A stretch of 62,134 bases of DNA, filler included, from Globobulimina sp. (Eukaryota): assembly GCA_003354225.1 (NCBI GenBank). It is 8 parts of 8 records of this genome, joined end to end, with 100 filler letters (N's around TTAATTAATTAA, not from the genome) between each part and the next. Parts side by side here need not be neighbours in the genome. Positions count along the whole stretch, not along the records: positions 46,749 to 54,392 come from PIVH01000134.1; 7 more parts are not named here. One strand, written 5' to 3'. The notes under the pieces are model-generated. The model ran no database searches. It was given only the letters and a program-made list of their open reading frames with translations, and had not been told where the DNA came from. Positions 1-62,134 of this stretch are shown piece by piece; within the stretch, counting starts at the first letter, position 1, and every line of letters starts with the position of its first letter. The position numbers were made by a program, and so were the translations under genes.

Positions 1-1
1 G

Positions 2-232
2 GCTTTTGAATCCTGGGATAAAACCGCGACGGCGAATGGGTATCAGATTCTTGTGGGCTTACCAGCCACGGCCAATGCCGGCGGAGGTCATATCTCAGCG
101 AGTGCGGCTTGTAATTTATTACCACGATTGAAAACATATAAATCATTCGGTGGCTATATGATTTGGGATACATCATGGGACAGCACAGATAATTATGCAT
201 TGTCGAAAGGACTTAGAAGTTGTATGGGATAG
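2..232 (+). CDS. GH18 class III (hevamine-like) chitinase, C-terminal fragment (5'-truncated)
   Basis: Manual translation of frame 2: AFESWDK...ILVGLPATANAGGGHIS...LPRLKTYKSFGGYMIWDTSWDS...CMG*. The 'lGLPA' and 'fGGvMlWd' motifs are typical of class III chitinase C-termini. Not in the ORF track. Confidence 0.75.
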   Translation, partial: AFESWDKTATANGYQILVGLPATANAGGGHISASAACNLLPRLKTYKSFGGYMIWDTSWDSTDNYALSKGLRSCMG

Positions 233-473
233 TTGTTTGTGTGTTTAGTAAGTATTAATTGATAAATATTGCGTTAATAAATATTAAAAACAGCCACAAT
301 TAATCGTAACGTCGACGGTTCTTAACTTTTTTTCTGCAGAGACTGAGTCTACTTTTGAATTTTCTGTGTACAAAGGGGGTGGGGGTTATCCAATGGAATA
401 TCCTTCAGTGAGTAAATGTCACCCAAAAACTTTACTTTTTTTTTGGATGCACTTCTACAAACTTCAAAGCTTA

Positions 474-2336
474 TTATTTGTTAAACAAACTGAAATCATT
501 AATCATTACCAAATCAGTATTCTCATCATTACAATATGCTCGATCTGGATGAATAAACGTGATTGGACAATATCTCCCACTCCCAACAGTACTCCCCATT
601 GATTTACTTGCTGATAATTGTTTTGATGACGACAACAATCCATTCCTCGACCCACTCTCAATCACATCATCATTTACACTCACTTTCAACTCATACATAA
701 CACCATCAAATGTTACATCCTCTTCCTCAAATGTATCCAAATCAATATCATCCACACTATGGACACCGCTAAATTTACCATTCACCTTCCTCCCGCTCCC
801 AGTGTTTGCTTTTAATGTTTTCAACGAAAACGCAGACGAAGAGCTCCTACTTTTAGCATCATAGTCACACAAGAAAATATGCGCAGGATCACTGTAATTA
901 TATTTTGCTTGTTGGAACAGCGACAAATGATATAATAAAATCCCATTCGCATTGAATAACAGCGCACCTAATCGATGCTTTATACCTAAGTGATATATCT
1001 CCAATATCCCGCGTGGTGCAATATATATCACCAACAGCAAGGTGTTGTCCACTGTCCATGGCAATGAAAAGGAGGTCAACTTTGATTGCAACGATGTGCC
1101 CGATTTCGCTGTAAATGATACGTTAATATCATTATAATGCGTCTGCACACGAGATTGGTCCAATTGTATCCAGCCACATTGCGCTCCGCGACACCCTTTA
1201 AACATGCGCACAATGCACAATGTCTTGCAATCCAATACGCAAATCCTTCCATAGGAGTCTATAATGGCCGCATATCTGCGCAAAGGGGACAAAATAATCT
1301 GTTCCATTCTCCTATTTTCATCGCTAAACACACATTGTATATGATATCGGGTGCCGAGCGAATCGCGGATAGATTGTTGAGCAGATTCGCGTGCATTGAT
1401 GTGATCATTATGAGATTCAATGTGTGGCGTCGGTGTCTGTGTGGTTGTGGTGGCGGTGGAATTGCCCCAAAAGGAAAACATATTTAATGACATGGAGTTT
1501 GATACTAAATTCAATGCGGATTTCACCAATTTATTTGCGCCTTGTTTGATTTGACGGACACCGAACTCTTTGGAGGATTGCTCGATTTGTACGTATGTGA
1601 GACAGGGCTCGTAACCGATGATGAGGAGATATATTTGATTGGATGTATATAAATTAAGTGGGGGCTCCGGGTCTAAAATGGATGCTTTTATGCCGTGTTT
1701 CATTAAATCGATGGGTGGGATGCTTATGATGTCAATTATTTCGCGTGGTGGGTCGGTAAGGATTATTTTTTTAGGGGTCCATAGTGTTTCTGTTACGGAG
1801 TTCAGGTCATTTAATGTGTGGCGTAAAGAGTGTGATAAGGTTTTGTAGATCGTATCTGCAGTGATGTATAATAAATGAGATTGACAGTTTAGTATTAAAG
1901 AGGGAGAGTAGGAATAGAAGCAATTGTCGAAATGGATGGAGATGGATTTGATTGGTGTATTGGAGATATTTTGAGTGAAGAAAATATTGCAATTGATATC
2001 CATTACGTGTATGGTGCCGTTGTTGTAGCCGATGACTAAGGAATATTGGATTTTATTCTTGGTTTTTATGGATTTGGACGAGGTGGGAATGGTAATGAAT
2101 TTGAGTGTGTTTGGTTTGGAGGGGAGTTTGTTGGATATTTTATGTTTTGGTTGGGTGTTTAATCGAACAATGTGGATTTTGTATGATGTTGATATGATCA
2201 GTTCGTCTTCTTCAATTAAATAGGCAAATATTGTTTGATGCTCGTTTATGGAGTGTAGTTTGGCATTTGATGGGAATGAGAACTCCATTTCGTTAAATGA
2301 CACGTTGGAGGGAGGGATGCTTAACGACGCCATCAT
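474..2336 (-). CDS. RAB3GAP2: Rab3 GTPase-activating protein non-catalytic subunit, N-terminal-domain protein
   Basis: 620-aa ORF with LSPLRRYAAIIDSYGRICVLD...IVRMFKGCRGAQCGWI and LVIYIAPRGILEIY, matching the RAB3GAP2_N signature (D.fGRv.l.D...iRmwKGyRdAq.gW; LviYaprRGilEvw). Confidence 0.8.
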   Translation of the reverse strand: MMASLSIPPSNVSFNEMEFSFPSNAKLHSINEHQTIFAYLIEEDELIISTSYKIHIVRLNTQPKHKISNKLPSKPNTLKFITIPTSSKSIKTKNKIQYSLVIGYNNGTIHVMDINCNIFFTQNISNTPIKSISIHFDNCFYSYSPSLILNCQSHLLYITADTIYKTLSHSLRHTLNDLNSVTETLWTPKKIILTDPPREIIDIISIPPIDLMKHGIKASILDPEPPLNLYTSNQIYLLIIGYEPCLTYVQIEQSSKEFGVRQIKQGANKLVKSALNLVSNSMSLNMFSFWGNSTATTTTQTPTPHIESHNDHINARESAQQSIRDSLGTRYHIQCVFSDENRRMEQIILSPLRRYAAIIDSYGRICVLDCKTLCIVRMFKGCRGAQCGWIQLDQSRVQTHYNDINVSFTAKSGTSLQSKLTSFSLPWTVDNTLLLVIYIAPRGILEIYHLGIKHRLGALLFNANGILLYHLSLFQQAKYNYSDPAHIFLCDYDAKSRSSSSAFSLKTLKANTGSGRKVNGKFSGVHSVDDIDLDTFEEEDVTFDGVMYELKVSVNDDVIESGSRNGLLSSSKQLSASKSMGSTVGSGRYCPITFIHPDRAYCNDENTDLVMINDFSLFNK

Positions 2337-2391
2337 TCTCTCTAATCAACTGATGGTTTCTTTAAAGTTTTTTATTAAAATAGTATAGCAA

Positions 2392-4150
2392 TCAAAAGTT
2401 ACAAACAAATTGATTGATAATACATGAGCTTTGCCAGATATTTAATCCAATGTAGCCATTCAACAAACTTGATGCAAAAGTGATTGTATAATTAGTTACC
2501 AATGTATCATTTAAAAAAACTGTCACATATCGGTTATTCTCATAAAAATTGACTTGCAGTTCATACCAAATATCATTGCCAATATTACCATTATTAACTA
2601 GAAAATATTGTGTATACGGATTAAACTTAAAAAATTTGACACCGCCTCCTTTCGATAAACCATGATCTAAAAACATATTTATTCCAAATGCAGAATTCCA
2701 AATATTCAGCTCATCCATGTTATTATCAACACCAAATACCACAGCAATGGCTGACCCATCACGAGTTATTGTGGATCGACCGGAGGTTGGATTACCATCA
2801 GATGTTACCAACTTAAATACAATCTGACACTTCCAATTTGCGTTATTTTGTGATACATTATTTGTCAAAAAAAAGAATTATTCATTGGATTGCCTGCAAA
2901 CAAATTATTACTAAACGAAGGCAATAAATTCCAAAACACTGATTCATTATAAACAACATCAATATCGTCATTCTGTTTATTTTCCATTGCAGCAAATTCT
3001 AAGTTTGTATCAAATGCACATTTTTTTGGTATCTTAATCGGAATTGGTAACTTCATTGAAGTTGGAGCATTATCAAAGTTATCATAAAAAGTTAATTCTC
3101 TCAAATATACGCCGCCTTCATTCCATCCTGCTCCACTTTTTATGAATTAAAAGGAATAATATTATGTCCAAAAATGGAAATGTTATCAGGTAACTTACCT
3201 TAAATACCATTTGCCATTAGAATCACGCACCACTTCTGCAGCGTGCATGTCACCAAATATTGCAATCTCTTGAGCGGAATTATCAGTCACAGATAGAGCC
3301 AAAGTAATATGAGTTATTTGAATAAAATGCACGTGTTGTTGAATAATTATACCATGGTCCAGTAAATAAGTAATAGTTATCATTCCGTTGAATGACAAAT
3401 GGTGACTCACAAGAACCACCGAAATTGCGTCCAGTATATCCACAGTTGAACACAATGGATGCGGTTTTATTCCATGAACGAATATCAAACAAGTTGTTGG
3501 ATTGTCTTAGCAACACTGTATGTGCTACATTAGCTATATTCTCATTATTTGGTCGTGTTGCAGTATAATAGAGATGCCATAGCAACGTATTATTATCATA
3601 AAACAACATTGGATCTCTTGCATCAACGCCATCAACGAATAATGTGCCCATTCTTTTCCATTCATATAAATCGGTTGAATATGCAGCGCGAATTAAAGCT
3701 TCACTGCGATTGTATCCGCCGCCACAATACACCATAATATAGCAACGTTTGCTATTTTCTTTATTTATTTCGCTGTTACATGAATAATTATAATCGGTAA
3801 CATCTAAAATATGCGGAGCCCATAAATGCGTTTCTGGAGATTCAGCGCCTAAAATGAATGGTTGCTGCTTGAATGTTTGTGGATCATTATAAAGAACTGT
3901 CGTATGTAGCTGAGTGCGCGAAATTTACTTCAAATGATGGATCTGCAGGATTTGTATGTGATATTCCGATAATGTTCCAATTGGTTCCTAAGATAAATGT
4001 GTGATCATTCACATAGAATAATGATGCTGTGTCGGGATCATATACTTTGAATATCGGCCCTGCTTTGATCAATGTATCGGATAAATAAGCATCAAACACG
4101 ATTGAATTTAGTAAGAAATAAACTAATACCAATACTTGGTTAGCCGTCAT
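2392..4150 (-). pseudogene. Secreted five-bladed beta-propeller glycoside hydrolase (GH32/GH43-like) with a C-terminal beta-sandwich/lectin-like domain; three frame breaks and one intron
   Basis: Signal peptide, then motifs VNDHTF, HLWAPHI, DARDPM, CESPFVI, MHAAEVV and GAGWNEGGVYL, spread over ORFs 3887-4150, 3283-3735, 3195-3488, 2865-3104 and 2392-2868. GT-AG intron at 3136-3198. Frame breaks near 3890, 3285 and 2868 (a T8 run). Either a pseudogene or sequencing errors. Confidence 0.65.
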
Positions 4151-4195
4151 TTTTAAGCGATGTCTCGAAAACTTTTTGACTAAACTCTTTGCGTC

Positions 4196-5800
4196 ATGTC
4201 AACTCCTAAAACAAGCAACGCAATCTCAGGAAAGAAACGCAAACTCGAAGAAACTAACGACACAAAAGAAGACCTGCCACCATCAAAATACTTACGTGCA
4301 GCCACATTAGATCCAAACATTGGTACAAAATGTCCATACCTCGACCAAATAAGTCGTAAAGCACTAGATTTCGATTTTGAGAAAGTATGTTCCGTAACAA
4401 TGATAAACCACAACGTATATGGATGTTTAGTATGTGGTGCATATTTTGCAGGGCGTAACAAAAACTCCCCGGCATACTTCCATTCCTTACAAGAGAATCA
4501 TAAAATATTTATCCATTTGGATAACGGTAAAATATACTGTTTACCGGATGATTATCGCGTAATTGACCCCTCTCTCAATGATATCAAACATAATTTATAT
4601 CCTACATTCACTGCAAATGAAATATATAATTTAGACAATTTAACCGAATATTCCCATGCCTTAAATGACTGTGATTATCTGCCTGGCATCATTGGCTTAA
4701 ATAATCTAAACAACACAGATTGGTTAAATGTGGTCCTTCAATCTCTAATGAGAGTGAAACCATTACGTAATTACTTCATAAATCCGAGCAACTACACCAA
4801 CAAAAACGGTATAAATAAATTATTAGTCACCAGATTCGGTGAATTAGTCCGAAAATATTTCAATTCGCGCAATTTTAAAGGACAGGTATCACCGCACGAA
4901 TTATTACAAGCAATCTCGTTGGAATCGCACAAAAAGTTTCAAATTGGTAAGAAATCCGACCCCTTAGCGTTTTTAGCGTTTTTTTTGAATCAATTACATA
5001 GAGATTTGGGCGGTAATAAAAAACATAATTCCTCCATAATATCGCAAGCATTTCAAGGTTTAGTGGCGGTGACCACTTATAAACCCACCAAAAGAGCGAA
5101 AGATAAAAATAATAATAACCCGAACCTTGCACCAAACTATGAAATCACCACAGAGAATAAACCATTTTTTTATTTATTGTTGGATTTGCCAACGATGCCG
5201 CTATTCAAAGATAGCGAGGAAACCAAATTTATTCCACAAATACCGCTGCCTCAATTGTTAAATAAATTTAATAATACCATCTATGAGGAACTGCCCGATG
5301 GAACTAAGAAAAAATATAAATTTGTCCGTTTGCCGCCGTATTTATTAATTGCATATCGGAGGTTTCATGAAAATAACTTTTTGGTAGAGAAGAATTCGAC
5401 CATTGTTGGCTTTGTATTGAAAAATTTGGATTTGAGGGAATATTTGTTTCCATTTGAATGTGACAGGGAGGAATTGAATGGATGGAAAGTGAAAAAATTA
5501 AAAAAGAGGTTACTGAAATTGGGAGGTAATGAGGTGGATAATATTATTGATAAGAAAGAGTTGGTCGGGGAGATAATGCATAGGTTTCCCGACAAAAAAA
5601 GGTGGAAAACAAAATATGATTTGATTGCGCAAATTGTGCATGATGGGAAGGAATATCATGCCGGGAACAATAAGTCGTTAATATACCATAAACCGAATAA
5701 TATGTGGTATGAAATGCAAGATTTACATGTTCAAGAAAGAATGCCGCAGTTAGTTGCTATCTCAGAGGCATATATTCAAACATGGGCAAGAAAGGATTAA
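4196..5800 (+). CDS. USP39: U4/U6.U5 tri-snRNP-associated protein 2 (inactive ubiquitin-specific peptidase 39, Sad1)
   Basis: CPYLDQI...LDFDFEKVCSVT...NVYGCLVCGAYFAGR zf-UBP; YLPGIIGLNN..NTD (catalytic Cys replaced by Asp, as in USP39); SPHELLQA; WYEMQDLHV...SEAYIQTW. Confidence 0.95.
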   Translation: MSTPKTSNAISGKKRKLEETNDTKEDLPPSKYLRAATLDPNIGTKCPYLDQISRKALDFDFEKVCSVTMINHNVYGCLVCGAYFAGRNKNSPAYFHSLQENHKIFIHLDNGKIYCLPDDYRVIDPSLNDIKHNLYPTFTANEIYNLDNLTEYSHALNDCDYLPGIIGLNNLNNTDWLNVVLQSLMRVKPLRNYFINPSNYTNKNGINKLLVTRFGELVRKYFNSRNFKGQVSPHELLQAISLESHKKFQIGKKSDPLAFLAFFLNQLHRDLGGNKKHNSSIISQAFQGLVAVTTYKPTKRAKDKNNNNPNLAPNYEITTENKPFFYLLLDLPTMPLFKDSEETKFIPQIPLPQLLNKFNNTIYEELPDGTKKKYKFVRLPPYLLIAYRRFHENNFLVEKNSTIVGFVLKNLDLREYLFPFECDREELNGWKVKKLKKRLLKLGGNEVDNIIDKKELVGEIMHRFPDKKRWKTKYDLIAQIVHDGKEYHAGNNKSLIYHKPNNMWYEMQDLHVQERMPQLVAISEAYIQTWARKD

Positions 5801-6208
5801 TGGGCAAGAAAGCTTGTTTCTGTCAAACATATTGTGCTTTATCATTAATATTCAAACTGGAATTTTGTTGAACTTGTTCCAGTTCCAACAAGTATGGTGT
5901 TACTTGGTCATCTTACAACTCAGCTTTAAAATGGTCTATTCTCATCCCACCCTCTTATAAGAAATAGGTGTTCGATAACAAATTAAAGTTTAGGTCACAT
6001 CATCTGAACTTGCACTTGAAACGCTGCAGTCACAACTATTGTAGACTTGCGAATATTTGCAGTGTATTGTTTCAGTTGTACATACAACCTTGTTTTAGAT
6101 TTATTGCATGGCTAAAATATTATGTTATGTTAAATATAAACTGTGTTTAAAAAAAAATAAAACCCAAAGTAAACACATTATAATCATATAATAAAAATAA
6201 ATATATAT

Positions 6209-7690
6209 TTATCTCGAGACACTACATTTACAATATTGCGGATTAAAAAATTGCATTTTATATTGACGTGTTTTATTTCTCTCATCAATCGCATTTTGTA
6301 ATTTGTTTAAATTGCCATGAAATCTTTCATAAATCTCTTTCACTTCACACGATTTATCATCGTTTACAAATAAATAACTCCAATCTTCTGTAATTTTTGG
6401 TTGTGGTGTACTAGTACTCGCAGCTAATCCCACTAATTGAGCATAGCCTTCATCAGTACAAATTTCTTTGTTTTTTTCTAATTTTGTACCAATCCAATCC
6501 GGAGATTGTAAATAATCACTGGTTTGACCCACTAATTCATGAATACCGGTGCCGTTACATATTAACTGCGATAAGACATTGATAAAATCTTCTTTTGTAT
6601 TAATAGCACCGTGATCAAAACCTAAATGTTTCTGTAAATTTGTCGCAAATAACTTAACATTTTGATCATTAAATAATTCGTTTGTGTTTCCGTAATATAT
6701 ATCAATAAAACTACTAACAAAATCCCTAATAACTTCCCAAAATTCATTACAATCTTTATATAACGGAAAAAAATTATCATTCTCTTTCCTCATACTTTCA
6801 TCCACAAAATCCGGTAACATTCTAAATTTATAATTCATTGTACTATAATTAAACAGACGCACAATTCCTGAATACTTAAAGGCCAACAATAGATCAAGAA
6901 CTCCGCCTTCATTTGTTAGGTTTTTTGCAGCTGCATAATTAATGAAACCTGTTCTATAAACAAATGGTTTAATAAAATGTCTTAATGGATGTTGGAGTGG
7001 TAAACTTTGGATATTACATTCATACAATGCTTGTGCTTCTGTATGATGGACTCGCCACAAATGATCAATCGTGGTAACTGCAACAAATGCAGAGGTTTTA
7101 TAGATCCATTTGCTATGATTCCATTTTGAATTATCGTTGTCTTTGACTGCAGCAATATATTCATCGGTTGCACTGCAATAAATACCAACAATTTTATACT
7201 CTGCATCAAAATATGCGGTGGCACCATATGCTTCATAGCCAGCTTCAACTTCAAATATGGAAAGAAAGCTAAAATCATGCATATAAGTTGCATACAGAGG
7301 TACATTGTTATTAATATTATAGTTGCCATCTTCTTCACTAATTTTCCGATCATCATCAACAATTTTTTTCATATAATGACAACCCAATCCACTGAATGCA
7401 AACTGTGCCAATGATTCATTTGAAATAAAATCATTATACTTGATATAAACAGGTGGCAAACGGTCTAATTCCACTTTTTTTGTGCGCTGTTCGTCCTCAT
7501 CTGATGTCGCAATATATTTCCCTAAATTTGGAACCAATACATTTTCATATTCAAAATCTTTAATAAATGGTTGAGTCATTGTTATTGTGGGTTGTTGCAA
7601 TTGACTTATTAATGAATGTGTATGAAATATCAATCTGGACGATTTATTACATTTTATTCCGTAGGCAGCTGCTTTGCGTAGTAAATGCAT
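6209..7690 (-). CDS. Lipoxygenase-like protein (catalytic domain, no obvious PLAT domain)
   Basis: WNHSKW...DHLWRVHH (HxxxxH iron ligands), LPLQHPLRHFIKPF...T..INY.A, TGIHELVG, I.ERN..R, and C-terminus P....SVSR. Confidence 0.75.
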   Translation of the reverse strand: MHLLRKAAAYGIKCNKSSRLIFHTHSLISQLQQPTITMTQPFIKDFEYENVLVPNLGKYIATSDEDEQRTKKVELDRLPPVYIKYNDFISNESLAQFAFSGLGCHYMKKIVDDDRKISEEDGNYNINNNVPLYATYMHDFSFLSIFEVEAGYEAYGATAYFDAEYKIVGIYCSATDEYIAAVKDNDNSKWNHSKWIYKTSAFVAVTTIDHLWRVHHTEAQALYECNIQSLPLQHPLRHFIKPFVYRTGFINYAAAKNLTNEGGVLDLLLAFKYSGIVRLFNYSTMNYKFRMLPDFVDESMRKENDNFFPLYKDCNEFWEVIRDFVSSFIDIYYGNTNELFNDQNVKLFATNLQKHLGFDHGAINTKEDFINVLSQLICNGTGIHELVGQTSDYLQSPDWIGTKLEKNKEICTDEGYAQLVGLAASTSTPQPKITEDWSYLFVNDDKSCEVKEIYERFHGNLNKLQNAIDERNKTRQYKMQFFNPQYCKCSVSR

Positions 7691-7730
7691 TGTATCTATT
7701 TTGAGTGTGTAAGTAGAGGTAAACGTTGCA

Positions 7731-7830
7731 NNNNNNNNNNNNNNNNNNNNNNNNNNNNNNNNNNNNNNNNNNNNTTAATTAATTAANNNNNNNNNNNNNN
7801 NNNNNNNNNNNNNNNNNNNNNNNNNNNNNN
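7731..7830. other. Artificial contig linker N44-TTAATTAATTAA-N44 (also at 15529-15628, 23326-23425, 31111-31210, 38888-38987, 46649-46748, 54393-54492)
   Basis: An identical 100-nt spacer with all-frame stops occurs seven times. Contig lengths decrease monotonically: 7730, 7698, 7697, 7685, 7677, 7661, 7644, 7642. Confidence 0.98.
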
Positions 7831-8285
7831 AAATTTGTATACTATTTGTATACCGAAATTTGTATACTATTTGTATACCGAAATTTGTATACTATTTGTA
7901 TACCGAAATTTGTATATTATTTGTATACCGAAATTTGTATACAGAAATTTGTATATTATTTGTATACCGAAATTTGTATACTATTTGTATACCGAAATTT
8001 GTATACTATTTGTATACCGAAATTTGTATATTATTTGTATACCGAAATTTGTATATTATTTGTATACCGAAATTTGTATACAGAAATTTGTATACAGAAA
8101 TTTGTATATTATTTGTATACCGAAATTTGTATACTATTTATATACCGAAATTTGTATACTATTTGTATACCGAAATTTGTATATTATTTGTATACCGAAA
8201 TTTGTATACAGAAATTTGTATATTATTTTTATACTGAAATTTGTATACTATTTGTATACCGAAATTTGTATATTATTTGTATACC
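7831..8285. repeat. Minisatellite: 25-bp unit AAATTTGTATAYTATTTGTATACCG interspersed with a 14-bp unit AAATTTGTATACAG
   Basis: A directly visible tandem array that runs to the contig edge. It explains the three overlapping repetitive ORFs at 7835-8301. Confidence 0.95.
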
Positions 8286-8513
8286 TAAAGATTTAATTTA
8301 GTCACCAAAAATGTTTCGATAAGGGTAAAATATTTTACAATTCTCAACAATTAAAAATATGCAACCCTGCCCTCCTGCACCGGCCCTCTTGCTCTGGATC
8401 TTCTTGCCTCTTTCACCAGGGGCACTGCATCTTGTAATCTTGCCTCTGGGTCTATCGACCCGCCATGCAACTCTGTTGCCCCCCTATACATTGATAATAA
8501 TAATCCCTTTCAA

Positions 8514-9513
8514 ATGTTAATAAATGACAACGAAGAAAATTTCAATAATTTCATATCATCTTTAAAAGCAGAATCAAATAAAATGGATAATGTTAAGACA
8601 TATAGTTCTCAGGTAAATATCGGCTCGGTTTTATCGGCAATTATTGCAAATATCGCAATTTTTAATTTTGATATAAATACTCCCGCAAATAAGCATGGTA
8701 CAATTAAAGCATATATTAAATATATTGGACATTTAGATAATGAAAAATTTAACCGGTTATACCCAAAAATGTTAAATTCTGTGATGAATAATTTAATTCA
8801 AACCTGTATAATTGACAAAAATAGAAACATATTAAACTTAAATAAATATATTACCACCTTAACAAACAGACAAATTCCAACTGGATTAATTCAGAATAAT
8901 TCTCCCTCCACAAATTCCAACACGATTTCCAACAATTTTGAACCTCCCCGAAAAAGAAGGAAATTAAATAATTCTCAACAAAGTAACACGAATCAACAGT
9001 TTGCACCTAATTTCCCCACAAATTATACAAATAATACAGCACGAAATTCACAGCAAAGGCCCCTAAATCCCCTCACAAACAATTCGCAAACAGCGCTAAT
9101 TCCATATAACCATCATCCAAATTATCAAAATAATGCTGTTAATACAAGAAAAGTAAATCCTCAGCCCATTACAGCAGCAGATTTAGCCACGTTACGTGAT
9201 GATATGACACGTGAATTCCAACAAAAATTCGAAGAAAATAAACGTTTACAAAATAGAATTAATTATAACAATAAACCAAAATTTGACTACAATAATGATG
9301 ATCCAAATACTGTCGAATGCCTCGAATCTGTAAACACAAACAAAATCACAGGATTTATAATTGACAAACAAAAAAAACAAGATCCCATTGTCGTAATGGT
9401 AGACCAAGTCGTTGCAAAACAAAAAAACAAAACAATTACCAAATTAAATAATTTATTAAATACTAAATATACCCCATCGGATGTTTTAACAGATGTTTTA
9501 ACAGAATTAGAAA
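8514..9513 (+). CDS. Element A ORF1 (putative common 5' exon; N-terminal part of Gag-like protein)
   Basis: Homologous to element B ORF1 (AIIANIAIFNF/AILVNIYLFNF; IIDKNRNILNLNKY/IIDKNGYIINLKKY; KPKFDYN/KPTFEWN). Ends ...ELE A|GTTAAT with a phase-1 donor at 9514. The frame is open upstream to 8355 without an ATG, so the 5' part may be missing. Confidence 0.75.
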
Positions 9514-9779
9514 GTTAATACCTTTATATTTCTATTTCTCTCAAATTTTATAATGTTTGCAATGACTTTGGTATAATTTTTAATTGTTTCTGGCGCTTAG
9601 TCTGTGACTTTAAATCACTTCTTACGATTGATACTTTTATTAAATTCACCACCGATTATTAATCTCATTTATATTATACAACAACCGCAATACTTCCATG
9701 TTTACAATGTGTTTCTGTTAGTTTTGTGAATCTTGCTTTAAAATTTCTAAATGCTGTAGTCAAATATTACTTTATTTAG

Positions 9780-10831
9780 ATGGCAATTTTAATTTGGCAA
9801 ATATAATTAAATTATATTCACCGACAAATTCTTCCAAAATAAAAACCATAATAACAAAAAATGATAAATTTGCTGTCAAAATTGAATTAATTTTATTTTT
9901 CAGTGGATTTGTATCGGATGACTTTACTGTTTATGATCTTTATTATAAAATATTTAAATATTTGGATCCTAAAATTAAAAATATTGATCATTTTTCAGTC
10001 TCAAAAGAGTTAAAATCGCTATTTAAAAACAAATGGAATGCATTCAATATGAATCTTTTTATCATTTCATTTATCAAATTGATCTCCGACAGTTTAAGCC
10101 TATTAATACCAACCGATAAAGATCTACAATTATTGTTTCGTACTATTCGTATATTTTGTATGTATAAAATGTTCGATTTAACAAAATATGCCGAATTATT
10201 AATACCATTAATTAAAAATGACCGAATATCAGCTCCAACATTATTTGCTTGGATAAACAAAGGAATTAAGCATGCTTTGGACAGAAATAATTCTTTTTAT
10301 ATTACATTCTCTTCAAATATTATGCAATCTCAATTAACAATGAATAATAAATCATCATTAGACCAATTATTGTCGTCCACATTTTTATTTTATGATAAAT
10401 CTGAATTTTATGAGAAATCCGATAATGTTTTAAATATATTACAAAATGCGTTGATTTTAGATAAGTTAAATGCAGGTATTTCCCCTAAATCCGGTGCCTT
10501 TTATGATAAACAGGTAAAAAATACAAATAATTATAATAAAACATGGTCAAATTACAAACCAAATAAACCGAACATTAATAAACCAAATAATAATCCAAAT
10601 AACATTAAAAATGAACCTCCGAAAAAGAACCGCAATTTAAATCCAAAAGCAGCTGAAAAAGTAATCCAAAATTTATTATCAAAAACAGGCACTTCATTTT
10701 CATTAAACAGCAAATATTGTTGCTTTTATAATGCATATAATTATTGCCGATTAGGCGAAAAATGTCCAAGATCGCATATTTGTATTATTGATAATAAAAA
10801 TCATCCATTAATGAAATGTGACAAAATTTAG
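9780..10831 (+). CDS. Element A Gag-like exon with C-terminal CCCH-type zinc finger
   Basis: The ORF-track start is a TTG, with no ATG at the conserved start. Acceptor TTTATTTAG|AT GGC AAT. C-terminus CCFYNAYNYCRLGEKCPRSHICIIDNKNHPLMKC resembles the DIRS/Ngaro Gag zinc finger. Confidence 0.8.
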
Positions 10832-11137
10832 CCAATTATATCATTTATATGAATATTCATTGATATCTTTATAAAAATTCTTAATATTTGCTCTACATTT
10901 TTATTTATCTAATTATGAATGGATAATATTAAAGATTATTACTAAAATATTAATTGTCTTATTCTAAATTAATTTTTCCAACATTTTTTCAATTTTTTTC
11001 CTACATTTTTTGTTATTTAAATTTCTATCATTAATTTTAAAAATTTGTTAATATTAATATTTATGTTAATATTACTTTGTTTGTTGTATAAAATGTTTGT
11101 GAGTCAATAATATCTACTCTGTACATACTAATCTCAG

Positions 11138-12926
11138 TGATCGATCCCGTAATATCTGAAAAAGTAAAAAATTTACAAACATTACACGCCGAAGGCTATA
11201 AAAACAAACATCATTTCAACATAAATGCATTTAGAAAATACCTTAAATTGAAACAAAATGGGAACTTAGAAATCCATTTCATCGAAAATTGCTTCCCTTT
11301 ATGGAAATCCTTCCATAATAAAAGCTGGGAACCTTCGAACCTCTCAACAAAAATTAATAATTTAGTATGTACTAAAAATGATATTATTGCATTTATTGAT
11401 AAAATATCTGAGGAGTGCCAATTAGGCCAAATTGAGCCTATCAATTACGACCCAAAATATATATTAATGATCTTTGGAACACCAAAAAAAGATGAATTTG
11501 GTTTATATACTAAAACGAGAGTAATACGTAATGGCTCATTTCATGCATCCGGCAAAACAGCAATAAATCAATGGATTCGTAAAGAAAAATGTAATATGCG
11601 GGACCTCCCTAATTTGAAAACATACACCAAATTACTTATAAATAATGAATATATGTCCTTGCGTGACTTGGCAGACTTCTTCAGACAAATAAAACTGCCT
11701 GAAAGTGACGCGGATTTCGTTGGATATTCTTTATTTGGCCTACGATTTAGAGATCGTAGCCAACCGTATGGTGTATCCTCAGCACCCGGCAATTCCCAAT
11801 ACTTCTCAACAATTTTGGTTTGGATTCTGAATAATTGTGTACTTAATAAAAAACAGCAACATTTAATAAATTCAATTTTAGTCCATATCGATGACTTTGT
11901 CATCGCCGCAAAATCCAAAACCGACTGCCGTTTATTAACAAATTTATTCGATAACTTATTACGCGAATTAAAAGTAAAAATCTCTGAGCATAAATCTGTA
12001 GATTGTGTAAGGAAAGGAGTTATTTACGGTATTTATTGGAATTTGGCAAATAAAACACTCAAAATACCTGATTTAGCCTTAAAACAACTTAAATATTTTA
12101 TCTCTTTAGTCATAAAATACAGAATTGCAACGGGCCGCGCTTTGGAATCATTAACTGGCAAAATAATGCATTGGAGCCAGTTAAACAAAGCCACAAAAGC
12201 CTTAGCATACAGATCATTGGCTTATATTCATAAAAATATACGTAATGGCCGCTTAAATAAAACAGATTGCATAATATTACCCATTTCTGTTATCAATGAT
12301 TTACGTTTTTGGCTTAAATGGATTGATAATATTAAAATTGTGTCAATGTATACAATCTTAAACAATCCATCGATAAATGTGTTTGCTGCAACTGATGCGT
12401 GCAAATTTGGTGCAGGCTATGTCATTGATTCTTTATTTGCAAAATATAAATTCAATAAAAAGGATTTAAACCTCTCCATTAATCAAAAGGAGGCTCACTG
12501 TGTCCTAACACTCATCGAATCACATAAACGTTTATTAAATTGTATATTGATAATGCATCATGTTATTATTCAATGATTAGAAAATGGTCGACGTCGTATA
12601 ATATGATGATATTCGTATTTGAATTATGTTTATTAATGATAAAATACAAAATTTATATCCATTTTGTATGGCTACCATCAGCCTTTAATTTTTTACCAGA
12701 TCGATTGTCTAGATTTAAAATGACGGAATTCCATGAATTATGTACCAATTTTAATCTAAATTTAGTTGAAACCACATATGATTATTTTGGCAGATATCAA
12801 TTTGCCAATAATCCCTTAATGAATTATGAAAATGACATGGATGAATATGCAAAATTCATTAAATGGCTAAAACAACCATTAAATGTCAGAGCTGTCTCGC
12901 CATATAAATGTTATATGAAAATATGA
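11138..12926 (+). pseudogene. Element A reverse transcriptase-RNase H, frameshifted within RNase H at about 12540
   Basis: RT motifs PKKD...RVIRNGS, RDLADFFRQI, QPYGVSSAP and VHIDDF. RNase H motifs ATDAC, INQKEA, YIDNAS and N.LPDRLSR. Alignment to element B indicates a deletion of about 16 nt between ESHKRLL and LYIDN. Confidence 0.88.
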
Positions 12927-12976
12927 TTATAAACTCATTTCCAGTCTAATTTGCCCATTTTACGAGTGATTCAAGT

Positions 12977-13280
12977 TTAGCATTCCCAAAAATGCTCTCT
13001 TTAATATGTAAATTATATTATTATTTATATAATGCTTCTGTATAAATTCGTATAAATAATGATTAAATTATTAGTTTTAATGTATTTACTATCACTTAAA
13101 TCGCTAAAATCAAATTAAATTTGTGTTATTCGCATCAATCTAATAATTATGCATTGTATAATATGTTCAATTTAAATTTCTATCGATTCAATTTATATTA
13201 AAATGCCTTGACAAAATATAACTTGCCGTTTAATATAATGTTTCTAAAAAGACATATTAGCATTCCCTAAAATGCTCTTT
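12977..13280 (+). repeat. Two copies of a 24-nt hairpin-forming repeat TTAGCATTCCC(A/T)AAAATGCTCT(C/T)T in the pol-YR spacer (12977-13000, 13257-13280)
   Basis: Direct repeat with 22/24 identity; each copy has an AGCATT/AATGCT stem. Confidence 0.7.
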
Positions 13281-13671
13281 TTGTCTCTTGATATTCTAAA
13301 TTTACAAATTTTAATATTAATATTCAATATTTAAATGTTTACAATGGCCTCCTCAGACCGCTCAGAATTCAATGGAATTCGACTTAATATGCTCTATTTC
13401 TGTTTATCTGAGCTCGTGTCACGTTCCCCTGATGAAGGAAACTAAAGTGACTAAAACTGTTTTCGAGCTAAATTTTAAAATATACTTCGAAACTTTAGTG
13501 AAACCCTACAAGCTTTAAACAATTACATTTTTAATATTGTCTTTTGTTAATCGTTCTGGGCATTATTGTTTATCATTTTTGTCTTATAATTTGTGTGAAT
13601 TTTTTGCAAACAATCAATACTTTTTTGCAAACAATCAATTTTTAAATTTAAATTATTTTGTGTGTATATAG

Positions 13672-14888
13672 AATTCTTTCATGCCCGTTTAGCTAATAAT
13701 CGTATTGCCCCTAAAGACCCCAAAAATACACAACATATTCAAAAAATAAGATCCCGCGATAAAGTACATTTAACAAAAATACATTATGTTTCCAGTTTGC
13801 GAAACTGGTCAAAATATTGTTTAACAATCGATGAAGATCCATTGCAAATGCCATTGGACCCGCTGACGATAACGTATTGGTTCTCCGAAAGAGCACTACA
13901 ATTAGGCAGCGTCCAATCAATTGATACTTGGCAGTCAACATTAATATGGCTATGCAAATTATGTGGAGCCAATACTGCATGGAAAGGTGATATGGATTTT
14001 AAGGATTTTAAAAGTGGCTTAAAAATCGAATATTGGAAGAATGCACTAAGCAGACTTCCATTTGAATTAAAACACATAATAATGTATACAAAATTTTATA
14101 AAGCGTATGGAAAGCACCTATTAACAATCGATATTGATAATTTATTGAAGGTATTAATTGCGCAAATCTACTTTTGCTCAATGTCGAGACCGTGCGAATT
14201 AATAATATGTAAATCAAATAAAACTAAATTTGGTGTTAAATTAAAACATGTTTTTCATATAAATACAGCACCAAATAAATTAAATTGGTACTTTAAATTA
14301 TTTGTTGTTTCCTTCAAAAATCAAAAATTCAAAAGTGTTATTAAGAGAGTAATCATAGGAGACTCCAGATGCGGTCATAAATATATTAAAAATACACAGA
14401 AACACTGTCCATGCAATTATTTAAACCCATATCTATTACTAAGTATATATTTAGACAGATCATACAAATATGCATTACAAAACAAATATTTTACAATAAA
14501 TAAAAATCAGAATTTATTCAGATTTAAAAATAATATAAATGCCGTAACTACGGACTTATTAAACATAGCGAAAGAAATCACCATAATTTGCAATCTATCT
14601 GAATCTGAGCGGTATACTTCCTATGCCTTCAGAATTGGTGGTGCTTCTCTCGCCAATAATAACCAAATACCACATCCTAAAATCCTAAAATATGTCGGCT
14701 GGAAGCCATCGAATTTGCCGCATGTTTCTTACAGATATATGTACTTCAAAGAAGAACATTTTGCGACCTTTATTCGTGAATTAGTCCATGGATATAATTT
14801 TGAAAATAATAATGAGTTTAATTTGAATAATAATACAGGGCAAATATTTGATCCATGGGCAAATCGAGTTGACTACAAAGACTGGTAA
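13672..14888 (+). CDS. Element A tyrosine recombinase
   Basis: MSRPCEL (catalytic R), SFKN (K), SYAFRIGGAS (HxxR box with Y), VGWKPS (W) and YRYM (catalytic Y). N-terminal Y...LRNW..YC core-binding region. No ATG at the ORF start; acceptor TATATAG|AA. Confidence 0.9.
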
Positions 14889-15351
14889 TATCCATATAAT
14901 AATTCTCTCTCTTCATACCACAAAGTGATAACCACAAATCTGTAACTCCCCATAGTGATTTATTTCCAATGCGGTTTTATGTCTGGCACTTTTGTATATG
15001 TTGTTGTAGCACCAGTCTTTAGTTAGTGTTTGTTTGGGTGACTTTAAGTTTTCGTGTTTGGTTTTTGTTTCCCTCTCACAAATTTTAGTCCCCTCTACGT
15101 TCCTTTTCAAATTCCTTTAACGGCCACAGGTTTTAAAAAGATAAAATTTAGTCCTACGGGCAACGGGGTTTTATTTATATTTTATGGTGTATTGTACCAT
15201 AAAATAATACTATTGATTGGTTTATTTCTACCAATTAATAACATCAATATTAATTTAAATTTATTTCTCCCGTTTGTTCAAATATAAATCAAGTGGTCAT
15301 CACTGTTACCACTAACTTGAAATCAGTAATTAAATAAAAGTTATTAAGTTA

Positions 15352-15528
15352 TCACAACAATTCTTTTAATTGCTCATTTCGTAAATTTAGCATTGTCTGT
15401 GTTCGCTGTTTCTCCCTTTCATACTCAGTGACAGTCTTTTCCAGCAACCTCTTCAATCTGTGATTTTGTGCATTTTTCTTTTCCAACACAACTTGCATTC
15501 TGGTTTGACATTCTTCCATTAACTTTTC
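15352..15528 (-). CDS. C-terminal coiled-coil fragment of a probable host gene (5'-truncated by the contig end)
   Basis: Manual translation: EKLMEECQTRMQVVLEKKNAQNHRLKRLLEKTVTEYEREKQRTQTMLNLRNEQLKELL**. It bounds the right end of element A. Confidence 0.55.
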   Translation of the reverse strand, partial: EKLMEECQTRMQVVLEKKNAQNHRLKRLLEKTVTEYEREKQRTQTMLNLRNEQLKELL

Positions 15529-15628
15529 NNNNNNNNNNNNNNNNNNNNNNNNNNNNNNNNNNNNNNNNNNNNTTAATTAATTAANNNNNNNNNNNNNNNN
15601 NNNNNNNNNNNNNNNNNNNNNNNNNNNN

Positions 15629-18301
15629 CAAGCACCTACTCAGCCACCCTCACTCGCACCCACTCAGCCACCCTCACAAGCACCTACTCAGCCACCTACT
15701 ATTGCGCCTTCACTCGCACCTACCCAGTCACCATCACTCGCCCCTACCCAACCACCGTCACTCGCCCCTACTCAACCACCATCACTGGCGCCTACTCAAC
15801 CACCCTCTCACTCACCTACCCAGCCACCGTCAACTGCGCCAACCCAACCGCCTTCATTAGCACCCACGACTGCGCCAACCCGTACACGTCATCCCACATC
15901 TGATCCTACATTCGATCCAACAAGTGATCCAACAGAGGAACCAACATTTTTCCCTACTTTTCATCCCACAAATGATCCAACTTTTGAACCCACACTTGAG
16001 CCAACTACAGATCCAACCAACGACCCCACTGCAGATCCTACGGCTGATCCAACCTACGAACCTACATTTGATCCTACATCCGACCCAACTGCAGATCCAA
16101 CATATGAGCCAACATTTGATCCCACTGCCGAGCCCACTGCCGATCCAACCTACGAACCTACATTTGATCCTACATTCGACCCCACCGCTGATCCCACCGC
16201 TGATCCCACCAATGATCCCACTGCAGATCCAACCTATGAGCCTACCTATGAACCTACATTCGAGCCAACTGCGGACCCCACTGCTGACCCCACTGCAGAT
16301 CCAACCAATGATCCAACTGGAGACCCCACTGCTGATCCAACCTATGAACCTACATTCGATCCCACTGCAGATCCCACTGCAGACCCAACCATGGAGCCCA
16401 CCACAGATCCAACCACGGAACCTACCACAGATCCGACTAACGCACCTTCCCTCGCTCCATCCTCTGCACCTACACAACCACCGACATTGGCACCAACTAA
16501 CGCACCTTCCCTCGCTCCATCTTCTGCACCTACACAATCACCGACATTGGCACCAACAGAACTATGCACGAGTATGATTATACAGATTAATCTCATTGAG
16601 AATAATATGGATGCGAATGGCATCATTATTGATGTAAATCATTACAATGGACATTATATTGAAGAGGCTAGTAAACAGTTTGATCGACCAAAATGGAGAC
16701 AGACTGACCAAAATAGTGTAATTTCATGGCGACCGTCGTATTGGAGCATATATTCATTTATAACATCAGATGAATTATTATATTTAGATGACGCTGGATT
16801 ACATCCACCGACAAATCAAATCTCAATATGGTATTTAAGCAGAGATTATAATATTTCTGCACAGATTGAGTTAGAATGTAGTTTAAGTTTAGCCCCTACT
16901 GCGGCGCCTAGCGTATCGCCATCCATTGCACCGACACAACCACCATCTATGTCACCTAGTGCAGCTCCATCGGTTGCACCGTCTATTGCCCCCACTACAG
17001 CCCCAACAGCATCGCCCTCGATGGCTCCCTCTGCTGCGCCTAGTTTAGCACCGAGCACAGCACCGTCCGCATCACCGACACAACCGCCGACTGCAGCGCC
17101 TAGTACAGCTCCCTCCGTAGCACCCTCCGCATCGCCTACCCAGCCGCCTACCACTTCGCCCGTTACACAATGCCAAGTATTACGTGTGACAATCCATAAT
17201 AATATTGATATTGATATATTTGATTTTGAGCAGCAAGCACATTTAATAAATTATAAAACAAATTGGTTTCGCGCAAGTGATGGCTCTGCCATTCAATATG
17301 ACAACAGCCATAATCGGTGGCTCATTATTATTGGTAGTAATCCTCCATTTTTCTATTTATCAACGGATGCAATGCCACCGGCCACTGCCAATTGGACGTA
17401 TGGTGGGGATGATGGTGATGCATATGACATTGTAATAGATACGCGATGTGATCCAGGACCACTCACCGACGCGCCCAGCACCACTGCGCCCACAGCACAG
17501 CCAAGCATGACGCCGCCAACAAGTGCGCCAAGCACCAATATGCCGAGTACCAGTGCTGAACCAACCACTTCTCGACCCACCGTCGACTCAAATCCTGGTG
17601 GCACAACATGTGAATCATGGCAATTTAATATCTCTTTTACCGGTACTATTGATCCGCAATCCGCGTCGGAAGTGTCTATATTGAAAGAATCATTGATTAA
17701 ATGTATTATGGATACAATTTTATTGAAACGCAAATTTCAGAATGAATGGGATGATGAATGGTGTATTATTATTGCTGAATATGTCTATGATGAAAATGAT
17801 GCTGAATTGCAAGTAGTATTAAGTGTAAATGATGAATTATATGATGATTATTTTGAAAAATTTAATAAAAATAAATTTCTCTCTCAATTGCAAGAATGTA
17901 TGGCCATACAGTTGGAGTTCGAAAGCAGTGAACAAGAAATCAATGGATTGGCTATGTCTTCTTTAATTTATTCGATTAGTACAACAAATGCTGTGTCGAC
18001 CACGATGGTAAACGGTAATGGAGAGAAAGATGGAATGAATAGTTTACCATTGGGATTAGGTGAGGAATGTGACGCATTTTCCTTATTATGTTGGCAGTTA
18101 TATGTCATTATTATCGGTTTAATTTTATTGCTTATTATGTGTATAATATGTGTTTGTTTTAAAACAAAAAAAGATATTAAAGCAGGTAAATTTGCACATT
18201 TAAAACAAAATTCGCAAGCTTCTCAAATAGATATTGAACTGCAACCGCGCTCAAATAATACTGATGGTACACACAAAACAGGAACAGATTTAGATTTGTA
18301 A
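15629..18301 (+). CDS. Type I membrane protein with mucin-like PT/PS repeats and two Cys-flanked modules (5'-truncated)
   Basis: The frame of ORF 16391 is open back to the contig start (QAPTQPPSLAPT..., DPTADPTNDPT...). C-terminal TM LYVIIIGLILLLIMCIICVCF followed by KTKK. Confidence 0.85.
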   Translation, partial: QAPTQPPSLAPTQPPSQAPTQPPTIAPSLAPTQSPSLAPTQPPSLAPTQPPSLAPTQPPSHSPTQPPSTAPTQPPSLAPTTAPTRTRHPTSDPTFDPTSDPTEEPTFFPTFHPTNDPTFEPTLEPTTDPTNDPTADPTADPTYEPTFDPTSDPTADPTYEPTFDPTAEPTADPTYEPTFDPTFDPTADPTADPTNDPTADPTYEPTYEPTFEPTADPTADPTADPTNDPTGDPTADPTYEPTFDPTADPTADPTMEPTTDPTTEPTTDPTNAPSLAPSSAPTQPPTLAPTNAPSLAPSSAPTQSPTLAPTELCTSMIIQINLIENNMDANGIIIDVNHYNGHYIEEASKQFDRPKWRQTDQNSVISWRPSYWSIYSFITSDELLYLDDAGLHPPTNQISIWYLSRDYNISAQIELECSLSLAPTAAPSVSPSIAPTQPPSMSPSAAPSVAPSIAPTTAPTASPSMAPSAAPSLAPSTAPSASPTQPPTAAPSTAPSVAPSASPTQPPTTSPVTQCQVLRVTIHNNIDIDIFDFEQQAHLINYKTNWFRASDGSAIQYDNSHNRWLIIIGSNPPFFYLSTDAMPPATANWTYGGDDGDAYDIVIDTRCDPGPLTDAPSTTAPTAQPSMTPPTSAPSTNMPSTSAEPTTSRPTVDSNPGGTTCESWQFNISFTGTIDPQSASEVSILKESLIKCIMDTILLKRKFQNEWDDEWCIIIAEYVYDENDAELQVVLSVNDELYDDYFEKFNKNKFLSQLQECMAIQLEFESSEQEINGLAMSSLIYSISTTNAVSTTMVNGNGEKDGMNSLPLGLGEECDAFSLLCWQLYVIIIGLILLLIMCIICVCFKTKKDIKAGKFAHLKQNSQASQIDIELQPRSNNTDGTHKTGTDLDL

Positions 18302-19065
18302 AGCTATTTATTCATTTATATTTTACTCGTATCATAAGTTAATAATTAAATTTTTTATTTCCATCCACCTTTCTTTTTCACTTAAAAAAAAAGCTTTTTT
18401 TTAGTTGTATAGATAAATTGTAGCACATTTAGATTTGTTACAATTTATTAAGTAATATTTTAAGTATTTTTGTCAATTTCCCAAAAAAAAAAATTGTTTT
18501 TTTATATTATATTTGTTTTTGTATTTTGTTTTTGGATAACTAGTCTACAGAACTTTTTTTAATTTGTGGGATTATTTAAGGTATTTTTGTTAAAATACAG
18601 TAAATAATTCCATTCATTAAAAAACAAAAAGCGTTTCTGTAATCTAGTCATCGTTTTGTAATCTTAATTTTGGTTTTTTTGTTTAAACGACAAAAAAATA
18701 ATATTTCTGAAAATTGCTAAACTGGATATTACTGCTGTTCGTGATGTTGTTTTTTAATTGTAATTTTATGTTCGTGTTTATAATTGCATTGCATTACATT
18801 TTATCATTCGGCTCGCCAGAAAAACCTCAAAAGAAATGAAAGAATTGTGTCGAAGCATAGTGTTATAGTTTATTGAGATTAATTTTCTAGATAACACAAT
18901 ATCACAACGGATAGGTGTTTAATAATAACACTGTTTTTAAGATATTTACGAAGTTGAAGAAACTCAATAAATCGTTATAAACAATAAACCCAATAAACTC
19001 TACTAGTAACACTTAAACTAAATCCTCTTAGAGTTCTAAGACCAAGACCAAGACCAACTGCCACA

Positions 19066-20094
19066 ATGTCTATTATATCAAATTTCTTTGGTAGCAATCC
19101 AACAATGACATTAACATGGAATGACCAAGATTCATTACCCACAGTGCGTGTGCCATCAGATGATGATAGAAGGATAGATAAATTATATTTATTTGCAGCG
19201 GACCAGGCGGTGAGTGGCAAAGTAGATATCATAATGCCGCCAAATACAAAAAAGATTGAACATAATGGCATTAAGGCAGAGTTGATCGGGCAAATAGAGT
19301 TAGCGTATGATCGCGGCAATCATTATATATTCTTTTCATCGCAAAAAGAATTGAGTGGCCCAGGCATATTAACCCAAGACTCGGCCTACAAATTCGAATT
19401 CACCGACAAAGATAATGACAAAAAATATGAAGCTTATGATGGCATCAATGTGCGATTGAGGTATATTTTATATTTATATTTATATTATATTATAATATCA
19501 ATAAATAAATCTATGCGAATTTGCGCGTGATACTGATATAGATACTTTATACGTATTCGAATAACCCGCGCATATTCATCAATATCCAAAGAATTTGATT
19601 TTGCAGTCCAAAAAATCCAAGACTTGCCTGAAGTAAATAATGAGTTAAAAATGGAAGTTGGAATTGAGGATTGTTTACATATTGAATTCGAATATGACAA
19701 ATCCAAATATCATTTAAAAGATGTGATTCGTGGAAAGATCTTTTTTTTATTGGTTCGTATTAAAATAAAACATATGGAATTGCAAATTTTAAAGAGAGAA
19801 TCAACGGGAAGCGGCCCCAACTTATACAATGAGACGGAGGTAATCACTAAATTTGAGATTATGGACGGTGCGCCCATCAAAGGTGAAAACGTACCAATTC
19901 GACTATTCTTAGAGCCGTACGATTTAACCCCGACATTTCGCACCATTCATAATAAATTCTCTGTAAAATATTATTTAAATTTAGTATTAGTGGATGAAGA
20001 GGAACGACGATACTTCAAACAGCAAGAAATTACCATTTGGAGAAAACAATTAAAGCATCATTATGATCCATTTGCAAAACCTTTGTCTGGTTAA
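19066..20094 (+). CDS. VPS26: Retromer subunit VPS26 (exons 19066-19460 and 19542-20094)
   Basis: EHNGIKAELIGQIEL, GINVRLR|YF, KMEVGIEDCLHIEFEY, KFEIMDGAP and RRYFKQQEITIWR. 81-nt intron GTATAT...TACTGATATAG. Confidence 0.96.
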
Positions 20095-20114
20095 CCGTAA
20101 CAATAACAATAAAC

Positions 20115-21221
20115 TTATATTTTTGTTTTGTAATTTGTATTCGCCCAAAATATTTGTCCAGTACTTGAAGAAGCATTGAACATTACCTTTGTACCACTTT
20201 TAAATTGTCTTGTATAGATATCACCATTTTTGACAGCGCGGCCTAAAGGTTGTCCAAGCGGTTTATCGTATTCCTCATGCCATTGCAGCCAATTATTTTG
20301 TACTTGCCATCCTGTGGAACATGCATAATATGAATATTTCTCTGCTGCGATTAAAAATGCAGCCAATGAAGTTGTTATATTTGTACAATTATTATTACCA
20401 TCAATCAGGCCATTCACTCGCGCTTCGACCAAAACACCTTTTCGTGTCCATTCCATAATATCCAATAAATATTCTTCTATGCCTTGAAATCCCTGCATTT
20501 GTGTGGCAATGATACCATTTGGAACAAACAAATTATTTGAAATTAAGATGCTGTTATTTGATTCATTCAAATATTTTTGGGTTCTTATTAAAGTTTCATT
20601 ATGTCCATATTCAAAAGCGTATTGTTGTTCGGCTGTAAAATTATATTCCACATCGTGGGTGGGATTCGCGTGTGGTTTGTCAACAAAACATCCATCAATA
20701 ATATGTGGGTAATTTTTAGTTAAATTAATACATTCATTGCTAAATAAATCAACAACGTTTTGTTGCTGGAAGTCAAATACAAGCATTCCTTGTTGAGGCT
20801 GTGGGAATGACTGATCGCCAGACGTTAGAACCACGGTTCCATTATTATCTCTTAACCAATATTGCGGATTCTGTGCCATAATCTCATGCAAATAATACAT
20901 AGTCCAATCATTTATTGAATTGTAATAAAATATACACGTAATATTGGCTCGTAACTTCTTCACCGCCTGGCAAGCTTCAACAATATTCTTTTCTGCATAA
21001 TTACTCGCATATGGTTCTTCTGTGGCGTATATGCCCTGACCTTTTTCAATTGTAATCAGCGGAAACTTCGCAAAAAAATCCAATGCTGTTTGATTAAATG
21101 GCCCGGTAACATTACACATGTGAATAAAAACAGGCACTGTGTCCCATGAAAATTCAGGCCATTTCAATTCACAGGACACCAGTGATACCAATACATATAA
21201 TGTGGCTAAATATGAAATCAT
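20115..21221 (-). CDS. Secreted putative glycoside hydrolase (GHL15-like TIM barrel)
   Basis: Signal peptide; WPEFSWDTVPVFIH, LITIEK, DGCFVD, LAAFLIAA and EYDKPLGQPLG...YTRQF.SGT.V. Confidence 0.65.
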   Translation of the reverse strand: MISYLATLYVLVSLVSCELKWPEFSWDTVPVFIHMCNVTGPFNQTALDFFAKFPLITIEKGQGIYATEEPYASNYAEKNIVEACQAVKKLRANITCIFYYNSINDWTMYYLHEIMAQNPQYWLRDNNGTVVLTSGDQSFPQPQQGMLVFDFQQQNVVDLFSNECINLTKNYPHIIDGCFVDKPHANPTHDVEYNFTAEQQYAFEYGHNETLIRTQKYLNESNNSILISNNLFVPNGIIATQMQGFQGIEEYLLDIMEWTRKGVLVEARVNGLIDGNNNCTNITTSLAAFLIAAEKYSYYACSTGWQVQNNWLQWHEEYDKPLGQPLGRAVKNGDIYTRQFKSGTKVMFNASSSTGQIFWANTNYKTKI

Positions 21222-21624
21222 ACCGCTGTTGACTACTGTTTCAACATAGCTGAAAAAATGAAAGTGTAGTATGTGAGAAGTTTTTGAGTTTTAGACATTT
21301 GTTGCTTTGCTGTATTGAACACATCCTGCATCACATACAGGTTATTATAAAACATGTAGCAATTTTTGCAAATTATTCATCATCCATTAATACCATTTAA
21401 TATATTCAAATTATCATCGATATATTATATATGGCTCAATTATAAAATATGAATAACACTTGGTCATCACTGCCCTATTTCGAGAAATATGAATATTCCG
21501 CACACAAACATTATGATAATCAACTACATTGTGAAAAATCTCAGCAATCGAAAAAAAAAGATCTAGAGACAGAGAGAGAAAAAAGTATTAATAAGAAAAA
21601 AAAAGTAAAAATAAATTACTAGTA

Positions 21625-23325
21625 TTATAAACAAGGCAATCCATTATTAATACTGGTACTGGTACATGAATAATTAAATGCACCTCTTCCAAATGCAACA
21701 GTATTTGACAAAACTTCTCCTTCAATGTCCTGTAAATACAAAGAAAACAAGAGATTATTTAGAATCGGAGCATCAACCTCAATGCCAATAATACCAAATG
21801 GATTTGAAGTATCATTCAATTTTCGAAGTGTCACATCTTTAGAACCAATAACCATTGGGAAATGATATAAAAGTGAATCAAAAATAATATTCACACTATC
21901 TCCTGGACATACACCTAATACAAAGCTAACAATATTGCCATCGCACACTCCTTCATTGCTTAATTTAACAATGCTATATTTATAAATAGTAACTGCTGGA
22001 TTCAAAAAATCCGGTTCAATATTTCCAAACAAACGAATGCTATACGCATCACATAGTGTATTACAAGTGTTTGCAGAGTCAGACTCTGTTGGTCGTGATG
22101 TAGGGTCCGGTGTAGGATTTGGTGTCGGAGATTGCGTCGGAAATGGTGTTGTTGGACTGTCTGCAGTTAATCAGTATATATTTATAATTATGAATGTACT
22201 GTAAGTAGAAATATATATACCTGTTGGCTGAGGTGATGGTCGATGTGTTGGTGGCGAAGTTGGATTTGGTGTCGGATACTTTGTTGGATTATCTGTAGCT
22301 GTGGCAGTGGGACTTTGCGTGTGCTCAGATAAAGGATTTACTGTAGGTGAGGTGGCCATGGATGGTGATTGAGACGGTTGCTTTGTGTTTGGATCTAAAG
22401 AAGGAGATGTAGTTGGAATGTGTGTCGGATACTTTGTTGGATTACTAGTATCTGTAGCTGTGGCAGTGGGACTTTGCGTGAGCTCAGAAAAAGGATTTAC
22501 TGTAGGAGTGGTGGATGGTGGTTGAGACGGTTGCTCTGTGTTTGGATCTAAAGAAGGAGATGTAGTTGGAATGTGTGATGGCGATATTGATGGTTTATTG
22601 GATGGACCAACTGTTTAATATGAAAGTAGTGGCAAACAATGATGGTCAGATTTATAAACTTTACAATGTAAATTAACAGGTGGTTAGTCGTGTTGGTAGT
22701 GGTAGTGTAGTTGTTGCAGTAGGATTGTCTGTACAGTACATCATAAATAAATAAATAAATAATTATATACAGCAATACTTTATTTGTTAAACGTACCGCT
22801 TGGCTGCATGATAGGAGATGCAGTTGGAACGTTGGTGTGGGATAGAGATGGTTTATGAGTCCGGGTATTGGTAGGAGATGATGTTGGAGTTGATGTTGGA
22901 CTCGATGTTGGACTCAATGTTGGTATTTGAGTTGGTTGGCTTTTGCATATAATATCACATATTTGAGATGATACAGAATGTATAATATTTGCATAAAATA
23001 AATCATTTATATCGAGGGGGAATATTTTATTTTCATCCATCGTCAAACATTGTAAATAATTGAGTGGATTATCAATACTTTGTTTAAATGCAATATTTAC
23101 AGCAAACACATCAATATTTTCATTAATTATGTTTTGCTCAAATCTATTACAAATATCATCGGAATGTACATTATTTTGAGCACATGAAAATATTAAAACT
23201 TTTTTATCTCTTTGCAATAAATTACTGTCAGCAACAATAAATTGATCAATTCCCGTTTGAAATGCATCCACGACATTTGTAACCTCATTATTTGGAATCA
23301 CATTAACATTCACATCATTACAAGC
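21625..23325 (-). CDS. Multi-exon PT-repeat surface protein with a vWA-like segment (5'-truncated)
   Basis: A...GIDQF...KKVLIFS...IDVFAVNI resembles the C-terminal half of a vWA domain. PT-repeat exons include an internal duplication (about 22280-22430 vs 22450-22575). Probable GT-AG introns near 22735-22795 and 22165-22220. Confidence 0.55.
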
Positions 23326-23702
23326 NNNNNNNNNNNNNNNNNNNNNNNNNNNNNNNNNNNNNNNNNNNNTTAATTAATTAANNNNNNNNNNNNNNNNNNN
23401 NNNNNNNNNNNNNNNNNNNNNNNNNAATAAAATGAAATATGTAAAGAAAGATTTGATTGATTTATTTGAGTCATTTTTTAAATATGAAAAAAATCGAATT
23501 TCTTTAAGTAATATAAAAACACATGCATGGTTTCAAAATTAATTAGCTATAGATAGAGCTTTGTAATATTTTAGTAATTTATAGATAGAGCTTTGTAATA
23601 TTAAAATAAAAAAAAATAAATTACTAAAATTGTTTTACAAATTGCAATGAGATCTTCATCCAAATGAAAAAACAAAATTATTTGGAATCAATTTAGAGAG
23701 AT

Positions 23703-25923
23703 TTAGGAAGCTCTGTTTCCTTTTGGAGAAATAAAATTTGGTATCGATTTAGAGAAACAAAATTTGTCAAATCTAGGAACAGCTATGATTTCTTTTGGAG
23801 TGCTTAAATTTGGTGGAATGTGTGGTATTGTTATGGTTGATGCAGCCGACGATGATATAATATGCGGTTTGTTAACATCTGTCATCATATTATCTGTTAA
23901 CTGAGTCCACCCGCACGACGACAACGGTGATAATATTGACATCAAATTCACTTCAAGTTCAGCCTCACGATCACTTTTTAAATCCATACTATTTCCTGAA
24001 CATTCTGTTTTTGCTTCCTGTCCATAGCTATCATTTACATTTGCTATTAGAACTTCCATTTTATTTATAATATCCTCCAATTTCTCAAAATCTGAATGTG
24101 TTTTTGCATTTTTTACCGCGTTTTGCAAACTGGCAAGCAATGAATGTGTGAATTGATTTTCTCCGTGATACAATGTTCCCATTTTAATAACTTGTTGCTG
24201 CAGCAAATCAGTTTTCGATTTCCCAATATCATCGTCAGAATAATCTGAATCTAACTCAACAGAATTAATAATATGATGCATATGTCGATTTCGTAATTGA
24301 TACTCACATTTACCATTCTTCAATGGCACAACATTGACATTGTCATTTCGTTCGAAACCTATTATCGATAATGATTCAGGTTCGGGATCGCGATCGCGAA
24401 TTACATACTTTCTACGTCTCTTGTTCATGGCAACCAAACTTATAACAACTACGCATAAAACACATACTGTTACTACTATCATGCTCAATATTGGCAAGGG
24501 AATTGGCATTGTATCGTCTCCAAAGTGTGGTTCATGATCGATTTCGTCGAATATGCGCTCTGGTTTCGATTGTTTATATGTCGGTATTGTGAGAGTTGCA
24601 TTGCTAGTGATTGGTTGTGGTGATATTGTGTGGTTTGTTGGATTATTTGTCAGTGATGGCATTGGATAGTTTGTTGTTGGATAATGTGTTGTGTTGTTTG
24701 TTGGATGAATTGTTAGTGCTGAGGATGTCTTATTTGTTGGATTAACCATTGTGGGCGATGTGGGATTATTGGTAGTGGATATTGTTGGTAATGATGTTGG
24801 ATTGTTTGTAGGTGATGGCATTGGGTTATTTTGTAGGCGTAATACTCGGATTATTAGTTGGTGATATTGTTGGTATATTTGTTGGATTATTTGTTGGGTT
24901 ATTTGTTGGTGATGGAGTTGGGTTATTTGATGGTGATATTGTTGGTATATTGTTAGGGTTATTTGTAGGCGAAATACTCGGATTATTAGTTGGTGATATT
25001 GTAATTAGTATATTTGTTGGTGGTGGCGTTGGGTTATTTGTTGGTGATATTGTTGGTGGGATTGTTGGTATATTTGTTGGGTTATTTGTTGGTGATGCAG
25101 TTGGTAATGATGTTGGATTATTTGTTGGCGATTGTATTGGGTTATTTGTTGGGAATTGTGTTGGCTTATTTGTTGGTGATGGCGTTGGGTTATTTGATGG
25201 TGATATTGTTGGTATATTTGTTGGATTGTTAGTTGGTGATTGTATTGGGTTATTTGTTGGCGATGATGTTGGATTATTTGTTGGCGATTGTACTGGGTTA
25301 TTTGTTGGGAATTGTGTTGGCTTATTTGTTGGTGATTGTGTCGGGTTATTTGTTGGGAATGATATTGGGTTATTTGTTGGGGATTGTATTGGGTTTGGGG
25401 CAGATGAACATGATACACTGGAACCGAAACATTGGAATGAATCTGCTGTTGATGTATCTACGTTAATATTGGCACATGACTCGAAATTATTGCCGCATGT
25501 GATGCCGCATTGTGATGTTCCACAATTTAATGTTAATCCTTTACAGATTTCTGATGAAGGAACAGCACTTTGACAAATTACGTTACATATTGCTGCATTC
25601 TCACAATTGATGGTCGCAGATCTACAGTCTTGCCAGTCACTGCAAAGTACTGTGAGATGTGTCGCATTGTTTGAATTAATTGTAGCAGTGTTGCATGATT
25701 CGACTTTACCCGTAACGGCACAGTCAATATTACAGGGATAGCCTGCATTGCAAGTCAGCGTTGTATCATAACAATCTCTCCATGATAAACACGCTAGGTT
25801 GCAGGGTTCGTGTTTGTTTTTGCAACTGCAATCCATTGCTGTCTGACCACAATCAACAGTTTCACTTTGCGACGCTACAAACAGTAGAATTGATAGCGTT
25901 GCTACAAAATAACATGGTGCCAT
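23703..25923 (-). CDS. Cys-rich/PT-repeat type I membrane protein, paralog 1 (one-base frameshift at about 24828)
   Basis: Signal peptide, Cys-rich ectodomain, SPTNNP repeats, TM (ILSMIVVTVCVLCVVVISLVAM), KRRRK and a cytoplasmic tail. ORFs 24826-25923 and 23703-24821 join if one A is removed from ACA AAA TAA CCC (expected ACA AAT AAC CCA). Confidence 0.8.
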
Positions 25924-26176
25924 GAATGGAAAAGTCTCTGCTGTTTTTTTTTACTTACGTGTACCGACTATTGCAAGATTTAAAATGCACGTTTTTATAG
26001 AGAAACGAGCAAATGAAAAAAATAAATTAAATAATAGCACAGTCACAGAAAGAAAGACACTGAAAAATAAACTTTATTATTATAATTAACAAAGAGATTA
26101 AAATAAAAAATAATTAAATACATTATTATTGATTGGATTGGGGCTATTTCTCTTTTGCTGCTATCAATGGATTTCT

Positions 26177-28184
26177 TCAAACAAAATTATATTTTTTTTT
26201 ATGTTTTATGTTTTGAACGAATTCAATTGTGCTTATTCTGTTACTTAAATCTGAGGGGATGTGTGGTATTGTTATTGTTGATGCAGCGGACGATGACATA
26301 ATATGTGGTTTGTTAATATCTGTATGACTCATATTATATGTTGAGCCGTGAAAAGATGTAAATTCAGTCCGTCCGCCCAACGAAAATGGTGATAATATGG
26401 ACATCAAATTCACTTCAAGTTCAACCTCACTTTTTAAATCCATACTATTTCCTGAACATTCTGTTTTTGATTCCTGTCCATAGCTATCATTTACATTTGT
26501 GATTATAACTTCCATTTTATTTATAATATCCTCCAATTTCTCAAAATCTAAGTGTGTTTTTGCATTTTTTACCGCGTTCTGCAAACTGGCAAGCAATGAA
26601 TGTGTGAATTGATTTCCTCCGTGATACAGTTTTCCTATTTTAATAACTTGTTGCTGCAGCAAATCAGTTTTCGATTTCCCAATATCATCGTCAGAATAAT
26701 CTGAATCTAATTCAACAGAATTAATAATATGATTTAGATCTGTTAATTGATACTCATATTTTCCATTCTTCAATGGCACAACATTGACATTGACATTATC
26801 ATTTCTTTCGAATTCTATTATCGATAATGATTCATGTTCAGGATCGTCATTTATATACTTTCGACGTTTCTTATTTTTGGCAGACGAACTGATAACAACT
26901 CCACATAAAACACATACTGTGATCATACTCAATATTAACAAAAACATTGTCATTGTATCATTCACAAATCGTGTAGCAATTGAATGAATTGATTCCAATA
27001 TGCTATCTGGTTTCGAATGTTTATCGATATCTGTTGGCATTGTCTGAGTTGGATACACGTTGCTGGTAATTATGGGTGGTGATATTGCGTTGTTTGTTGG
27101 ATTATTGGTCGCTAATAAAGTTGGATAGTTTGCTGCATTAGCTGTTGTGTTGTCTGTTGGATGCAATGTTGGAGCTGGTGATGGGTTACCCTTTGGATTA
27201 TCAGTAGTTGATACTGAATGATAAACGCAGTGCATGTAAACACGGAATGTGCCAGGAACAGAGGAATGTATCCATTCCGCATTCATATCATGGTTTGGTG
27301 GGAAGTGATTATTTGAAGCATAGGACAATGTATGATGACCCATTGCATTTATATTCCACGCAAATCCATTGTATTCGATATTTTTATCATTTGGAAATTG
27401 TGGAATCACCCATTTGGGTCTATTAAATTTAGGAGTTGCATCCAAAGAATATAAACCGTTAAATTCTGATGAGTTTAATAATTTTAACTTCGAATCCAAT
27501 ATTGTGACTGACATATACTGGCATGATGAGCTTGGAGCAATACTTGGAGAACTTGACGTTGTTGGTGGTGGTATTGGATCATTTGTTGGTGGCGATGTAG
27601 GACTATTTGTGGGTGGCGATGTAGGATTATTTGTAGGTGATGATATCGGGTTATTTGAAGGTGATGGTATTGGGTTATTTGTTGGTAATGAAGGTGTAAA
27701 TACAGCGTCAGGGCACGATGGACATATAAATTGTTTTGTTTGCGGTTGGATGCTAATGGATGTACCATCGCAAGAACCCTGACAATCCATAGAACATAAG
27801 CCTGAATGAATAATATGAATATATTTAACGTTTTTGTATAATGTACTATAGTACCTGACCTATGCCACAATCAAACTGAGCGTTTGTACATCCGTCCGTA
27901 CTGTGAGTGCCACATATTATAGAAACATCGATTGCTGTGTTAGCTATAAAAACAATTCCCTCACATGATCGCTCTCCATTACAAGCTATGGAGCATGGAT
28001 GCGCTGCAGCACAGTATAAAGTTGAATACATACATGCTGCGGTTTCATACGTACATACAAAGTTGCATGATTCACCTGGCTGTAAATCAGTGCATGAACA
28101 AATAGTTTCATCAGCACATTCTATCACAACACTTTGAATGTTGTTCGTTAGTACAAATATAATTAGAAACCATGACCTCGACAT
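26177..28184 (-). CDS. Cys-rich/PT-repeat type I membrane protein, paralog 2 (exons 28184-27860 and 27801-26177)
   Basis: Signal peptide. A 58-nt intron at 27802-27859 gives CGIG|LCSMDC. TM and cytoplasmic tail are nearly identical to those of paralog 1. Confidence 0.82.
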
Positions 28185-28857
28185 TTGACTGCGAAGTTTT
28201 TGACTTTTGGTGTTTTAATATATAGCAGAAAGTTCAAAGAAATGTTTCATTATTATGGGAAATACATGCTTCTGTAAACTTTTCCTTCTATAAACTTTAT
28301 ACATTGTCTCCCCTTCATTGCGAATGCATTGTTATTACCTTATATTTAATCAAATGATCCTTGGCATATTGGAACAAGAAACTGTTATTTTGATATGACA
28401 TTTTATTGACTTTTTTTATAATCCAGCTTACTACCAATGGCATAATAAATATTTGTTGCAATAAAATTACAAATCCAGACCCAACACCATATGGAATCCA
28501 GTTTTCGGTTTATATATTAATAACATGACATAAATAATGGTTCATTTTGGTTCAAATAAAATGAATGATGCTGGAACCAATCAATGAACCTTTCCATGCT
28601 CTCGGCCAATAAATATGTCCATCCTTCCAAATGAATGAACATAACGGAATGTCATATATACTCATAAAGAAATATTTTGAATATAGTTATTGCAAACCAT
28701 CCAATGGCAGATACAAATATTGCATAGAATAGAAACGAATGTTTCATTGTTGAACTATAAGCAAAATATGAGTATGTTGAAAAAAAAACTATAAGCAAAA
28801 TATGAGTATTTTTGAACTTCAAAAAAAAGAAAACTGTCAAAAACCGCCAGGTTGTGA

Positions 28858-29634
28858 ATGGCAGGTAGTACGTTACGCATTGATAATTTTAGAAACAATT
28901 TGAGTGAAAATGGAACGGTTGAATTGCAATGTAAGTTGAAAAAAGTAGGTGGTTCCGATGTACTTAATAATAACAATAGTGTGTCATTGGATATTTGTCA
29001 CGATTTTAACGAATTAAAAACATATATAAATTCACTAAAAATAGTTCATCGAAATTATTTCATTACAATTTTAAATACAAAATGTATCCAAACAATGCCC
29101 AACAAAACAACATTTATTCTGAATACAATAATATTAAATAAAGACATTGGGAAATATACAGCCAATCTAATTGAAAGCATATTATTTGATATAAAATTAA
29201 GTCGAAATATTGTTGACTCGCAACATAAATATTCATTCATTGTTAGATTTATATCAATTCCATTATTTTTAGAGATAGGCAAAGACCAAACATTTGTTAT
29301 TCCAATCAATGAATTGGAGAATCAACATGTTATAAAATTCGTTTTCAAATCGGTGTTAATGCAAAGATATGATATGGTGTTTCCATATGATATAATTTCT
29401 TTATTATTCGATGAATTTATTTTTAATGTCAAAGAAAGTAATCAAGATTTGTCCAAATATTATGGTACAATGACATTACAGCAAATATTGGAACAATTTC
29501 CAACTGAAAAAGATAAAGAAAAATATCTCACAGATAGTGTGTTTATGGATATATTTAAAATGACAAAGAAACAATTTTATGCATTGCAGCCGCGGAAACG
29601 AAAACAAATTAAAAGACAGAAGGGTTTATTTTGA
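28858..29634 (+). CDS. Protein with C-terminal villin headpiece domain
   Basis: KEKYLTDSVFMDIFKMTKKQFYALQPRKRKQIKRQKGLF matches the VHP consensus (YLs.eeF..vFgMt..eF..LP.WKq..lKK..gLF), except that the conserved Trp is replaced. Confidence 0.8.
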   Translation: MAGSTLRIDNFRNNLSENGTVELQCKLKKVGGSDVLNNNNSVSLDICHDFNELKTYINSLKIVHRNYFITILNTKCIQTMPNKTTFILNTIILNKDIGKYTANLIESILFDIKLSRNIVDSQHKYSFIVRFISIPLFLEIGKDQTFVIPINELENQHVIKFVFKSVLMQRYDMVFPYDIISLLFDEFIFNVKESNQDLSKYYGTMTLQQILEQFPTEKDKEKYLTDSVFMDIFKMTKKQFYALQPRKRKQIKRQKGLF

Positions 29635-29870
29635 TTGTTTGCGTCTTGCGTGCAAATTTCCTGTCGCTTCAGTTCAATGTTTGTATCATAATTATCACGT
29701 TCCGATGGCAAATTAGAATTTAGTTAATTAACGTGCACAATATTTGCTTTGCTAAAATCTTATAATTAAAAATATGAAATGCGACAGCCATTTAGTTAAA
29801 CAATACAAGCTTAAAAATACACACATTCACACGCTATATAATAATGTGAATCATATGTTTAAATATATAC

Positions 29871-30836
29871 TCATTCATCACCATCATCAGCCAAAATCTG
29901 CCGAATCTCTTCAGGCGATTTCCCTTTAATTAACGTTGCAATTTTGGCAGCCCCCAAATGTAACAAACTCGCACAACCCAAATAATTGGCACCCAAAATA
30001 ACTTGAAAGATAACTTTTTTTGACAAACTGTTAATATATTCGGCATCCCACTTATCCGCCACAATCCGCTCCATTTTCACACTTCGGATTGGTTTGGCAA
30101 TCTCTTCCGGTTTAACCCCTTTATGATGACCCAAATACCGCAGCACGTGATGCATATTCACATGGCTTACTTTCTTAATTTCGATTATATTGCCACCGCA
30201 ATCCATTCTTGCCCTCAATACTCCACTCAATGAAATATTCACTTTGGGCACTAAAAAAGTGCTATATTTGGTATCCGTATCATCGACGCAGATTAACTCT
30301 GTGTATAAATCTATATTATATCGCGAGTTATAATAATTAATAATGGTACGGATTAAGTCTTTAATCATATATTTGGAGCTAAAATTGTTGCGAATATAGC
30401 CTTGCACCGTGCACACCGCTTTTTTATTATTTAATGGATCGGCCATCATACAATATCCATTTGAGAGTAATTCATTTTTTTCTGTATCGGTTAGCAATGT
30501 TAATTTGTCTTCTTTTGCATCGCAGTCATCCTCAGATAAAGAGGTTATATTTGCGGGATTTGTTTGCAACGAATCGCGCCTTTTTTTGTTGACTATCAAG
30601 GTTTGAATTGAAGAATAAATGTTTTTTCGATGTGTTAAATTTATGATACCATATTCTTTTAGATCTGCTCTGTCCAATGCATTGATGTCAAGGCCTGTTA
30701 TTCCATTTTTGGTGAATGAAGTGGTTAATATTTGTTGGTATGTTTGATATGATGAGTCGAGTGAGATTATCCAGTTGATTAATTCTGGTGTTGTCCAGGA
30801 GACATAGCTTGTGTTTATGTCTGACATTAGTGCCAT
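29871..30836 (-). CDS. SAM domain fused to a Skp1-like domain
   Basis: N-terminal WTTPELINWI...F..NGITG.D...L.RADLKEYGI...HRKNI (SAM). C-terminal VLRYLGHH...KPIRS...KWDAEYI...FQVILGANYL...LLHLGAAKIATLIKGKSPEEIRQ (Skp1). Confidence 0.82.
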   Translation of the reverse strand: MALMSDINTSYVSWTTPELINWIISLDSSYQTYQQILTTSFTKNGITGLDINALDRADLKEYGIINLTHRKNIYSSIQTLIVNKKRRDSLQTNPANITSLSEDDCDAKEDKLTLLTDTEKNELLSNGYCMMADPLNNKKAVCTVQGYIRNNFSSKYMIKDLIRTIINYYNSRYNIDLYTELICVDDTDTKYSTFLVPKVNISLSGVLRARMDCGGNIIEIKKVSHVNMHHVLRYLGHHKGVKPEEIAKPIRSVKMERIVADKWDAEYINSLSKKVIFQVILGANYLGCASLLHLGAAKIATLIKGKSPEEIRQILADDGDE

Positions 30837-30840
30837 GGTA

Positions 30841-30891
30841 AAATTTTACCTCTTTAGAACAGCATTTAAATTTTACCTCTTTAGAACAGCA
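30841..30891. repeat. 24-bp direct repeat AAATTTTACCTCTTTAGAACAGCA, two copies, immediately upstream of the SAM-Skp1 ATG
   Basis: Exact copies at 30841-30864 and 30868-30891. Confidence 0.85.
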
Positions 30892-31212
30892 ACGTCAATG
30901 TAAAGTATGTTTGCTATCATTGAAATAATAACTCTAAAAAAAATAATATGGAATCTAGCAAAAAATAAATAATTTTTTGGATGTGTCATCTACTTTTAAA
31001 AATCTGTAAAACTAAAACGTAATCCTTTCGAACCAATCTACAGGGAAAGTAATTCCATGCAAAAAATGAACAATAATATTTACACTCACACAATGAAAGC
31101 AAAACAAACCNNNNNNNNNNNNNNNNNNNNNNNNNNNNNNNNNNNNNNNNNNNNTTAATTAATTAANNNNNNNNNNNNNNNNNNNNNNNNNNNNNNNNNN
31201 NNNNNNNNNNAG

Positions 31213-31536
31213 AATGGATGGATTTGTATTGATTTTAAAACAATAAAAATTAAGCCAACAAAATACACTCTCAGACATGATACCTTTGGTGGTCGTTATC
31301 TTCGTAATTGGCAGTTTGAAGGAAGTGTTGATGGCTCAAATTGGGATCTTCTCAAAAAACATACAAATGATACAACAATTAATGCAGCAAAACAATGTCA
31401 TTCATGGAACATTTCAAATTGTAATAAATCATATACAATGTTCAGAATATATAACACAGGAAATAATTCAAGTGGTGATTATGACATAAATTGTCATGGA
31501 TTTGAGATTTATGGGCTTTCAACAAATCAAAACTAA
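31213..31536 (+). CDS. C-terminal discoidin/Sad1-UNC-like (HECTD1/BTB-associated) domain fragment
   Basis: Manual translation: NGWICIDFK...PTKYTLRH...LRNWQFEGSVDGSNWDLLKKHTND...FRIYNTGNNSSG...GFEIYG. Not in the ORF track. Confidence 0.75.
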   Translation, partial: NGWICIDFKTIKIKPTKYTLRHDTFGGRYLRNWQFEGSVDGSNWDLLKKHTNDTTINAAKQCHSWNISNCNKSYTMFRIYNTGNNSSGDYDINCHGFEIYGLSTNQN

Positions 31537-32367
31537 ACATCTGCAAAAATATAAATTTGCTATAAAGTAAGTTGATGGGTGGAACAAAAAAGAAATCTGA
31601 ACCACAGATCAAATGTGTGTTCAAGTTTCTGTTTTGGATTTTTTTTAATAGATATATATATTAATTTAAATAAGCAACATATGATACAGCATAACACATT
31701 TGTCAGTTCATATACTCGAAGATAAATTACCGTGAAAACACAGTAATAACAAACAAAATAAACGAAAACGTTATATGTATCACACCACAAAAACAAAAAA
31801 TAAAAAACAAACTCAAGTTTTTAATCTTTTCAAACAATCAGAATCGTTTCAATCAATCAAAAGATGTACCATTGCCACTTCTGCAGTTTATCCATTTCGT
31901 ATTTGTATGCGTAATGGAATCTGTTCTTCCAATCAATCAAGTTTTGAATCAATGGTTTCTGACTATTCCTATTTTCCTTTCTGTTATCTCTATAATCTGA
32001 CCACTTATTCAATGTATTGCGAAAACCCGCTCTCTTATTTTCTTTCTTTACAGCTTTGATTCCGTAAGAGCCTCCGGTTTTCAGCGTCAGATTTTTATTG
32101 GGGTAAGGTGGATGCAAACCGTTTCTGGTGACTGACAAAGGTAAAAATTATATAGGTTTGCCTTCGTTTCTCAGAAACAATAATAATCTGACGTTGAAAA
32201 CCGGATGCTCTTTTCATTTCCCAGCATATATTCCTTCGATCAGGATTCCCGCATTGGGTTTATGGACATTGCCAAATACCCATACAAAGAAAATATGATC
32301 GATCACAAAATAAAAAGTTGCAGCGGTTTTAATTGTTAATGGCTACATACGGAAAGTTCAAGAAGCA

Positions 32368-32967
32368 ATGAAACAGACAATGATTCCAGTATCGATCTAT
32401 CAAATTTGTTATAATTATTATGGCGATTATTATAAGAAAATTGTCGACAGATTCAAAACTGCTCATCATTGGATTACAATCTCAAAGAATGGGAAACGTG
32501 TTACAAGCAATGGTGGTCGTTGGAATGGCAATGCCTTTGGAAGTATAGGAATTGAGGCAAGCAGCAAAAATAGATATAAATGGAAGTTGACATGTAAGCA
32601 AAGGAGTGAGTGGATGTGTATTGGTATTCAATCAAAGTTATCAAACAGGAATGTTTTGGATTTGGATGATATAGATTATGGATATGATGGAGAGGGTGGC
32701 AATAAATGGTATTTAAGAAAAGGTGAAGAATATGGAATTGAATGGGGTTCCGGTGATGTAATTGAAATGAGAGTTGATTTTGAAAAACGAGAAATGGGAT
32801 ATTCAGTAAATGGGATTGATCAAGGAATTGCTTTTACGAATCTACAGTTGGCAAAAAGATATTATTTGGTTGTTTGTATGAATACATTTTGGGAGGGAGA
32901 TAGCATTTTTATAAATGAATTTGAAGAGAAAGAAAATAAAACACAATGTACATGTATAATTATATAA
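32368..32967 (+). CDS. SPRY/B30.2-domain protein with C-terminal CaaX motif
   Basis: YKWKL...MCIGI, YG..W..GDVIEMRVDF....MGYSVNG.DQGIAF; ends CTCIII. An in-frame upstream LIVNGYIR suggests the true start is earlier or disrupted. Confidence 0.7.
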   Translation: MKQTMIPVSIYQICYNYYGDYYKKIVDRFKTAHHWITISKNGKRVTSNGGRWNGNAFGSIGIEASSKNRYKWKLTCKQRSEWMCIGIQSKLSNRNVLDLDDIDYGYDGEGGNKWYLRKGEEYGIEWGSGDVIEMRVDFEKREMGYSVNGIDQGIAFTNLQLAKRYYLVVCMNTFWEGDSIFINEFEEKENKTQCTCIII

Positions 32968-33091
32968 TTTGGAATCATTATTAAATTGACAGCAACGTTT
33001 TCAAAACTGTTTTTACAAATTCAGCAAACGATTTTCATCCCAACTGACGTTTTTACTTATTTGTAAATTTGGAGGGAATAATTCGGCAACA

Positions 33092-33970
33092 ATGGAAGGT
33101 GTTGTTTTGATTACAGGAGGAAGCAGAGGCATTGGCTTTGGTATTGCTCAAATATTAGCATCAAAAGGATATAATTTAATCCTAGCTTACAATTCAAATG
33201 AAAGAGCAGCAATGAAATCAAAACGGTTCTTAATGGACAAACACACAAATATTAAAGTTGAAATTATTGGTGGCGATGTTTATCACATGAATGAAATGAT
33301 AAATTCATATTTAGCTATTATTGAACGATCATTCAACAATAAATTAGTTGGTGTTGTCCATAATGCCGGAGGATATCCAGGGAGATCAACAAAGTCAAAA
33401 TCCGCTTTTAATAATACAATACGTCCGCCATATCCTGGTCAGGTGAAAACCGTTGAAGATGAAGCATGGATTGATTATTATATAAAAATATATGGGACAA
33501 TGTTCATGAAACTATTGGAAAAATGCGCCCCTTTGATGGAGTGGAGAAAAAATAAAGGTGGTGGTAGATTTATATTTATTTCATCGCCCGGAAACAATGC
33601 AAATCAAGCTCCACATTCTGGTTATTTGGCACCTGGATCTGGGAAATCTTTCGGCGAATATTTGGTGAGACAATATGCAAAAATGTATGCACAAAAAAAT
33701 ATCACTGTAAATTGTATAATACCGGGTGTGATTAACACTGATGCTTGGATTAGTCATAAAGACGAGAAACTCGATAAAAATGTGAGTAAAACAGGGGATT
33801 TAGCACGTTTTAAGATGGCTACACAATTAACTCCAATGCGGAGATATGCAGAACCGGCGGAGTTAGGATATTTAGCAGCATATTTATTTTCGAGAAATGC
33901 ATTGTTTTTAACTGGCGTTGCTATTCCGTTTGATGGAGGTTTGCATTTAGGACCAATGTCTAAATTGTAA
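33092..33970 (+). CDS. Short-chain dehydrogenase/reductase, probably peroxisomal
   Basis: TGGSRGIG, VVHNAG, ITVNCIIPG, TPMRRYAEP, G.AIPFDGG; C-terminal SKL (PTS1). Confidence 0.88.
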   Translation: MEGVVLITGGSRGIGFGIAQILASKGYNLILAYNSNERAAMKSKRFLMDKHTNIKVEIIGGDVYHMNEMINSYLAIIERSFNNKLVGVVHNAGGYPGRSTKSKSAFNNTIRPPYPGQVKTVEDEAWIDYYIKIYGTMFMKLLEKCAPLMEWRKNKGGGRFIFISSPGNNANQAPHSGYLAPGSGKSFGEYLVRQYAKMYAQKNITVNCIIPGVINTDAWISHKDEKLDKNVSKTGDLARFKMATQLTPMRRYAEPAELGYLAAYLFSRNALFLTGVAIPFDGGLHLGPMSKL

Positions 33971-34286
33971 ACCGCTAAATTAGTCACGGACTCACAGTGC
34001 GACATTGGTGCTCTATCTTTATATATATACTATGCGCAAAATGTAAAAATCATAAATGTATCGCAAATGTTGCTTGATTAAAAAAAAATAATTTTGCTTT
34101 TGTCCCATCCACCAATTTTCATCACTCATTTAAAACGATTTTGTATCGAATTAACACACTGCAGACACAACTATTAGATAATTTATTGTGGTTAACGATT
34201 AACTCCAAAAGTTGAAGTGCGATCACCACAATTAAAATTAGTGCAAAGTGGTTTTTTCAGTTGGTCTGTTTTTTTTTGTCACAATC

Positions 34287-35012
34287 ATGGCAACGCAGAA
34301 ATTTCTGTATTTAGTTGGATTTTTGATTTTATATGATTGCATTGATGCGTTTTCAGCGGTGATCATTAATGATACAGAAACTGATAATGTGGCTGTGGAT
34401 GTTTTTTATTCAATGTGTTGCGGGGATTCGCAGAAATTTATTACGGAAATATTTTATGAAGCATTCCATGCTGACGGTTATCAAGATGTGTTATCAGTGA
34501 ATAATTTTTATCCATTTGGTAAAACAAATGTAAGCTGTTCTATCGAAGATGGTGAAGTTGAGTGTGAATGGCAATATCAGTTTGGTGAAAATGGTGGTAT
34601 TACCAATCGAGTCGCTGCGTGTTATATTGCTCAACATGATTTTGACATTTTTTCATATTATAATTTTATTAGTAGTTATATGCGGAAATTACCATCTCGT
34701 TGTGAAGTGGACATGGCTGATATTATACTAATGGCATTTGACAGTTGTAGTGAGGTTGGGAGTGAATGCGATTGGAATTCACTTTATGACTGTTTCAATG
34801 AGAAGGAAGGCTCGGAATGGTTGATATTTATGGGCGAGCAAACAAAACAAAAAACAGGCTATGATCCCGTATATTGGATACCTTGGATACAATTAAATGG
34901 ATTTCATAGTGATGCGCAACAAGCATTGTGCGAACAGAATTTATTATGTTGTGTATGCAATACCTATGAAGGAGAAGATAAGCCACCAAGTTGTGACAGT
35001 GCATGTTTATAA
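34287..35012 (+). CDS. GILT (gamma-interferon-inducible lysosomal thiol reductase)-like secreted protein
   Basis: Signal peptide; VDVFYSMCCGDSQKFI (CxxS), YPFGK, WIPWIQLNG and NLLCCVCNTY.G.KP..C. Confidence 0.75.
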   Translation: MATQKFLYLVGFLILYDCIDAFSAVIINDTETDNVAVDVFYSMCCGDSQKFITEIFYEAFHADGYQDVLSVNNFYPFGKTNVSCSIEDGEVECEWQYQFGENGGITNRVAACYIAQHDFDIFSYYNFISSYMRKLPSRCEVDMADIILMAFDSCSEVGSECDWNSLYDCFNEKEGSEWLIFMGEQTKQKTGYDPVYWIPWIQLNGFHSDAQQALCEQNLLCCVCNTYEGEDKPPSCDSACL

Positions 35013-35369
35013 TTTGAGATGTAATATACAACCAAATGATTTAAATGTAATATACAACCGGTGGTTCAATTATAAATTTGTTCTGACTTTGTTCTGGATT
35101 TGCAAACCCAAGACAAAGTACACAGAACAAACCCAAGACAAACTTATAGAAAACAGTTTCTGGATTTGCAAAGCTTTTCTCAAATATTTTCGCAAACCCA
35201 ATACAAACTTTATATTGATCGATATGTATACAAAGGGGGCGGGTTATGTATCAAAACTAGTAGTTTAGAGATAATCTAAAAAAATTTTACAAGAATGATC
35301 AACGTGAAACTAAAGAGGATATAATTCAAACGTATTCGTGTATATATTTGAAAATAACATACACAAATA

Positions 35370-36653
35370 TCATTTTATTTGTCGTACTTGCATATCCATG
35401 TTAAACTTAAAAAAAGCCCCTTGTACGGATAAACATTGAGCATTATTCCTGGTTACCGTTATAAATAAATGATGTTTCAGTATATCATACGACGACGACT
35501 CAAAACTTTGATAAGTTTGATTTTGACCATTACCATCTTTAAATTGGATTCTTGGCGATTTAACCCTTTTTGTGACGTACCCTAAATTCCTGTCCCTATA
35601 AAATTCCACAGAAAACAAATAATGCATTAATAAATGTCCATTTGTATTCAAGCTAAACCGATAAACATTAAAACACTCATAAGACTGTGTCTGTGTTGTT
35701 GTCCTGGCCCATTGCTTGTTGCTGGCCATGGTGCTTGTTGTCCTCTGTACTTGTTGAGTAAACTTTAAATGGATACTAAATTGCTGACTGTAATAACTGT
35801 TTAACATATCATAATGTTTCAATGTTCCAACCAACGTATCTTTGCTAAATGCATCAAGGATTTGCTGCTCACTCCATCCCGATTGTATTTGTTTCAATAA
35901 ACTAATATTCAAAGCTAAACCTGCTGTCAATGAAACTGAATTATGTTTCACTTTTACTGCGAAATATAAATTTTCTTCAACAATTTTTTTATCTAAAAAA
36001 CAGCGCTGAAAACTGCTTTTCTCCTCATCAATGGGTACTACATTTAGATTAAATATAAATGAGGTATTCTTCAGCTCTTTATAGATATAATTGAATGGCG
36101 CACCAAGACCGTTTCGAAACAATTGATATTTATTACGCGAATAAAAATAGCTATGTAGCAGAGTTTTATTATTAATTAAATCCGAACAACTCCATACAGC
36201 GAATAAACTATTTTTGTCAAATCGAATATCATATTGTGCCACAATTAAATTGTTTAATTTTATAACTTTCTCTAATTGCAATGATTTGTTTTTGTAATGA
36301 GCAATTTGTTCTTGATCTGTACAACATTTTACATCTAACTCAAACAAATTAAATGGAATTCTGAGAGTTATGCTCATGGCAAAAAACTCTAAATCGTAAA
36401 TAATAAATAATACTTGATTACGTTCATAATGATTAAATTTATTTAGTTTTTTTAAAATATCTGGTATTCTGTCATTACATTTAAAACTATGTTCGATTAA
36501 ATTGTTGTTGAATAAATCACTAAAATCTCTTTGAAATATCAATTTATCTTTTTTGATAATTATTGTATTGCCTTTAAACAATATTCTCACAATTTCTGTA
36601 TTGTCTTTTCCCTTTGCTTGGTGAGCTAATTCAGGCGTCATCAATAACGCCAT
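35370..36653 (-). CDS. Hypothetical protein (427 aa)
   Basis: Long ATG-initiated ORF in AT-rich DNA; no recognised motif. Confidence 0.5.
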   Translation of the reverse strand: MALLMTPELAHQAKGKDNTEIVRILFKGNTIIIKKDKLIFQRDFSDLFNNNLIEHSFKCNDRIPDILKKLNKFNHYERNQVLFIIYDLEFFAMSITLRIPFNLFELDVKCCTDQEQIAHYKNKSLQLEKVIKLNNLIVAQYDIRFDKNSLFAVWSCSDLINNKTLLHSYFYSRNKYQLFRNGLGAPFNYIYKELKNTSFIFNLNVVPIDEEKSSFQRCFLDKKIVEENLYFAVKVKHNSVSLTAGLALNISLLKQIQSGWSEQQILDAFSKDTLVGTLKHYDMLNSYYSQQFSIHLKFTQQVQRTTSTMASNKQWARTTTQTQSYECFNVYRFSLNTNGHLLMHYLFSVEFYRDRNLGYVTKRVKSPRIQFKDGNGQNQTYQSFESSSYDILKHHLFITVTRNNAQCLSVQGAFFKFNMDMQVRQIK

Positions 36654-36825
36654 CGAATAGAATTGTTTGTAGAAAATTAAACAACTCTAAATCAGATACC
36701 CTAAAAGTGTACTTTGACCATCTACTTTGAAGTACTTGAACATATTACAAAAAAATGGAAATCGATTACCAAATACCAACGAATATTTAAACACTTTATT
36801 ATTACAAACATATTATATTTGATTT

Positions 36826-38887
36826 TCACTCAAGTTCATCCACTTCAACAGTTGAAGCAATATCCTCTAATTTAACAGTTAACACTTTTTTATTTGCATC
36901 ATATATCACCATTAATTTCTCATCAATATTATCACCATTAAATCCGTTAAATATTTTATAATATTTACAAAATACAATTAATATTATAACTGAAATAATA
37001 ATAATTGACATACATAATAGAAATATACCCAACGCATCATCGATAAAATGGTTATATCTCAATATTTCAATAATGCATCCAATAAAACCACAAACAAATC
37101 CTAATATTCGTATCATTAATATTCCATAAGGAAAAACCGGCTCATTTTGAGTTAAACCGTACAAATATAAATTATTAAATGACCAATGCAATGCAAATAC
37201 AGTCAGACATATCATGCAAATCGACTGCGATATAATTGTTCCTATCGCACCACCACGGCATACGAATTCCGATGAAACCAACATAAAACATTCTGTCACA
37301 GTCAAAGCAGACATGAATGGCGCCACAATCTGTATGGTATTATCAAAAGTAAAAAATTCTTTTAATTTGGATTTTGTTCCCGGACTTTCCAACTCATTTT
37401 CATCTTTACTCTCTTCTGACTCTCCATCATCATCCTCCGCAAATATTGGCGCAATCATAGTACATATCGGTATGTAATAACCCAATAATATCAAAGCTAT
37501 GGTTGCATATAATTTATGTTTCTTATCCCAGCAAATTGTATTATTCGATGGGTCAATCCGTAAATACGAAGTTTTACCATCAGCAGAGTTTGCCGGTGAT
37601 GTACAGGATAGTACCAATATTACTTTCTGACAAATTGCCAAAAACAGAGCATTTGACAATAAAGATACCAATTTCGATGACCATTTGCTTACTCCCTTTA
37701 GATTGCCATGTCCATAAATGATTGTTCCTAAAAACGAATAAAAATAAAATTCTCTTGCTTTGATTTCGTTTTTTTCGACGTATTTTAATTTTGAATATGT
37801 TCTTAGTTCGAAAATAAATCTCAGCGTAAAAAATATCAATAATACGCCGACAAAAATAATCGAAAAAAAAGCATAATATTCCAATATGTAATCATCAACG
37901 AAATCTAGTGATAGATAACAAATAGAAATGATACCATTGGCAAAATTTGTTATTTTACTAGAATTACCACCGACAAATAATGAATCTGCACTCCATTTTG
38001 ATTCTGAGTTAGTGTCATTATTTTCATTTTGTCCAATTACATGGAATGCATATAGTGATATTTGAAATACTTCAAAAATTAATAAACAAACAGCAATCAA
38101 TGAACCAATATTCCATTTCCATTTTTGTTTTATATACTGCTCATTTGGTGTTTTTAATTTTTTTCTTTCTTTGAACGATTTTAGTCCTCGATACGTCCTT
38201 TCTTTGAACCAAATATCTGTAATGCAATAATAATAAATACATATGAACCAATAAAGGTAATAACAACGCTATCAGCATAGCCAAATGATGGTATTATGGC
38301 ATATACAATAATAATTGGATAAATTACTAAAAAAGTAAACATGAATGACGCTCTAATCAACTGATTCAACAATCTATACAATCTCTGCAGATTTGTTTCT
38401 TTCGCCAATTGTTCTGCTCTTTGTTCCAATTTAACAGTATCTGTTTCTATTTTGTTTAAGCGGACAATTAATAAAAAAAAACATGATGGCAATACAACAC
38501 AAATACTTATCAATATAATCAATGGATAAATGAGTAAATTTACAAATACCAATAAAAAATCATATAATATAACCATATATACTTTAATATTGTCATTAAA
38601 TGTTATAAATTCACATTTATATATTAACTCAGCTAATATAAATAAAATAAATTCTGTATATATTTGTTCAATATATATCAACATAATATTAATATACATA
38701 AATAAAATCCGTACCTCTAAATCAGTAAAAACATTATCAACTAATTTCCGTGCTGCTCTCCACGCTGCGAATTTGCTTTTTAAATCACTCATTAAATGCT
38801 TCATTTTGTCAGCAACTGCCATTTTAGCCTCTTGCTTGAGCTCTATTTCTCTAATTTTTATTGCTTGACCAGCTGCTATCACATCAA
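36826..38887 (-). CDS. Multi-pass membrane protein, 5'-truncated, probably multi-exon
   Basis: ORFs 38181-38882 and 36826-38100 carry many hydrophobic helices and an LSC...L..DP...CW...H motif seen in protist multi-TM receptors. The junction near 38100-38200 (intron or frameshift) is unresolved. Confidence 0.6.
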
Positions 38888-38987
38888 NNNNNNNNNNNNN
38901 NNNNNNNNNNNNNNNNNNNNNNNNNNNNNNNTTAATTAATTAANNNNNNNNNNNNNNNNNNNNNNNNNNNNNNNNNNNNNNNNNNNN

Positions 38988-39653
38988 TTGCCTTTATTGA
39001 TTGGTCAAAAAGAAACTTTTGCAAAAGTTAATATTAATAAAGGTGTTATAATTGGACAATATGTTGGCGATGAATTATTAAGAAATGAGTATTATGATAT
39101 TTATAATGGAACCACGGATGAATTGGATCATTTAACTTTTATGCATGGCGATACATTGACATTGGTGGATGGTAAAATTGTTGAGATTTATATTGATGCA
39201 TTTGCAGCGAATAAAACATCACCTTTATTGTATATAAATGATGGAAGGAAAGATATGCGGAATGAAGCAGAACCAGAAGATGAGAAAAGAATTAATACGG
39301 AGTTTGTAATGGTTTTAGTGAATGGATGGCCAATGATATTGATAAGAACAACAAAAAAGATAAAAAAAGATGCTTCGTTATGGATCCATTATGGTGATCA
39401 ATATGGATTGGTATTGGATGAAAAGGCATTGATTTATGATCAAAGAAAGAAAGCAATGCGATCTGTAGAGGAAATATGGGGCTTTTATGTTGGAAATAAT
39501 TCCAATTCGGATGAACCATTTGATTTAACATTATCTGATGATGACGAATTGCAAAATGATCATAATAAAAAACGTAGGTTAATAATGGTGGAAGATGATA
39601 ACCATAACACAAATAATTCGCCTTCTCCTCGTAAAAAACGGCGTGTTCGTTAA
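38988..39653 (+). CDS. SET-domain protein, C-terminal part
   Basis: FAK..I.KG..IGQYVG, YIND.R, TTKKIKK...LWIHYG..Y; NLS-like SPRKKRRVR. Confidence 0.7.
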   Translation: MPLLIGQKETFAKVNINKGVIIGQYVGDELLRNEYYDIYNGTTDELDHLTFMHGDTLTLVDGKIVEIYIDAFAANKTSPLLYINDGRKDMRNEAEPEDEKRINTEFVMVLVNGWPMILIRTTKKIKKDASLWIHYGDQYGLVLDEKALIYDQRKKAMRSVEEIWGFYVGNNSNSDEPFDLTLSDDDELQNDHNKKRRLIMVEDDNHNTNNSPSPRKKRRVR

Positions 39654-39974
39654 GTTGCAATATTGTGTATGATTATTACGTGCATTTAGAAAGAGTGATA
39701 CTTAAAGCCGTTAAGTGAACTAACTAATCATCACTAAGTAAATTAAAAAGAATAAAAATAAGTGAAAGCAAAAAAAATACAACAAAAAATATGTGAATAC
39801 ACACAATTATACACTACGTAACGTCTACGTTGTAGAAACATATAAATGTAACAATCAACAAAAAATTTTAAAATATAATAATAATATGTACTAAAGCTAT
39901 AAGAAAATTAGAAAACAAAAGAATATATATAACGACACAATAATATTTATCACCAGACACAATATACTCAATAT

Positions 39975-41976
39975 TCATTCAACATGTTTCAATACCCCTT
40001 CATCAACAATCTCGCTTGCATTAATATTACAATTTCCGTTTGGCTCAATGTACACAATCACTGTATCCACTTCGCTATTAATCGATGGATACTGTCCACC
40101 AAACTCCAGCATTGGTTGTGTTATCTCCAATTCCATGATCATATCCTCATCGATACTCTGCATTACTTCCATTGCTTGGCTCTCAGTCTCGAGCTCCGGT
40201 TCCATTACAGCCGTATCAATGGTTGATTGTGTTGTCGATGCAGATACAGTCAGCGATGTATCCGTAGTGGTATACGTAGATAAGGAGCCAGATGATGTTG
40301 ACTGTGTTTTTGATGTAGTTATCGAAGTACCAGTACTACACTTACTACGCTCTGACTTATATTCGCCCTGTTCCTCAATGGCCATTGTTTGTTGAATAGC
40401 CGTCGGCGATACAGGCGGTGCCTGCGGGTATACAAGTTTACAAACAATGTACAGTTGAATATATCAGCAAAAACAATCAGAAACACTTTTTTTGTGTATT
40501 GCTGTTGCTTTGTTGACACAATTTGCAATTCAAATACCTGATGTTGCACTTGATAGAATTGAGGTGGCGGTGGTGGTGGCGGAGAGCATTGCGGGAATAA
40601 AAATATTTGCCGTTTTGGTGACAAAGGTCTAGGACTAGGACTGTGAGGCTGTGGATACATAAAATTTGAATAATATCTGGGAGAGAGTTGCTGTTGACAG
40701 ATAGCATGTGTTTGATTTATAGATTGTTGAGACGAGGCGTCCATAATAGCAGAGGCCGCCGGCGATAGACTGCTTGGCGATACATTGTCAGATATTTGCT
40801 TGTCTTTTATTTTATTGTTTGTAATTGCGTTGAGCTTTGCATTTGCATTTCGCAGTTTATTTTCGATGATTTGTCGCTTTTCTTTTCGTTTACGTCTTTC
40901 AAAGAGAAAAAACATAAAAATTATAAGCAACAATATGCAGCAAACCATGGCTGCTATGCTCAGAAATACTGCATTGTTGGAAAGTGTTTTCGTTTTACCA
41001 ATTCCCAGCGATGCAATATCTGATGATGACGTTTCTGATGATGACGCCATTGATGTGTATGTTGTAGTAATCGTAGGATTATTTGTAGGTGGAAATGATG
41101 GGTTATTCGTATGTGAAAGTTGTGGGTTATTTGTAGTGACTGTAGGTGGCAATGATGGGTTATTTGTAGGCGAAAATGAAGGATTATTTGTGGTGGTAAT
41201 TACAGAATTTGTAGTGAAAAATGTCGGGTTTGTAGTTGGAGCTGCTGTTGGATAATTTGTTGGAAAAAATGATGGGAAATTTGTGGGTGTAGTTGACGGA
41301 TTTTGTGACGAAAACGATGGGGAAATGGTTGGATTTTGTGGAAGATTTGTTGGTGTAATTGTTGGTGAGATTGTTGGTGCAGTTAAAGGATTATTAGATG
41401 GAGAAAATGATGGAATATTGGTTGGATTTTGCGTAGGCGTTGCCGAGGTTGTTGGTGCTGTGGTTGGTGCAGCAGAGAATGGAACAGGTACAAAAGGACA
41501 GTTATTACCAATGCAATCATACGACTTTGCTTGTGAGACATCAATATTGCCCCAATCTAGACATGATGTTGGTTTTTGACACTGTAGGAGACAGTCGCCG
41601 GTCCCACAGGTAATATCTATATCATATCTGCAGGCACTGTGCCTGTCGCAAACAACAGTAACATCGGTAGCGGAATCTGCGATAATTGTTGCATTTGAAC
41701 ATGCCGATTTCGCACCGCAAATCACAATGCATGGATCACCTGCTCTGCAGGTTAACGTGTGTCCTTGACAGCCATTGACAACGTCACAACTTTGGAGTTT
41801 GGACAAGATAATATGAGATATGTATAGACAAAATAGATTGTATTTTGTAGCACATACTCTAAGGTGCATGTAGTGTCATTTGGTGCTGCAGGACAAGTGC
41901 AATCACCACTGCAGGAAACATATTGAGAGTAAATGTGGTTTATTGAAAGCAAAAGGAGCAGTGACACAGTCGACAT
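39975..41976 (-). CDS. Cys-rich/PT-repeat type I membrane protein (three exons)
   Basis: Signal exon from 41976; Cys-rich ectodomain similar to those at 25923 and 28184; PTNNP repeats; TM AVFLSIAAMVCCILLLIIFMFFLF; Pro-rich tail. Probable introns near 41790-41860 and 40430-40490. Confidence 0.72.
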
Positions 41977-42152
41977 GGTGTATGATGTCGATTGTCAAAA
42001 ACAGAGTGGAGCTAAGTTTTCAATCAAAACATTTTGAAAAATGCAGAAATTTCTATTTGCATATTGAGAAACTAAAATAACGTATCAATATATTATTTAA
42101 AAAAATGCATAAACATAAATTTACAAAATCCATTATCAACAAAAACACAAAA

Positions 42153-43170
42153 TCATTTGTTCAATGTCACTGTATACAAATCTTTATCCGTATAACCGCC
42201 AGTAATCAACTTCCGCCACGCCGCACTAAAATCGTTAAAAAACACCTTTTCATCTTTCGCATATTCCTCCACAATGCCTTTTGTCTCTGCCCTCTCAAAC
42301 AAGCAATAATCCGTAGTCAACATCATCGTTTTGTCCTTGTCATCGCCCTCCACTTTTAGCTGCACATTGCCTTTCGACGACTTATCCGCCACCCACTTCT
42401 TATTCATAATATCCACAAAATACGAATTATCGAATTTCAATGGCTTCGCGGTCCAAAACCCTTCAAAGCCCGATCTGTCCGCATGGCAGGAACCTAATGT
42501 ATGCGCACCGGACAACGCCACAATTTCTCGGTCGTTGAAATTCATTCTATTGAATACAGCGCGTAAATGATCCAAACCCTTATCGCCGTCCGGTAAGCGA
42601 CCTTCTTCTACGCATTGAGCCGCGGAGGGAATGTCTCTTCGACCAAATTCGAACAATATATCTGGGCCACCACAACAGGCAATGGCTGTGTTGCCGGCTA
42701 AGGCCCATAAATCTGCAGTGGATACGTTATAGGTATCGTTGCAATATTTTGTGGCGAAGGTCGAGAGTAAACCCCTTGCCACTGTCAAGCCTGCGTTTGC
42801 ACCATGTTTAGATTCACCATCTTCAAATCTTTGCGCCGCCCGCGGACCGCCGGTATTTGTTTTCGCACAGAAAGTGCCTGCGTCATGCCTTGGTGTTGTT
42901 ATTTGTGTGTTTTGTATATGGTTTTTGTGGTTTTTTGTGTTTTTTTATGTATTTATACCATGCTAATCGGACTAAGATTGCAGCACATCCTTTTTCGTTA
43001 ATTAATGATTCAAGTTCGGCACGTAATGATGTGTACGTTTCTGGGGTTACTTGCTTTGAGGGTTCTTCTTTTTGTTCTTTTTGTTCTTTTGGTTCTTTTG
43101 GTTCTGATGTTGTTATTTGTTTGTTATCAATGTATTGAAGGAGATTATCGATGAGTTTGAGTGCCATGAT
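42153..43170 (-). CDS. Class I heme peroxidase (ascorbate/cytochrome c peroxidase)
   Basis: LVRLAW|HDAGTF across a 70-nt intron at 42889-42958; ANAGL, STADLWALAG, GRLPD, VALSGAHTLG, RSGFEGFWT, FDNSYF and MMLTTD. Confidence 0.92.
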
Positions 43171-43264
43171 TATCAAATAAATACTGTAAAAATGGAAGTG
43201 AGTTTTTTTTTGAGAAGAGTAACCCCTAAATATATGCTATACTTATATCATTCGGCCGACAATA

Positions 43265-44382
43265 ATGCTTTGTAAAGCAACAAGGCCACTCTTTTCATCT
43301 CTGAACAAACAAATTCATATTATCAAACATGCCCAATCTTTTACCACAACTTTTAAACCACAACACATCGAGGAATATCAAGCAAAATTAATTGTAGATA
43401 GTAACAATATTTTGGGTGAATGTCCAATGTTGTGTTTTTTTCTAAATATATTTGATATCTATCATCTGTTGCACCCAATCCATGCTATATACAGTTGGGA
43501 TTTCCGTAGAGAATTATTGTGTTGGATTGATATCATAAGGAAAGAATTCTGGACTTACAACCAACCAACAATGAATCACAAAGCTATGCATTGCCTGAAC
43601 GACCAGGCTCATTTGCATTATGTGACCATACTAAATTCGATGCTGATACATATTTATTTGCATTCGAGACAGGACCGGCATTTTATAATATATCTTCTTC
43701 CAAAAAAATCGGCGATCGAATATTTGAATTCGAGCCCGGTACAGCATCGCGAACCAATGACGGCAGAGTAGATAAACAAGGCAGGTTTGTATTTGGTGGA
43801 ATGGATGATCCGATGGATGCAAATATGCCCAGATTTGAATCAGGAGTTTATAGAATAAACAAAGATTTATCACATACTAAAATATTAAATGAAAATATTG
43901 CTTGTAGCAACAGTATTTGTTTCAGCAATGATGGGAAAACAATGTATTTTTCAGACAGTCTTGGTGCATATGATAAAGCGTCTATATTTAGATACGATTA
44001 TTTTGAGCATGATAAAGCACCGCGGAATCGTCAGATATTTGGTGTTTTTGACAAATCGAATGCGAAGTTGAAGATAAATGCGGATGAATCTTGTTTTGTG
44101 GCTGCCTACATTGTTGATAAAGAAGATTGTGTTTGGAATGCGGGTTGTGGCTCGAGTCGTGTTTGGAGATTTAATAAATATGGGAATATTGATAAGGTTG
44201 TTCATGTGCCAGAAGCGTATGTTACTTGTGCAACATTTGGGGGCAAGGATTTGGATATTATGTACATTACGACATTGACCATTGGACATGCTTTGACTGG
44301 AATTGAGAAGGGAGCTTTGTATGCGGTGCAATTGCCAGTGAAAGGTTGTCAGGAAGATGTGTTTCTTGGTCATTGTGTATAA
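43265..44382 (+). CDS. SMP-30/gluconolactonase/LRE-family protein (intron 43429-43494; one-base frameshift at about 43560)
   Basis: LGECPI|WD..RE.LCWIDI, RTNDGRVDKQGRFVFG, SNSICFS.DGKTMYFSDS and TCATFGGKDLD.MYITT. The N-terminus resembles a mitochondrial presequence. Confidence 0.85.
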
Positions 44383-44542
44383 TTATTAGTAAAAACAGTG
44401 TACATTTTGTAAGTATTATACGCATATAGCACTTCTGCAAATGTTATTTGATCGATCAAGTTTATATGGCGTGATATCACTGATGAGCCCAACTAAGAAA
44501 TTTAAAACTTTGCAAGTGAGAAAAAAGTTACATGTCACTTAT

Positions 44543-46054
44543 CTAAAGTCGATCCAACATAACAACAACAATAACAGTAAATATAACTGCATAATGCGTA
44601 GATATTCTTTGACTTCCAGCAAAACATCGATCTGTAAATGCTTCATATCTTATATCCACACCCAATCCATCCTCACAAAACTCATCAAATCTCGTCCATA
44701 ATTGCTTAACCGTTTGATGTCGCTCATCTTGAGTCCATCGCATATCCTGGCAATGATCATAAGTTTGTTTACAAAACAGAGCGCAAACCACTAATTTTGA
44801 TTGTGTTAATTTTTTCTGTGTTGGCTTCTGTGAAATATTAAAATTGTGATAAACAAACCATTTATCATTGGGATGGCAGGATGCTTTTCGTATTGCTTTC
44901 ATATCGACCAAACATTGAGTCGCTGCGACATCAGATCCATTATATCCGCTCATCAATGAGGTATAATCAAATGCTTTCTGGCAAGTCGTCACATTGCAAC
45001 ACGACCAATACGTACTATTATAATGGCCAGAACCATCGGGGTAACTAAAAGAACATTCATGCTCGTCATATTGCGAATATTTGAGTGGATTTGCTGCAGA
45101 ATACCCATCCAAATCAATGCATTGCGCAGCATCCCATTTATTATTGACATATGACTGTGCGGCATGGTCCGAGGCATACCATTCATTGAAGAAAGACAAG
45201 ACTAAGATGACATTTATTATTATAAATAGAATTGATAATATTATGCAAGAACACCACTCTGCAATGGTCAAATAGGCGCATTGTTTGCGTCGGTTATGCG
45301 GATTATAAGTGGTAGAAACAGGGAGCAACGCTTTGTGATGGTAATCGTTGATAGATTCGTCAATGTCGATATGATTCTGGCTGTACATATGCTCATTGTC
45401 ATTGTCAATATCATCGTTGGCGTCGCCTAACCACGGCAATATTTTAAATATTTTACAAAAAGGCGCGACCAAAGCAATCAAAACAGAAAATAAGATGCAT
45501 AGAATGCAGGTTGCTGAGCACAATATGGTTATGCTTGTGGACCAATGACAGCCGGTTCCATCCCCATCGTAACTGCAATACTTTGTGTTTGGGAATCGTT
45601 TCATGTACGAATGGATAGTGCCGGTCAGTAAACACCAACAGATTATCAGTAAAAGAAAATGTAACATAATGGAAGTGTTGCTGATGAATTTGTGCTTGGA
45701 TAAAATCATTCGAATCATCAAACTGCAAACGATGAGGATTAAGAGGAAGGCGGTGACGTTCAATCCGATGATGGTTGATGTTATTCCTTTTAATTGGCCA
45801 CAATCCTGATTATAAGCATCATTTTGACACTGCGAGAAGGACACATCGCCATTGATATTTGGCGAATATTTGACACGATTGTAATAATAATATATGTTAT
45901 ATCCAGAATATGGCGTCGTTACGTAAAATGGCAATATAAATGACATTAATGATAAGCAGCCGGATATTATTAATCCCACAACAACGCATATCAATGCACT
46001 ACGTTTTCCCACTTCGTGATAACTGTCGATGCGGTCACTAAATTTGCTCGGCAT
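44543..46054 (-). CDS. Membrane protein: four-TM claudin/PMP22-like region, a fifth TM, and a folate-receptor-like Cys-rich domain
   Basis: Four hydrophobic helices with Cys pairs in the loops. Distal domain C...WSCCN...C...CHP...VCALFCKQTYDHCQD..W...FCE resembles Folate_rec. Hydrophobic C-terminus. The likely start is MPSKF. Confidence 0.55.
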   Translation of the reverse strand: MPSKFSDRIDSYHEVGKRSALICVVVGLIISGCLSLMSFILPFYVTTPYSGYNIYYYYNRVKYSPNINGDVSFSQCQNDAYNQDCGQLKGITSTIIGLNVTAFLLILIVCSLMIRMILSKHKFISNTSIMLHFLLLIICWCLLTGTIHSYMKRFPNTKYCSYDGDGTGCHWSTSITILCSATCILCILFSVLIALVAPFCKIFKILPWLGDANDDIDNDNEHMYSQNHIDIDESINDYHHKALLPVSTTYNPHNRRKQCAYLTIAEWCSCIILSILFIIINVILVLSFFNEWYASDHAAQSYVNNKWDAAQCIDLDGYSAANPLKYSQYDEHECSFSYPDGSGHYNSTYWSCCNVTTCQKAFDYTSLMSGYNGSDVAATQCLVDMKAIRKASCHPNDKWFVYHNFNISQKPTQKKLTQSKLVVCALFCKQTYDHCQDMRWTQDERHQTVKQLWTRFDEFCEDGLGVDIRYEAFTDRCFAGSQRISTHYAVIFTVIVVVMLDRL

Positions 46055-46144
46055 AATTAACGTTATATTAAAATTGCTCCGTAGGTGCCATTGTAATTGC
46101 AAGAAATTGTAAAAACTTTAAACTTTTTTTCATCTAAAGTCTGC

Positions 46145-46648
46145 ATGGCGTGTCAGAATTTTATCACAGAAAAAGATCTTAATGTTATTGACATTGAAAG
46201 CAAATACAGCGTATTTGGATTTATTCGAGCAATTGAAAAACAATTTTCTATTCATATTATTCCACAATTGGTTTACATGCTCATTCTCTCATTTTATTAC
46301 GAACATGAAGACTTTTTTGAAATTACGGGAGATCATAGCCTTGTGTTCTCGGATAAAAAAGGAATTATAAAACATATTTCTGCGCCGCTGTCATCTTATG
46401 GCAAAAAGACTATTTCATCGCTAAGTAAGTCCGTCTATTCCTGGGATATACAGATAAATAAATTGAGTGATTGGTTTTTTATGATCGGAGTTTGTTCGGG
46501 GATAGATACAAGAAAAGGTTTTGGATATGACACTGAATCAAGCAATTATTGTAACTATGCAACAGGATATAAAATATCAAAAGGTAACAAGACAAGGTAC
46601 GGCGGAAAATTTGCAGTGAATAATAGAGGTATTTCAAAATTTGTAGTG
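46145..46648 (+). CDS. SPRY-like protein, 3'-truncated
   Basis: VFGFIR...IP..VY.LILSFY N-terminal motif, YSWDIQI, FMIGV and YGGKF; same family as the gene at 32368. Confidence 0.6.
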
Positions 46649-46750
46649 NNNNNNNNNNNNNNNNNNNNNNNNNNNNNNNNNNNNNNNNNNNNTTAATTAA
46701 TTAANNNNNNNNNNNNNNNNNNNNNNNNNNNNNNNNNNNNNNNNNNNNTT

Positions 46751-47224
46751 AATCCCTATCAATTATTATTTACATATTTAAAACGTTGCCATAAACTATC
46801 ATTAAATTCAAATACATTCACGTATACAAATTCAAGCCCAGCATTCAGATTAGAAAATGGAATATCGGCAACAACTAAATTCTTAGGCAAAATTGCAAAA
46901 GAAATTGCAAAATTAACTAATGAATCAGAACCAAAGAGATTAACTGGTTATTCTTTCAGAATTGGAGGTGCGACGCTATCGTGTATGCAACAAATACCAC
47001 AACCTAAATTATTAAAATATGTAGGATGGAAACCGTCGCACTTACCGCATGTTTCAATGAGATATATGCGTTACAAAGAAGTAGATTTTAAAACTTTTGT
47101 TTTTGAACTACTTCACGGATCAAATGAAGTATCACATATTAATCAATTATCAACATTTAAAATAACAGCAGAAATATACGATCCATGGACTACAGATTTA
47201 GACAGAAAAAAAATATGGGATTAA
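46751..47224 (+). CDS. Element B tyrosine recombinase, C-terminal part
   Basis: Manual translation from the contig start: NPYQLLFTYLKR...IAKEI...EPKRLTGYSFRIGGATL...IPQPKLLKYVGWKPSHLPHVSMRYMRY...IYDPW. Colinear with the element A YR. Confidence 0.9.
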   Translation, partial: NPYQLLFTYLKRCHKLSLNSNTFTYTNSSPAFRLENGISATTKFLGKIAKEIAKLTNESEPKRLTGYSFRIGGATLSCMQQIPQPKLLKYVGWKPSHLPHVSMRYMRYKEVDFKTFVFELLHGSNEVSHINQLSTFKITAEIYDPWTTDLDRKKIWD

Positions 47225-47814
47225 TCAATTAAAAGTTAACAAACAATCAAATTAAAATTTGCAACAAATCAATAAACTTTCAATTAATTGCCTTAAAATA
47301 ATTCACAAATAAATTCTCCAAATTAATTAAAATTATTCCTCTCTTTTTATCTTTAAAATTATAAATAATTTTTCCTAATCATTTAATTATATTGCGCCTA
47401 TAAATAAATAATAAGTGATAAATGCGAGCCTACGGGATATGGGGATTATATATACTAAAATTGTCTCCATATAAATTAATTTAATTTAATTCAATTCTTT
47501 CTCCCGTTTGCTTGAAATAATATAAATAAAGAAAGAAGAAACAACAGTTATTATAAATCATAATAATAAACGTAGAGCAATTATTCTGCTTATAATGACT
47601 TTGTGAATGTGTGTCTTTTTGTTGTTGTTGAAGTGAAGTTTTTTATCTTTGAACTGAACTTCAACAAACTTTTTACCCTCGCCTCTGAATCCAGACTCCT
47701 TGCAAAAAAGTACAAAGTGATAAGTAATCACACAAATTAACAAACATATCATACAAACTATTAACAAACTTCCTTAACATATTAATACAAACAACTTCCC
47801 CAATTCCATTCAAA

Positions 47815-49558
47815 ATGACATCAAATAAACATGAATTAGAAGATAATGCAAATGAAGTATCAAAGTTCATATCTGAACCTGTAAAATTCAGCGAAATTGA
47901 TGTTGTACAGTTATATGCAACAATGGCTGATCAAATTGCAAAAATAAATGAACAAAACTGGTTAATATCGTTTCGTAAAAATGTCCTTAAATCAAAACCT
48001 TCAAATATCGCAAATTCCGATAAAATTGCATATTTAACCCAAGTTGAAATAGTAATATTATGTTATTATTTAAAATCATTATTATCAAAGGTTTATTTTA
48101 GCCCAGCAAAGAATCGAACAACTTTTGAATCATTAAAATTATTTCTTAATACAATATTTAAACATTGTATTTATGATAATAAACATCGCTCCCTTTTTGA
48201 CATAGTAATTTCAGTCGCAACGCCAATTTCCGATAAAGACTTTAAAAATTTAAGAGAAATAAAATACAAATCCGAATACAAAAAATATAAATTAATCACA
48301 CAATTTGATTACATCAATTATTTAGATTTATTATTATCAAATAAAACTAATAATATAATTAACTTAAATTTATCCCATTCCCAAGATGAGATTGATAATG
48401 CGGAAAGTGATGATTTTAAACATCCAAATTATAATGGAATGTCACATACATTTGGCAATGATTTTACTTTCTCTGCATCAAATCTCTTAAATTTACCTGA
48501 AATTAATAAATATACCAATAAACCCCCAAAAATAAATGAAATTACGTCAATCCCATCGTCCACTCAATCAAAACCAATCAATTCCAACAAAAATAAAAAT
48601 ATAACTCCGACAACAACCTCCAACAAATCAAATAAATCAAATACAAATAGAACAGCAGTAAATGATACATCTTATATGCACTCGCCCTCATTCCCAATAT
48701 TCACCACAAAAGACATTACAAATAAAACTAACTTTGAAAACTTCTGTGATTCCATAATAGGCGAAACATTAAATTTATTAAGCAATGATACGATACTTTA
48801 TCGCCAACAATTATTGATTGCAATATTAGTAAATATTTATTTATTCAATTTTAGTATTTCAATGCCTACCTCGTCTCCAATTAATAAACATATTGCGGTA
48901 ATTGCAAAAACCAAAGATTTAAATTGTTTATATAGGAATATGAGGAAACAAATACCGTCAGTTCAAAAGCAATTATATGAGACAGGAATAATTGATAAAA
49001 ATGGATATATAATAAATTTAAAAAAATACAAATTAGTCCTCAAACATCGCAAAATACCACATTTAATAATTACTAAATATTCGCCTCAAACACGAGTACG
49101 CCCAAAACCCGATAATTGTACCCCTTTATTTGATAATTTATTTCAACCCCAACCAAGAAGACATAAATCATCATCTCCGCTTACTGTGGCAACAACAAAT
49201 AAACCATTAACAAAAAATGATATGGTATTAATGCAAAATCAAATTAATACGGCAATTAACTCTAAATTTGATTTATTAAAACAAGGTTTAGATCGAAGAG
49301 AATACGCAAAAAAACCTACCTTTGAATGGAATGAACATAAATCAAATCATAATCAATTAAGTTCAATTAACACAAATGATATGATTGCAGCAGTAATAGA
49401 TAAAGAGAAAAAACATGAATGTATATTGAAAATTGTTGATGTTGCAATTACAAATAATCGAAATAAAAACGTTGTATTAGTAAACAATTTAATTAATCAG
49501 AAAGTTGGTATAAATGGACAAAGATTAACAAATAAAGATATTGTACGCCAATTAGAAG
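47815..49558 (+). CDS. Element B ORF1 (putative common 5' exon)
   Basis: ATG-initiated. Homology with element A ORF1 ends at ...QLE G|GTATAT (phase-1 donor at 49559). The last 26 ORF codons (IYIYLLFYQIFF...) read like translated intron. Confidence 0.8.
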
Positions 49559-49779
49559 GTATATATATTTACCTTTTATTCTATCAAATATTTTTTATTC
49601 GTTTTAACTTTCTTTTTTTGAATTTTTATAAATTATAATGATTTGAATAGATTGACATCTTTCTTACGTAATAATTTTAGTTCTTTCTTTGAATTTTAAA
49701 TCAATAATTTATATTTTACCACAACCACAACTTAAATTTATTAAAATATATTAAAATGATTTTAATTAATACTAAAAAG

Positions 49780-51017
49780 GAAATATAACATTGTCAAATA
49801 TTGCGATAATGCAATCACCTGCAAATTCAGCAAATATTAAAAGTTTATTAAATAACAAAATTATTTTGTCAATAAAAGCAGATTTAATATTATTTATTAC
49901 TGGCACAAATGATGAAGATTTCTCATTTCTTAATTTAATGTATCAAATAAATAAATATTTAAACAAAAGATGTAAATTTTTGCATAATAACTTTTCAACA
50001 GAATTAAAATCATTATTTAACAATAAATGGAATATATACAATACATTTAATTGGATTAGAGAATATATTAATGATTTAAACATAAAATTTAATAAATTAA
50101 TTCCAAAAACATTGGAAGAAGCAGAATTATTCAGAGTAATAAGACTATGGTTTGATTATAAATCATATGATATTAAAAAATTAATGGAAACGTTATTATT
50201 CTCTGTAAAAGATACAAAATTTGAACCTCATTTAATGGCAGCATGGGTTGATGGAGGTGTTCGTGATGCAATTATAAAAAATCAATGTTTCACAGTAATA
50301 TTCACGAGTAATTTTATGAACAATCATCGAATTAAAAACAGCAAAATAACATTGGATGTATTCCTTTCAAATCAATTTAATAATTATTCCAGTGAGGATG
50401 CACAAAATAAATCAAATTTAATTACAAAAACAGATAAAATTAAAGACCGAAGGAAAGCTGGTAATAATCGAGAATCAACAGATAACGACGCATATTATTA
50501 TCGTCAGAGAGAATCGAATGAAAATAGATATAATCCTCCTCCATATCGAGAGCGTCGTAACAGAAATCATCGAGATCGGCGTAATCGAAATAGGGATACA
50601 GATAAAAAAGGTGCGTATCAACAAAATGAAAATACTCAAAATAATAATACTCGAAATTACAATCCAGAATACAATCGAAATAATAATGATGATTACAAAC
50701 GAGGATACCGAAATTACCGTGATAATGTTAGGAATGACTATGCAAAATATGACAGAAATTATGAGCAGCAAACAAGATCAGATTATCCTCGTAGTAATCG
50801 ACAGAATAAGCAGCCAAATGTATTAGTTGAAGCTGTAAAAGAATGCAAATCATTGTTGAGAGGAACTGGGAAATATTATTCTCTCAAATCACAGCAATGC
50901 GCATCATACAATGCAAATGATTCATGTTACAAAGGTGCCGAAAATTGCCAACGTGATCATAAATGTATATTACATCCAAGAGATAATCATCCATTATGCA
51001 AATGTCCCTCGTTATAA
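49780..51017 (+). CDS. Element B Gag-like exon with Arg/Asn-rich region and CCCH zinc finger
   Basis: Acceptor ACTAAAAAG|GA AAT ATA ACA TTG; ELKSLF.NKWN shared with element A; C-terminus CASYNANDSCYKGAENCQRDHKCILHPRDNHPLCKC. Confidence 0.8.
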
Positions 51018-51350
51018 ATAAAAATAAAACTAATTTAATACCAAATTCTAATAAATTAATTTCCAAATAATACAATTTACCAAATAAGTTTCTTTAATCA
51101 TTACAAAACAGTATTATTTAAATTTATTCATTGAATTTTATTAATTGTTACTTAACTTATTGTTTATATGTAAAATAATTTAAATTTTCTAAATTTCGCC
51201 AACATATTTCCAACTTTGTCAATTAAAAAACTAAATAAAATATAAATTTCTTGTCGCTAATACTTATTTAATATATAAAATAAGTCCCCTTTGTCGCAGT
51301 GGTTGTGGTAATTTCTTTGCTTAAATTCTAAAAATCTTTCTTTTATTCAG

Positions 51351-53176
51351 AAATATCTCCAGAATGTGCCTCAAAATTAAAAAATCTCCAAAAATTACAT
51401 AGCGAAGGATCTAAATTTAAAAATGATTTAAATATCAAACAATTCAAAAAATATTTGAAAACAAAACAAAATTCAAAACTTGTAATTAAATATGTTGAAC
51501 ATGGATTTCCTTTATTTCTTAAAACGCATAACAAAACTGACCCGAATGGAGTACCTTTGTCACCTCTCGAACTTTCAACAAATATTAATAACATTGCCAA
51601 CTCCTTAAATGATGTAAAAGCATTTATTGATAAATTAGCAGAAGAAGTAAAAAATGGACAAATTGAGCCAATTTATCATAATGCAAAATATTATTGCATG
51701 ATTTTTGGAACTCCCAAAAAAGACGAAAAAGGATTTTACACAAAAGTCAGAGTAATAAGAAATGGTTCATACCACGAACAAGGCAAAACTGCCATAAATC
51801 AATGGATAAATAAACAAAAATGCAAAATGAAAAACCTCCCGAACATGATACAATACATAAAATTATTAATTAATAAGAATTACTTTGCCTTAAGAGACTT
51901 ATCTGACTTCTTCAGACAAGTTCCATTACCAAAAGAAGACGCGGATTACATTGGATATTCATTATTTGGCCTCAGATTTAGAGATCGCAAACAGCCATAC
52001 GGTGTAGCTTCAGCCCCAGCAAACTCACAGTGGTTTGCCACACTTTTAATTTGGATCATGAACAATCATAAACTCTCCAATGACCCAGAATTATTAAATT
52101 GTATCTTAGTCCATATCGATGATTTCGTCTTAGCAACAAAAACAAAACAAAACTGCTCAAAATTAGAAACAATTTTTGATGAATTAATGTCAGAATTAAA
52201 TGTAAAAATATCTCATAAAAAATCAGTACATTGCTGTCAAGAAGCAATATTATACGGATTATCATGGAATTTACGAAATAAATTAATATCAATACCTGAA
52301 AAAGCATACATTGAATTAAAGAGATTCATAGATTTAGTCATAAGATATCGAATAGTCTCAGGTGCAGCGCTTGAATCCCTTACAGGGAAAATAATGCATT
52401 GGTCGCAATTAAATAAATCCTCAAAATCGTTAGTCTTTAATTCCATTTTTTATATTCATAAAAATCTTAGAAACGGCAACTTAAAAAAATCAGATTATAT
52501 AATATTACCATTGTCAATCATAAATGATTTGAAATTCTGGTTAAAATACGCAGATTGCATAAGATGTGTACCAATGGCACACATTTTAAATTCACCATCA
52601 ATTAATATTTATGCTGCGACAGATGCATGTAACGAAGGAGCAGGATTTGTCATTGATAATGTATTCGCAAAATATAAATTTGTAAATAATGATAAAAATT
52701 GGCATATAAATTTAAAAGAAGCTCACTGTGTATTATCATTAATTGAAACATTTAAACATAGATTAACAGGAAAAGCACTTTTATTATACATTGATAATGC
52801 TTCGTGTTTCTATGCTATGGCAAGGAAATGGTCGTCAACCTATTCGTTAATGATGTTTGTATATGAATTATGTATAAAATTAATGAAATATCGCATATTT
52901 TGTAAATTAGAATGGGTTCCTTCAGCATTTAACTCATTACCGGATGCATTATCACGTGATGATGATGAAAAATTCTTTAATTATTGCAATCTTTTTAATT
53001 TACGATTAAATCAAATCAAACCAACATATTTTAATGACTTTAAATTTGATTTTAATCAAAATAAATTTTATGAAAATGATATGATTGAATATAGAAAATT
53101 TATAAATTGGCTCAATTTATCACCAAAAATAAGAGAACAATGTGATTATCCTTTTTATGGTGACTATAATATCTAG
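51351..53176 (+). CDS. Element B reverse transcriptase-RNase H (intact)
   Basis: Acceptor CTTTCTTTTATTCAG|AA ATA TCT CCA. RT motifs RDLSDFFRQV, QPYGVASAP and VHIDDF; RNase H motifs ATDAC, INLKEA, YIDNAS and NSLPDALSR. Confidence 0.92.
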
Positions 53177-53778
53177 AAATTACTTGAATTATTACATATA
53201 AATGATAAATTGCTCAAAATTGTGTTTATTTCAATTAAAATACCAATTAATTAATATTGAATAATTAATAAAATGTGTTTCTATCTATAAATGCTATAAA
53301 ATTGTATAAAATTTCTAATTAATTAAACTGTTTAAATTGTGGCATATTCTGTTGATTCTAATTATATTCAATAACAATATAATTTAACTTGATTGCATAA
53401 ATTGTCAATATAAACGACTTAGCAATTATAAATTCAGCAATTGTACTTATTAATTAACAGACTCAAAACGACTAGTGAGGTCACGAGCGGATGCTCGGAC
53501 TCAAAAGTCAAGGGTACAAAAGTTTACTTATTTTAAAAAAAACTTGCGACTAACAAAAGAGAAACGAACTTTTTAAAATATAAAAAAAGAGATTTCTCCA
53601 CAATATAATTCTGATGAAACTTATGAAACCTCAGTAAAAGTTACTAACTGTTGAAATTTTAAGACCCTAAAAGGATTATAATGACTTTCATAAGCGTCAG
53701 ATTTAAATTTTCTTCTTAATGCACTTTTTCCTTAATCAAAAAATGCATATTATAAATTATAATAATATTTAATATCAG

Positions 53779-54392
53779 ATCATATGAAAGAGAGATTAAA
53801 CAATAATCGTATGGCAAAAAAAGATCTGAAAAACAGAAATCATATTAATAAATTAAAAACAAATTATAATATTATGACAACAAAAGCAAATTATGTATCA
53901 AGTTTAAGAAACTGGGCAAAATATTGTATTGAATATAATGAAAACCCATTTCAAATGCCAATAGATCCATTGGTTGTAACTTATTGGTTCTCCGAAAGAG
54001 CATTACAAGCAGGCAGCGTTGCGTCAATTTGTACATGGCAGTCTTCCCTAAGTTGGCTATGCAAAATAAAAGGATTCACACCTTCGTTTAGAGACAATTA
54101 TGATTTTTCTACATTTAAAAAAGAATTAAAAAAAGAATATGCAGAAGAATCGGATACGAGACTCCCATTCGATTTAAATCACATATTTCTATATACAAAA
54201 CATTATAAATGTTATGGAAAACACTTAAAATATATTCCATTAATTGATTACTTAAAAGTATTATTGGCTCAAATATATTTCTGTTCGATGGCAAGACCAT
54301 GCGAATTAACAAAAATAATAGGAAATGAGTCCAAACCTGGATTAAAATTAGGTGATATCTTTCATAATACAGATGCAGCAAATCCAAATGAT
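53779..54392 (+). CDS. Element B tyrosine recombinase, N-terminal part (cut by the contig end)
   Basis: YVSSLRNWAKYC, DPL..TYWFSERALQ.GSV, RLPF.L.H and IYFCSMARPCEL, all shared with the element A YR. Confidence 0.9.
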
Positions 54393-54492
54393 NNNNNNNN
54401 NNNNNNNNNNNNNNNNNNNNNNNNNNNNNNNNNNNNTTAATTAATTAANNNNNNNNNNNNNNNNNNNNNNNNNNNNNNNNNNNNNNNNNNNN

Positions 54493-56606
54493 CGCACCAC
54501 AACATCCCATTTCCATAATTTATACCGCAACGTGTAACAAATTGGCGATGTTTTCTCGATTAAAATGCGATATTTCACGTTTTTATAGATCAGTTCGACG
54601 GGGATTTTCACCAAAGCATCCGTGTATTTTTCGCGATTGATATTCCTGCCATGCTTTAAATCGGATAATAACTTATTTTCAATCTGCAGCAAATTGTTAT
54701 GACCGTCAGCAATGGCGCCCAGTAATACGATTTTCTCCGCAGTTAAATGTGACGGCACACGGATCACATTCATCATACTTTCCATTTGCTGCTCCAACCA
54801 CGTGGTATGAAACTCGCCTTTTTGATACTGTACATTCTCCAAAATGGAGCTCAAAAACTCTATAGTCGTACGGATCTCGCCTCGAATCTCCAGCTGACTC
54901 AAGGCCAAAATCATAGACTTCCGCGCTTCGTCCCTGGTCTTTCCAGTGGCGAATATATGTCCAAACTGCGAGTCTGCATAATCATGAATGGTGGATTTCG
55001 TTTTCAGTGAGAAATAACCGCTGACATTGGGCAATGGTCGAAAATGTAGCTCTGATATTAAGCCGCTTGTTGGCGTGAAGTTATTCAATGGGTTTTCCGC
55101 CGTAATCCTACAGGCAATGGCATGTTGGATGGGTTTTATGCGTCGGCTATGTTCATCAAATGAAAACGTAGAGGTATCGTTGATATCTTTACACGCATAC
55201 AATTGACGGATGTCTTTGATGCAATATAAGGGTAAACCCATTGCAATCTGTACCTGCGCAGCGGGCAAATTAATGCCAGATATCAGCTCAGTTACGGTAT
55301 GTTCCACTTGTAAGCGGGGGTTTAATTCCAAGAAGAAATAGGTTTTACTCTCGTTATCGTAGAGGAACTCCACGGTGCCCGCACCGACATAATGTACAGA
55401 TTTAGCTAAGGATACGGCACTTTGTTCCATTTCTAAGATTAATTTCTCGTCCACATTGATGATGGGGCCTTCTTCGATGATTTTTTGATGCCGCCGTTGC
55501 ATAGAACAATCTCGACCAAATATGGCGATGACATTACCCCAATGGTCGCCGAGTAATTGCACTTCCAAATGGCGTGCGTTGGACGCGAGTTTCATGAGAA
55601 ATATGGGCGAGCCGGGCACTTCGGACACGACCTGGTTGTATGCGGCTTGTATCTCGGAGTTATTGTCGCATTTACGAATGCCTTTACCGCCGCCACCTTC
55701 GGAGGCTTTGATCATGACCGGATAGCCGATGGTGTCCGCACATTCTATGGCTTCTTGCAAGTTGGAAATGCACGCTTTTTTAAAACCATTTTGGATTTCA
55801 CTCATATCACCTTTTTTTTATTTTATTTTATGTGCATAAGTAATGCAAAAAAATGTGACATTCGTTTTTGAAAAAACAACAGTTTGTATACAGTGAAAGA
55901 GAGGACAAACAACATGCAATTTGGGTTAGTTTGCACCCATTAAACAGACCTTTTTGATATTTACAACGAATATTAGTGCCGCTCCAAGGCACAGTGGGTA
56001 CTTTGGCGTATTGTGCGATTAATGTCGATATTATTTTATCCCCAGAAGCGTACATGGCGTCGGCATCTGGCCCAATCCAACCGATATTATTCTGCTTTAA
56101 TTGGCGAGGCAACTGTGGATATTCAGAAGCATGGCCCCATCCCGGCCACACCGCATCGCATTTGGTTTGTTTTGCGATGGTTACTATAATGGTAACATTG
56201 GCGTAGTTATAGTTATTGCTGCCTCCTGGCACAGGAACCACTTCATCCGCCATACGTATATACTCCGCATTAGACTGGATATCTTCGGGCGTTGCCATAC
56301 ATACAAAATGAATGGCGTTCAAATCACCAAATGTCTCGTAACTCCACCGACGCACTGACTTTATACACTTGACTGCAGCGATGCCATTGTTTGCAATCAG
56401 TAATTTTTTTATGGTTTTGTTGCCAGAATGGTAGCGTACCCATGCTTCCATAGAGGGTGGTTTGCGTGCGGTTTTTGTGTCAGATTTATTGGTGGAATCA
56501 TTGGAAAACGAATGTGTGTTCACAGAGTCTGAGCTATCATCTGTTTTATGGTCATATTCGTCGTCGTCTTCGTTGCTATGATGTGGGCCGGTAAGTCTTT
56601 TACGCG
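54493..56606 (-). CDS. ACC1: Eukaryotic multidomain acetyl-CoA carboxylase, biotin carboxylase region (3'-truncated; intron 55811-55949)
   Basis: LLIANNGIAAVKCI.SVRRWSY, VPVPGGSNNYNYANV, AVWPGWGHASE, MIKASEGGGGKGIR, RDCSMQRRHQKIIEEGP, LELNPRLQVEH and DSQFGHIF. Confidence 0.95.
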
Positions 56607-56615
56607 CTAAATATG

Positions 56616-57221
56616 TTAATTTTTGATGGGAAAAATGGAGAAATTATATATATTGGTTACGTACCGTGGCGAGGTCACAGGACTAGCAGCGAAGGCTAAT
56701 CTGCCACGATATAATGGGTGCTCATACACGGTACCACCGCCACGATGATGCGTAGTGCCCGAGACTGGAATGGTGGCGGCTTGATCATACACATAAAGAT
56801 GGGGATATATGTTGGCGCCGACGGGCGAGACTATTTTATTGGGGCGTAGTTGTTGGGTTTGTTGTAAGTGATAGGATGAATACGATGTGGGGTTAAGGTA
56901 ATTAAGTTGGTTAAGTTGATTGAATGAAGGGATACGTGGTATTGGATGATTTGTAAAATATTGATTCATTTCGGAGGTAATCTCGGTGTTTGAGGAGAGA
57001 TATTGTACAATATCTTGATAATCGATGTTTCGATTGTCACTGATGTCTTGTTGTAAATTTTTGAGTTTATTGTTGTCCCAATTCATGGTTTGTTTTAAAT
57101 GTTTGAGCAGGATAGTTTTCGGTAATGGTTCATCGGGACTTCGCTGTAATTCACGGTATAACATTGTTGATACTTTTATTGCTAATTCATTGTATTCCTC
57201 TGTTTTTGTTTCGAGAGACAT
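56616..57221 (-). CDS. Probable upstream exon(s) of the ACC gene (N-terminal extension); splice phase unresolved
   Basis: ATG ORF on the same strand just upstream. The ACC frame opens after an acceptor-like TTAACATATTTAG at about 56607. The nearest GT donors do not match its phase. Confidence 0.45.
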   Translation of the reverse strand: MSLETKTEEYNELAIKVSTMLYRELQRSPDEPLPKTILLKHLKQTMNWDNNKLKNLQQDISDNRNIDYQDIVQYLSSNTEITSEMNQYFTNHPIPRIPSFNQLNQLNYLNPTSYSSYHLQQTQQLRPNKIVSPVGANIYPHLYVYDQAATIPVSGTTHHRGGGTVYEHPLYRGRLAFAASPVTSPRYVTNIYNFSIFPIKN

Positions 57222-57344
57222 GATTTAAATAATGAATAAGTAATCAAATGATTATCTAGATCCACAAATCCGACAGGATGCAGTCTAGTAAATAACTGCC
57301 AGCAAAACTTTTTTTAAGAATAAAACATTTTTTGTACGTTAACA

Positions 57345-60300
57345 ATGGCAAACCAATCATCACCAGAAGAGTCAGATGATACTGACACGACAATATCTGT
57401 TTGTGTGTATATAAATAAACTATATGCGGAAACTGCAGGATTTGAGGAGCAAGAAGATGTTTGGAAATTAGCAGAATTGGATAAATCACAAATTGAAATT
57501 AAACGTTTACGAGAAGATATCCCAAAAGCATTTATAAAATCAAGATGGATCAACCCATTATTTAAAAATAAGAAAGAATATGAGTGGAAAATATTTAGTT
57601 ATGATGCATCTAAAGCAGACCTAGAAATGGAATGTGATGATGATTTACAAGAAGAGATCAATGAATTTTTCGATTCTGATACTGATGAATTTGAAAATGG
57701 TGATTATGTTAACAATGAAAATATATATTTAAAACTAAGAGTTGTATTCTTTCAAAGTATGTTTCCATATCACATAAGTGGCACAACTCTATAATATTTC
57801 TCTACTATTTTATCATTGAACAGTTATAAATGAATCACCAGAGCGGAATCCATCGGAGTTAAAGCCTCCAGAATTGCATATGAAGCGTATCAGACATTTA
57901 TATGACGCGATACAAGAACGCATGGTGTTATTAGCAGAATTAGAATGGATAATATCAGCAGATACATTAGATAGGTATCCATCATGTGCATTTACATTTG
58001 ATATCCGTGAGAATTTGCAATTTACACAACATGAATATGTATTACGTACACATGTACACAACCAAACTTGTGCAGATTTATCACCGTTAGAAGTAGACAC
58101 ACAATATGAGTTTCAAATAAATATGTTTGATGAAGAGATGATGCCATCAGTACCTGCATCACCATGGAGTAAATCATTACGTATTCATACACCTAAACCA
58201 CCGTCGATATTACCAGCACCCAAATATTTACAGATAACCACATGTTTACCTTATTTAATACAATTTCAATGGGATCCTGGATTTGCCTCCGCAACTAAGG
58301 AGAAAGTAAAGTATGTTATAAAAGAACATTTACAATATGGTCAAGATCCGTTTGTAGCACAATATCCAACACCAATTGGCAAATTATCACCATTACAACC
58401 AAACACACGGTATACGTTTACTATTTTCACAGCCATAAATGGCAGAGTATCACCTGAAAGTAAAGCCATTTCAGTCATGACTCCGGCAGCACACTTTTAT
58501 GAAACAGCAAATTATAACCCATCACCGCCTAGCAATGTTGAACAGATTATTGATAATAAATATGATGAAATATTATTAATGTGGGACTTACCACCGCATA
58601 CATTTGGTGATTTAATATATTATCAAATATTGGATTTACCGCAACAGGATGTATTCACATTATATGAGTTACCGTGTCGGATAGCTAGACCTGATAAAGA
58701 TACTTATATTAGGATTGTTACTGTTGCACAAATACATGTTAATGATGAAAATATTGAATTTAAATCTGAGTCTATACAGTTTAAATTAAAAGGTATGGCG
58801 CCTATGATTGATATTTTACACAATGATTTTATAGAAACACCGATGAACCTCAATTATTATCATGAGAATGATAATAGGATATCAGGTTTAGATGATAATA
58901 TGCCTATAAATGATATAAATAAACGATATTTGTCACCATATAAACATTTTGATGGCAATAATAGCAAAATCCGATCTGCTGCAGACGATGATGACGGACA
59001 GTTACCGTTTCCAATAATGATTCAATCAGAAACATCACTTGCACGCACTGACATACAGCAGCATACAAATGATGTTTTTGTTCTAATTGAAAACGAATTT
59101 GATGAATGTAAACAGGAAAATGTATTGAAATGTGCATCATTTGAGAGAATAAAAATATTATTAAATCAGTGTGGTATTATAATGGAATGTGCACAGCCAC
59201 AAAATGAAAAGTTGCACAATATAATCCATGATCTGGTGCATAATAAATTGGGCAATGGAATCTATTCAACTACAGCATTATTAAACGATTTCCATCATCT
59301 AAAATTGTCGCACGATGAAGAGTTTGATAAAATTTTCGTTGCTTTAACGGAGCAAAGTTGTGAGGTTACGACCTGTCAACATTTAGCCAGACATTATCGA
59401 GATCGCACACAAACACAAACACATTTGAAACACAGTGATGACAGCAACGGATATTGTTTAAATTTGATTTCTCGAATACATACTTATTTTATTCATTCAT
59501 ATGATTTGAACAAATTAACTGTCAATGATATTAAAATTCTTACTCAAGAATTAAATCAATTTAAGCAAACAATGCAAATCAATGATGAGACTTATCACGA
59601 TGCACTGCAACAAAAAAAATTAGAAATATCGTACAGAATCATGAGCAATAAGAAAGGTAAATTAATTAAGAAATTAACATCAACGTCAATCAATAATAGA
59701 TATATTGAGCAACAATCAAATGATAACAAAGTTGATGCGTCAGAATATAAACTATTCACTGATGTACTATATGCTGATGGTGGTTTAGCGTTGCTGCTAT
59801 CTGTAATTGATGAGCAGGAATATGATACAGAAGCAATTTATGACGATTTGATACAGGAACAGCAATCAAATATATTTTTATACTTCAAAAACAATTTGCA
59901 ATCTAAAATGCATCAATTTTATGCCATAAAGGAAGTGTTATCAAGATATATATCTGCGGTTAAAAGCGATAATTTGTTAAATTACGAGCAACAAAATAAA
60001 ATGTATACTTTGATACAATTTTGTGGATTAACAACAGCAGCAAGTAACGTAGCAAAAGATTTTTTGCATGCTACAAACTGGAATTTAGTAACTTCAATCG
60101 ATCGCTATTTTATTTTTGGCGGTGATTCATCGAAATTAAAAGTGCATGATTCAAATGTCCAAGCAATAATAAAAGAAGACACAGAGGTAAAAGAAGGCAC
60201 AGAGTTTCTAAACGATGATGTGTATAGTTTGGGAACTAAATGTTGGTATTGGTCCTCAACAAAGAACCATCCAAATTATGTGGGAGCAAAGCATCCAAAT

Positions 60301-62134
60301 CTAAAATTAGAAGTGTTGTATCATGAGGAAATTGATTGTAATGTAGCGACGTGGAATAGCTTAAATGCAGAATGTATGTCGAAATTGAATACATATAAAG
60401 TTCGAGATATTGTATCCAATGGACATGATATCCAAATCTATGGTATTGTAAGGCAACGGGCATTTACTTTAAACCATATGCATGCAATGATATTATATAC
60501 AAGCTACACAGAATGGTGTTCCATATTTTGCAGCATTTTAAGGAATGAAGTTATCGCAGACATTGCCGGCATCGCTAACTGGGCACGATTGCTAATTGAA
60601 TGTGTGCAATGTTACGGTACCGCTCTGTTACCAGGCAGTAAAGAAGTATTTTATCGCGGCGTTGATCGAGACTTTACATTTAAAAAATTTGTGACCCAAT
60701 TCCATGTTCCATTAAGTACCACGACTGAAAAAATTAAAGCTGCAGAATTTGCGAATTTTGCCGATTCGTCAGAGGGTCTTATCATTGAATTGACCAATTA
60801 TAACCGGAGCAATATGATATTTAATGTATTTAAATTTGATTGTTCTTTATTGTCTGCCTTTGCTGAGGAGAGAGAGATATTATTTTTTGGAGGTGATACG
60901 ATTTTGAAAATACAATCAATCATTCGAATTGTGGACAGAAAGTGGATGAATTATATGCATTTTGTTGAGGCAATAAATTATATTTCACGATTAATGAATG
61001 GTTTGTCGCTTAATGTCAAGTTAATATCTAGAATGTGTAAGAGAGCAATGAGACAAATTTTAAACAGTGTAATAATGCCATCACAGCAAGCGAATTTACC
61101 AACCTATGTCGCTGAGAAATTAATAGATTATCATATTGTTAACAGATATAGAGACGTTGAACTACATTATGATGATTTGATGGGTAAATATAGTTGGTTG
61201 AAGAAAATATTTGTAAAGAATGAAGGTGCTGAGAACTGTTTAAATATCTATAATATATGTTGTTTATTTCAGAAAAGTAATAGAATCATTATCGATATGC
61301 CCGACAACTTTGTGACCACCAAAATATTTTGTTTATCAATGATGACTGATCTATTAAAGCTTGTAGACAGTAATTATTGTTTTAACAAATTAGAGCTACA
61401 TTGGCCAACACAAATTCCATTAGAAAGTAAGTTTGAAATTGGTAATTTATTCAGTGATAAAGACACAAAACTATTTCATTTACAAGCCGATTTTTCGTGG
61501 AGCTGGGTTCGAATTATACAACGCCAACAAACGACTGTTGTCAAGCAACTATCAATATTTGTTGATCATGGTATGTATTTGCTAGCTTTTTAGTTGTCAT
61601 TCCAGTGAATTCAATGCATTTTAACAACAGACGTGGAAGATAATGATTTAAGCGATTATCGAGAATACGAAGACGACACATTATTTGAGATAGTACCTCT
61701 GTGTGCATCACAGGGAATGATTGACATTTTGCACAATGATTATGCTCAATATATACCAAAGGAAAACTCAGCTCGGCAATCCTTTACATTAAGACACAAA
61801 ATTATTTCATATTGGCACCAACTTAACGTACATTCGGATTCGTTTCGGATAATGTCAGTGTTACCAATGCCAGTTTTAAATGCAATCTCAATATATATTC
61901 CACCATTCCCTCGTGAAAGATTCTTATTTGATCTGTTACAAATTAATCCAAATGTATTAACATTTCATTTTCGAATCGCCAAACTTGTAAATAAGGAATA
62001 TTGGAAATTTATCAGTTATGTGTATAACCATTATCCCGTGAACTGGAATCAATATATAAATGTTCCATATAAAACATTTGAAGCACAAGTGATTATCGAC
62101 CTGTGTCTATCTGGGCATTATCCTGTCTTTGATT
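57345..62134 (+). CDS. Large protein with FN3 repeats, a UBA-like motif and an ADP-ribosyltransferase-like (R-S-E) domain; introns 57757-57823 and 61571-61630; runs off the window
   Basis: FN3 (W.P...Y...L.PNTRYTFTI); QFCGLT...A..FL.ATNWNL..SIDRYF (UBA-like); LYT...FYRGV...PLSTTT....A.EF...SAFAEEREILFFGG. Both introns are phase-consistent, and the last exon is open to 62134. Confidence 0.75.

Follow-up and report, generated by a model that had tools for sequence, protein, structure and literature searches.

Ngaro-like retrotransposons in a Globobulimina assembly probably use alternative splicing to produce their enzymes

The window analysed here, 62,134 nucleotides of a Globobulimina sp. assembly (GCA_003354225.1), is made up of eight distinct contigs, each about 7.7 kb long, with N linkers between them. 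One contig (7831–15528) is occupied by a retrotransposon, element A, whose four ORFs all lie on the + strand. ORF1 has an open frame at 8355–9518 with its first in-frame ATG at 8514, and its proposed exon 1 runs from this ATG to 9513. It is followed by a Gag-like ORF with a C-terminal Cys/His zinc-finger motif (Gag-ZnF, 9780–10831, in an open frame at 9722–10831), by pol, encoding a reverse transcriptase and then an RNase H (11138–12926, in open frames at 11092–12576 and 12528–12926), and by a tyrosine recombinase (YR) ORF (13672–14888, in an open frame at 13599–14888). A block conserved in sequence but non-coding immediately precedes the YR ORF (13440–13600) and is found in a similar place in element B/L001; it has no Rfam match and no fold signal (z = 0.29). 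This copy of element A is damaged, as its pol frame is broken near 12530–12575 and its ORF1 is without an N-terminal part of about 390 residues, which is present in the 731-aa ORF1 of the close relative L008.

The reverse transcriptase was recognized by RVT_1 in element A (E = 2.4e-8) and in element B, the second element of the window (E = 6.2e-11), and the RNase H by RT_RNaseH in the intact pol of element B (E = 7.8e-5). The zinc finger of element A matches zf-CCCH at an E-value of 0.0039, which falls short of Pfam's cut-off, and its C..C..H.C..H..C columns show no variation in seven relatives. For the recombinase ORF, Pfam gave no match and a PDB sequence profile just E = 0.036. Across 44 sequences, the residues R172, K215, W343 and Y355 do not vary, and an AF2 model (pLDDT 89.1) has Cre as its best fold match (E = 3.3e-8, TM 0.58/0.73), followed by XerA, XerH and lambda integrase. 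The modelled fold of the last ORF is that of a Cre-like recombinase.

Element B has the same layout as element A, also on the + strand, with a protein identity that ranges from 30% (ORF1 and Gag-ZnF) to 60% (reverse transcriptase) and with spacers that cannot be aligned. Its ORF1 exon starts with an ATG at 47815 and would end in phase 1 at 49558, before a proposed 5′ splice site in the column shared with element A (49559–49560, hexamer GTATAT); the frame continues for 26 unconserved codons beyond this GT. The three candidate acceptors, all in phase 1, lie at 49778–49779 (Gag-ZnF ORF, 49780–51017), at 51349–51350 after a T-rich tract (intact pol ORF, 51351–53176) and at 53777–53778 (YR ORF from 53779, which leaves the contig at its end, 54392). 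The contig opens with the C-terminal piece of a YR ORF (46749–47224); either its sequence is circularly permuted or two neighbouring copies lie on it.

No DDE integrase, protease or methyltransferase domain was detected in the ORFs of A or B. Both are elements of the DIRS order, with a reverse transcriptase, an RNase H and a tyrosine recombinase replacing the DDE integrase. In Ngaro elements, as described in the accessible text of PMC8547959, ORF1 is Gag-like, ORF2 encodes the reverse transcriptase and RNase H, and ORF3 the YR. A and B resemble them in this order and in having no methyltransferase domain; unlike Ngaro, their family has two separate Gag-region ORFs, and its downstream ORFs, which lack start codons, each begin at a conserved AG of matching phase. 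Terminal repeats were not found within the contigs, which end inside the element or are permuted around it. The 119-nt identical ends of L003 and assemblies that are permuted or circular, as in element B, are compatible with split direct repeats of the form A1-[ORFs]-B1A2B2. An assignment to the DIRS1-like group was rejected for want of bounding inverted repeats and a methyltransferase domain. DIRS-1 of Dictyostelium is likewise a YR retrotransposon with Gag and RT/RNase H. Its ORFs overlap, and it has inverted terminal repeats, an internal complementary region and a methyltransferase-like domain; none of these features was found in A or B.

The end of ORF1 in element A reads as a GAA codon, then A|GT, then TAA, with the GT at 9514–9515 (hexamer GTTAAT) and the stop codon at 9516–9518, in agreement with the original prediction of a phase-1 donor at 9514 with a stop two bases on; exon 1 would therefore end at 9513 in phase 1. 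The acceptors had been predicted to open exons at 9780, 11138 and 13672, two bases ahead of a full codon, and AGs are indeed present at 9778–9779 (Gag-ZnF), 11136–11137 (pol) and 13670–13671 (YR). Since exactly two bases separate each AG from the first full codon, all three candidate acceptors are in phase 1 and match the donor, so that the three downstream ORFs are in frame with it, as had been claimed. The claim that these ORFs have no ATG also held, from the upstream stop to five codons past each site. The predicted junction codons (AAT, ATG and AAA) include no stop, and the proposed introns measure 266 nt (intron 1, 9514–9779), 1624 nt and 4158 nt. Compared with L008, intron 1 shows 64–82% identity per 100-nt window, as in the adjoining coding DNA. 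One detail of the prediction stood only in part: the 'textbook branch point' of pol is present as TACTAAT, but only about 5 nt separate its end from the AG, a shorter distance than is usual for branch points. On its own, the pattern in element A could be due to chance, since in these ORFs a phase-1 AG occurs at 5–8% of codon boundaries and a phase-1 GT at 3.4%.

We therefore compared 19 elements, consisting of A, B and 17 related metagenome loci; L012 was excluded as a near-duplicate of L011, and shared ancestry is uncorrected in all conservation counts given below. These elements have merely 25–60% protein identity to one another, with spacers that cannot be aligned, and the G+C content of the loci spreads from 26% to 54%, which implies that they probably come from different hosts. 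A wider set of 53 pol homologues was found, many of them with RVT_1/RT_RNaseH. In the YR ORF, a phase-1 AG occupies a single column in all 15 ORFs, including that of element A, against a background of 7.1% per codon and 7/15 in the next best column. In pol, a phase-1 AG is present where conservation begins in 14/14 ORFs: seven elements (group 1, with element A) have it in one common column, six others (group 2) have it 9–10 codons farther upstream and within one codon of each other, and in L014, where the alignment is gapped, it lies about 8 codons upstream. In Gag-ZnF, it lies 0–19 codons from the opening of the frame in 8/8 elements, with L008 using the same column as element A and element B the next codon. 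Hence, element B has its donor equally placed to that of A, its pol and YR acceptors in identical columns and its Gag-ZnF acceptor one codon off. Every acceptor is in the donor's phase; an AG anywhere within the open window is found in phase 0 at only 13 and in phase 2 at only 9 of the 37 sites.

The residue encoded at the YR acceptor differs (A, D, E, G or V) while the AG is constant, which indicates that the signal acts at the nucleotide level. The base at −3 is C or T (YAG) at 34 of the 37 sites, whereas among the 922 remaining phase-1 AGs of these ORFs the share is 42.8% (p = 4.7e-10, with kinship among the elements not corrected for), and the pyrimidine fraction upstream of the sites is 0.569 versus 0.458. 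A stop codon lies 0–4 codons 5′ of the AG at 18/37 sites. In these sequence features, they resemble 3′ splice sites. The frame breaks in element A, L008 and L016, together with the truncated ORF1 of A, would suit a chance pattern in decayed pseudogene copies; however, element B, L003 and others keep their long ORFs intact, and the same sites are kept across the 19 elements, so that the statistics of the donor, the YR acceptor and the −3 base make such an origin exceedingly improbable.

Another explanation dispenses with splicing altogether, with the downstream ORFs translated by non-AUG initiation, reinitiation or an IRES on full-length or internally promoted RNAs, and the AG held by some other constraint. 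Six of the 37 starts do have an in-frame ATG one or two codons past the AG, and the conserved non-coding block that precedes the YR ORF in the families of both A and B could be a promoter. In contrast, the other 31 starts have no nearby in-frame ATG, and this explanation accounts neither for an AG of fixed phase at the onset of conservation in three ORFs of 19 elements, nor for its YAG and pyrimidine context, nor for a conserved GT of the same phase at the end of ORF1; we consider it improbable. The original prediction had held that copies with ATG starts and no AG would speak against it, and that conservation and phase of the sites should be followed in more copies; across the elements compared, both the AG and its phase were retained.

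At the end of ORF1, one alignment column holds a phase-1 GT in 5/5 alignable tails, against a background of 28/832 (3.4%). This GT stands immediately 3′ of a conserved C-terminal motif of ORF1, and similarity stops at the GT column. The five elements represent about four independent lineages, and their 15 junction codons, formed with A or G as the donor base, include no stop. Together with the acceptor counts, this supports the proposal of one donor with three alternative acceptors. The hexamers are often weak: three of the five have a T at +3 (GTTAAT twice and GTTTAT once), far from the GTAAGT or GTATGT of the host introns, and L006 alone has the consensus GTAAGT. In L010, no compatible donor was found, as each of its two phase-1 GTs, joined to the pol acceptor of the same element, would create a TAG codon.

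The weak donors, the case of L010 and the far better documentation of the acceptors (37 sites) than of the donor (five elements) lend something to the view that the acceptors are real but join to a trans-spliced host leader, or to a short 5′ leader exon with a start codon in a fixed phase, so that Gag-ZnF, pol and YR would each have an mRNA of their own without any fusion to ORF1. These hosts are not known to have a leader sequence, and leaders of different hosts would be unlikely to keep one phase, which a donor carried by the element would do; as the GT is also conserved in every alignable ORF1 tail, we regard a leader as an unlikely partner. Three ordinary introns in series, which would give one long polyprotein mRNA with a separate donor for each upstream ORF, are less likely still. 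Element A and some relatives do have phase-1 GTs close to where Gag-ZnF and pol end, but these GTs mostly belong to zinc-finger Cys codons, and their position is not conserved. A phase-1 GT is missing from the last 16 codons of Gag-ZnF in 2/11 elements (L003 and L014) and of pol in 6/13 (L002, L003, L007, L009, L010 and L018), the C-termini of pol vary widely in length, and serial introns would not need all acceptors to match the phase of the ORF1 donor. A single hub donor is the best fit, since conserved donors are lacking from the ends of both Gag-ZnF and pol.

We propose that a single full-length transcript would serve both as replication template and as pre-mRNA. Unspliced, it would give ORF1 alone, ending 1–27 codons after the phase-1 GT; spliced from the ORF1 donor to one of the three phase-1 AGs, it would give an in-frame fusion of ORF1 to Gag-ZnF, to RT/RNase H or to YR, so that the three products would have a common N-terminal module. 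The nearest acceptor, that of Gag-ZnF, would be expected to be used the most if the spliceosome recognizes these sites, and the choice of splice site would set the ratio of structural protein to enzyme, as frameshifting does in retroviruses. The shared ORF1 module may bring the enzymes into the particle, and presumably only the unspliced RNA would be copied. The host does splice, as the window contains short GT-AG introns of 60–67 nt (donors GTAAGT or GTATGT, acceptors AAG or CAG); against the model, the proposed introns, at 0.2–4.2 kb, are far longer than these. Protein collections gave no fusion of ORF1 to pol or to YR; in them, the ORF1 search returned a single match (the 731-aa ORF1 of L008), the longest strong pol match has 651 aa, and the best 150 YR representatives all have at most 483 aa. 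As these collections hold mostly ORF calls from metagenome contigs, the missing fusion proteins weigh little against the model.

Retroviruses use their unspliced RNA as genome and also as gag mRNA, they combine one major 5′ splice site with several downstream acceptors, and suboptimal splice sites leave much of the RNA unspliced; the pol mRNA of foamy viruses is spliced, and the env mRNA of Rous sarcoma virus retains the first gag codons. The predicted joining of one upstream donor to several acceptors for later genes is similar. However, the retroviral donor lies in the leader or among the very first codons, whereas here it ends a whole ORF of 330–730 residues, so that each product would be a large N-terminal fusion, and the A/B family consists neither of LTR nor of integrase elements and lacks a protease that could release the parts. 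Splicing of LTR retrotransposons is reportedly a source of gag-only or accessory mRNAs in Cer1 and Arabidopsis Ty1/Copia, and not of fusions to pol and the integration enzyme. Like A and B as predicted here, these elements, which belong to a different order, carry donor and acceptor sites on their genomic RNA, and splicing into subgenomic RNAs tunes protein expression, according to the accessible portions of the reports on Cer1 of C. elegans (PMC10309623) and on Ty1/Copia (PMC5580714). For DIRS-1, how the downstream ORFs are translated is unsettled in what the accessible part of PMC7192593 describes. Our search of the published literature found no description of such a strategy for DIRS or Ngaro elements and, in the portions of the Ngaro and DIRS papers that were accessible, no mention of splicing of an element's own genes, consistent with the original claim that the arrangement is undescribed.

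In summary, we put a probability of roughly 0.7 on A and B representing a Ngaro-like clade of the DIRS order with four separated ORFs, expressed by alternative splicing in the manner of retroviruses, and such a hub is likely a real and new form of retroelement gene expression. With somewhat less confidence, the comparison across loci from many metagenomes suggests a widely distributed clade of YR retrotransposons in which a splicing hub takes the place of frameshifting, protease processing and separate start codons, with all proteins fused to the ORF1 module and their ratio set by splice choice. DIRS and Ngaro elements have no protease, their ORFs are often separated or without a start codon, and how they come to produce a reverse transcriptase and a recombinase is still to be explained; the conserved donor–acceptor hub offers a concrete mechanism for this that can be tested by RT-PCR. 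Such elements will be mis-annotated by ORF callers and gene predictors, and automated prediction failed to resolve the gene structure of Ngaro, as stated in the accessible text of PMC8547959; a known exon structure would improve transposon annotation in the genomes of protists and marine eukaryotes. If the proposed splicing is true, regulated alternative splicing of genomic RNA, accompanied by the need to export unspliced RNA, would have evolved independently beyond retroviruses and LTR elements, with N-terminal fusion through splicing standing in for Gag-Pol frameshifting.

Element A, one of the two tyrosine-recombinase retrotransposons in the window, lies on the contig at 7831-15528. Its ORF1 frame is open from 8355 to 9518, with the first in-frame ATG at 8514, and ends with GAA, A|GT, TAA, which places a candidate donor GT at 9514-9515 and the end of exon 1 in phase 1. 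The AG dinucleotides proposed as acceptors for the three downstream frames, Gag-ZnF (a Gag-like ORF with a zinc finger), pol (reverse transcriptase, then RNase H) and YR (the recombinase), are at 9778-9779, 11136-11137 and 13670-13671; each is followed by two bases and then by the first complete codon of the frame it precedes, and all three are in the same phase as the donor. Read from the window sequence, every coordinate of the original prediction, in which this donor is spliced alternatively to the three acceptors, was correct, and splicing would create AAT, ATG and AAA at the junctions. The downstream frames were also said to have no ATG start, and indeed none of the three contains an in-frame ATG between its upstream stop and five codons past the AG. 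The TACTAAT motif described as a textbook branch point is present, but it ends just 5 nt or so before the AG, nearer to it than branch points normally lie. The copy itself is damaged: the pol frame is broken near 12530-12575, and ORF1 is without the N-terminal part of about 390 residues present in L008, its close relative on a metagenome contig. The contig opens with tandemly repeated 25-nt (and 14/11-nt) units (7831-8290) and continues with a G+C-rich stretch (8360-8490) for which L008 has no counterpart. Copy A appears to be truncated or rearranged on its 5′ side.

Element B (46749-54392) is a divergent second element, sharing 30% protein identity with A in ORF1 and Gag-ZnF, 60% in the RT and 50-56% in YR, with spacers that cannot be aligned. 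Its ORF1 carries the same C-terminal motif as that of A, followed by G|GT (49558|49559), and its acceptors are all in phase 1, that of Gag-ZnF one codon off A's and those of pol and YR in exactly A's alignment columns. With B pol as the query, we obtained 53 homologous proteins, and a pattern scan found 18 related loci in metagenome contigs and none in prokaryote genome contigs (0/83) or viral contigs (0/96). After L012, a near-duplicate of L011, was dropped, the set comprised 19 elements with a G+C content of 26% to 54%.

Phase-1 AGs occur at 5-8% of the codon boundaries in these ORFs, and the pattern in one element alone need not exceed chance. Across the 19 elements, conservation and phase held up in the further copies, with phase-1 acceptors kept in YR (15/15) and Gag-ZnF (8/8). 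When the YR frames were taken from each upstream stop onward and aligned with MAFFT without supervision, a single column held the phase-1 AG in all 15 elements, compared to 7/15 in the next best column and a background of 7.1%. This column is the onset of similarity; the encoded residue is variable (A, D, E or G) and the preceding in-frame codon is sometimes the stop itself. Hence, the conserved feature is the AG dinucleotide and not an amino acid. In pol, one acceptor column is common to seven elements (A, B, L002, L003, L004, L008 and L016). In six others (L006, L009, L010, L018, L007 and L011), the AG opens an additional stretch of conservation and is shifted upstream by 9-10 codons, the six positions differing by no more than one codon; in L014, where the alignment has gaps, the shift is about 8 codons. 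The Gag-ZnF N-terminus is too variable for alignment across groups; the phase-1 AG follows the frame opening by 0-19 codons in each of the eight elements, and its column is identical within the pairs A/L008 and L003/L016.

As a control for phase bias, all AGs between the upstream stop and the second codon after the site were counted at the 37 acceptor positions of the Gag-ZnF, pol and YR ORFs. An AG in phase 0 was on offer at 13 of the 37 sites and one in phase 2 at nine, and an in-frame ATG was near the start at just six. The base at -3 is C or T at 34/37 sites, compared to 42.8% of the 922 other phase-1 AGs in the same ORFs (binomial p=4.7e-10, a value that ignores shared ancestry), and the pyrimidine fraction over the 19 nt upstream is 0.569 versus 0.458 (p=2.5e-6, likewise ignoring shared ancestry and indicative only). 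In sequence, the acceptor sites thus look like 3′ splice sites.

An ORF1-like frame end was present in six loci, and the tails could be aligned in five (A, L008, B, L003 and L006). All five have a phase-1 GT in one column, directly after the motif D-[VIL]-[LV]-x-x-[LV]-[EQ], the background for phase-1 GT being 3.4% (28/832). Past this column there is no similarity, and stops follow at 1, 1, 26, 4 and 24 codons, respectively. The donor hexamers, GTTAAT (A, L008), GTATAT (B), GTTTAT (L003) and GTAAGT (L006), range from weak to perfect consensus. With A or G as the donor base, the five elements could form 15 junction codons, all of them sense codons. In L010, where the ORF1 tail is unalignable, both phase-1 GTs would give TAG with its own pol acceptor, and no compatible donor was found. 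A serial arrangement of the introns would call for one further donor in Gag-ZnF and another in pol. Phase-1 GTs do occur near the ends of these two ORFs, but they are mostly in zinc-finger Cys codons and hold no constant position, and the last 16 codons contain none in the Gag-ZnF of 2/11 elements and the pol of 6/13; the pol C-termini also differ greatly in length. Moreover, serial introns do not require the three acceptors to share the phase of the donor, as a single donor does, and in every lineage all three are in the phase of one conserved donor. Since there are no conserved donors at the ends of Gag-ZnF and pol, we rejected the serial arrangement. A spliced leader could also be a source of conserved acceptors, but it accounts neither for the conserved GT that closes ORF1 nor for the constant phase across probably different hosts. 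In summary, the predicted layout of one donor and three acceptors recurs as phase-matched signals in B and the metagenome relatives, suggesting, with a probability of roughly 0.7, that such a splicing mechanism is real.

The ORF identities first proposed were borne out by domain, alignment and fold evidence. The second ORF of A has a Cys/His zinc-finger motif (zf-CCCH, E=0.0039, under Pfam's cut-off) with C/H columns invariant across seven relatives; its AF2 model (pLDDT 48.2) was too poor for a fold search. The third ORF is a reverse transcriptase (RVT_1 in Pfam, E=2.4e-8), followed by RNase H (RT_RNaseH was found in B). The fourth had no Pfam match, and its best score in PDB sequences was just E=0.036. 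Four residues, R172, K215, W343 and Y355, are invariant across 44 aligned relatives, and the AlphaFold model built on this alignment (pLDDT 89.1) matches Cre recombinase (E=3.3e-8, TM 0.58/0.73), then XerA, XerH and lambda integrase. The fourth ORF is therefore a tyrosine recombinase, judging by the invariant R/K/W/Y and the Cre-like predicted fold. ORF1 of A and B matched no Pfam family and gave no usable Atlas match. A search for fused products with ORF1 against longer proteins, in collections made up mostly of metagenome ORF calls, returned one match, L008's own ORF1. The longest strong pol match was 651 aa, among metagenome ORF calls that could not reveal splicing, and the best 150 of 378 YR profile matches (1.84 billion representatives) were all at most 483 aa. 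Among these matches there was no fused protein.

The gene order and domain content agree with those of Ngaro-type elements of the DIRS order, as PMC8547959 defines them. DIRS1-like elements differ in having inverted repeats and a methyltransferase domain, neither of which was found in A, B and the ends examined. No terminal repeats were found within the contigs to define the element ends. The B contig is circularly permuted: it starts with the YR C-terminus and ends with the N-terminus, some 50 residues between the two being absent. In L003, the first 119 nt (1-119) recur identically at the other end (8015-8133). Both observations suggest that there are tandem copies, that the DNA is circular, or that the contigs were assembled around split direct repeats. 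Element A (15238-15287) and L001 of the B family (3338-3389) share, at 81% identity, a roughly 50-nt motif that lies beyond the YR stop and may belong to a terminal or recombination region. A non-coding block of about 160-270 nt just upstream of the YR acceptor (13440-13600 in A, 53480-53750 in B) is conserved within families (A/L008, B/L001) far better than the rest of the pol-YR spacer, which in relatives such as L003 and L016 is <100 nt and too short for such a block. A hammerhead-like motif in the block was discarded: Rfam gave no match apart from one by chance to PYLIS_4 (E=0.33), and a fold signal was lacking. The block showed neither complementarity nor a match to the element ends.

The window consists of eight contigs of about 7.7 kb. 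Between them stands a short six-frame-stop linker with 44 N on either side, making 14 N runs in all, at 7731-7830, 15529-15628 and five other positions. As these are separate contigs joined by linkers, neighbouring loci are not physically linked. The other contigs carry ordinary eukaryotic genes, for a Rab3GAP2 N-terminal domain, a ubiquitin hydrolase, a lipoxygenase-like protein and an fn3/UBA protein. A 906-codon open frame in a G+C-richer stretch (15629-18301), with long Pro/Thr/Ser/Ala-rich tandem repeats and then a probable transmembrane segment, is a host surface-protein-like gene. Stop-codon reassignment was considered since some ORFs abut; just three single-stop junctions occur in the eight contigs, and the standard code is therefore kept. 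The host genes have long exons and a few short GT-AG introns of 60-67 nt (3135-3197 on the minus strand, 57757-57823 and 61571-61630), whose donors read GTAAGT or GTATGT and whose acceptors read AAG or CAG.

Splicing of genomic RNA is known for retroviruses. Among LTR elements, it is reported for Cer1 (PMC10309623) and Arabidopsis Copia (PMC5580714). For DIRS, Ngaro, PAT and VIPER elements, a search of openly accessible full texts found no description of self-splicing gene expression, in agreement with the original statement that no account of the arrangement was known.

In the proposed mechanism, the full-length RNA would be the template and, unspliced, would code for ORF1 alone, while alternative splicing from the ORF1 donor would give ORF1-GagZnF, ORF1-RT/RNase H and ORF1-YR. 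The introns to Gag-ZnF, pol and YR would be 266, 1624 and 4158 nt in A and 221, 1792 and 4220 nt in B, that is, 0.2-4.2 kb compared to the host's 60-67 nt. Between A and L008, the first of these (9514-9779) is 64-82% identical per 100 nt, about as conserved as the coding DNA on either side, and ORF1 protein identity is just 61%; that this intron holds a cis-acting signal confined to unspliced RNA is speculation. Weak donors and long introns would keep most of the RNA unspliced, as in retroviruses, and a favoured proximal acceptor would yield more structural protein than enzyme. The common ORF1 module could then plausibly carry the enzymes into the particle without a protease.

Follow-up and report, generated by a model that had tools for sequence, protein, structure and literature searches.

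A permuted contig of a Ngaro-like tyrosine recombinase retrotransposon from Globobulimina sp. brings the element's two ends together at an inverted repeat

One contig of Globobulimina sp. (GCA_003354225.1), contig 7 (c7), appears to hold one complete unit, ~7.78 kb long, of a Ngaro-like tyrosine recombinase (YR) retrotransposon, in the order ORF1, Gag-like ORF2, reverse transcriptase (RT)/RNase H, and predicted Cre-like YR. The tail of the element adjoins its head at 47554|47555. This adjacency is most likely real, and most likely chromosomal, in the form of terminal redundancy; we regard the explanation as a whole as moderately probable. The sequence at the join resembles a genuine site of recombination. 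If the junction is real, it defines a candidate recombination site of 21 bp, half of it contributed by each terminus, accompanied by an intact enzyme of predicted Cre-like fold and by a 125-nt cis block far more conserved than synonymous sites, and the integration chemistry of this class of YR elements becomes testable. If it reflects repeat collapse only, the contig is an ordinary Ngaro-like element from a poorly sampled protist lineage.

Results

The analyzed window, a 62,134-nt stretch of DNA, is made up of eight contigs (7730 to 7642 nt), each set apart from the next by a 12-nt linker between two N44 runs. Read-derived evidence was taken entirely from Logan contigs of sequencing runs X1, X2, and X3, which come from one sample. 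Features of c7 are given in Table 1.

Table 1. Features of contig 7, in window coordinates.
Feature	Position	Strand	Remarks
Contig 7 (c7)	46749-54392		7644 nt
YR gene, C-terminal part	46749..47224	+	~residues 250-406; motifs FRIGGAT, GWKPS, MRYMRY
3' non-coding tail	47225..47441	+	full-length element only; aligns to L001
Ultra-conserved non-coding block	47394..47514	+	~125 nt; 1 mismatch vs L001
Block B, right-terminal block	47442..47554	+	Logan joint enters at 47442; L001 homology ends at 47554, the element's right terminus
Junction site, candidate recombinase core site	47547..47567	.	GTTATTAT + spacer AAATC + ATAATAAT
Block A, left-terminal block	47555..47678	+	left edge loose, 47555-47564
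5' leader	47679..47814	+	full-length element only; Logan record 2
ORF1	47815..49638	+	607 aa; no known domain; weak tblastx similarity to contig 2 ORF1
ORF2	49791..51017	+	408 aa; Gag-like; C-terminal Cys/His finger
RT/RNase H ORF (ORF3)	51332..53176	+	open from 51332; first ATG 51698
YR gene, N-terminal part	53784..54392	+	residues 1-203; includes ARPCEL arginine box

Contig 7 is permuted within the recombinase gene

As a sequence-only reading of the window had described, the contig both opens and closes within the YR gene. It opens in frame 3 (NPYQLLFTYLKR..., stop codon at 47222-47224) and closes in a YR frame that is still open (...IFHNTDAANPND) and that starts with the ATG at 53784. Compared with the intact YR of contig 2 (13662-14888), the N-terminal part of c7 corresponds to residues 9-205 and the C-terminal part begins at residue 255; with the last three residues of the N-terminal part allowed for, 46 residues are missing. 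Alignment to the intact 406-aa YR of a related contig, L001, assigned the two parts to residues 1-203 and 250-406, again with 46 missing. At the DNA level, c7 5155-7643 (contig numbering) matches L001 1-2478 and c7 3-806 matches L001 2618-3425, leaving a gap of 136 nt (46 codons) on L001 and giving a unit of ~7780 nt. These values agree with the earlier estimates of about 46 codons and 7.8 kb.

No exact overlap of 11-200 nt was found between the two c7 ends. The link from 54385 to 46749 is present in one Logan contig from run X1 (depth 9.15), which extends 41 letters on the shorter side of the link. In read-derived sequence the two halves of the YR are therefore continuous, and the graph of the assembly forms a closed cycle. 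The circular permutation of a single ~7.8-kb unit proposed by the sequence-only reading thus stands; its further step, to an extrachromosomal circle or head-to-tail array, does not follow from the contig, since a free circle, a tandem array, and split direct repeats (A1-ORFs-B1A2B2) all yield the same contig and the same assembly-graph cycle. L002 was considered as a second permuted contig and ruled out, its YR breaking off after ~residue 104.

Coding capacity and classification

The RT ORF matched Pfam RVT_1 (7.3e-11; 42.6 bits against a cut-off of 29.6) and RT_RNaseH (9.4e-5; 23 bits, slightly under the cut-off of 24.8), and the contig 2 homologue of ORF2 matched zf-CCCH (E 0.004, under the Pfam cut-off). 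RT and RNase H were the only matches of ORF3, and Pfam detected no methyltransferase domain between RNase H and YR; positions 53177-53783 contain no + strand ORF of at least 80 aa. Nothing above Pfam cut-offs was obtained for the YR, ORF1, or the ORF in the L001 flank. All ORFs are intact, as had been noted, and they are under purifying selection (dN/dS between c7 and L001 of 0.06-0.12).

An RT with RNase H, together with a tyrosine recombinase and no DDE integrase, places the element in the DIRS order, and the lack of a methyltransferase domain, as judged from Pfam, fits the Ngaro superfamily. Inverted terminal repeats and internal complementary regions, which mark DIRS1-like elements, were not found: neither c7 nor contig 2 contains long inverted repeats, the best pairs being AT-rich, at most 48 nt long, and 70-86% complementary. 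Direct repeats of at least 20 nt beyond AT-rich chance were likewise not detected in these two contigs. Ten homologues were found. No further relatives came to light when viral_contigs was scanned with the YR alignment and genome_contigs with the RT alignment.

A sequence-profile comparison of the YR with PDB gave no match. For the intact homologue in L001, the AlphaFold model (pLDDT 80) matched Cre (E 9.2e-9), as well as XerH and lambda Int. Residues R171, K214, R319, W342, and Y354 (L001 numbering) are invariant in all 12 sequences of alignment A5. The model identifies the YR as a tyrosine recombinase with a predicted Cre-like fold.

The spacer between the YR and ORF1 consists of the element's own ends

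The 590 nt between the YR stop and the ORF1 ATG (47225-47814) contain no ORF of at least 80 aa, and no Rfam match was found over 47150-47900 at E up to 1. This spacer is the element's 3' tail and block B joined to block A and the 5' leader, with no host DNA. It had been suggested that it lacks a host gene and holds the end-to-start junction; both points proved correct, and the junction can now be placed at 47554|47555, within an inverted-repeat site. Logan contigs match c7 exactly on both sides, at 46982-47443 (record 1, depth 6.44) and at 47660-48037 (record 2, depth 6.93).

The right terminus was located by comparison with integrated copies. L001 is 85% identical to c7 as far as 47554, beyond which it enters an unrelated 260-aa antisense open frame; the right terminus of an integrated copy therefore lies at 47554. 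In contig 2, too, an antisense open frame follows the B-like motif, at the end of the contig. No second B is present in L001 within 716 nt after the first, nor in contig 2, and neither contig has A2-B2 after block B, so that split direct repeats are putative for the c7 family. The region upstream in L002 shares one 19-nt match with the contig 2 tail (E 0.004), too weak for use. The left terminus was placed from the start of a single contig at 47564, which lies 9 nt from the join, and its position is accordingly approximate.

Part of the right end is ultra-conserved: it shows a single mismatch between c7 and L001, compared with ~85% identity over the remainder of the element, and includes 99 nt of exact identity (47414-47512). 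The motifs CCTACGGG and CTCCCGTTTG within it are both present in contig 2 too, and are predicted to pair with each other in the RNA fold (z = -2.0). The sole significant block in the non-coding comparison of c7 with contig 2 was 47464-47519 (E 0.003); an apparent swapped order of other non-coding motifs in these contigs was dropped, the matches having E values of at least 0.2.

The junction inverted repeat has 8-bp arms around a 5-nt spacer and straddles 47554|47555 exactly. Perfect inverted repeats of at least 7 bp with a 3-8 nt spacer occur at 15 of the 7644 c7 positions, one of them exactly at the L001 breakpoint, and the junction repeat forms only where the right end abuts the left end. 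A 20-mer from the junction recurs at 53748-53767 and is not conserved in L001; a DIRS-1-like internal complementary region built on this second occurrence was dropped for lack of conservation in L001.

Read-derived depth and joints

Logan depth was ~5-11 over the body of the element, 23 in the bin 47259-47513, and 79.6 in the bin 47514-47768. Block B also occurs in a higher-copy form, A + 12 nt + B: record 11 of run X3 runs from 47564 to 47678, continues with 12 other letters, and then enters c7 sequence at 47442. The depth of this joint was 24.4 in X1 and 3.6 in X3. Split direct repeats, through A2B2, or solo AB repeats would give such a joint at a depth above that of the body. The B-to-A joint is seen in c7 and the A-to-B joint in Logan contigs, and no contig carries both repeat copies together.

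All X1 Logan contigs covering 47521, 47615, 47619, and 47621 differ from c7 (the only one over 47521, of depth 16.1, has a 4-nt insertion), and c7's own version of the junction is thus without independent confirmation. In runs X2 and X3, c7 words are almost absent, with only stray pieces of 18-27 nt. The 99-nt exact block is crossed by both c7 and L001 with each keeping its own flanking variants, so the assembler resolved repeats longer than 99 nt, and read support for the B-to-A path is therefore favored.

Discussion

Joining the right-terminal block B to the left-terminal block A at 47554|47555 would build an inverted-repeat site of the type bound and cut by Cre-type recombinases. We infer that the YR acts at this join, each terminus supplying a half-site and the full site arising only when tail meets head. 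In chromosomal form, the adjacency could be the point where B1 meets A2 in split direct repeats, or the boundary between at least two tandem units; tandem units might arise if a circle recombined with a solo AB repeat or with a copy already in place. The assembler would have gone round the resulting cycle and opened it where the YR gene varies. One point speaks for a complete tandem array or a circle over split repeats: with split repeats in the true copy, a careful assembler should have broken the contig at A and B, not in the YR.

The join could instead be an assembly artifact, in which a plain integrated copy (A-leader-ORFs-tail-B) lying between unique flanks was closed by a B-to-A link borrowed, through shared k-mers, from high-copy A+B mini-elements or tandem solo AB repeats. 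The steep rise in depth over the terminal blocks, the insertion at 47521, the disagreement of every Logan contig over 47615 and 47619, and integrated copies that stop at B with nothing A-like beyond all fit this view. It must still account for low-depth variants of c7 that flank the join on both sides, 94 nt apart, unlike the high-depth form, and for a 99-nt shared block crossed without mixing; moreover, a random walk through the graph explains a join falling exactly on an inverted repeat only if mini-element arrays share the junction. We consider an artifact unlikely. Collapse of ordinary LTR-like long terminal direct repeats from dispersed copies, which the sequence-only reading had named as one case that would count against it, is a common source of circular-looking contigs, and blocks A and B are high-copy. 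However, an LTR at the right end predicts A after B in L001, where the sequence passes into the unrelated antisense ORF with no left-end block; direct repeats of the required kind are lacking from c7 and contig 2, and an A-to-B joint is unexpected for an LTR. This collapse is thus a poor fit and very improbable.

The physical form of the DNA is a separate matter. A free, extrachromosomal, double-stranded circle of ~7.78 kb, the postulated integration-competent intermediate of YR retrotransposons, could have been sequenced alongside nuclear DNA. It would agree with a graph closed on both sides, 7644 nt without host flank, a contig left unbroken at A and B (the outcome predicted by a simple cycle), a full inverted-repeat site at the junction, and ORFs that are all intact. 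The body depth of ~5-11 is unremarkable, however, and a tandem array or split repeats produce the identical contig. In addition, PMC7192593 describes extrachromosomal DIRS-1 cDNA as mostly linear and single-stranded, and states that the circular junction of YR retrotransposons, proposed since the 1980s, resisted amplification even for DIRS-1. We consider a free circle unlikely, and somewhat less probable than an artifact. A bolder version is similarly unlikely: direct capture of the double-stranded circle or of a long rolling-circle-like array, with the junction as a complete lox-like attachment site and the 250-bp A+B forms as miniatures that this recombinase mobilizes as DNA. We continue to prefer a real, chromosomal tail-to-head adjacency.

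Comparison with known systems

The loxP site has 13-bp arms and an 8-bp spacer. The c7 junction resembles it as an inverted repeat around a short spacer, and differs in the 8-bp arms and 5-nt spacer of the candidate site. Like Cre (PDB 4crx, 1crx, and others), the element YR has a predicted two-domain fold with conserved catalytic R, K, R, W, and Y; unlike Cre, with which it shares 13-16% sequence identity, it has a Tyr where the H-x-x-R box calls for His. YR retroelements also include DIRS-1 of Dictyostelium and the DIRS1-like elements; PMC7192593 and PMC3266345 describe proposals of a circular junction for them and of recombination with a target that matches over a short sequence. Neither the methyltransferase domain nor the inverted terminal repeats and internal complementary regions that these papers give for DIRS1-like elements were found in c7.

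The closest likeness is to Ngaro elements of the DIRS order, such as the Cafeteria burkhardae types, whose layout is given in PMC8547959 as A1-[ORFs]-B1A2B2 with solo AB repeats scattered. The element differs from these in an additional 607-aa ORF1 before the Gag-like ORF, and in that the complete A1...B1A2B2 is found in no single contig and the integrated right ends of L001 and contig 2 both terminate with B. It shares with them RT/RNase H and YR without a methyltransferase domain, a YR gene in last position, and short non-coding blocks 3' of the YR. The higher-copy A-to-B joint likewise resembles Ngaro A2B2 or solo AB repeats as set out there, and the B-to-A joint adjoins the 5' leader.

The permuted contig

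The eight contigs of the window measure 7730 to 7642 nt each and are separated by N spacers. As the sequence-only reading had stated, contig 7 (c7) both begins and ends inside a tyrosine recombinase (YR) gene, starting in frame 3 with NPYQLL... and closing in a still-open frame, ...AANPND. Contig 2 (7831-15528) carries a related element with 66-70% DNA identity to c7 and an intact YR gene of 408 aa, and alignment to that YR leaves 46 residues uncovered by the two c7 pieces. A metagenome scan with the reverse transcriptase (RT) alignment gave four loci, among them L001 and L002. L001 (4141 nt, 85.6% identity to c7, intact YR gene of 406 aa) aligns by DNA with both c7 ends (L001 1-2478 with c7 5155-7643; L001 2618-3425 with c7 3-806), so the gap between the halves is 136 nt (residues 204-249) and the unit about 7780 nt. 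These values agree with the earlier estimates of about 46 missing codons and a unit of about 7.8 kb.

Public runs of the same sample were covered through Logan contigs, which are read-derived assemblies. Run X1 was the only one containing c7, with 64% of c7 words present. One X1 Logan contig (depth 9.15) runs from 54385 back to 46749, linking the two ends. The permutation of c7 is real, and the assembly graph is closed on both sides.

Coordinates of features in c7 and related copies
Feature	Coordinates	Detail
c7	46749-54392	7644 nt
YR stop codon	47222-47224	
Spacer, YR stop to ORF1 ATG	47225-47814	590 nt, as first read
Conserved block	47394-47514	~125 nt
Block B (right-terminal)	47442-47554	
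Block A (left-terminal)	47555-47678 (left edge loosely placed, 47555-47564)	
Inverted repeat, second arm	47560-47567	5-nt spacer AAATC
Junction 20-mer	47549-47568	
20-mer copy	53748-53767	1 mismatch; just upstream of YR ATG
ORF1		607 aa; no domain
ORF2		408 aa; Gag-like, Cys/His finger
RT/RNase H open frame	from 51332	first ATG, codon 122, at 51698
YR ATG	53784	
Contig 2 array	7831-8300	~17-20 copies of 25-nt unit; 14- and 11-nt sub-spacings
Contig 2 RT, frame split	12540-12576	two frames
L001 antisense frame	L001 3358-4140, minus strand	260 aa, Asn-rich
L002 direct repeats	L002 7185-7256	two, perfect, 35 nt

The tail-to-head junction

The alignment of L001 with c7 runs past the YR stop and tail to 47554 (...GTTATTAT), beyond which divergence is complete. 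L001 continues there as an open frame on the opposite strand to the contig end, and its last 716 nt contain block B no second time. It is thus an integrated copy, with its right terminus at the position equivalent to c7 47554. Contig 2 is alike, with a 58-aa antisense open frame from behind a B-like motif to the contig end. In c7, the sequence past 47554 leads into ORF1, and 47554|47555 is thus a tail-to-head join. The junction, previously proposed to lie somewhere within the spacer, is therefore placed at this position by the L001 breakpoint, inside an inverted repeat.

The first arm of this repeat is the final 8 nt of the right end. Perfect inverted repeats (arms of 7 bp or longer, spacer of 3-8 nt) occurred at 15 of the 7644 c7 positions (10.3 ± 3.7 in shuffles), and one of the 15 lies exactly at the L001 breakpoint. 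The join has the core-site shape expected for a Cre-like enzyme, with each terminus contributing one putative half-site, and is a candidate recombination site.

The second copy of the junction 20-mer, against 0.06 chance matches expected in the window, is not conserved in L001, and a Logan contig omits 53702-53773 around it. The antisense frame of L001 overlaps the element's final 68 nt, and no Pfam family scored above cut-off for it; the insertion may have landed within a host gene or truncated one.

Just upstream of the join, the conserved block differs at one position between c7 and L001, with 99 nt exact, versus a synonymous divergence of 0.4-0.6 in their genes. Two of its motifs are also present in contig 2 and pair together in the RNA fold (z = -2.0); Rfam gave no match for the block. 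In our reading, the block serves reverse transcription or recombination as a cis signal; the alternative is that gene conversion took place recently.

Origin of the junction

On this question the Logan contigs weigh most. Exact c7 pieces have depths of 5-11 in Logan contigs, which rise to 23 across 47259-47513 and 79.6 across 47514-47768. Another Logan contig joins 47564-47678, 12 other letters and 47442 onward, that is, block A then block B (depth 24.4 in X1 and 3.6 in X3, another run).

We lean towards a real, chromosomal tail-to-head adjacency, as split repeats or tandem units. PMC8547959 describes the Ngaro layout as A1-[ORFs]-B1A2B2 and notes solo AB repeats dispersed through the genome; such a layout has B-to-A and A-to-B joints and yields a graph cycle without a circle or a full tandem array. 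Several observations count against split repeats: both L001 and contig 2 end at B, and the break in c7 falls within the YR gene, not at A or B, which fits a simple cycle that has a single variable site. Moreover, c7 and L001 cross their 99-nt exact block unmixed, which shows that the assembly resolved stretches of more than 99 nt. Our literature search found no paper on tandem head-to-tail YR retrotransposons, which is not proof of absence.

A graph artefact from high-copy AB units is unlikely, although trust in the join is weakened because every covering X1 Logan contig differs from c7 at 47521, 47615, 47619 and 47621, and none independently supports c7's own version of the junction. Logan contigs drop rare variants, so these mismatches do not refute the join. 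A free circle is more doubtful still; for DIRS-1, PMC7192593 describes extrachromosomal cDNA as mostly linear and single-stranded, with failed inverse PCR over the circle junction. Collapse of LTRs is very improbable. The permutation is confirmed and the junction located, with a plausible mechanism; the circle or array of the sequence-only reading is an unproven proposal.

A unit of ~250 nt (left block, 12 GC-rich letters, right block; 47442-47678) has 3-10x the full-element depth in the Logan contigs of X1 and X3; it represents solo AB repeats, or else a non-autonomous miniature derivative. A further Logan contig, of depth 28.9, aligns with the leader and the beginning of ORF1, except that 108 nt including the ORF1 ATG (47757-47866) are skipped or replaced; this indicates a relative of higher copy number whose 5' end differs.

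Related copies

The array at the start of contig 2 is followed by 200 GC-rich nt, then by an ORF1 that is shortened. Homology to L002 starts just 11 nt before the ATG of this ORF, so the contig 2 element resembles a dead copy truncated at the 5' end; the RT, too, is split over two frames. The L002 YR gene stops after about residue 104, where the direct repeats and GC-richer DNA begin, probably because DNA was inserted or rearranged within the copy.

Gene content and comparison with known elements

The c7 element encodes ORF1, ORF2, RT/RNase H and YR, in that order. Pfam matches for the third ORF were RVT_1 (7.3e-11) and RT_RNaseH (9.4e-5, slightly below cut-off). Its N-terminal part, upstream of the first ATG, is conserved in contig 2 as well, and no ATG is placed to start it; expression would require splicing, a frameshift or initiation at a non-ATG codon. 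Between c7 and L001, dN/dS was 0.06 for RT, and the two YR parts gave 0.10 and 0.12, at dS of 0.37-0.65; both lineages remained functional after their split.

The YR matched neither Pfam nor PDB sequences. Ten homologues were gathered, and R171, K214, R319, W342 and Y354 are invariant in the alignment of 12 sequences, with Tyr316 in the usual His position of the H-x-x-R box. For the predicted L001 YR structure (pLDDT 80), Cre was the top Foldseek match over both domains (E 9.2e-9), with XerH, Tn1549 integrase and lambda Int next.

We found no paper on YR retrotransposons in foraminifera, which is likewise not proof of absence. DIRS1-like elements are thought to recombine via a 3-bp junction sequence (PMC3266345). 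Neither a methyltransferase domain (Pfam) nor inverted terminal repeats (repeat search of c7 and contig 2) were found in the c7 element. By its features, under definitions taken from PMC4157794 and PMC3266345, it is Ngaro-like rather than DIRS1-like.

Follow-up and report, generated by a model that had tools for sequence, protein, structure and literature searches.

Organization of the locus

The window analyzed here is a stretch of 62,134 nucleotides of DNA, filler included, from Globobulimina sp. It consists of eight pieces of ~7.7 kb each, linked by the joiner N44-TTAATTAATTAA-N44. Two copies of a retrotransposon, element A and element B, lie in separate joined pieces and are therefore not neighbors. 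All features described below are on the plus strand. A and B were combined with 19 related loci from metagenome contigs into a family test set. Five loci share one record prefix and may stem from the organism of the window itself. The whole region is kept in five elements, namely B, A and the loci L008, L003 and L006.

Element B extends from 47815 to 54392 and carries four frames that lie in different reading frames. The first is a leader frame (ORF0), which sits in the open frame 47728-49638 and would form exon 1 (47815-49558), with an ATG at 47815, 581 codons and one further base. The first frames of A and L008 are its homologues, and a weak similarity to that of L003 reaches up to the last residue. 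The proposed 5' splice site, GTATAT in phase 1, occupies 49559-49564; in an unspliced RNA the leader frame would run on for 26 more codons to a stop at 49636-49638. A gag-like frame with a Cys/His knuckle at its C-terminus follows at 49780-51017, including its stop. Its proposed acceptor (acceptor 1, AG at 49778-49779) has an in-frame TAA one codon upstream and would close an intron of 221 nt. The pol frame, encoding reverse transcriptase and RNase H, lies at 51351-53176 and has its first ATG at codon 116; the proposed acceptor 2 (AG at 51349-51350) stands after a pyrimidine run, and the intron would be 1792 nt. The first 204 residues of a tyrosine-recombinase frame occupy 53779-54392, with the proposed acceptor 3 (AG at 53777-53778) and an intron of 4220 nt. 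The piece ends at 54392, and the recombinase frame of B is therefore cut; the part present is 56% identical to the frame of A. Directly upstream of B, in head-to-tail orientation, a further copy has left the C-terminal 157 residues of its recombinase frame (46751-47221), which is also cut by a piece boundary. This remnant has 50% identity to the recombinase of A by tblastn, and the DNA at 46751-47554 resembles the 3' part of locus L001 at 86%.

Element A is defunct: its leader is 5'-truncated and its pol frame is shifted near 12528-12576. The leader remnant (8355-9513) abuts a satellite at its truncated 5' end, is missing the start codon region present in L008, and ends at the proposed donor A|GTTAAT after 9513. 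The gag-like frame (9780-10831; first ATG at codon 90) follows the proposed acceptor TTTAG| with its AG at 9778-9779. The pol frame (11138-12926) follows CTCAG| (AG at 11136-11137), and a complete tyrosine-recombinase frame (13672-14888) follows ATATAG| (AG at 13670-13671).

Reading TAA and TAG as sense does not fuse the frames of B. The ciliate code was considered and rejected, since it does not join the four frames and the standard code leaves long host frames open. Neither an Rfam scan nor a tRNA scan of the window gave a match.

Identity of the encoded proteins

The reverse transcriptase is recognized by the Pfam family RVT_1, with E = 6e-11 in B and 2e-8 in A. RT_RNaseH scores 23.2 bits in B, just below the cut-off of 24.8, and PF17917 is annotated for many relatives. 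A Pfam search found no methyltransferase domain after RNase H; pol ends ~120 residues past the RNase H match. The gag-like homologue in A has a weak match to zf-CCCH, under the Pfam cut-off. No protease family, and so no aspartic protease, was found in any frame at E up to 1.

No Pfam family matches the recombinase frame, and a PDB profile search gave only a weak integrase match (E = 0.035). The AlphaFold model of the A recombinase (pLDDT 75.5) matched Cre with E = 4e-6, followed by XerH, lambda integrase and Flp. Judged by this modeled fold, the downstream frame is a tyrosine recombinase instead of a DDE integrase. The recombinase alignment retains the SRPxE, K, RIGG, W and RY positions, which we read as the catalytic residues.

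The leader frame matches no Pfam family. No homologue was found among proteins of 319 to 1017 residues, and the protein atlas gave no usable match. A fold prediction from four leader sequences reached a pLDDT of 42 and was not used. A search of viral contigs found no relative of the element.

Terminal structures were sought in the cut pieces, which may miss the element ends. No direct repeats >47 nt are present in A, B or L001, and no long inverted repeats in A or B. The repeats of L003 are limited to a 119-nt contig-end overlap and a 26-nt palindrome, and a short palindrome at 7990-8044 of L003 is the only hint of an ITR/ICR structure. The DIRS1-like features, an ITR with an internal complementary region and a methyltransferase, were not found.

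Candidate splice sites in elements B and A

The first-pass annotation of the window placed a donor in element B at CAA TTA GAA G|GTATAT, and this placement is exact. The last exon base is 49558, the GT occupies 49559-49560, and 49558 is the first codon base in the 47728-49638 frame, which is phase 1. The three acceptors listed with it are all in phase 1 as well, with exons from 49780 (AAAAAG|GA, gag), 51351 (TTATTCAG|AA, pol) and 53779 (AATATCAG|AT, recombinase). The junction codons would be GGA, GAA and GAT for gag, pol and recombinase, and none of them is a stop. Element A carries the matching set that had been ascribed to it: a donor, GAA A|GTTAAT, with 9513 as the last exon base, and exons from 9780, 11138 and 13672. 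Its junction codons would be AAT, ATG and AAA.

The protein similarity between A and B had been described as starting at the acceptors. Frame by frame, it starts at or close to the AGs. The match begins at the first whole codon past the AG in pol, three residues later in the recombinase, and at the junction codon in gag, where it is one codon off in A. The spacers, earlier judged to be largely unalignable by eye, also fail to align by computation, as blastn of A against B at the DNA level returns coding segments only.

The GTATAT of the B donor recurs, as had been noted, in the host VPS26 intron (19462-19541; GTATAT...ATAG, 80 nt, phase 2). The two Vps26 Pfam halves around 19462-19541 overlap in profile positions. 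The proposed element introns of 1.6 to 4.2 kb are much longer than the 80 nt of this one verified host intron, and the AAAAAG of the B gag acceptor looks weak.

Conservation of the sites across the family

Pol identity among the five whole-region elements goes down to 37%. A phase-1 donor is present at the homologous codon in all five, where it follows a D[LIV][VL]xx[LV][EQ] motif, and the leader frame stops 1 to 26 codons past it. The acceptors of these elements are in phase 1 in 15 of 15 cases, and no junction codon is a stop. The spacers measure roughly 60 to 650 nt and are full of stops. Every proposed intron has stops in its last 150 nt, in all three frames in 14 of the 15. With stops in the introns and the frames in different reading frames, readthrough cannot link the frames of B. 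A conserved phase-1 GT at the pol ends was also considered and was dropped after a check; the gag and pol ends are without a conserved donor.

Across the family, the comparison extends to 37 frame starts (6 gag, 15 pol and 16 recombinase). A phase-1 AG can be assigned at the start of the conserved part in 37/37. The assigned acceptors are YAG in 34 cases, vs a background of 39%, and AAG, a weaker-looking site, in the other three. Their codon offset varies by clade at constant phase. Between clades they shift in whole codons, as in gag, where A and B differ by one codon, and the pol acceptor stands zero to about eight codons ahead of a conserved [IL]D depending on the clade. The phase is always 1, which is conservation and not covariation of donor and acceptor.

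BLAST start points were too noisy to mark the start of homology in this AT-rich sequence. A first-AG test was used instead, which takes the phase of the first AG at or after the last in-frame stop and is independent of site choice. Controls were 762 positions in the same sequences at which at least 40 open codons follow a stop. Family-wide, the phase departs from random: the first AG is in phase 1 in 30 of the 37 starts, in phase 2 in four and in phase 0 in three, vs a phase-1 share of 0.374 in the controls (P = 7e-8). When AGs overlapping the stop are left out, phase 1 accounts for 27/37 vs 0.281 (P = 2e-8). With one entry per clade and frame it accounts for 19/25 (P = 9e-7). Many of the 37 frame starts are related to each other. 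The earlier argument, which took phase agreement between the sites of two diverged elements as a sign of selection on splicing, is supported, and it is much stronger with the relatives added.

Start codons are scarce where the conserved frames begin. No copy has conserved coding that continues from the AG upstream to a start codon. An in-frame ATG between the last stop and the AG is absent in 35 frames and present in two. In 29 of the 37 there is no in-frame ATG from the stop to the AG, nor within 10 codons past it, and the median first ATG of these 29 is codon 90. Seven frames, including the recombinase and gag frames of B, have an ATG within 10 codons after the AG and could start on their own. 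In the recombinase of the B clade, independent initiation may occur at an ATG two codons past the AG; A, L008, L003, L016 and most other relatives lack this ATG, and their first one is at codon 23 to 116.

Onset of coding constraint

The position at which coding constraint begins was located from insertions and deletions in four close pairs (A/L008, B/L001, L003/L016 and L012/L015). Frame-breaking indels are found on the intron side of 8/8 acceptors and are absent from the exon side. Around the donor, all gaps in the exon are 9 nt long, and 1-nt gaps occur in the intron. The same indel pattern on B is seen in contigs of a DNA run. The contigs compared with B come from three DNA-type runs of one sample and cover B and diverged copies of it. 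At the pol acceptor, relatives differ from B by indels at 51315, 51319 and 51328, with none downstream among the rows listed. At the recombinase acceptor, seven indel rows fall in 53713-53775, again with none downstream among those listed. The joint at 49558 was not found in these contigs, which are DNA and say nothing about RNA; a search for RNA runs containing 47700-54392 returned none.

Proposed expression by alternative splicing

The arrangement is probably explained by one donor being spliced alternatively to three acceptors, with leader-gag, leader-pol and leader-recombinase fusions as the products. For B, the model predicts these fusions to measure roughly 990, 1190 and 990 residues, respectively. 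The family has four consecutive, non-overlapping frames in different reading frames (ORF0 leader, gag-like, RT/RNase H, recombinase), and in this model only the first of them has a start codon. The full-length transcript would serve as the genomic RNA and as the mRNA of the leader protein. For a fraction of this RNA, the host spliceosome would join a single 5' splice site, located where the conserved part of the leader frame has its last codon, to one of three alternative 3' splice sites. Since every one of these sites splits a codon after its first base, the spliced mRNAs would fuse the leader in frame with gag, pol or recombinase. We infer from the conserved sites that splicing takes place there and that the acceptors are used alternatively, not serially. 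By analogy with Gag in Gag-Pol, the leader may serve all fusion products as a shared module for assembly or targeting. It would be unusual for every enzyme to carry a fixed leader of 580 to 780 residues, and the element has no protease to remove it.

Expression without splicing is unlikely. Non-AUG initiation, internal entry or reinitiation would then have to yield each protein separately from full-length or subgenomic RNA, with the AGs and the GT kept for another reason or by chance. The seven frames with an ATG within 10 codons of the AG and the two with an ATG upstream of it would suit such a scheme, as would the absence of a spliced product from protein database searches. A search for longer proteins with a pol alignment returned no leader-pol fusion, and in a profile search of 1.84 billion representatives the best 150 of 16060 matches were all <=761 residues; both are weak negatives. 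However, separate translation leaves unexplained the phase-1 first AG in 30/37 starts, the YAG preference, the retention of the leader-end GT and the onset of coding constraint exactly at the AG, and 29 frames have no ATG near the conserved N-terminus.

The acceptors could also be real but receive a 5' exon other than the leader frame, for instance an upstream mini-exon or a trans-spliced leader RNA with AUG and one further base at its end. One such leader RNA shared by all frames would likewise impose a single acceptor phase, and the leader of L006 opens with ATG A|GTGAGT, a consensus-like phase-1 donor directly after the start codon. This donor is, however, absent from B, L003 and L008, whereas the GT at the leader end is conserved in codon and phase in 5/5 elements, with the frame stopping soon after it. 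The relatives vary widely in base composition and come from many records, and therefore they probably belong to different hosts, all of which would need a spliced leader of the same phase. An Rfam scan found no spliced-leader RNA in the window, which is a weak negative. We regard a different 5' exon as distinctly improbable.

Serial constitutive splicing, in which the three spacers are ordinary introns and the product is a leader-gag-pol-recombinase polyprotein, is very improbable. All acceptors are in phase 1, and a phase-1 donor at each frame end would hold the frame; an xGT codon does stand four or five codons before the pol stop in B, L001, A and L008. But no phase-1 GT occurs in the last 15 codons of 8/18 pol ends and 2/10 gag ends, the GTs at gag ends, where present, are Cys codons of the zinc knuckle, and the C-terminal tails are conserved to the stop, as in L003/L016 and B/L001. 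That the copies are decayed relics, with missing start codons and spacers as damage, fits the truncated and shifted A, the shifted pol frames of L008 and L016 and the broken leader frame of L006, but it is hardly credible given long intact frames of 360 to 780 codons in B, L003 and many other loci, the same layout in loci of many different records that share 35 to 60% protein identity, and indels purged from frames and not from spacers; nor can decay yield the phase statistics, and it is not a full rival.

Comparison with known retroelements

In retroviruses, one major 5' splice site serves several alternatively spliced mRNAs. The donor of avian leukosis virus is found six codons inside gag, and Env therefore begins with Gag residues; foamy viruses make Pol from its own spliced mRNA. 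The family resembles retroviruses in the sequence signals for a single donor and several downstream acceptors. It would also resemble them, under the splicing model, in an unspliced RNA that is both the genome and the mRNA of the first frame, and in a 5' exon that supplies the downstream start codon. In contrast to retroviruses, the donor here is at the end of a frame of 580 to 780 codons, which would produce fusions with a whole protein, and the gag-like, pol and recombinase frames would all depend on it. Also unlike retroviruses, the element is not an LTR element, has no protease and no integrase, and is known from its DNA sequence alone.

In rice tungro bacilliform virus (RTBV), splicing of the pregenomic RNA to the P4 mRNA joins a leader ORF, in frame, to a distant and long ORF that has no usable start of its own (PMC5902531). 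RTBV is a plant pararetrovirus and not a retrotransposon, and its 5' exon ORF, unlike the leader here, is a tiny uORF that serves one downstream gene. In copia, BARE1, Bagy2, Ogre and CRR, the host spliceosome sets the ratio of gene products or the access to them, and Ogre 'splices between ORFs' (PMC3735527). Each of these has a single intron, and none is known to have one donor and three acceptors; they are integrase-bearing LTR elements of a different order.

In gene content, the family resembles Ngaro, DIRS1-like and PAT-like elements of the order DIRS, which have the same set of genes in the same order: gag-like, RT/RNase H and tyrosine recombinase. In this comparison by features, it also shares with the order the lack of a protease or DDE integrase. 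As in Ngaro, no methyltransferase domain was detected. The frames of described Ngaro, DIRS1-like and PAT-like members 'frequently overlap' (PMC9210276). The family differs from these members in its additional 5' leader frame, stop-filled spacers and ATG-less frames. Neither split direct repeats nor an ITR/ICR arrangement was found in the sequences examined here. A search of the full-text literature, covering passages of texts including PMC3783388, PMC8547959, PMC6681497, PMC7192593, PMC13465315, PMC6431247, PMC9210276 and PMC4157794, yielded no description of splicing that expresses DIRS, Ngaro, PAT or VIPER genes. The same texts yielded no one-donor scheme for tyrosine-recombinase retrotransposons; the founding Ngaro and DIRS papers and the Repbase entries lay outside this search.

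Implications

On balance, we lean toward regarding the family as an unrecognized clade of tyrosine-recombinase retrotransposons, spread across many microbial eukaryotes that are represented in environmental assemblies, in which obligatory retrovirus-like splicing replaces overlapping frames and recoding. Retroelements need much structural protein and little enzyme from one RNA that also serves as the genome. They are known to achieve this by frameshifting, readthrough, overlapping frames and, for a few LTR elements, single introns. Placing all downstream genes on one donor would be a further solution, reached independently of retroviruses. If the model is correct, the sole start codon lies in a large leader, and the gag-like protein, RT and recombinase exist only as leader fusions. 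In function, the leader would then correspond to the Gag part of a Gag-Pol fusion, and the product ratio would be set by splice-site strength, not by frameshift efficiency. The model also raises the question of how the element keeps its spliced RNAs from reverse transcription. The 'start-less' frames seen by gene callers in this retrotransposon family would be explained by the same scheme, and we offer a rule for their annotation, which is to look for a phase-1 YAG behind the last stop.

Host genes and element class

The window consists of eight separate pieces of about 7.7 kb each, connected by seven N44-TTAATTAATTAA-N44 linkers (7731-7830, with six more at 15529, 23326, 31111, 38888, 46649 and 54393). 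Features that lie in separate pieces are not adjacent, and a frame that reaches the end of a piece is cut there. Piece 2 (7831-15528) contains element A, and piece 7 (46749-54392) contains element B. At 7831-8300, a tandem satellite of ~25-nt units (AAATTTGTATACTATTTGTATACCG and variants) adjoins element A where its 5' end is truncated. Ordinary eukaryotic genes, among them Rab3GAP2, a UBP hydrolase, VPS26 and a peroxidase, occupy the other pieces and are open for hundreds of codons in the standard code.

The pol frame encodes a reverse transcriptase and an RNase H-like domain. No Pfam family was recognised in the last frame, and a profile search against the PDB returned a weak integrase match at most. 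For the recombinase, a structural model from nine sequences of the family (pLDDT 75.5) has Cre recombinase as its best match (E = 4e-6) and XerH, lambda integrase and Flp as the next ones. No protease, integrase or methyltransferase was found in the element frames. On these grounds the element is a tyrosine-recombinase retrotransposon of the DIRS order. Ngaro is the closest superfamily by domain content; the repeats that define Ngaro or DIRS1 were sought and none was found. Searches with the leader frame gave neither a known family nor a homologue, and no fold was predicted for it with confidence.

Relatives of pol are numerous, with 54 in a clustered protein set (E up to 1e-10) and 388 representatives in an exhaustive search (E up to 1e-30). 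A scan of metagenome contigs gave 19 loci, whose pol identity to B is 93% in L001, 59% in L008 (a relative of A), 48% in L003, and 32-40% in the rest of L005-L015, L017 and L018. Five loci with one common record prefix may share their source organism with the window; the remaining loci come from several other records, some much higher in G+C. The N-termini of the family's database proteins are artefacts: a prokaryote-style gene caller has put an 'M' at GTG and other alternative start codons. This 'M' is unreliable; P0039 matches L009, where the first codon is GTG (~580-590). The ends of the L003 contig (1-119 and 8015-8133) are identical over 119 nt, giving a period of 8014 nt, and a 26-nt imperfect palindrome lies at 7990-8044 in the non-coding DNA that follows the recombinase stop and precedes the leader ATG. 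Both features would be compatible with an element in tandem or circular form whose short inverted ends are joined. In the same way, the recombinase-frame tail of another copy lies upstream of element B.

One proposed donor and three proposed acceptors

The leader frame of element B starts at ATG 47815 and is open to 49638. The putative donor lies in codon GGT 49558-49560 (G/GTATAT), and the exon would end at 49558, the first codon base (phase 1). The acceptor AGs, which open gag, pol and recombinase, end at 49779, 51350 and 53778, the G of each being codon position 1 of the downstream frame. Splicing would form junction codons GGA, GAA and GAT and remove putative introns of 221, 1792 and 4220 nt. 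The first-pass annotation described this donor and its three phase-1 acceptors, and its coordinates and frames hold. The matching set that it claimed for element A is also present, with an exon end at 9513 and downstream exons from 9780, 11138 and 13672, and so is the GTATAT of the host VPS26 intron (19462-19541, GTATAT...ATAG, 80 nt), the sole host intron verified. It was also right that the spacers hardly align between A and B. DNA alignment is confined to the coding parts, where protein identity is 30% for the leader, 30-34% for gag, 60% for pol and 56% for the recombinase. The pol-recombinase spacers are very A+T-rich with short G+C-rich stretches (53470-53530 in B, 13340-13460 in A); this spacer is long in A and B and just ~60 to 90 nt in L003 and L016.

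The four frames of B differ in reading frame, and the spacers between them contain stops in every frame, which rules out readthrough or frameshifting. Under an alternative genetic code the four frames stay unfused. Judged from sequence comparison, the donor and acceptors are probably used as proposed.

Conservation of phase across the family

The leader-frame end and all three downstream frame starts are kept in five elements (B, A, L008, L003 and L006). In all five, the donor GT follows the first base of the codon after a D[LIV][VL]xx[LV][EQ] motif, as GAAG/GTATAT, GAAA/GTTAAT (twice), GAAG/GTTTAT and CAAG/GTAAGT. The leader frame stops 1 to 26 codons past the donor in four of them, L006 being the fifth, and all 15 acceptors are in phase 1. 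Across the wider family, we assigned a phase-1 AG where the conserved region begins, in 6 gag, 15 pol and 16 recombinase frames.

Since these assignments were our own, a choice-free test took the first AG at or after the last in-frame stop. Random AG phase across the family, which the first-pass annotation named as contrary to splicing, was not observed: among 37 frame starts, which are non-independent, 30 are in phase 1, four in phase 2 and three in phase 0, compared with a phase-1 share of 0.374 at 762 control positions in the same sequences (P = 7e-8). Leaving out stop-overlapping AGs gives 27/37 against 0.281 (P = 2e-8), and one entry per clade and frame gives 19/25 (P = 9e-7). The assigned sites are YAG in 34/37 (background 39%), and a few of them are poor acceptors. 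Donor and acceptor phase is invariant in the family, a case of conservation without covariation. This comparative evidence, far wider than A and B alone, supports the earlier proposal that the phase-matched sites would reflect selection on splicing.

The acceptor CACACAG/ is common to different frames of several relatives, mostly G+C-richer ones (L003 gag, L007 and L017 recombinase, L014 pol, L018 pol and recombinase; L010 pol has TACACAG). Its recurrence hints at a preferred acceptor context.

Where coding begins, and alternatives to splicing

Each downstream frame could be initiated independently, without splicing. An ATG occurs within 10 codons after the AG in 7/37 frames, B gag and B recombinase included. 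Conserved coding that ran on upstream of the AG to a start codon was the other finding that had been named as contrary to splicing; an in-frame ATG between the last stop and the AG is absent in 35/37 frames and present in two, both in L018. Neither kind of ATG exists in 29/37 frames, where the median first ATG is at codon 90. Independent initiation predicts neither the AG phase, the YAG preference nor the kept GT, and we regard it as unlikely.

Indels delimit coding at the same sites. In four pairs of close relatives, frame-breaking indels occur on the intron side of 8/8 acceptors (120 nt; 60 nt for the L003/L016 recombinase) and on the exon side of 0/8; at the donor, the exon side has 9-nt gaps only and the intron side 1-nt gaps. 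DNA contigs of diverged copies compared with B have 12 indels among those listed (16 in all): three precede the pol AG by 22 to 35 nt, seven precede the recombinase AG by 3 to 65 nt, and a compensating pair lies within the leader frame. The gag AG is offset by one codon between A and B, in the same phase. In the A/B/L002/L004 group, a conserved [IL]D directly follows the pol AG; in L006, L007, L009, L010, L012, L014 and L018, the AG is seven to eight codons upstream of this [IL]D. Acceptor position thus shifts between clades at constant phase.

A trans-spliced leader supplying the start to each acceptor would account for a single acceptor phase, but it leaves the conserved donor unexplained and would have to hold in several hosts, which makes it quite improbable. 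Serial introns yielding one leader-gag-pol-recombinase polyprotein are highly improbable. Such a scheme requires a donor at the end of gag and another at the end of pol, but the last 15 codons lack any phase-1 GT in 8/18 pol and 2/10 gag frames, and conservation of the C-terminal tails extends up to the stop.

Relation to known systems

Alternative splicing from one donor to three acceptors, as proposed for the A/B family, follows the logic of retroviral splicing, in which one donor serves many acceptors. The scheme also resembles RTBV, where splicing joins a leader ORF to the distant ORF IV (excerpts of PMC5902531). Single-intron splicing is documented for copia, BARE1, Bagy2, Ogre and CRR (excerpts of PMC3735527), and the layout described for DIRS-order elements is one of overlapping frames (excerpts of PMC9210276). 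Excerpts from full-text papers on DIRS-order elements gave no account of splicing in the gene expression of these elements. No fused leader-enzyme protein is present among the best 150 of 16060 profile matches in protein databases. The putative introns reach 4.2 kb, compared with 80 nt for the verified host intron.

Two relatives have unusual leader regions. In L006, the leader frame breaks ~150 nt before the donor (1941-2090) and the conserved C-terminal motif resumes in another frame, reflecting either a copy-specific frameshift or an extra small intron (GTGAGC at 1941). Its leader frame opens with ATG A/GTGAGT (504-513), where a consensus-like donor in phase 1 adjoins the start codon; B, L003 and L008 lack this donor. 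The 5' part of L010 (1-2000) consists of several short frames with canonical GTATGT sites, two in phase 1 (653 and 1098), and may be a leader region with introns of its own or a degraded copy.
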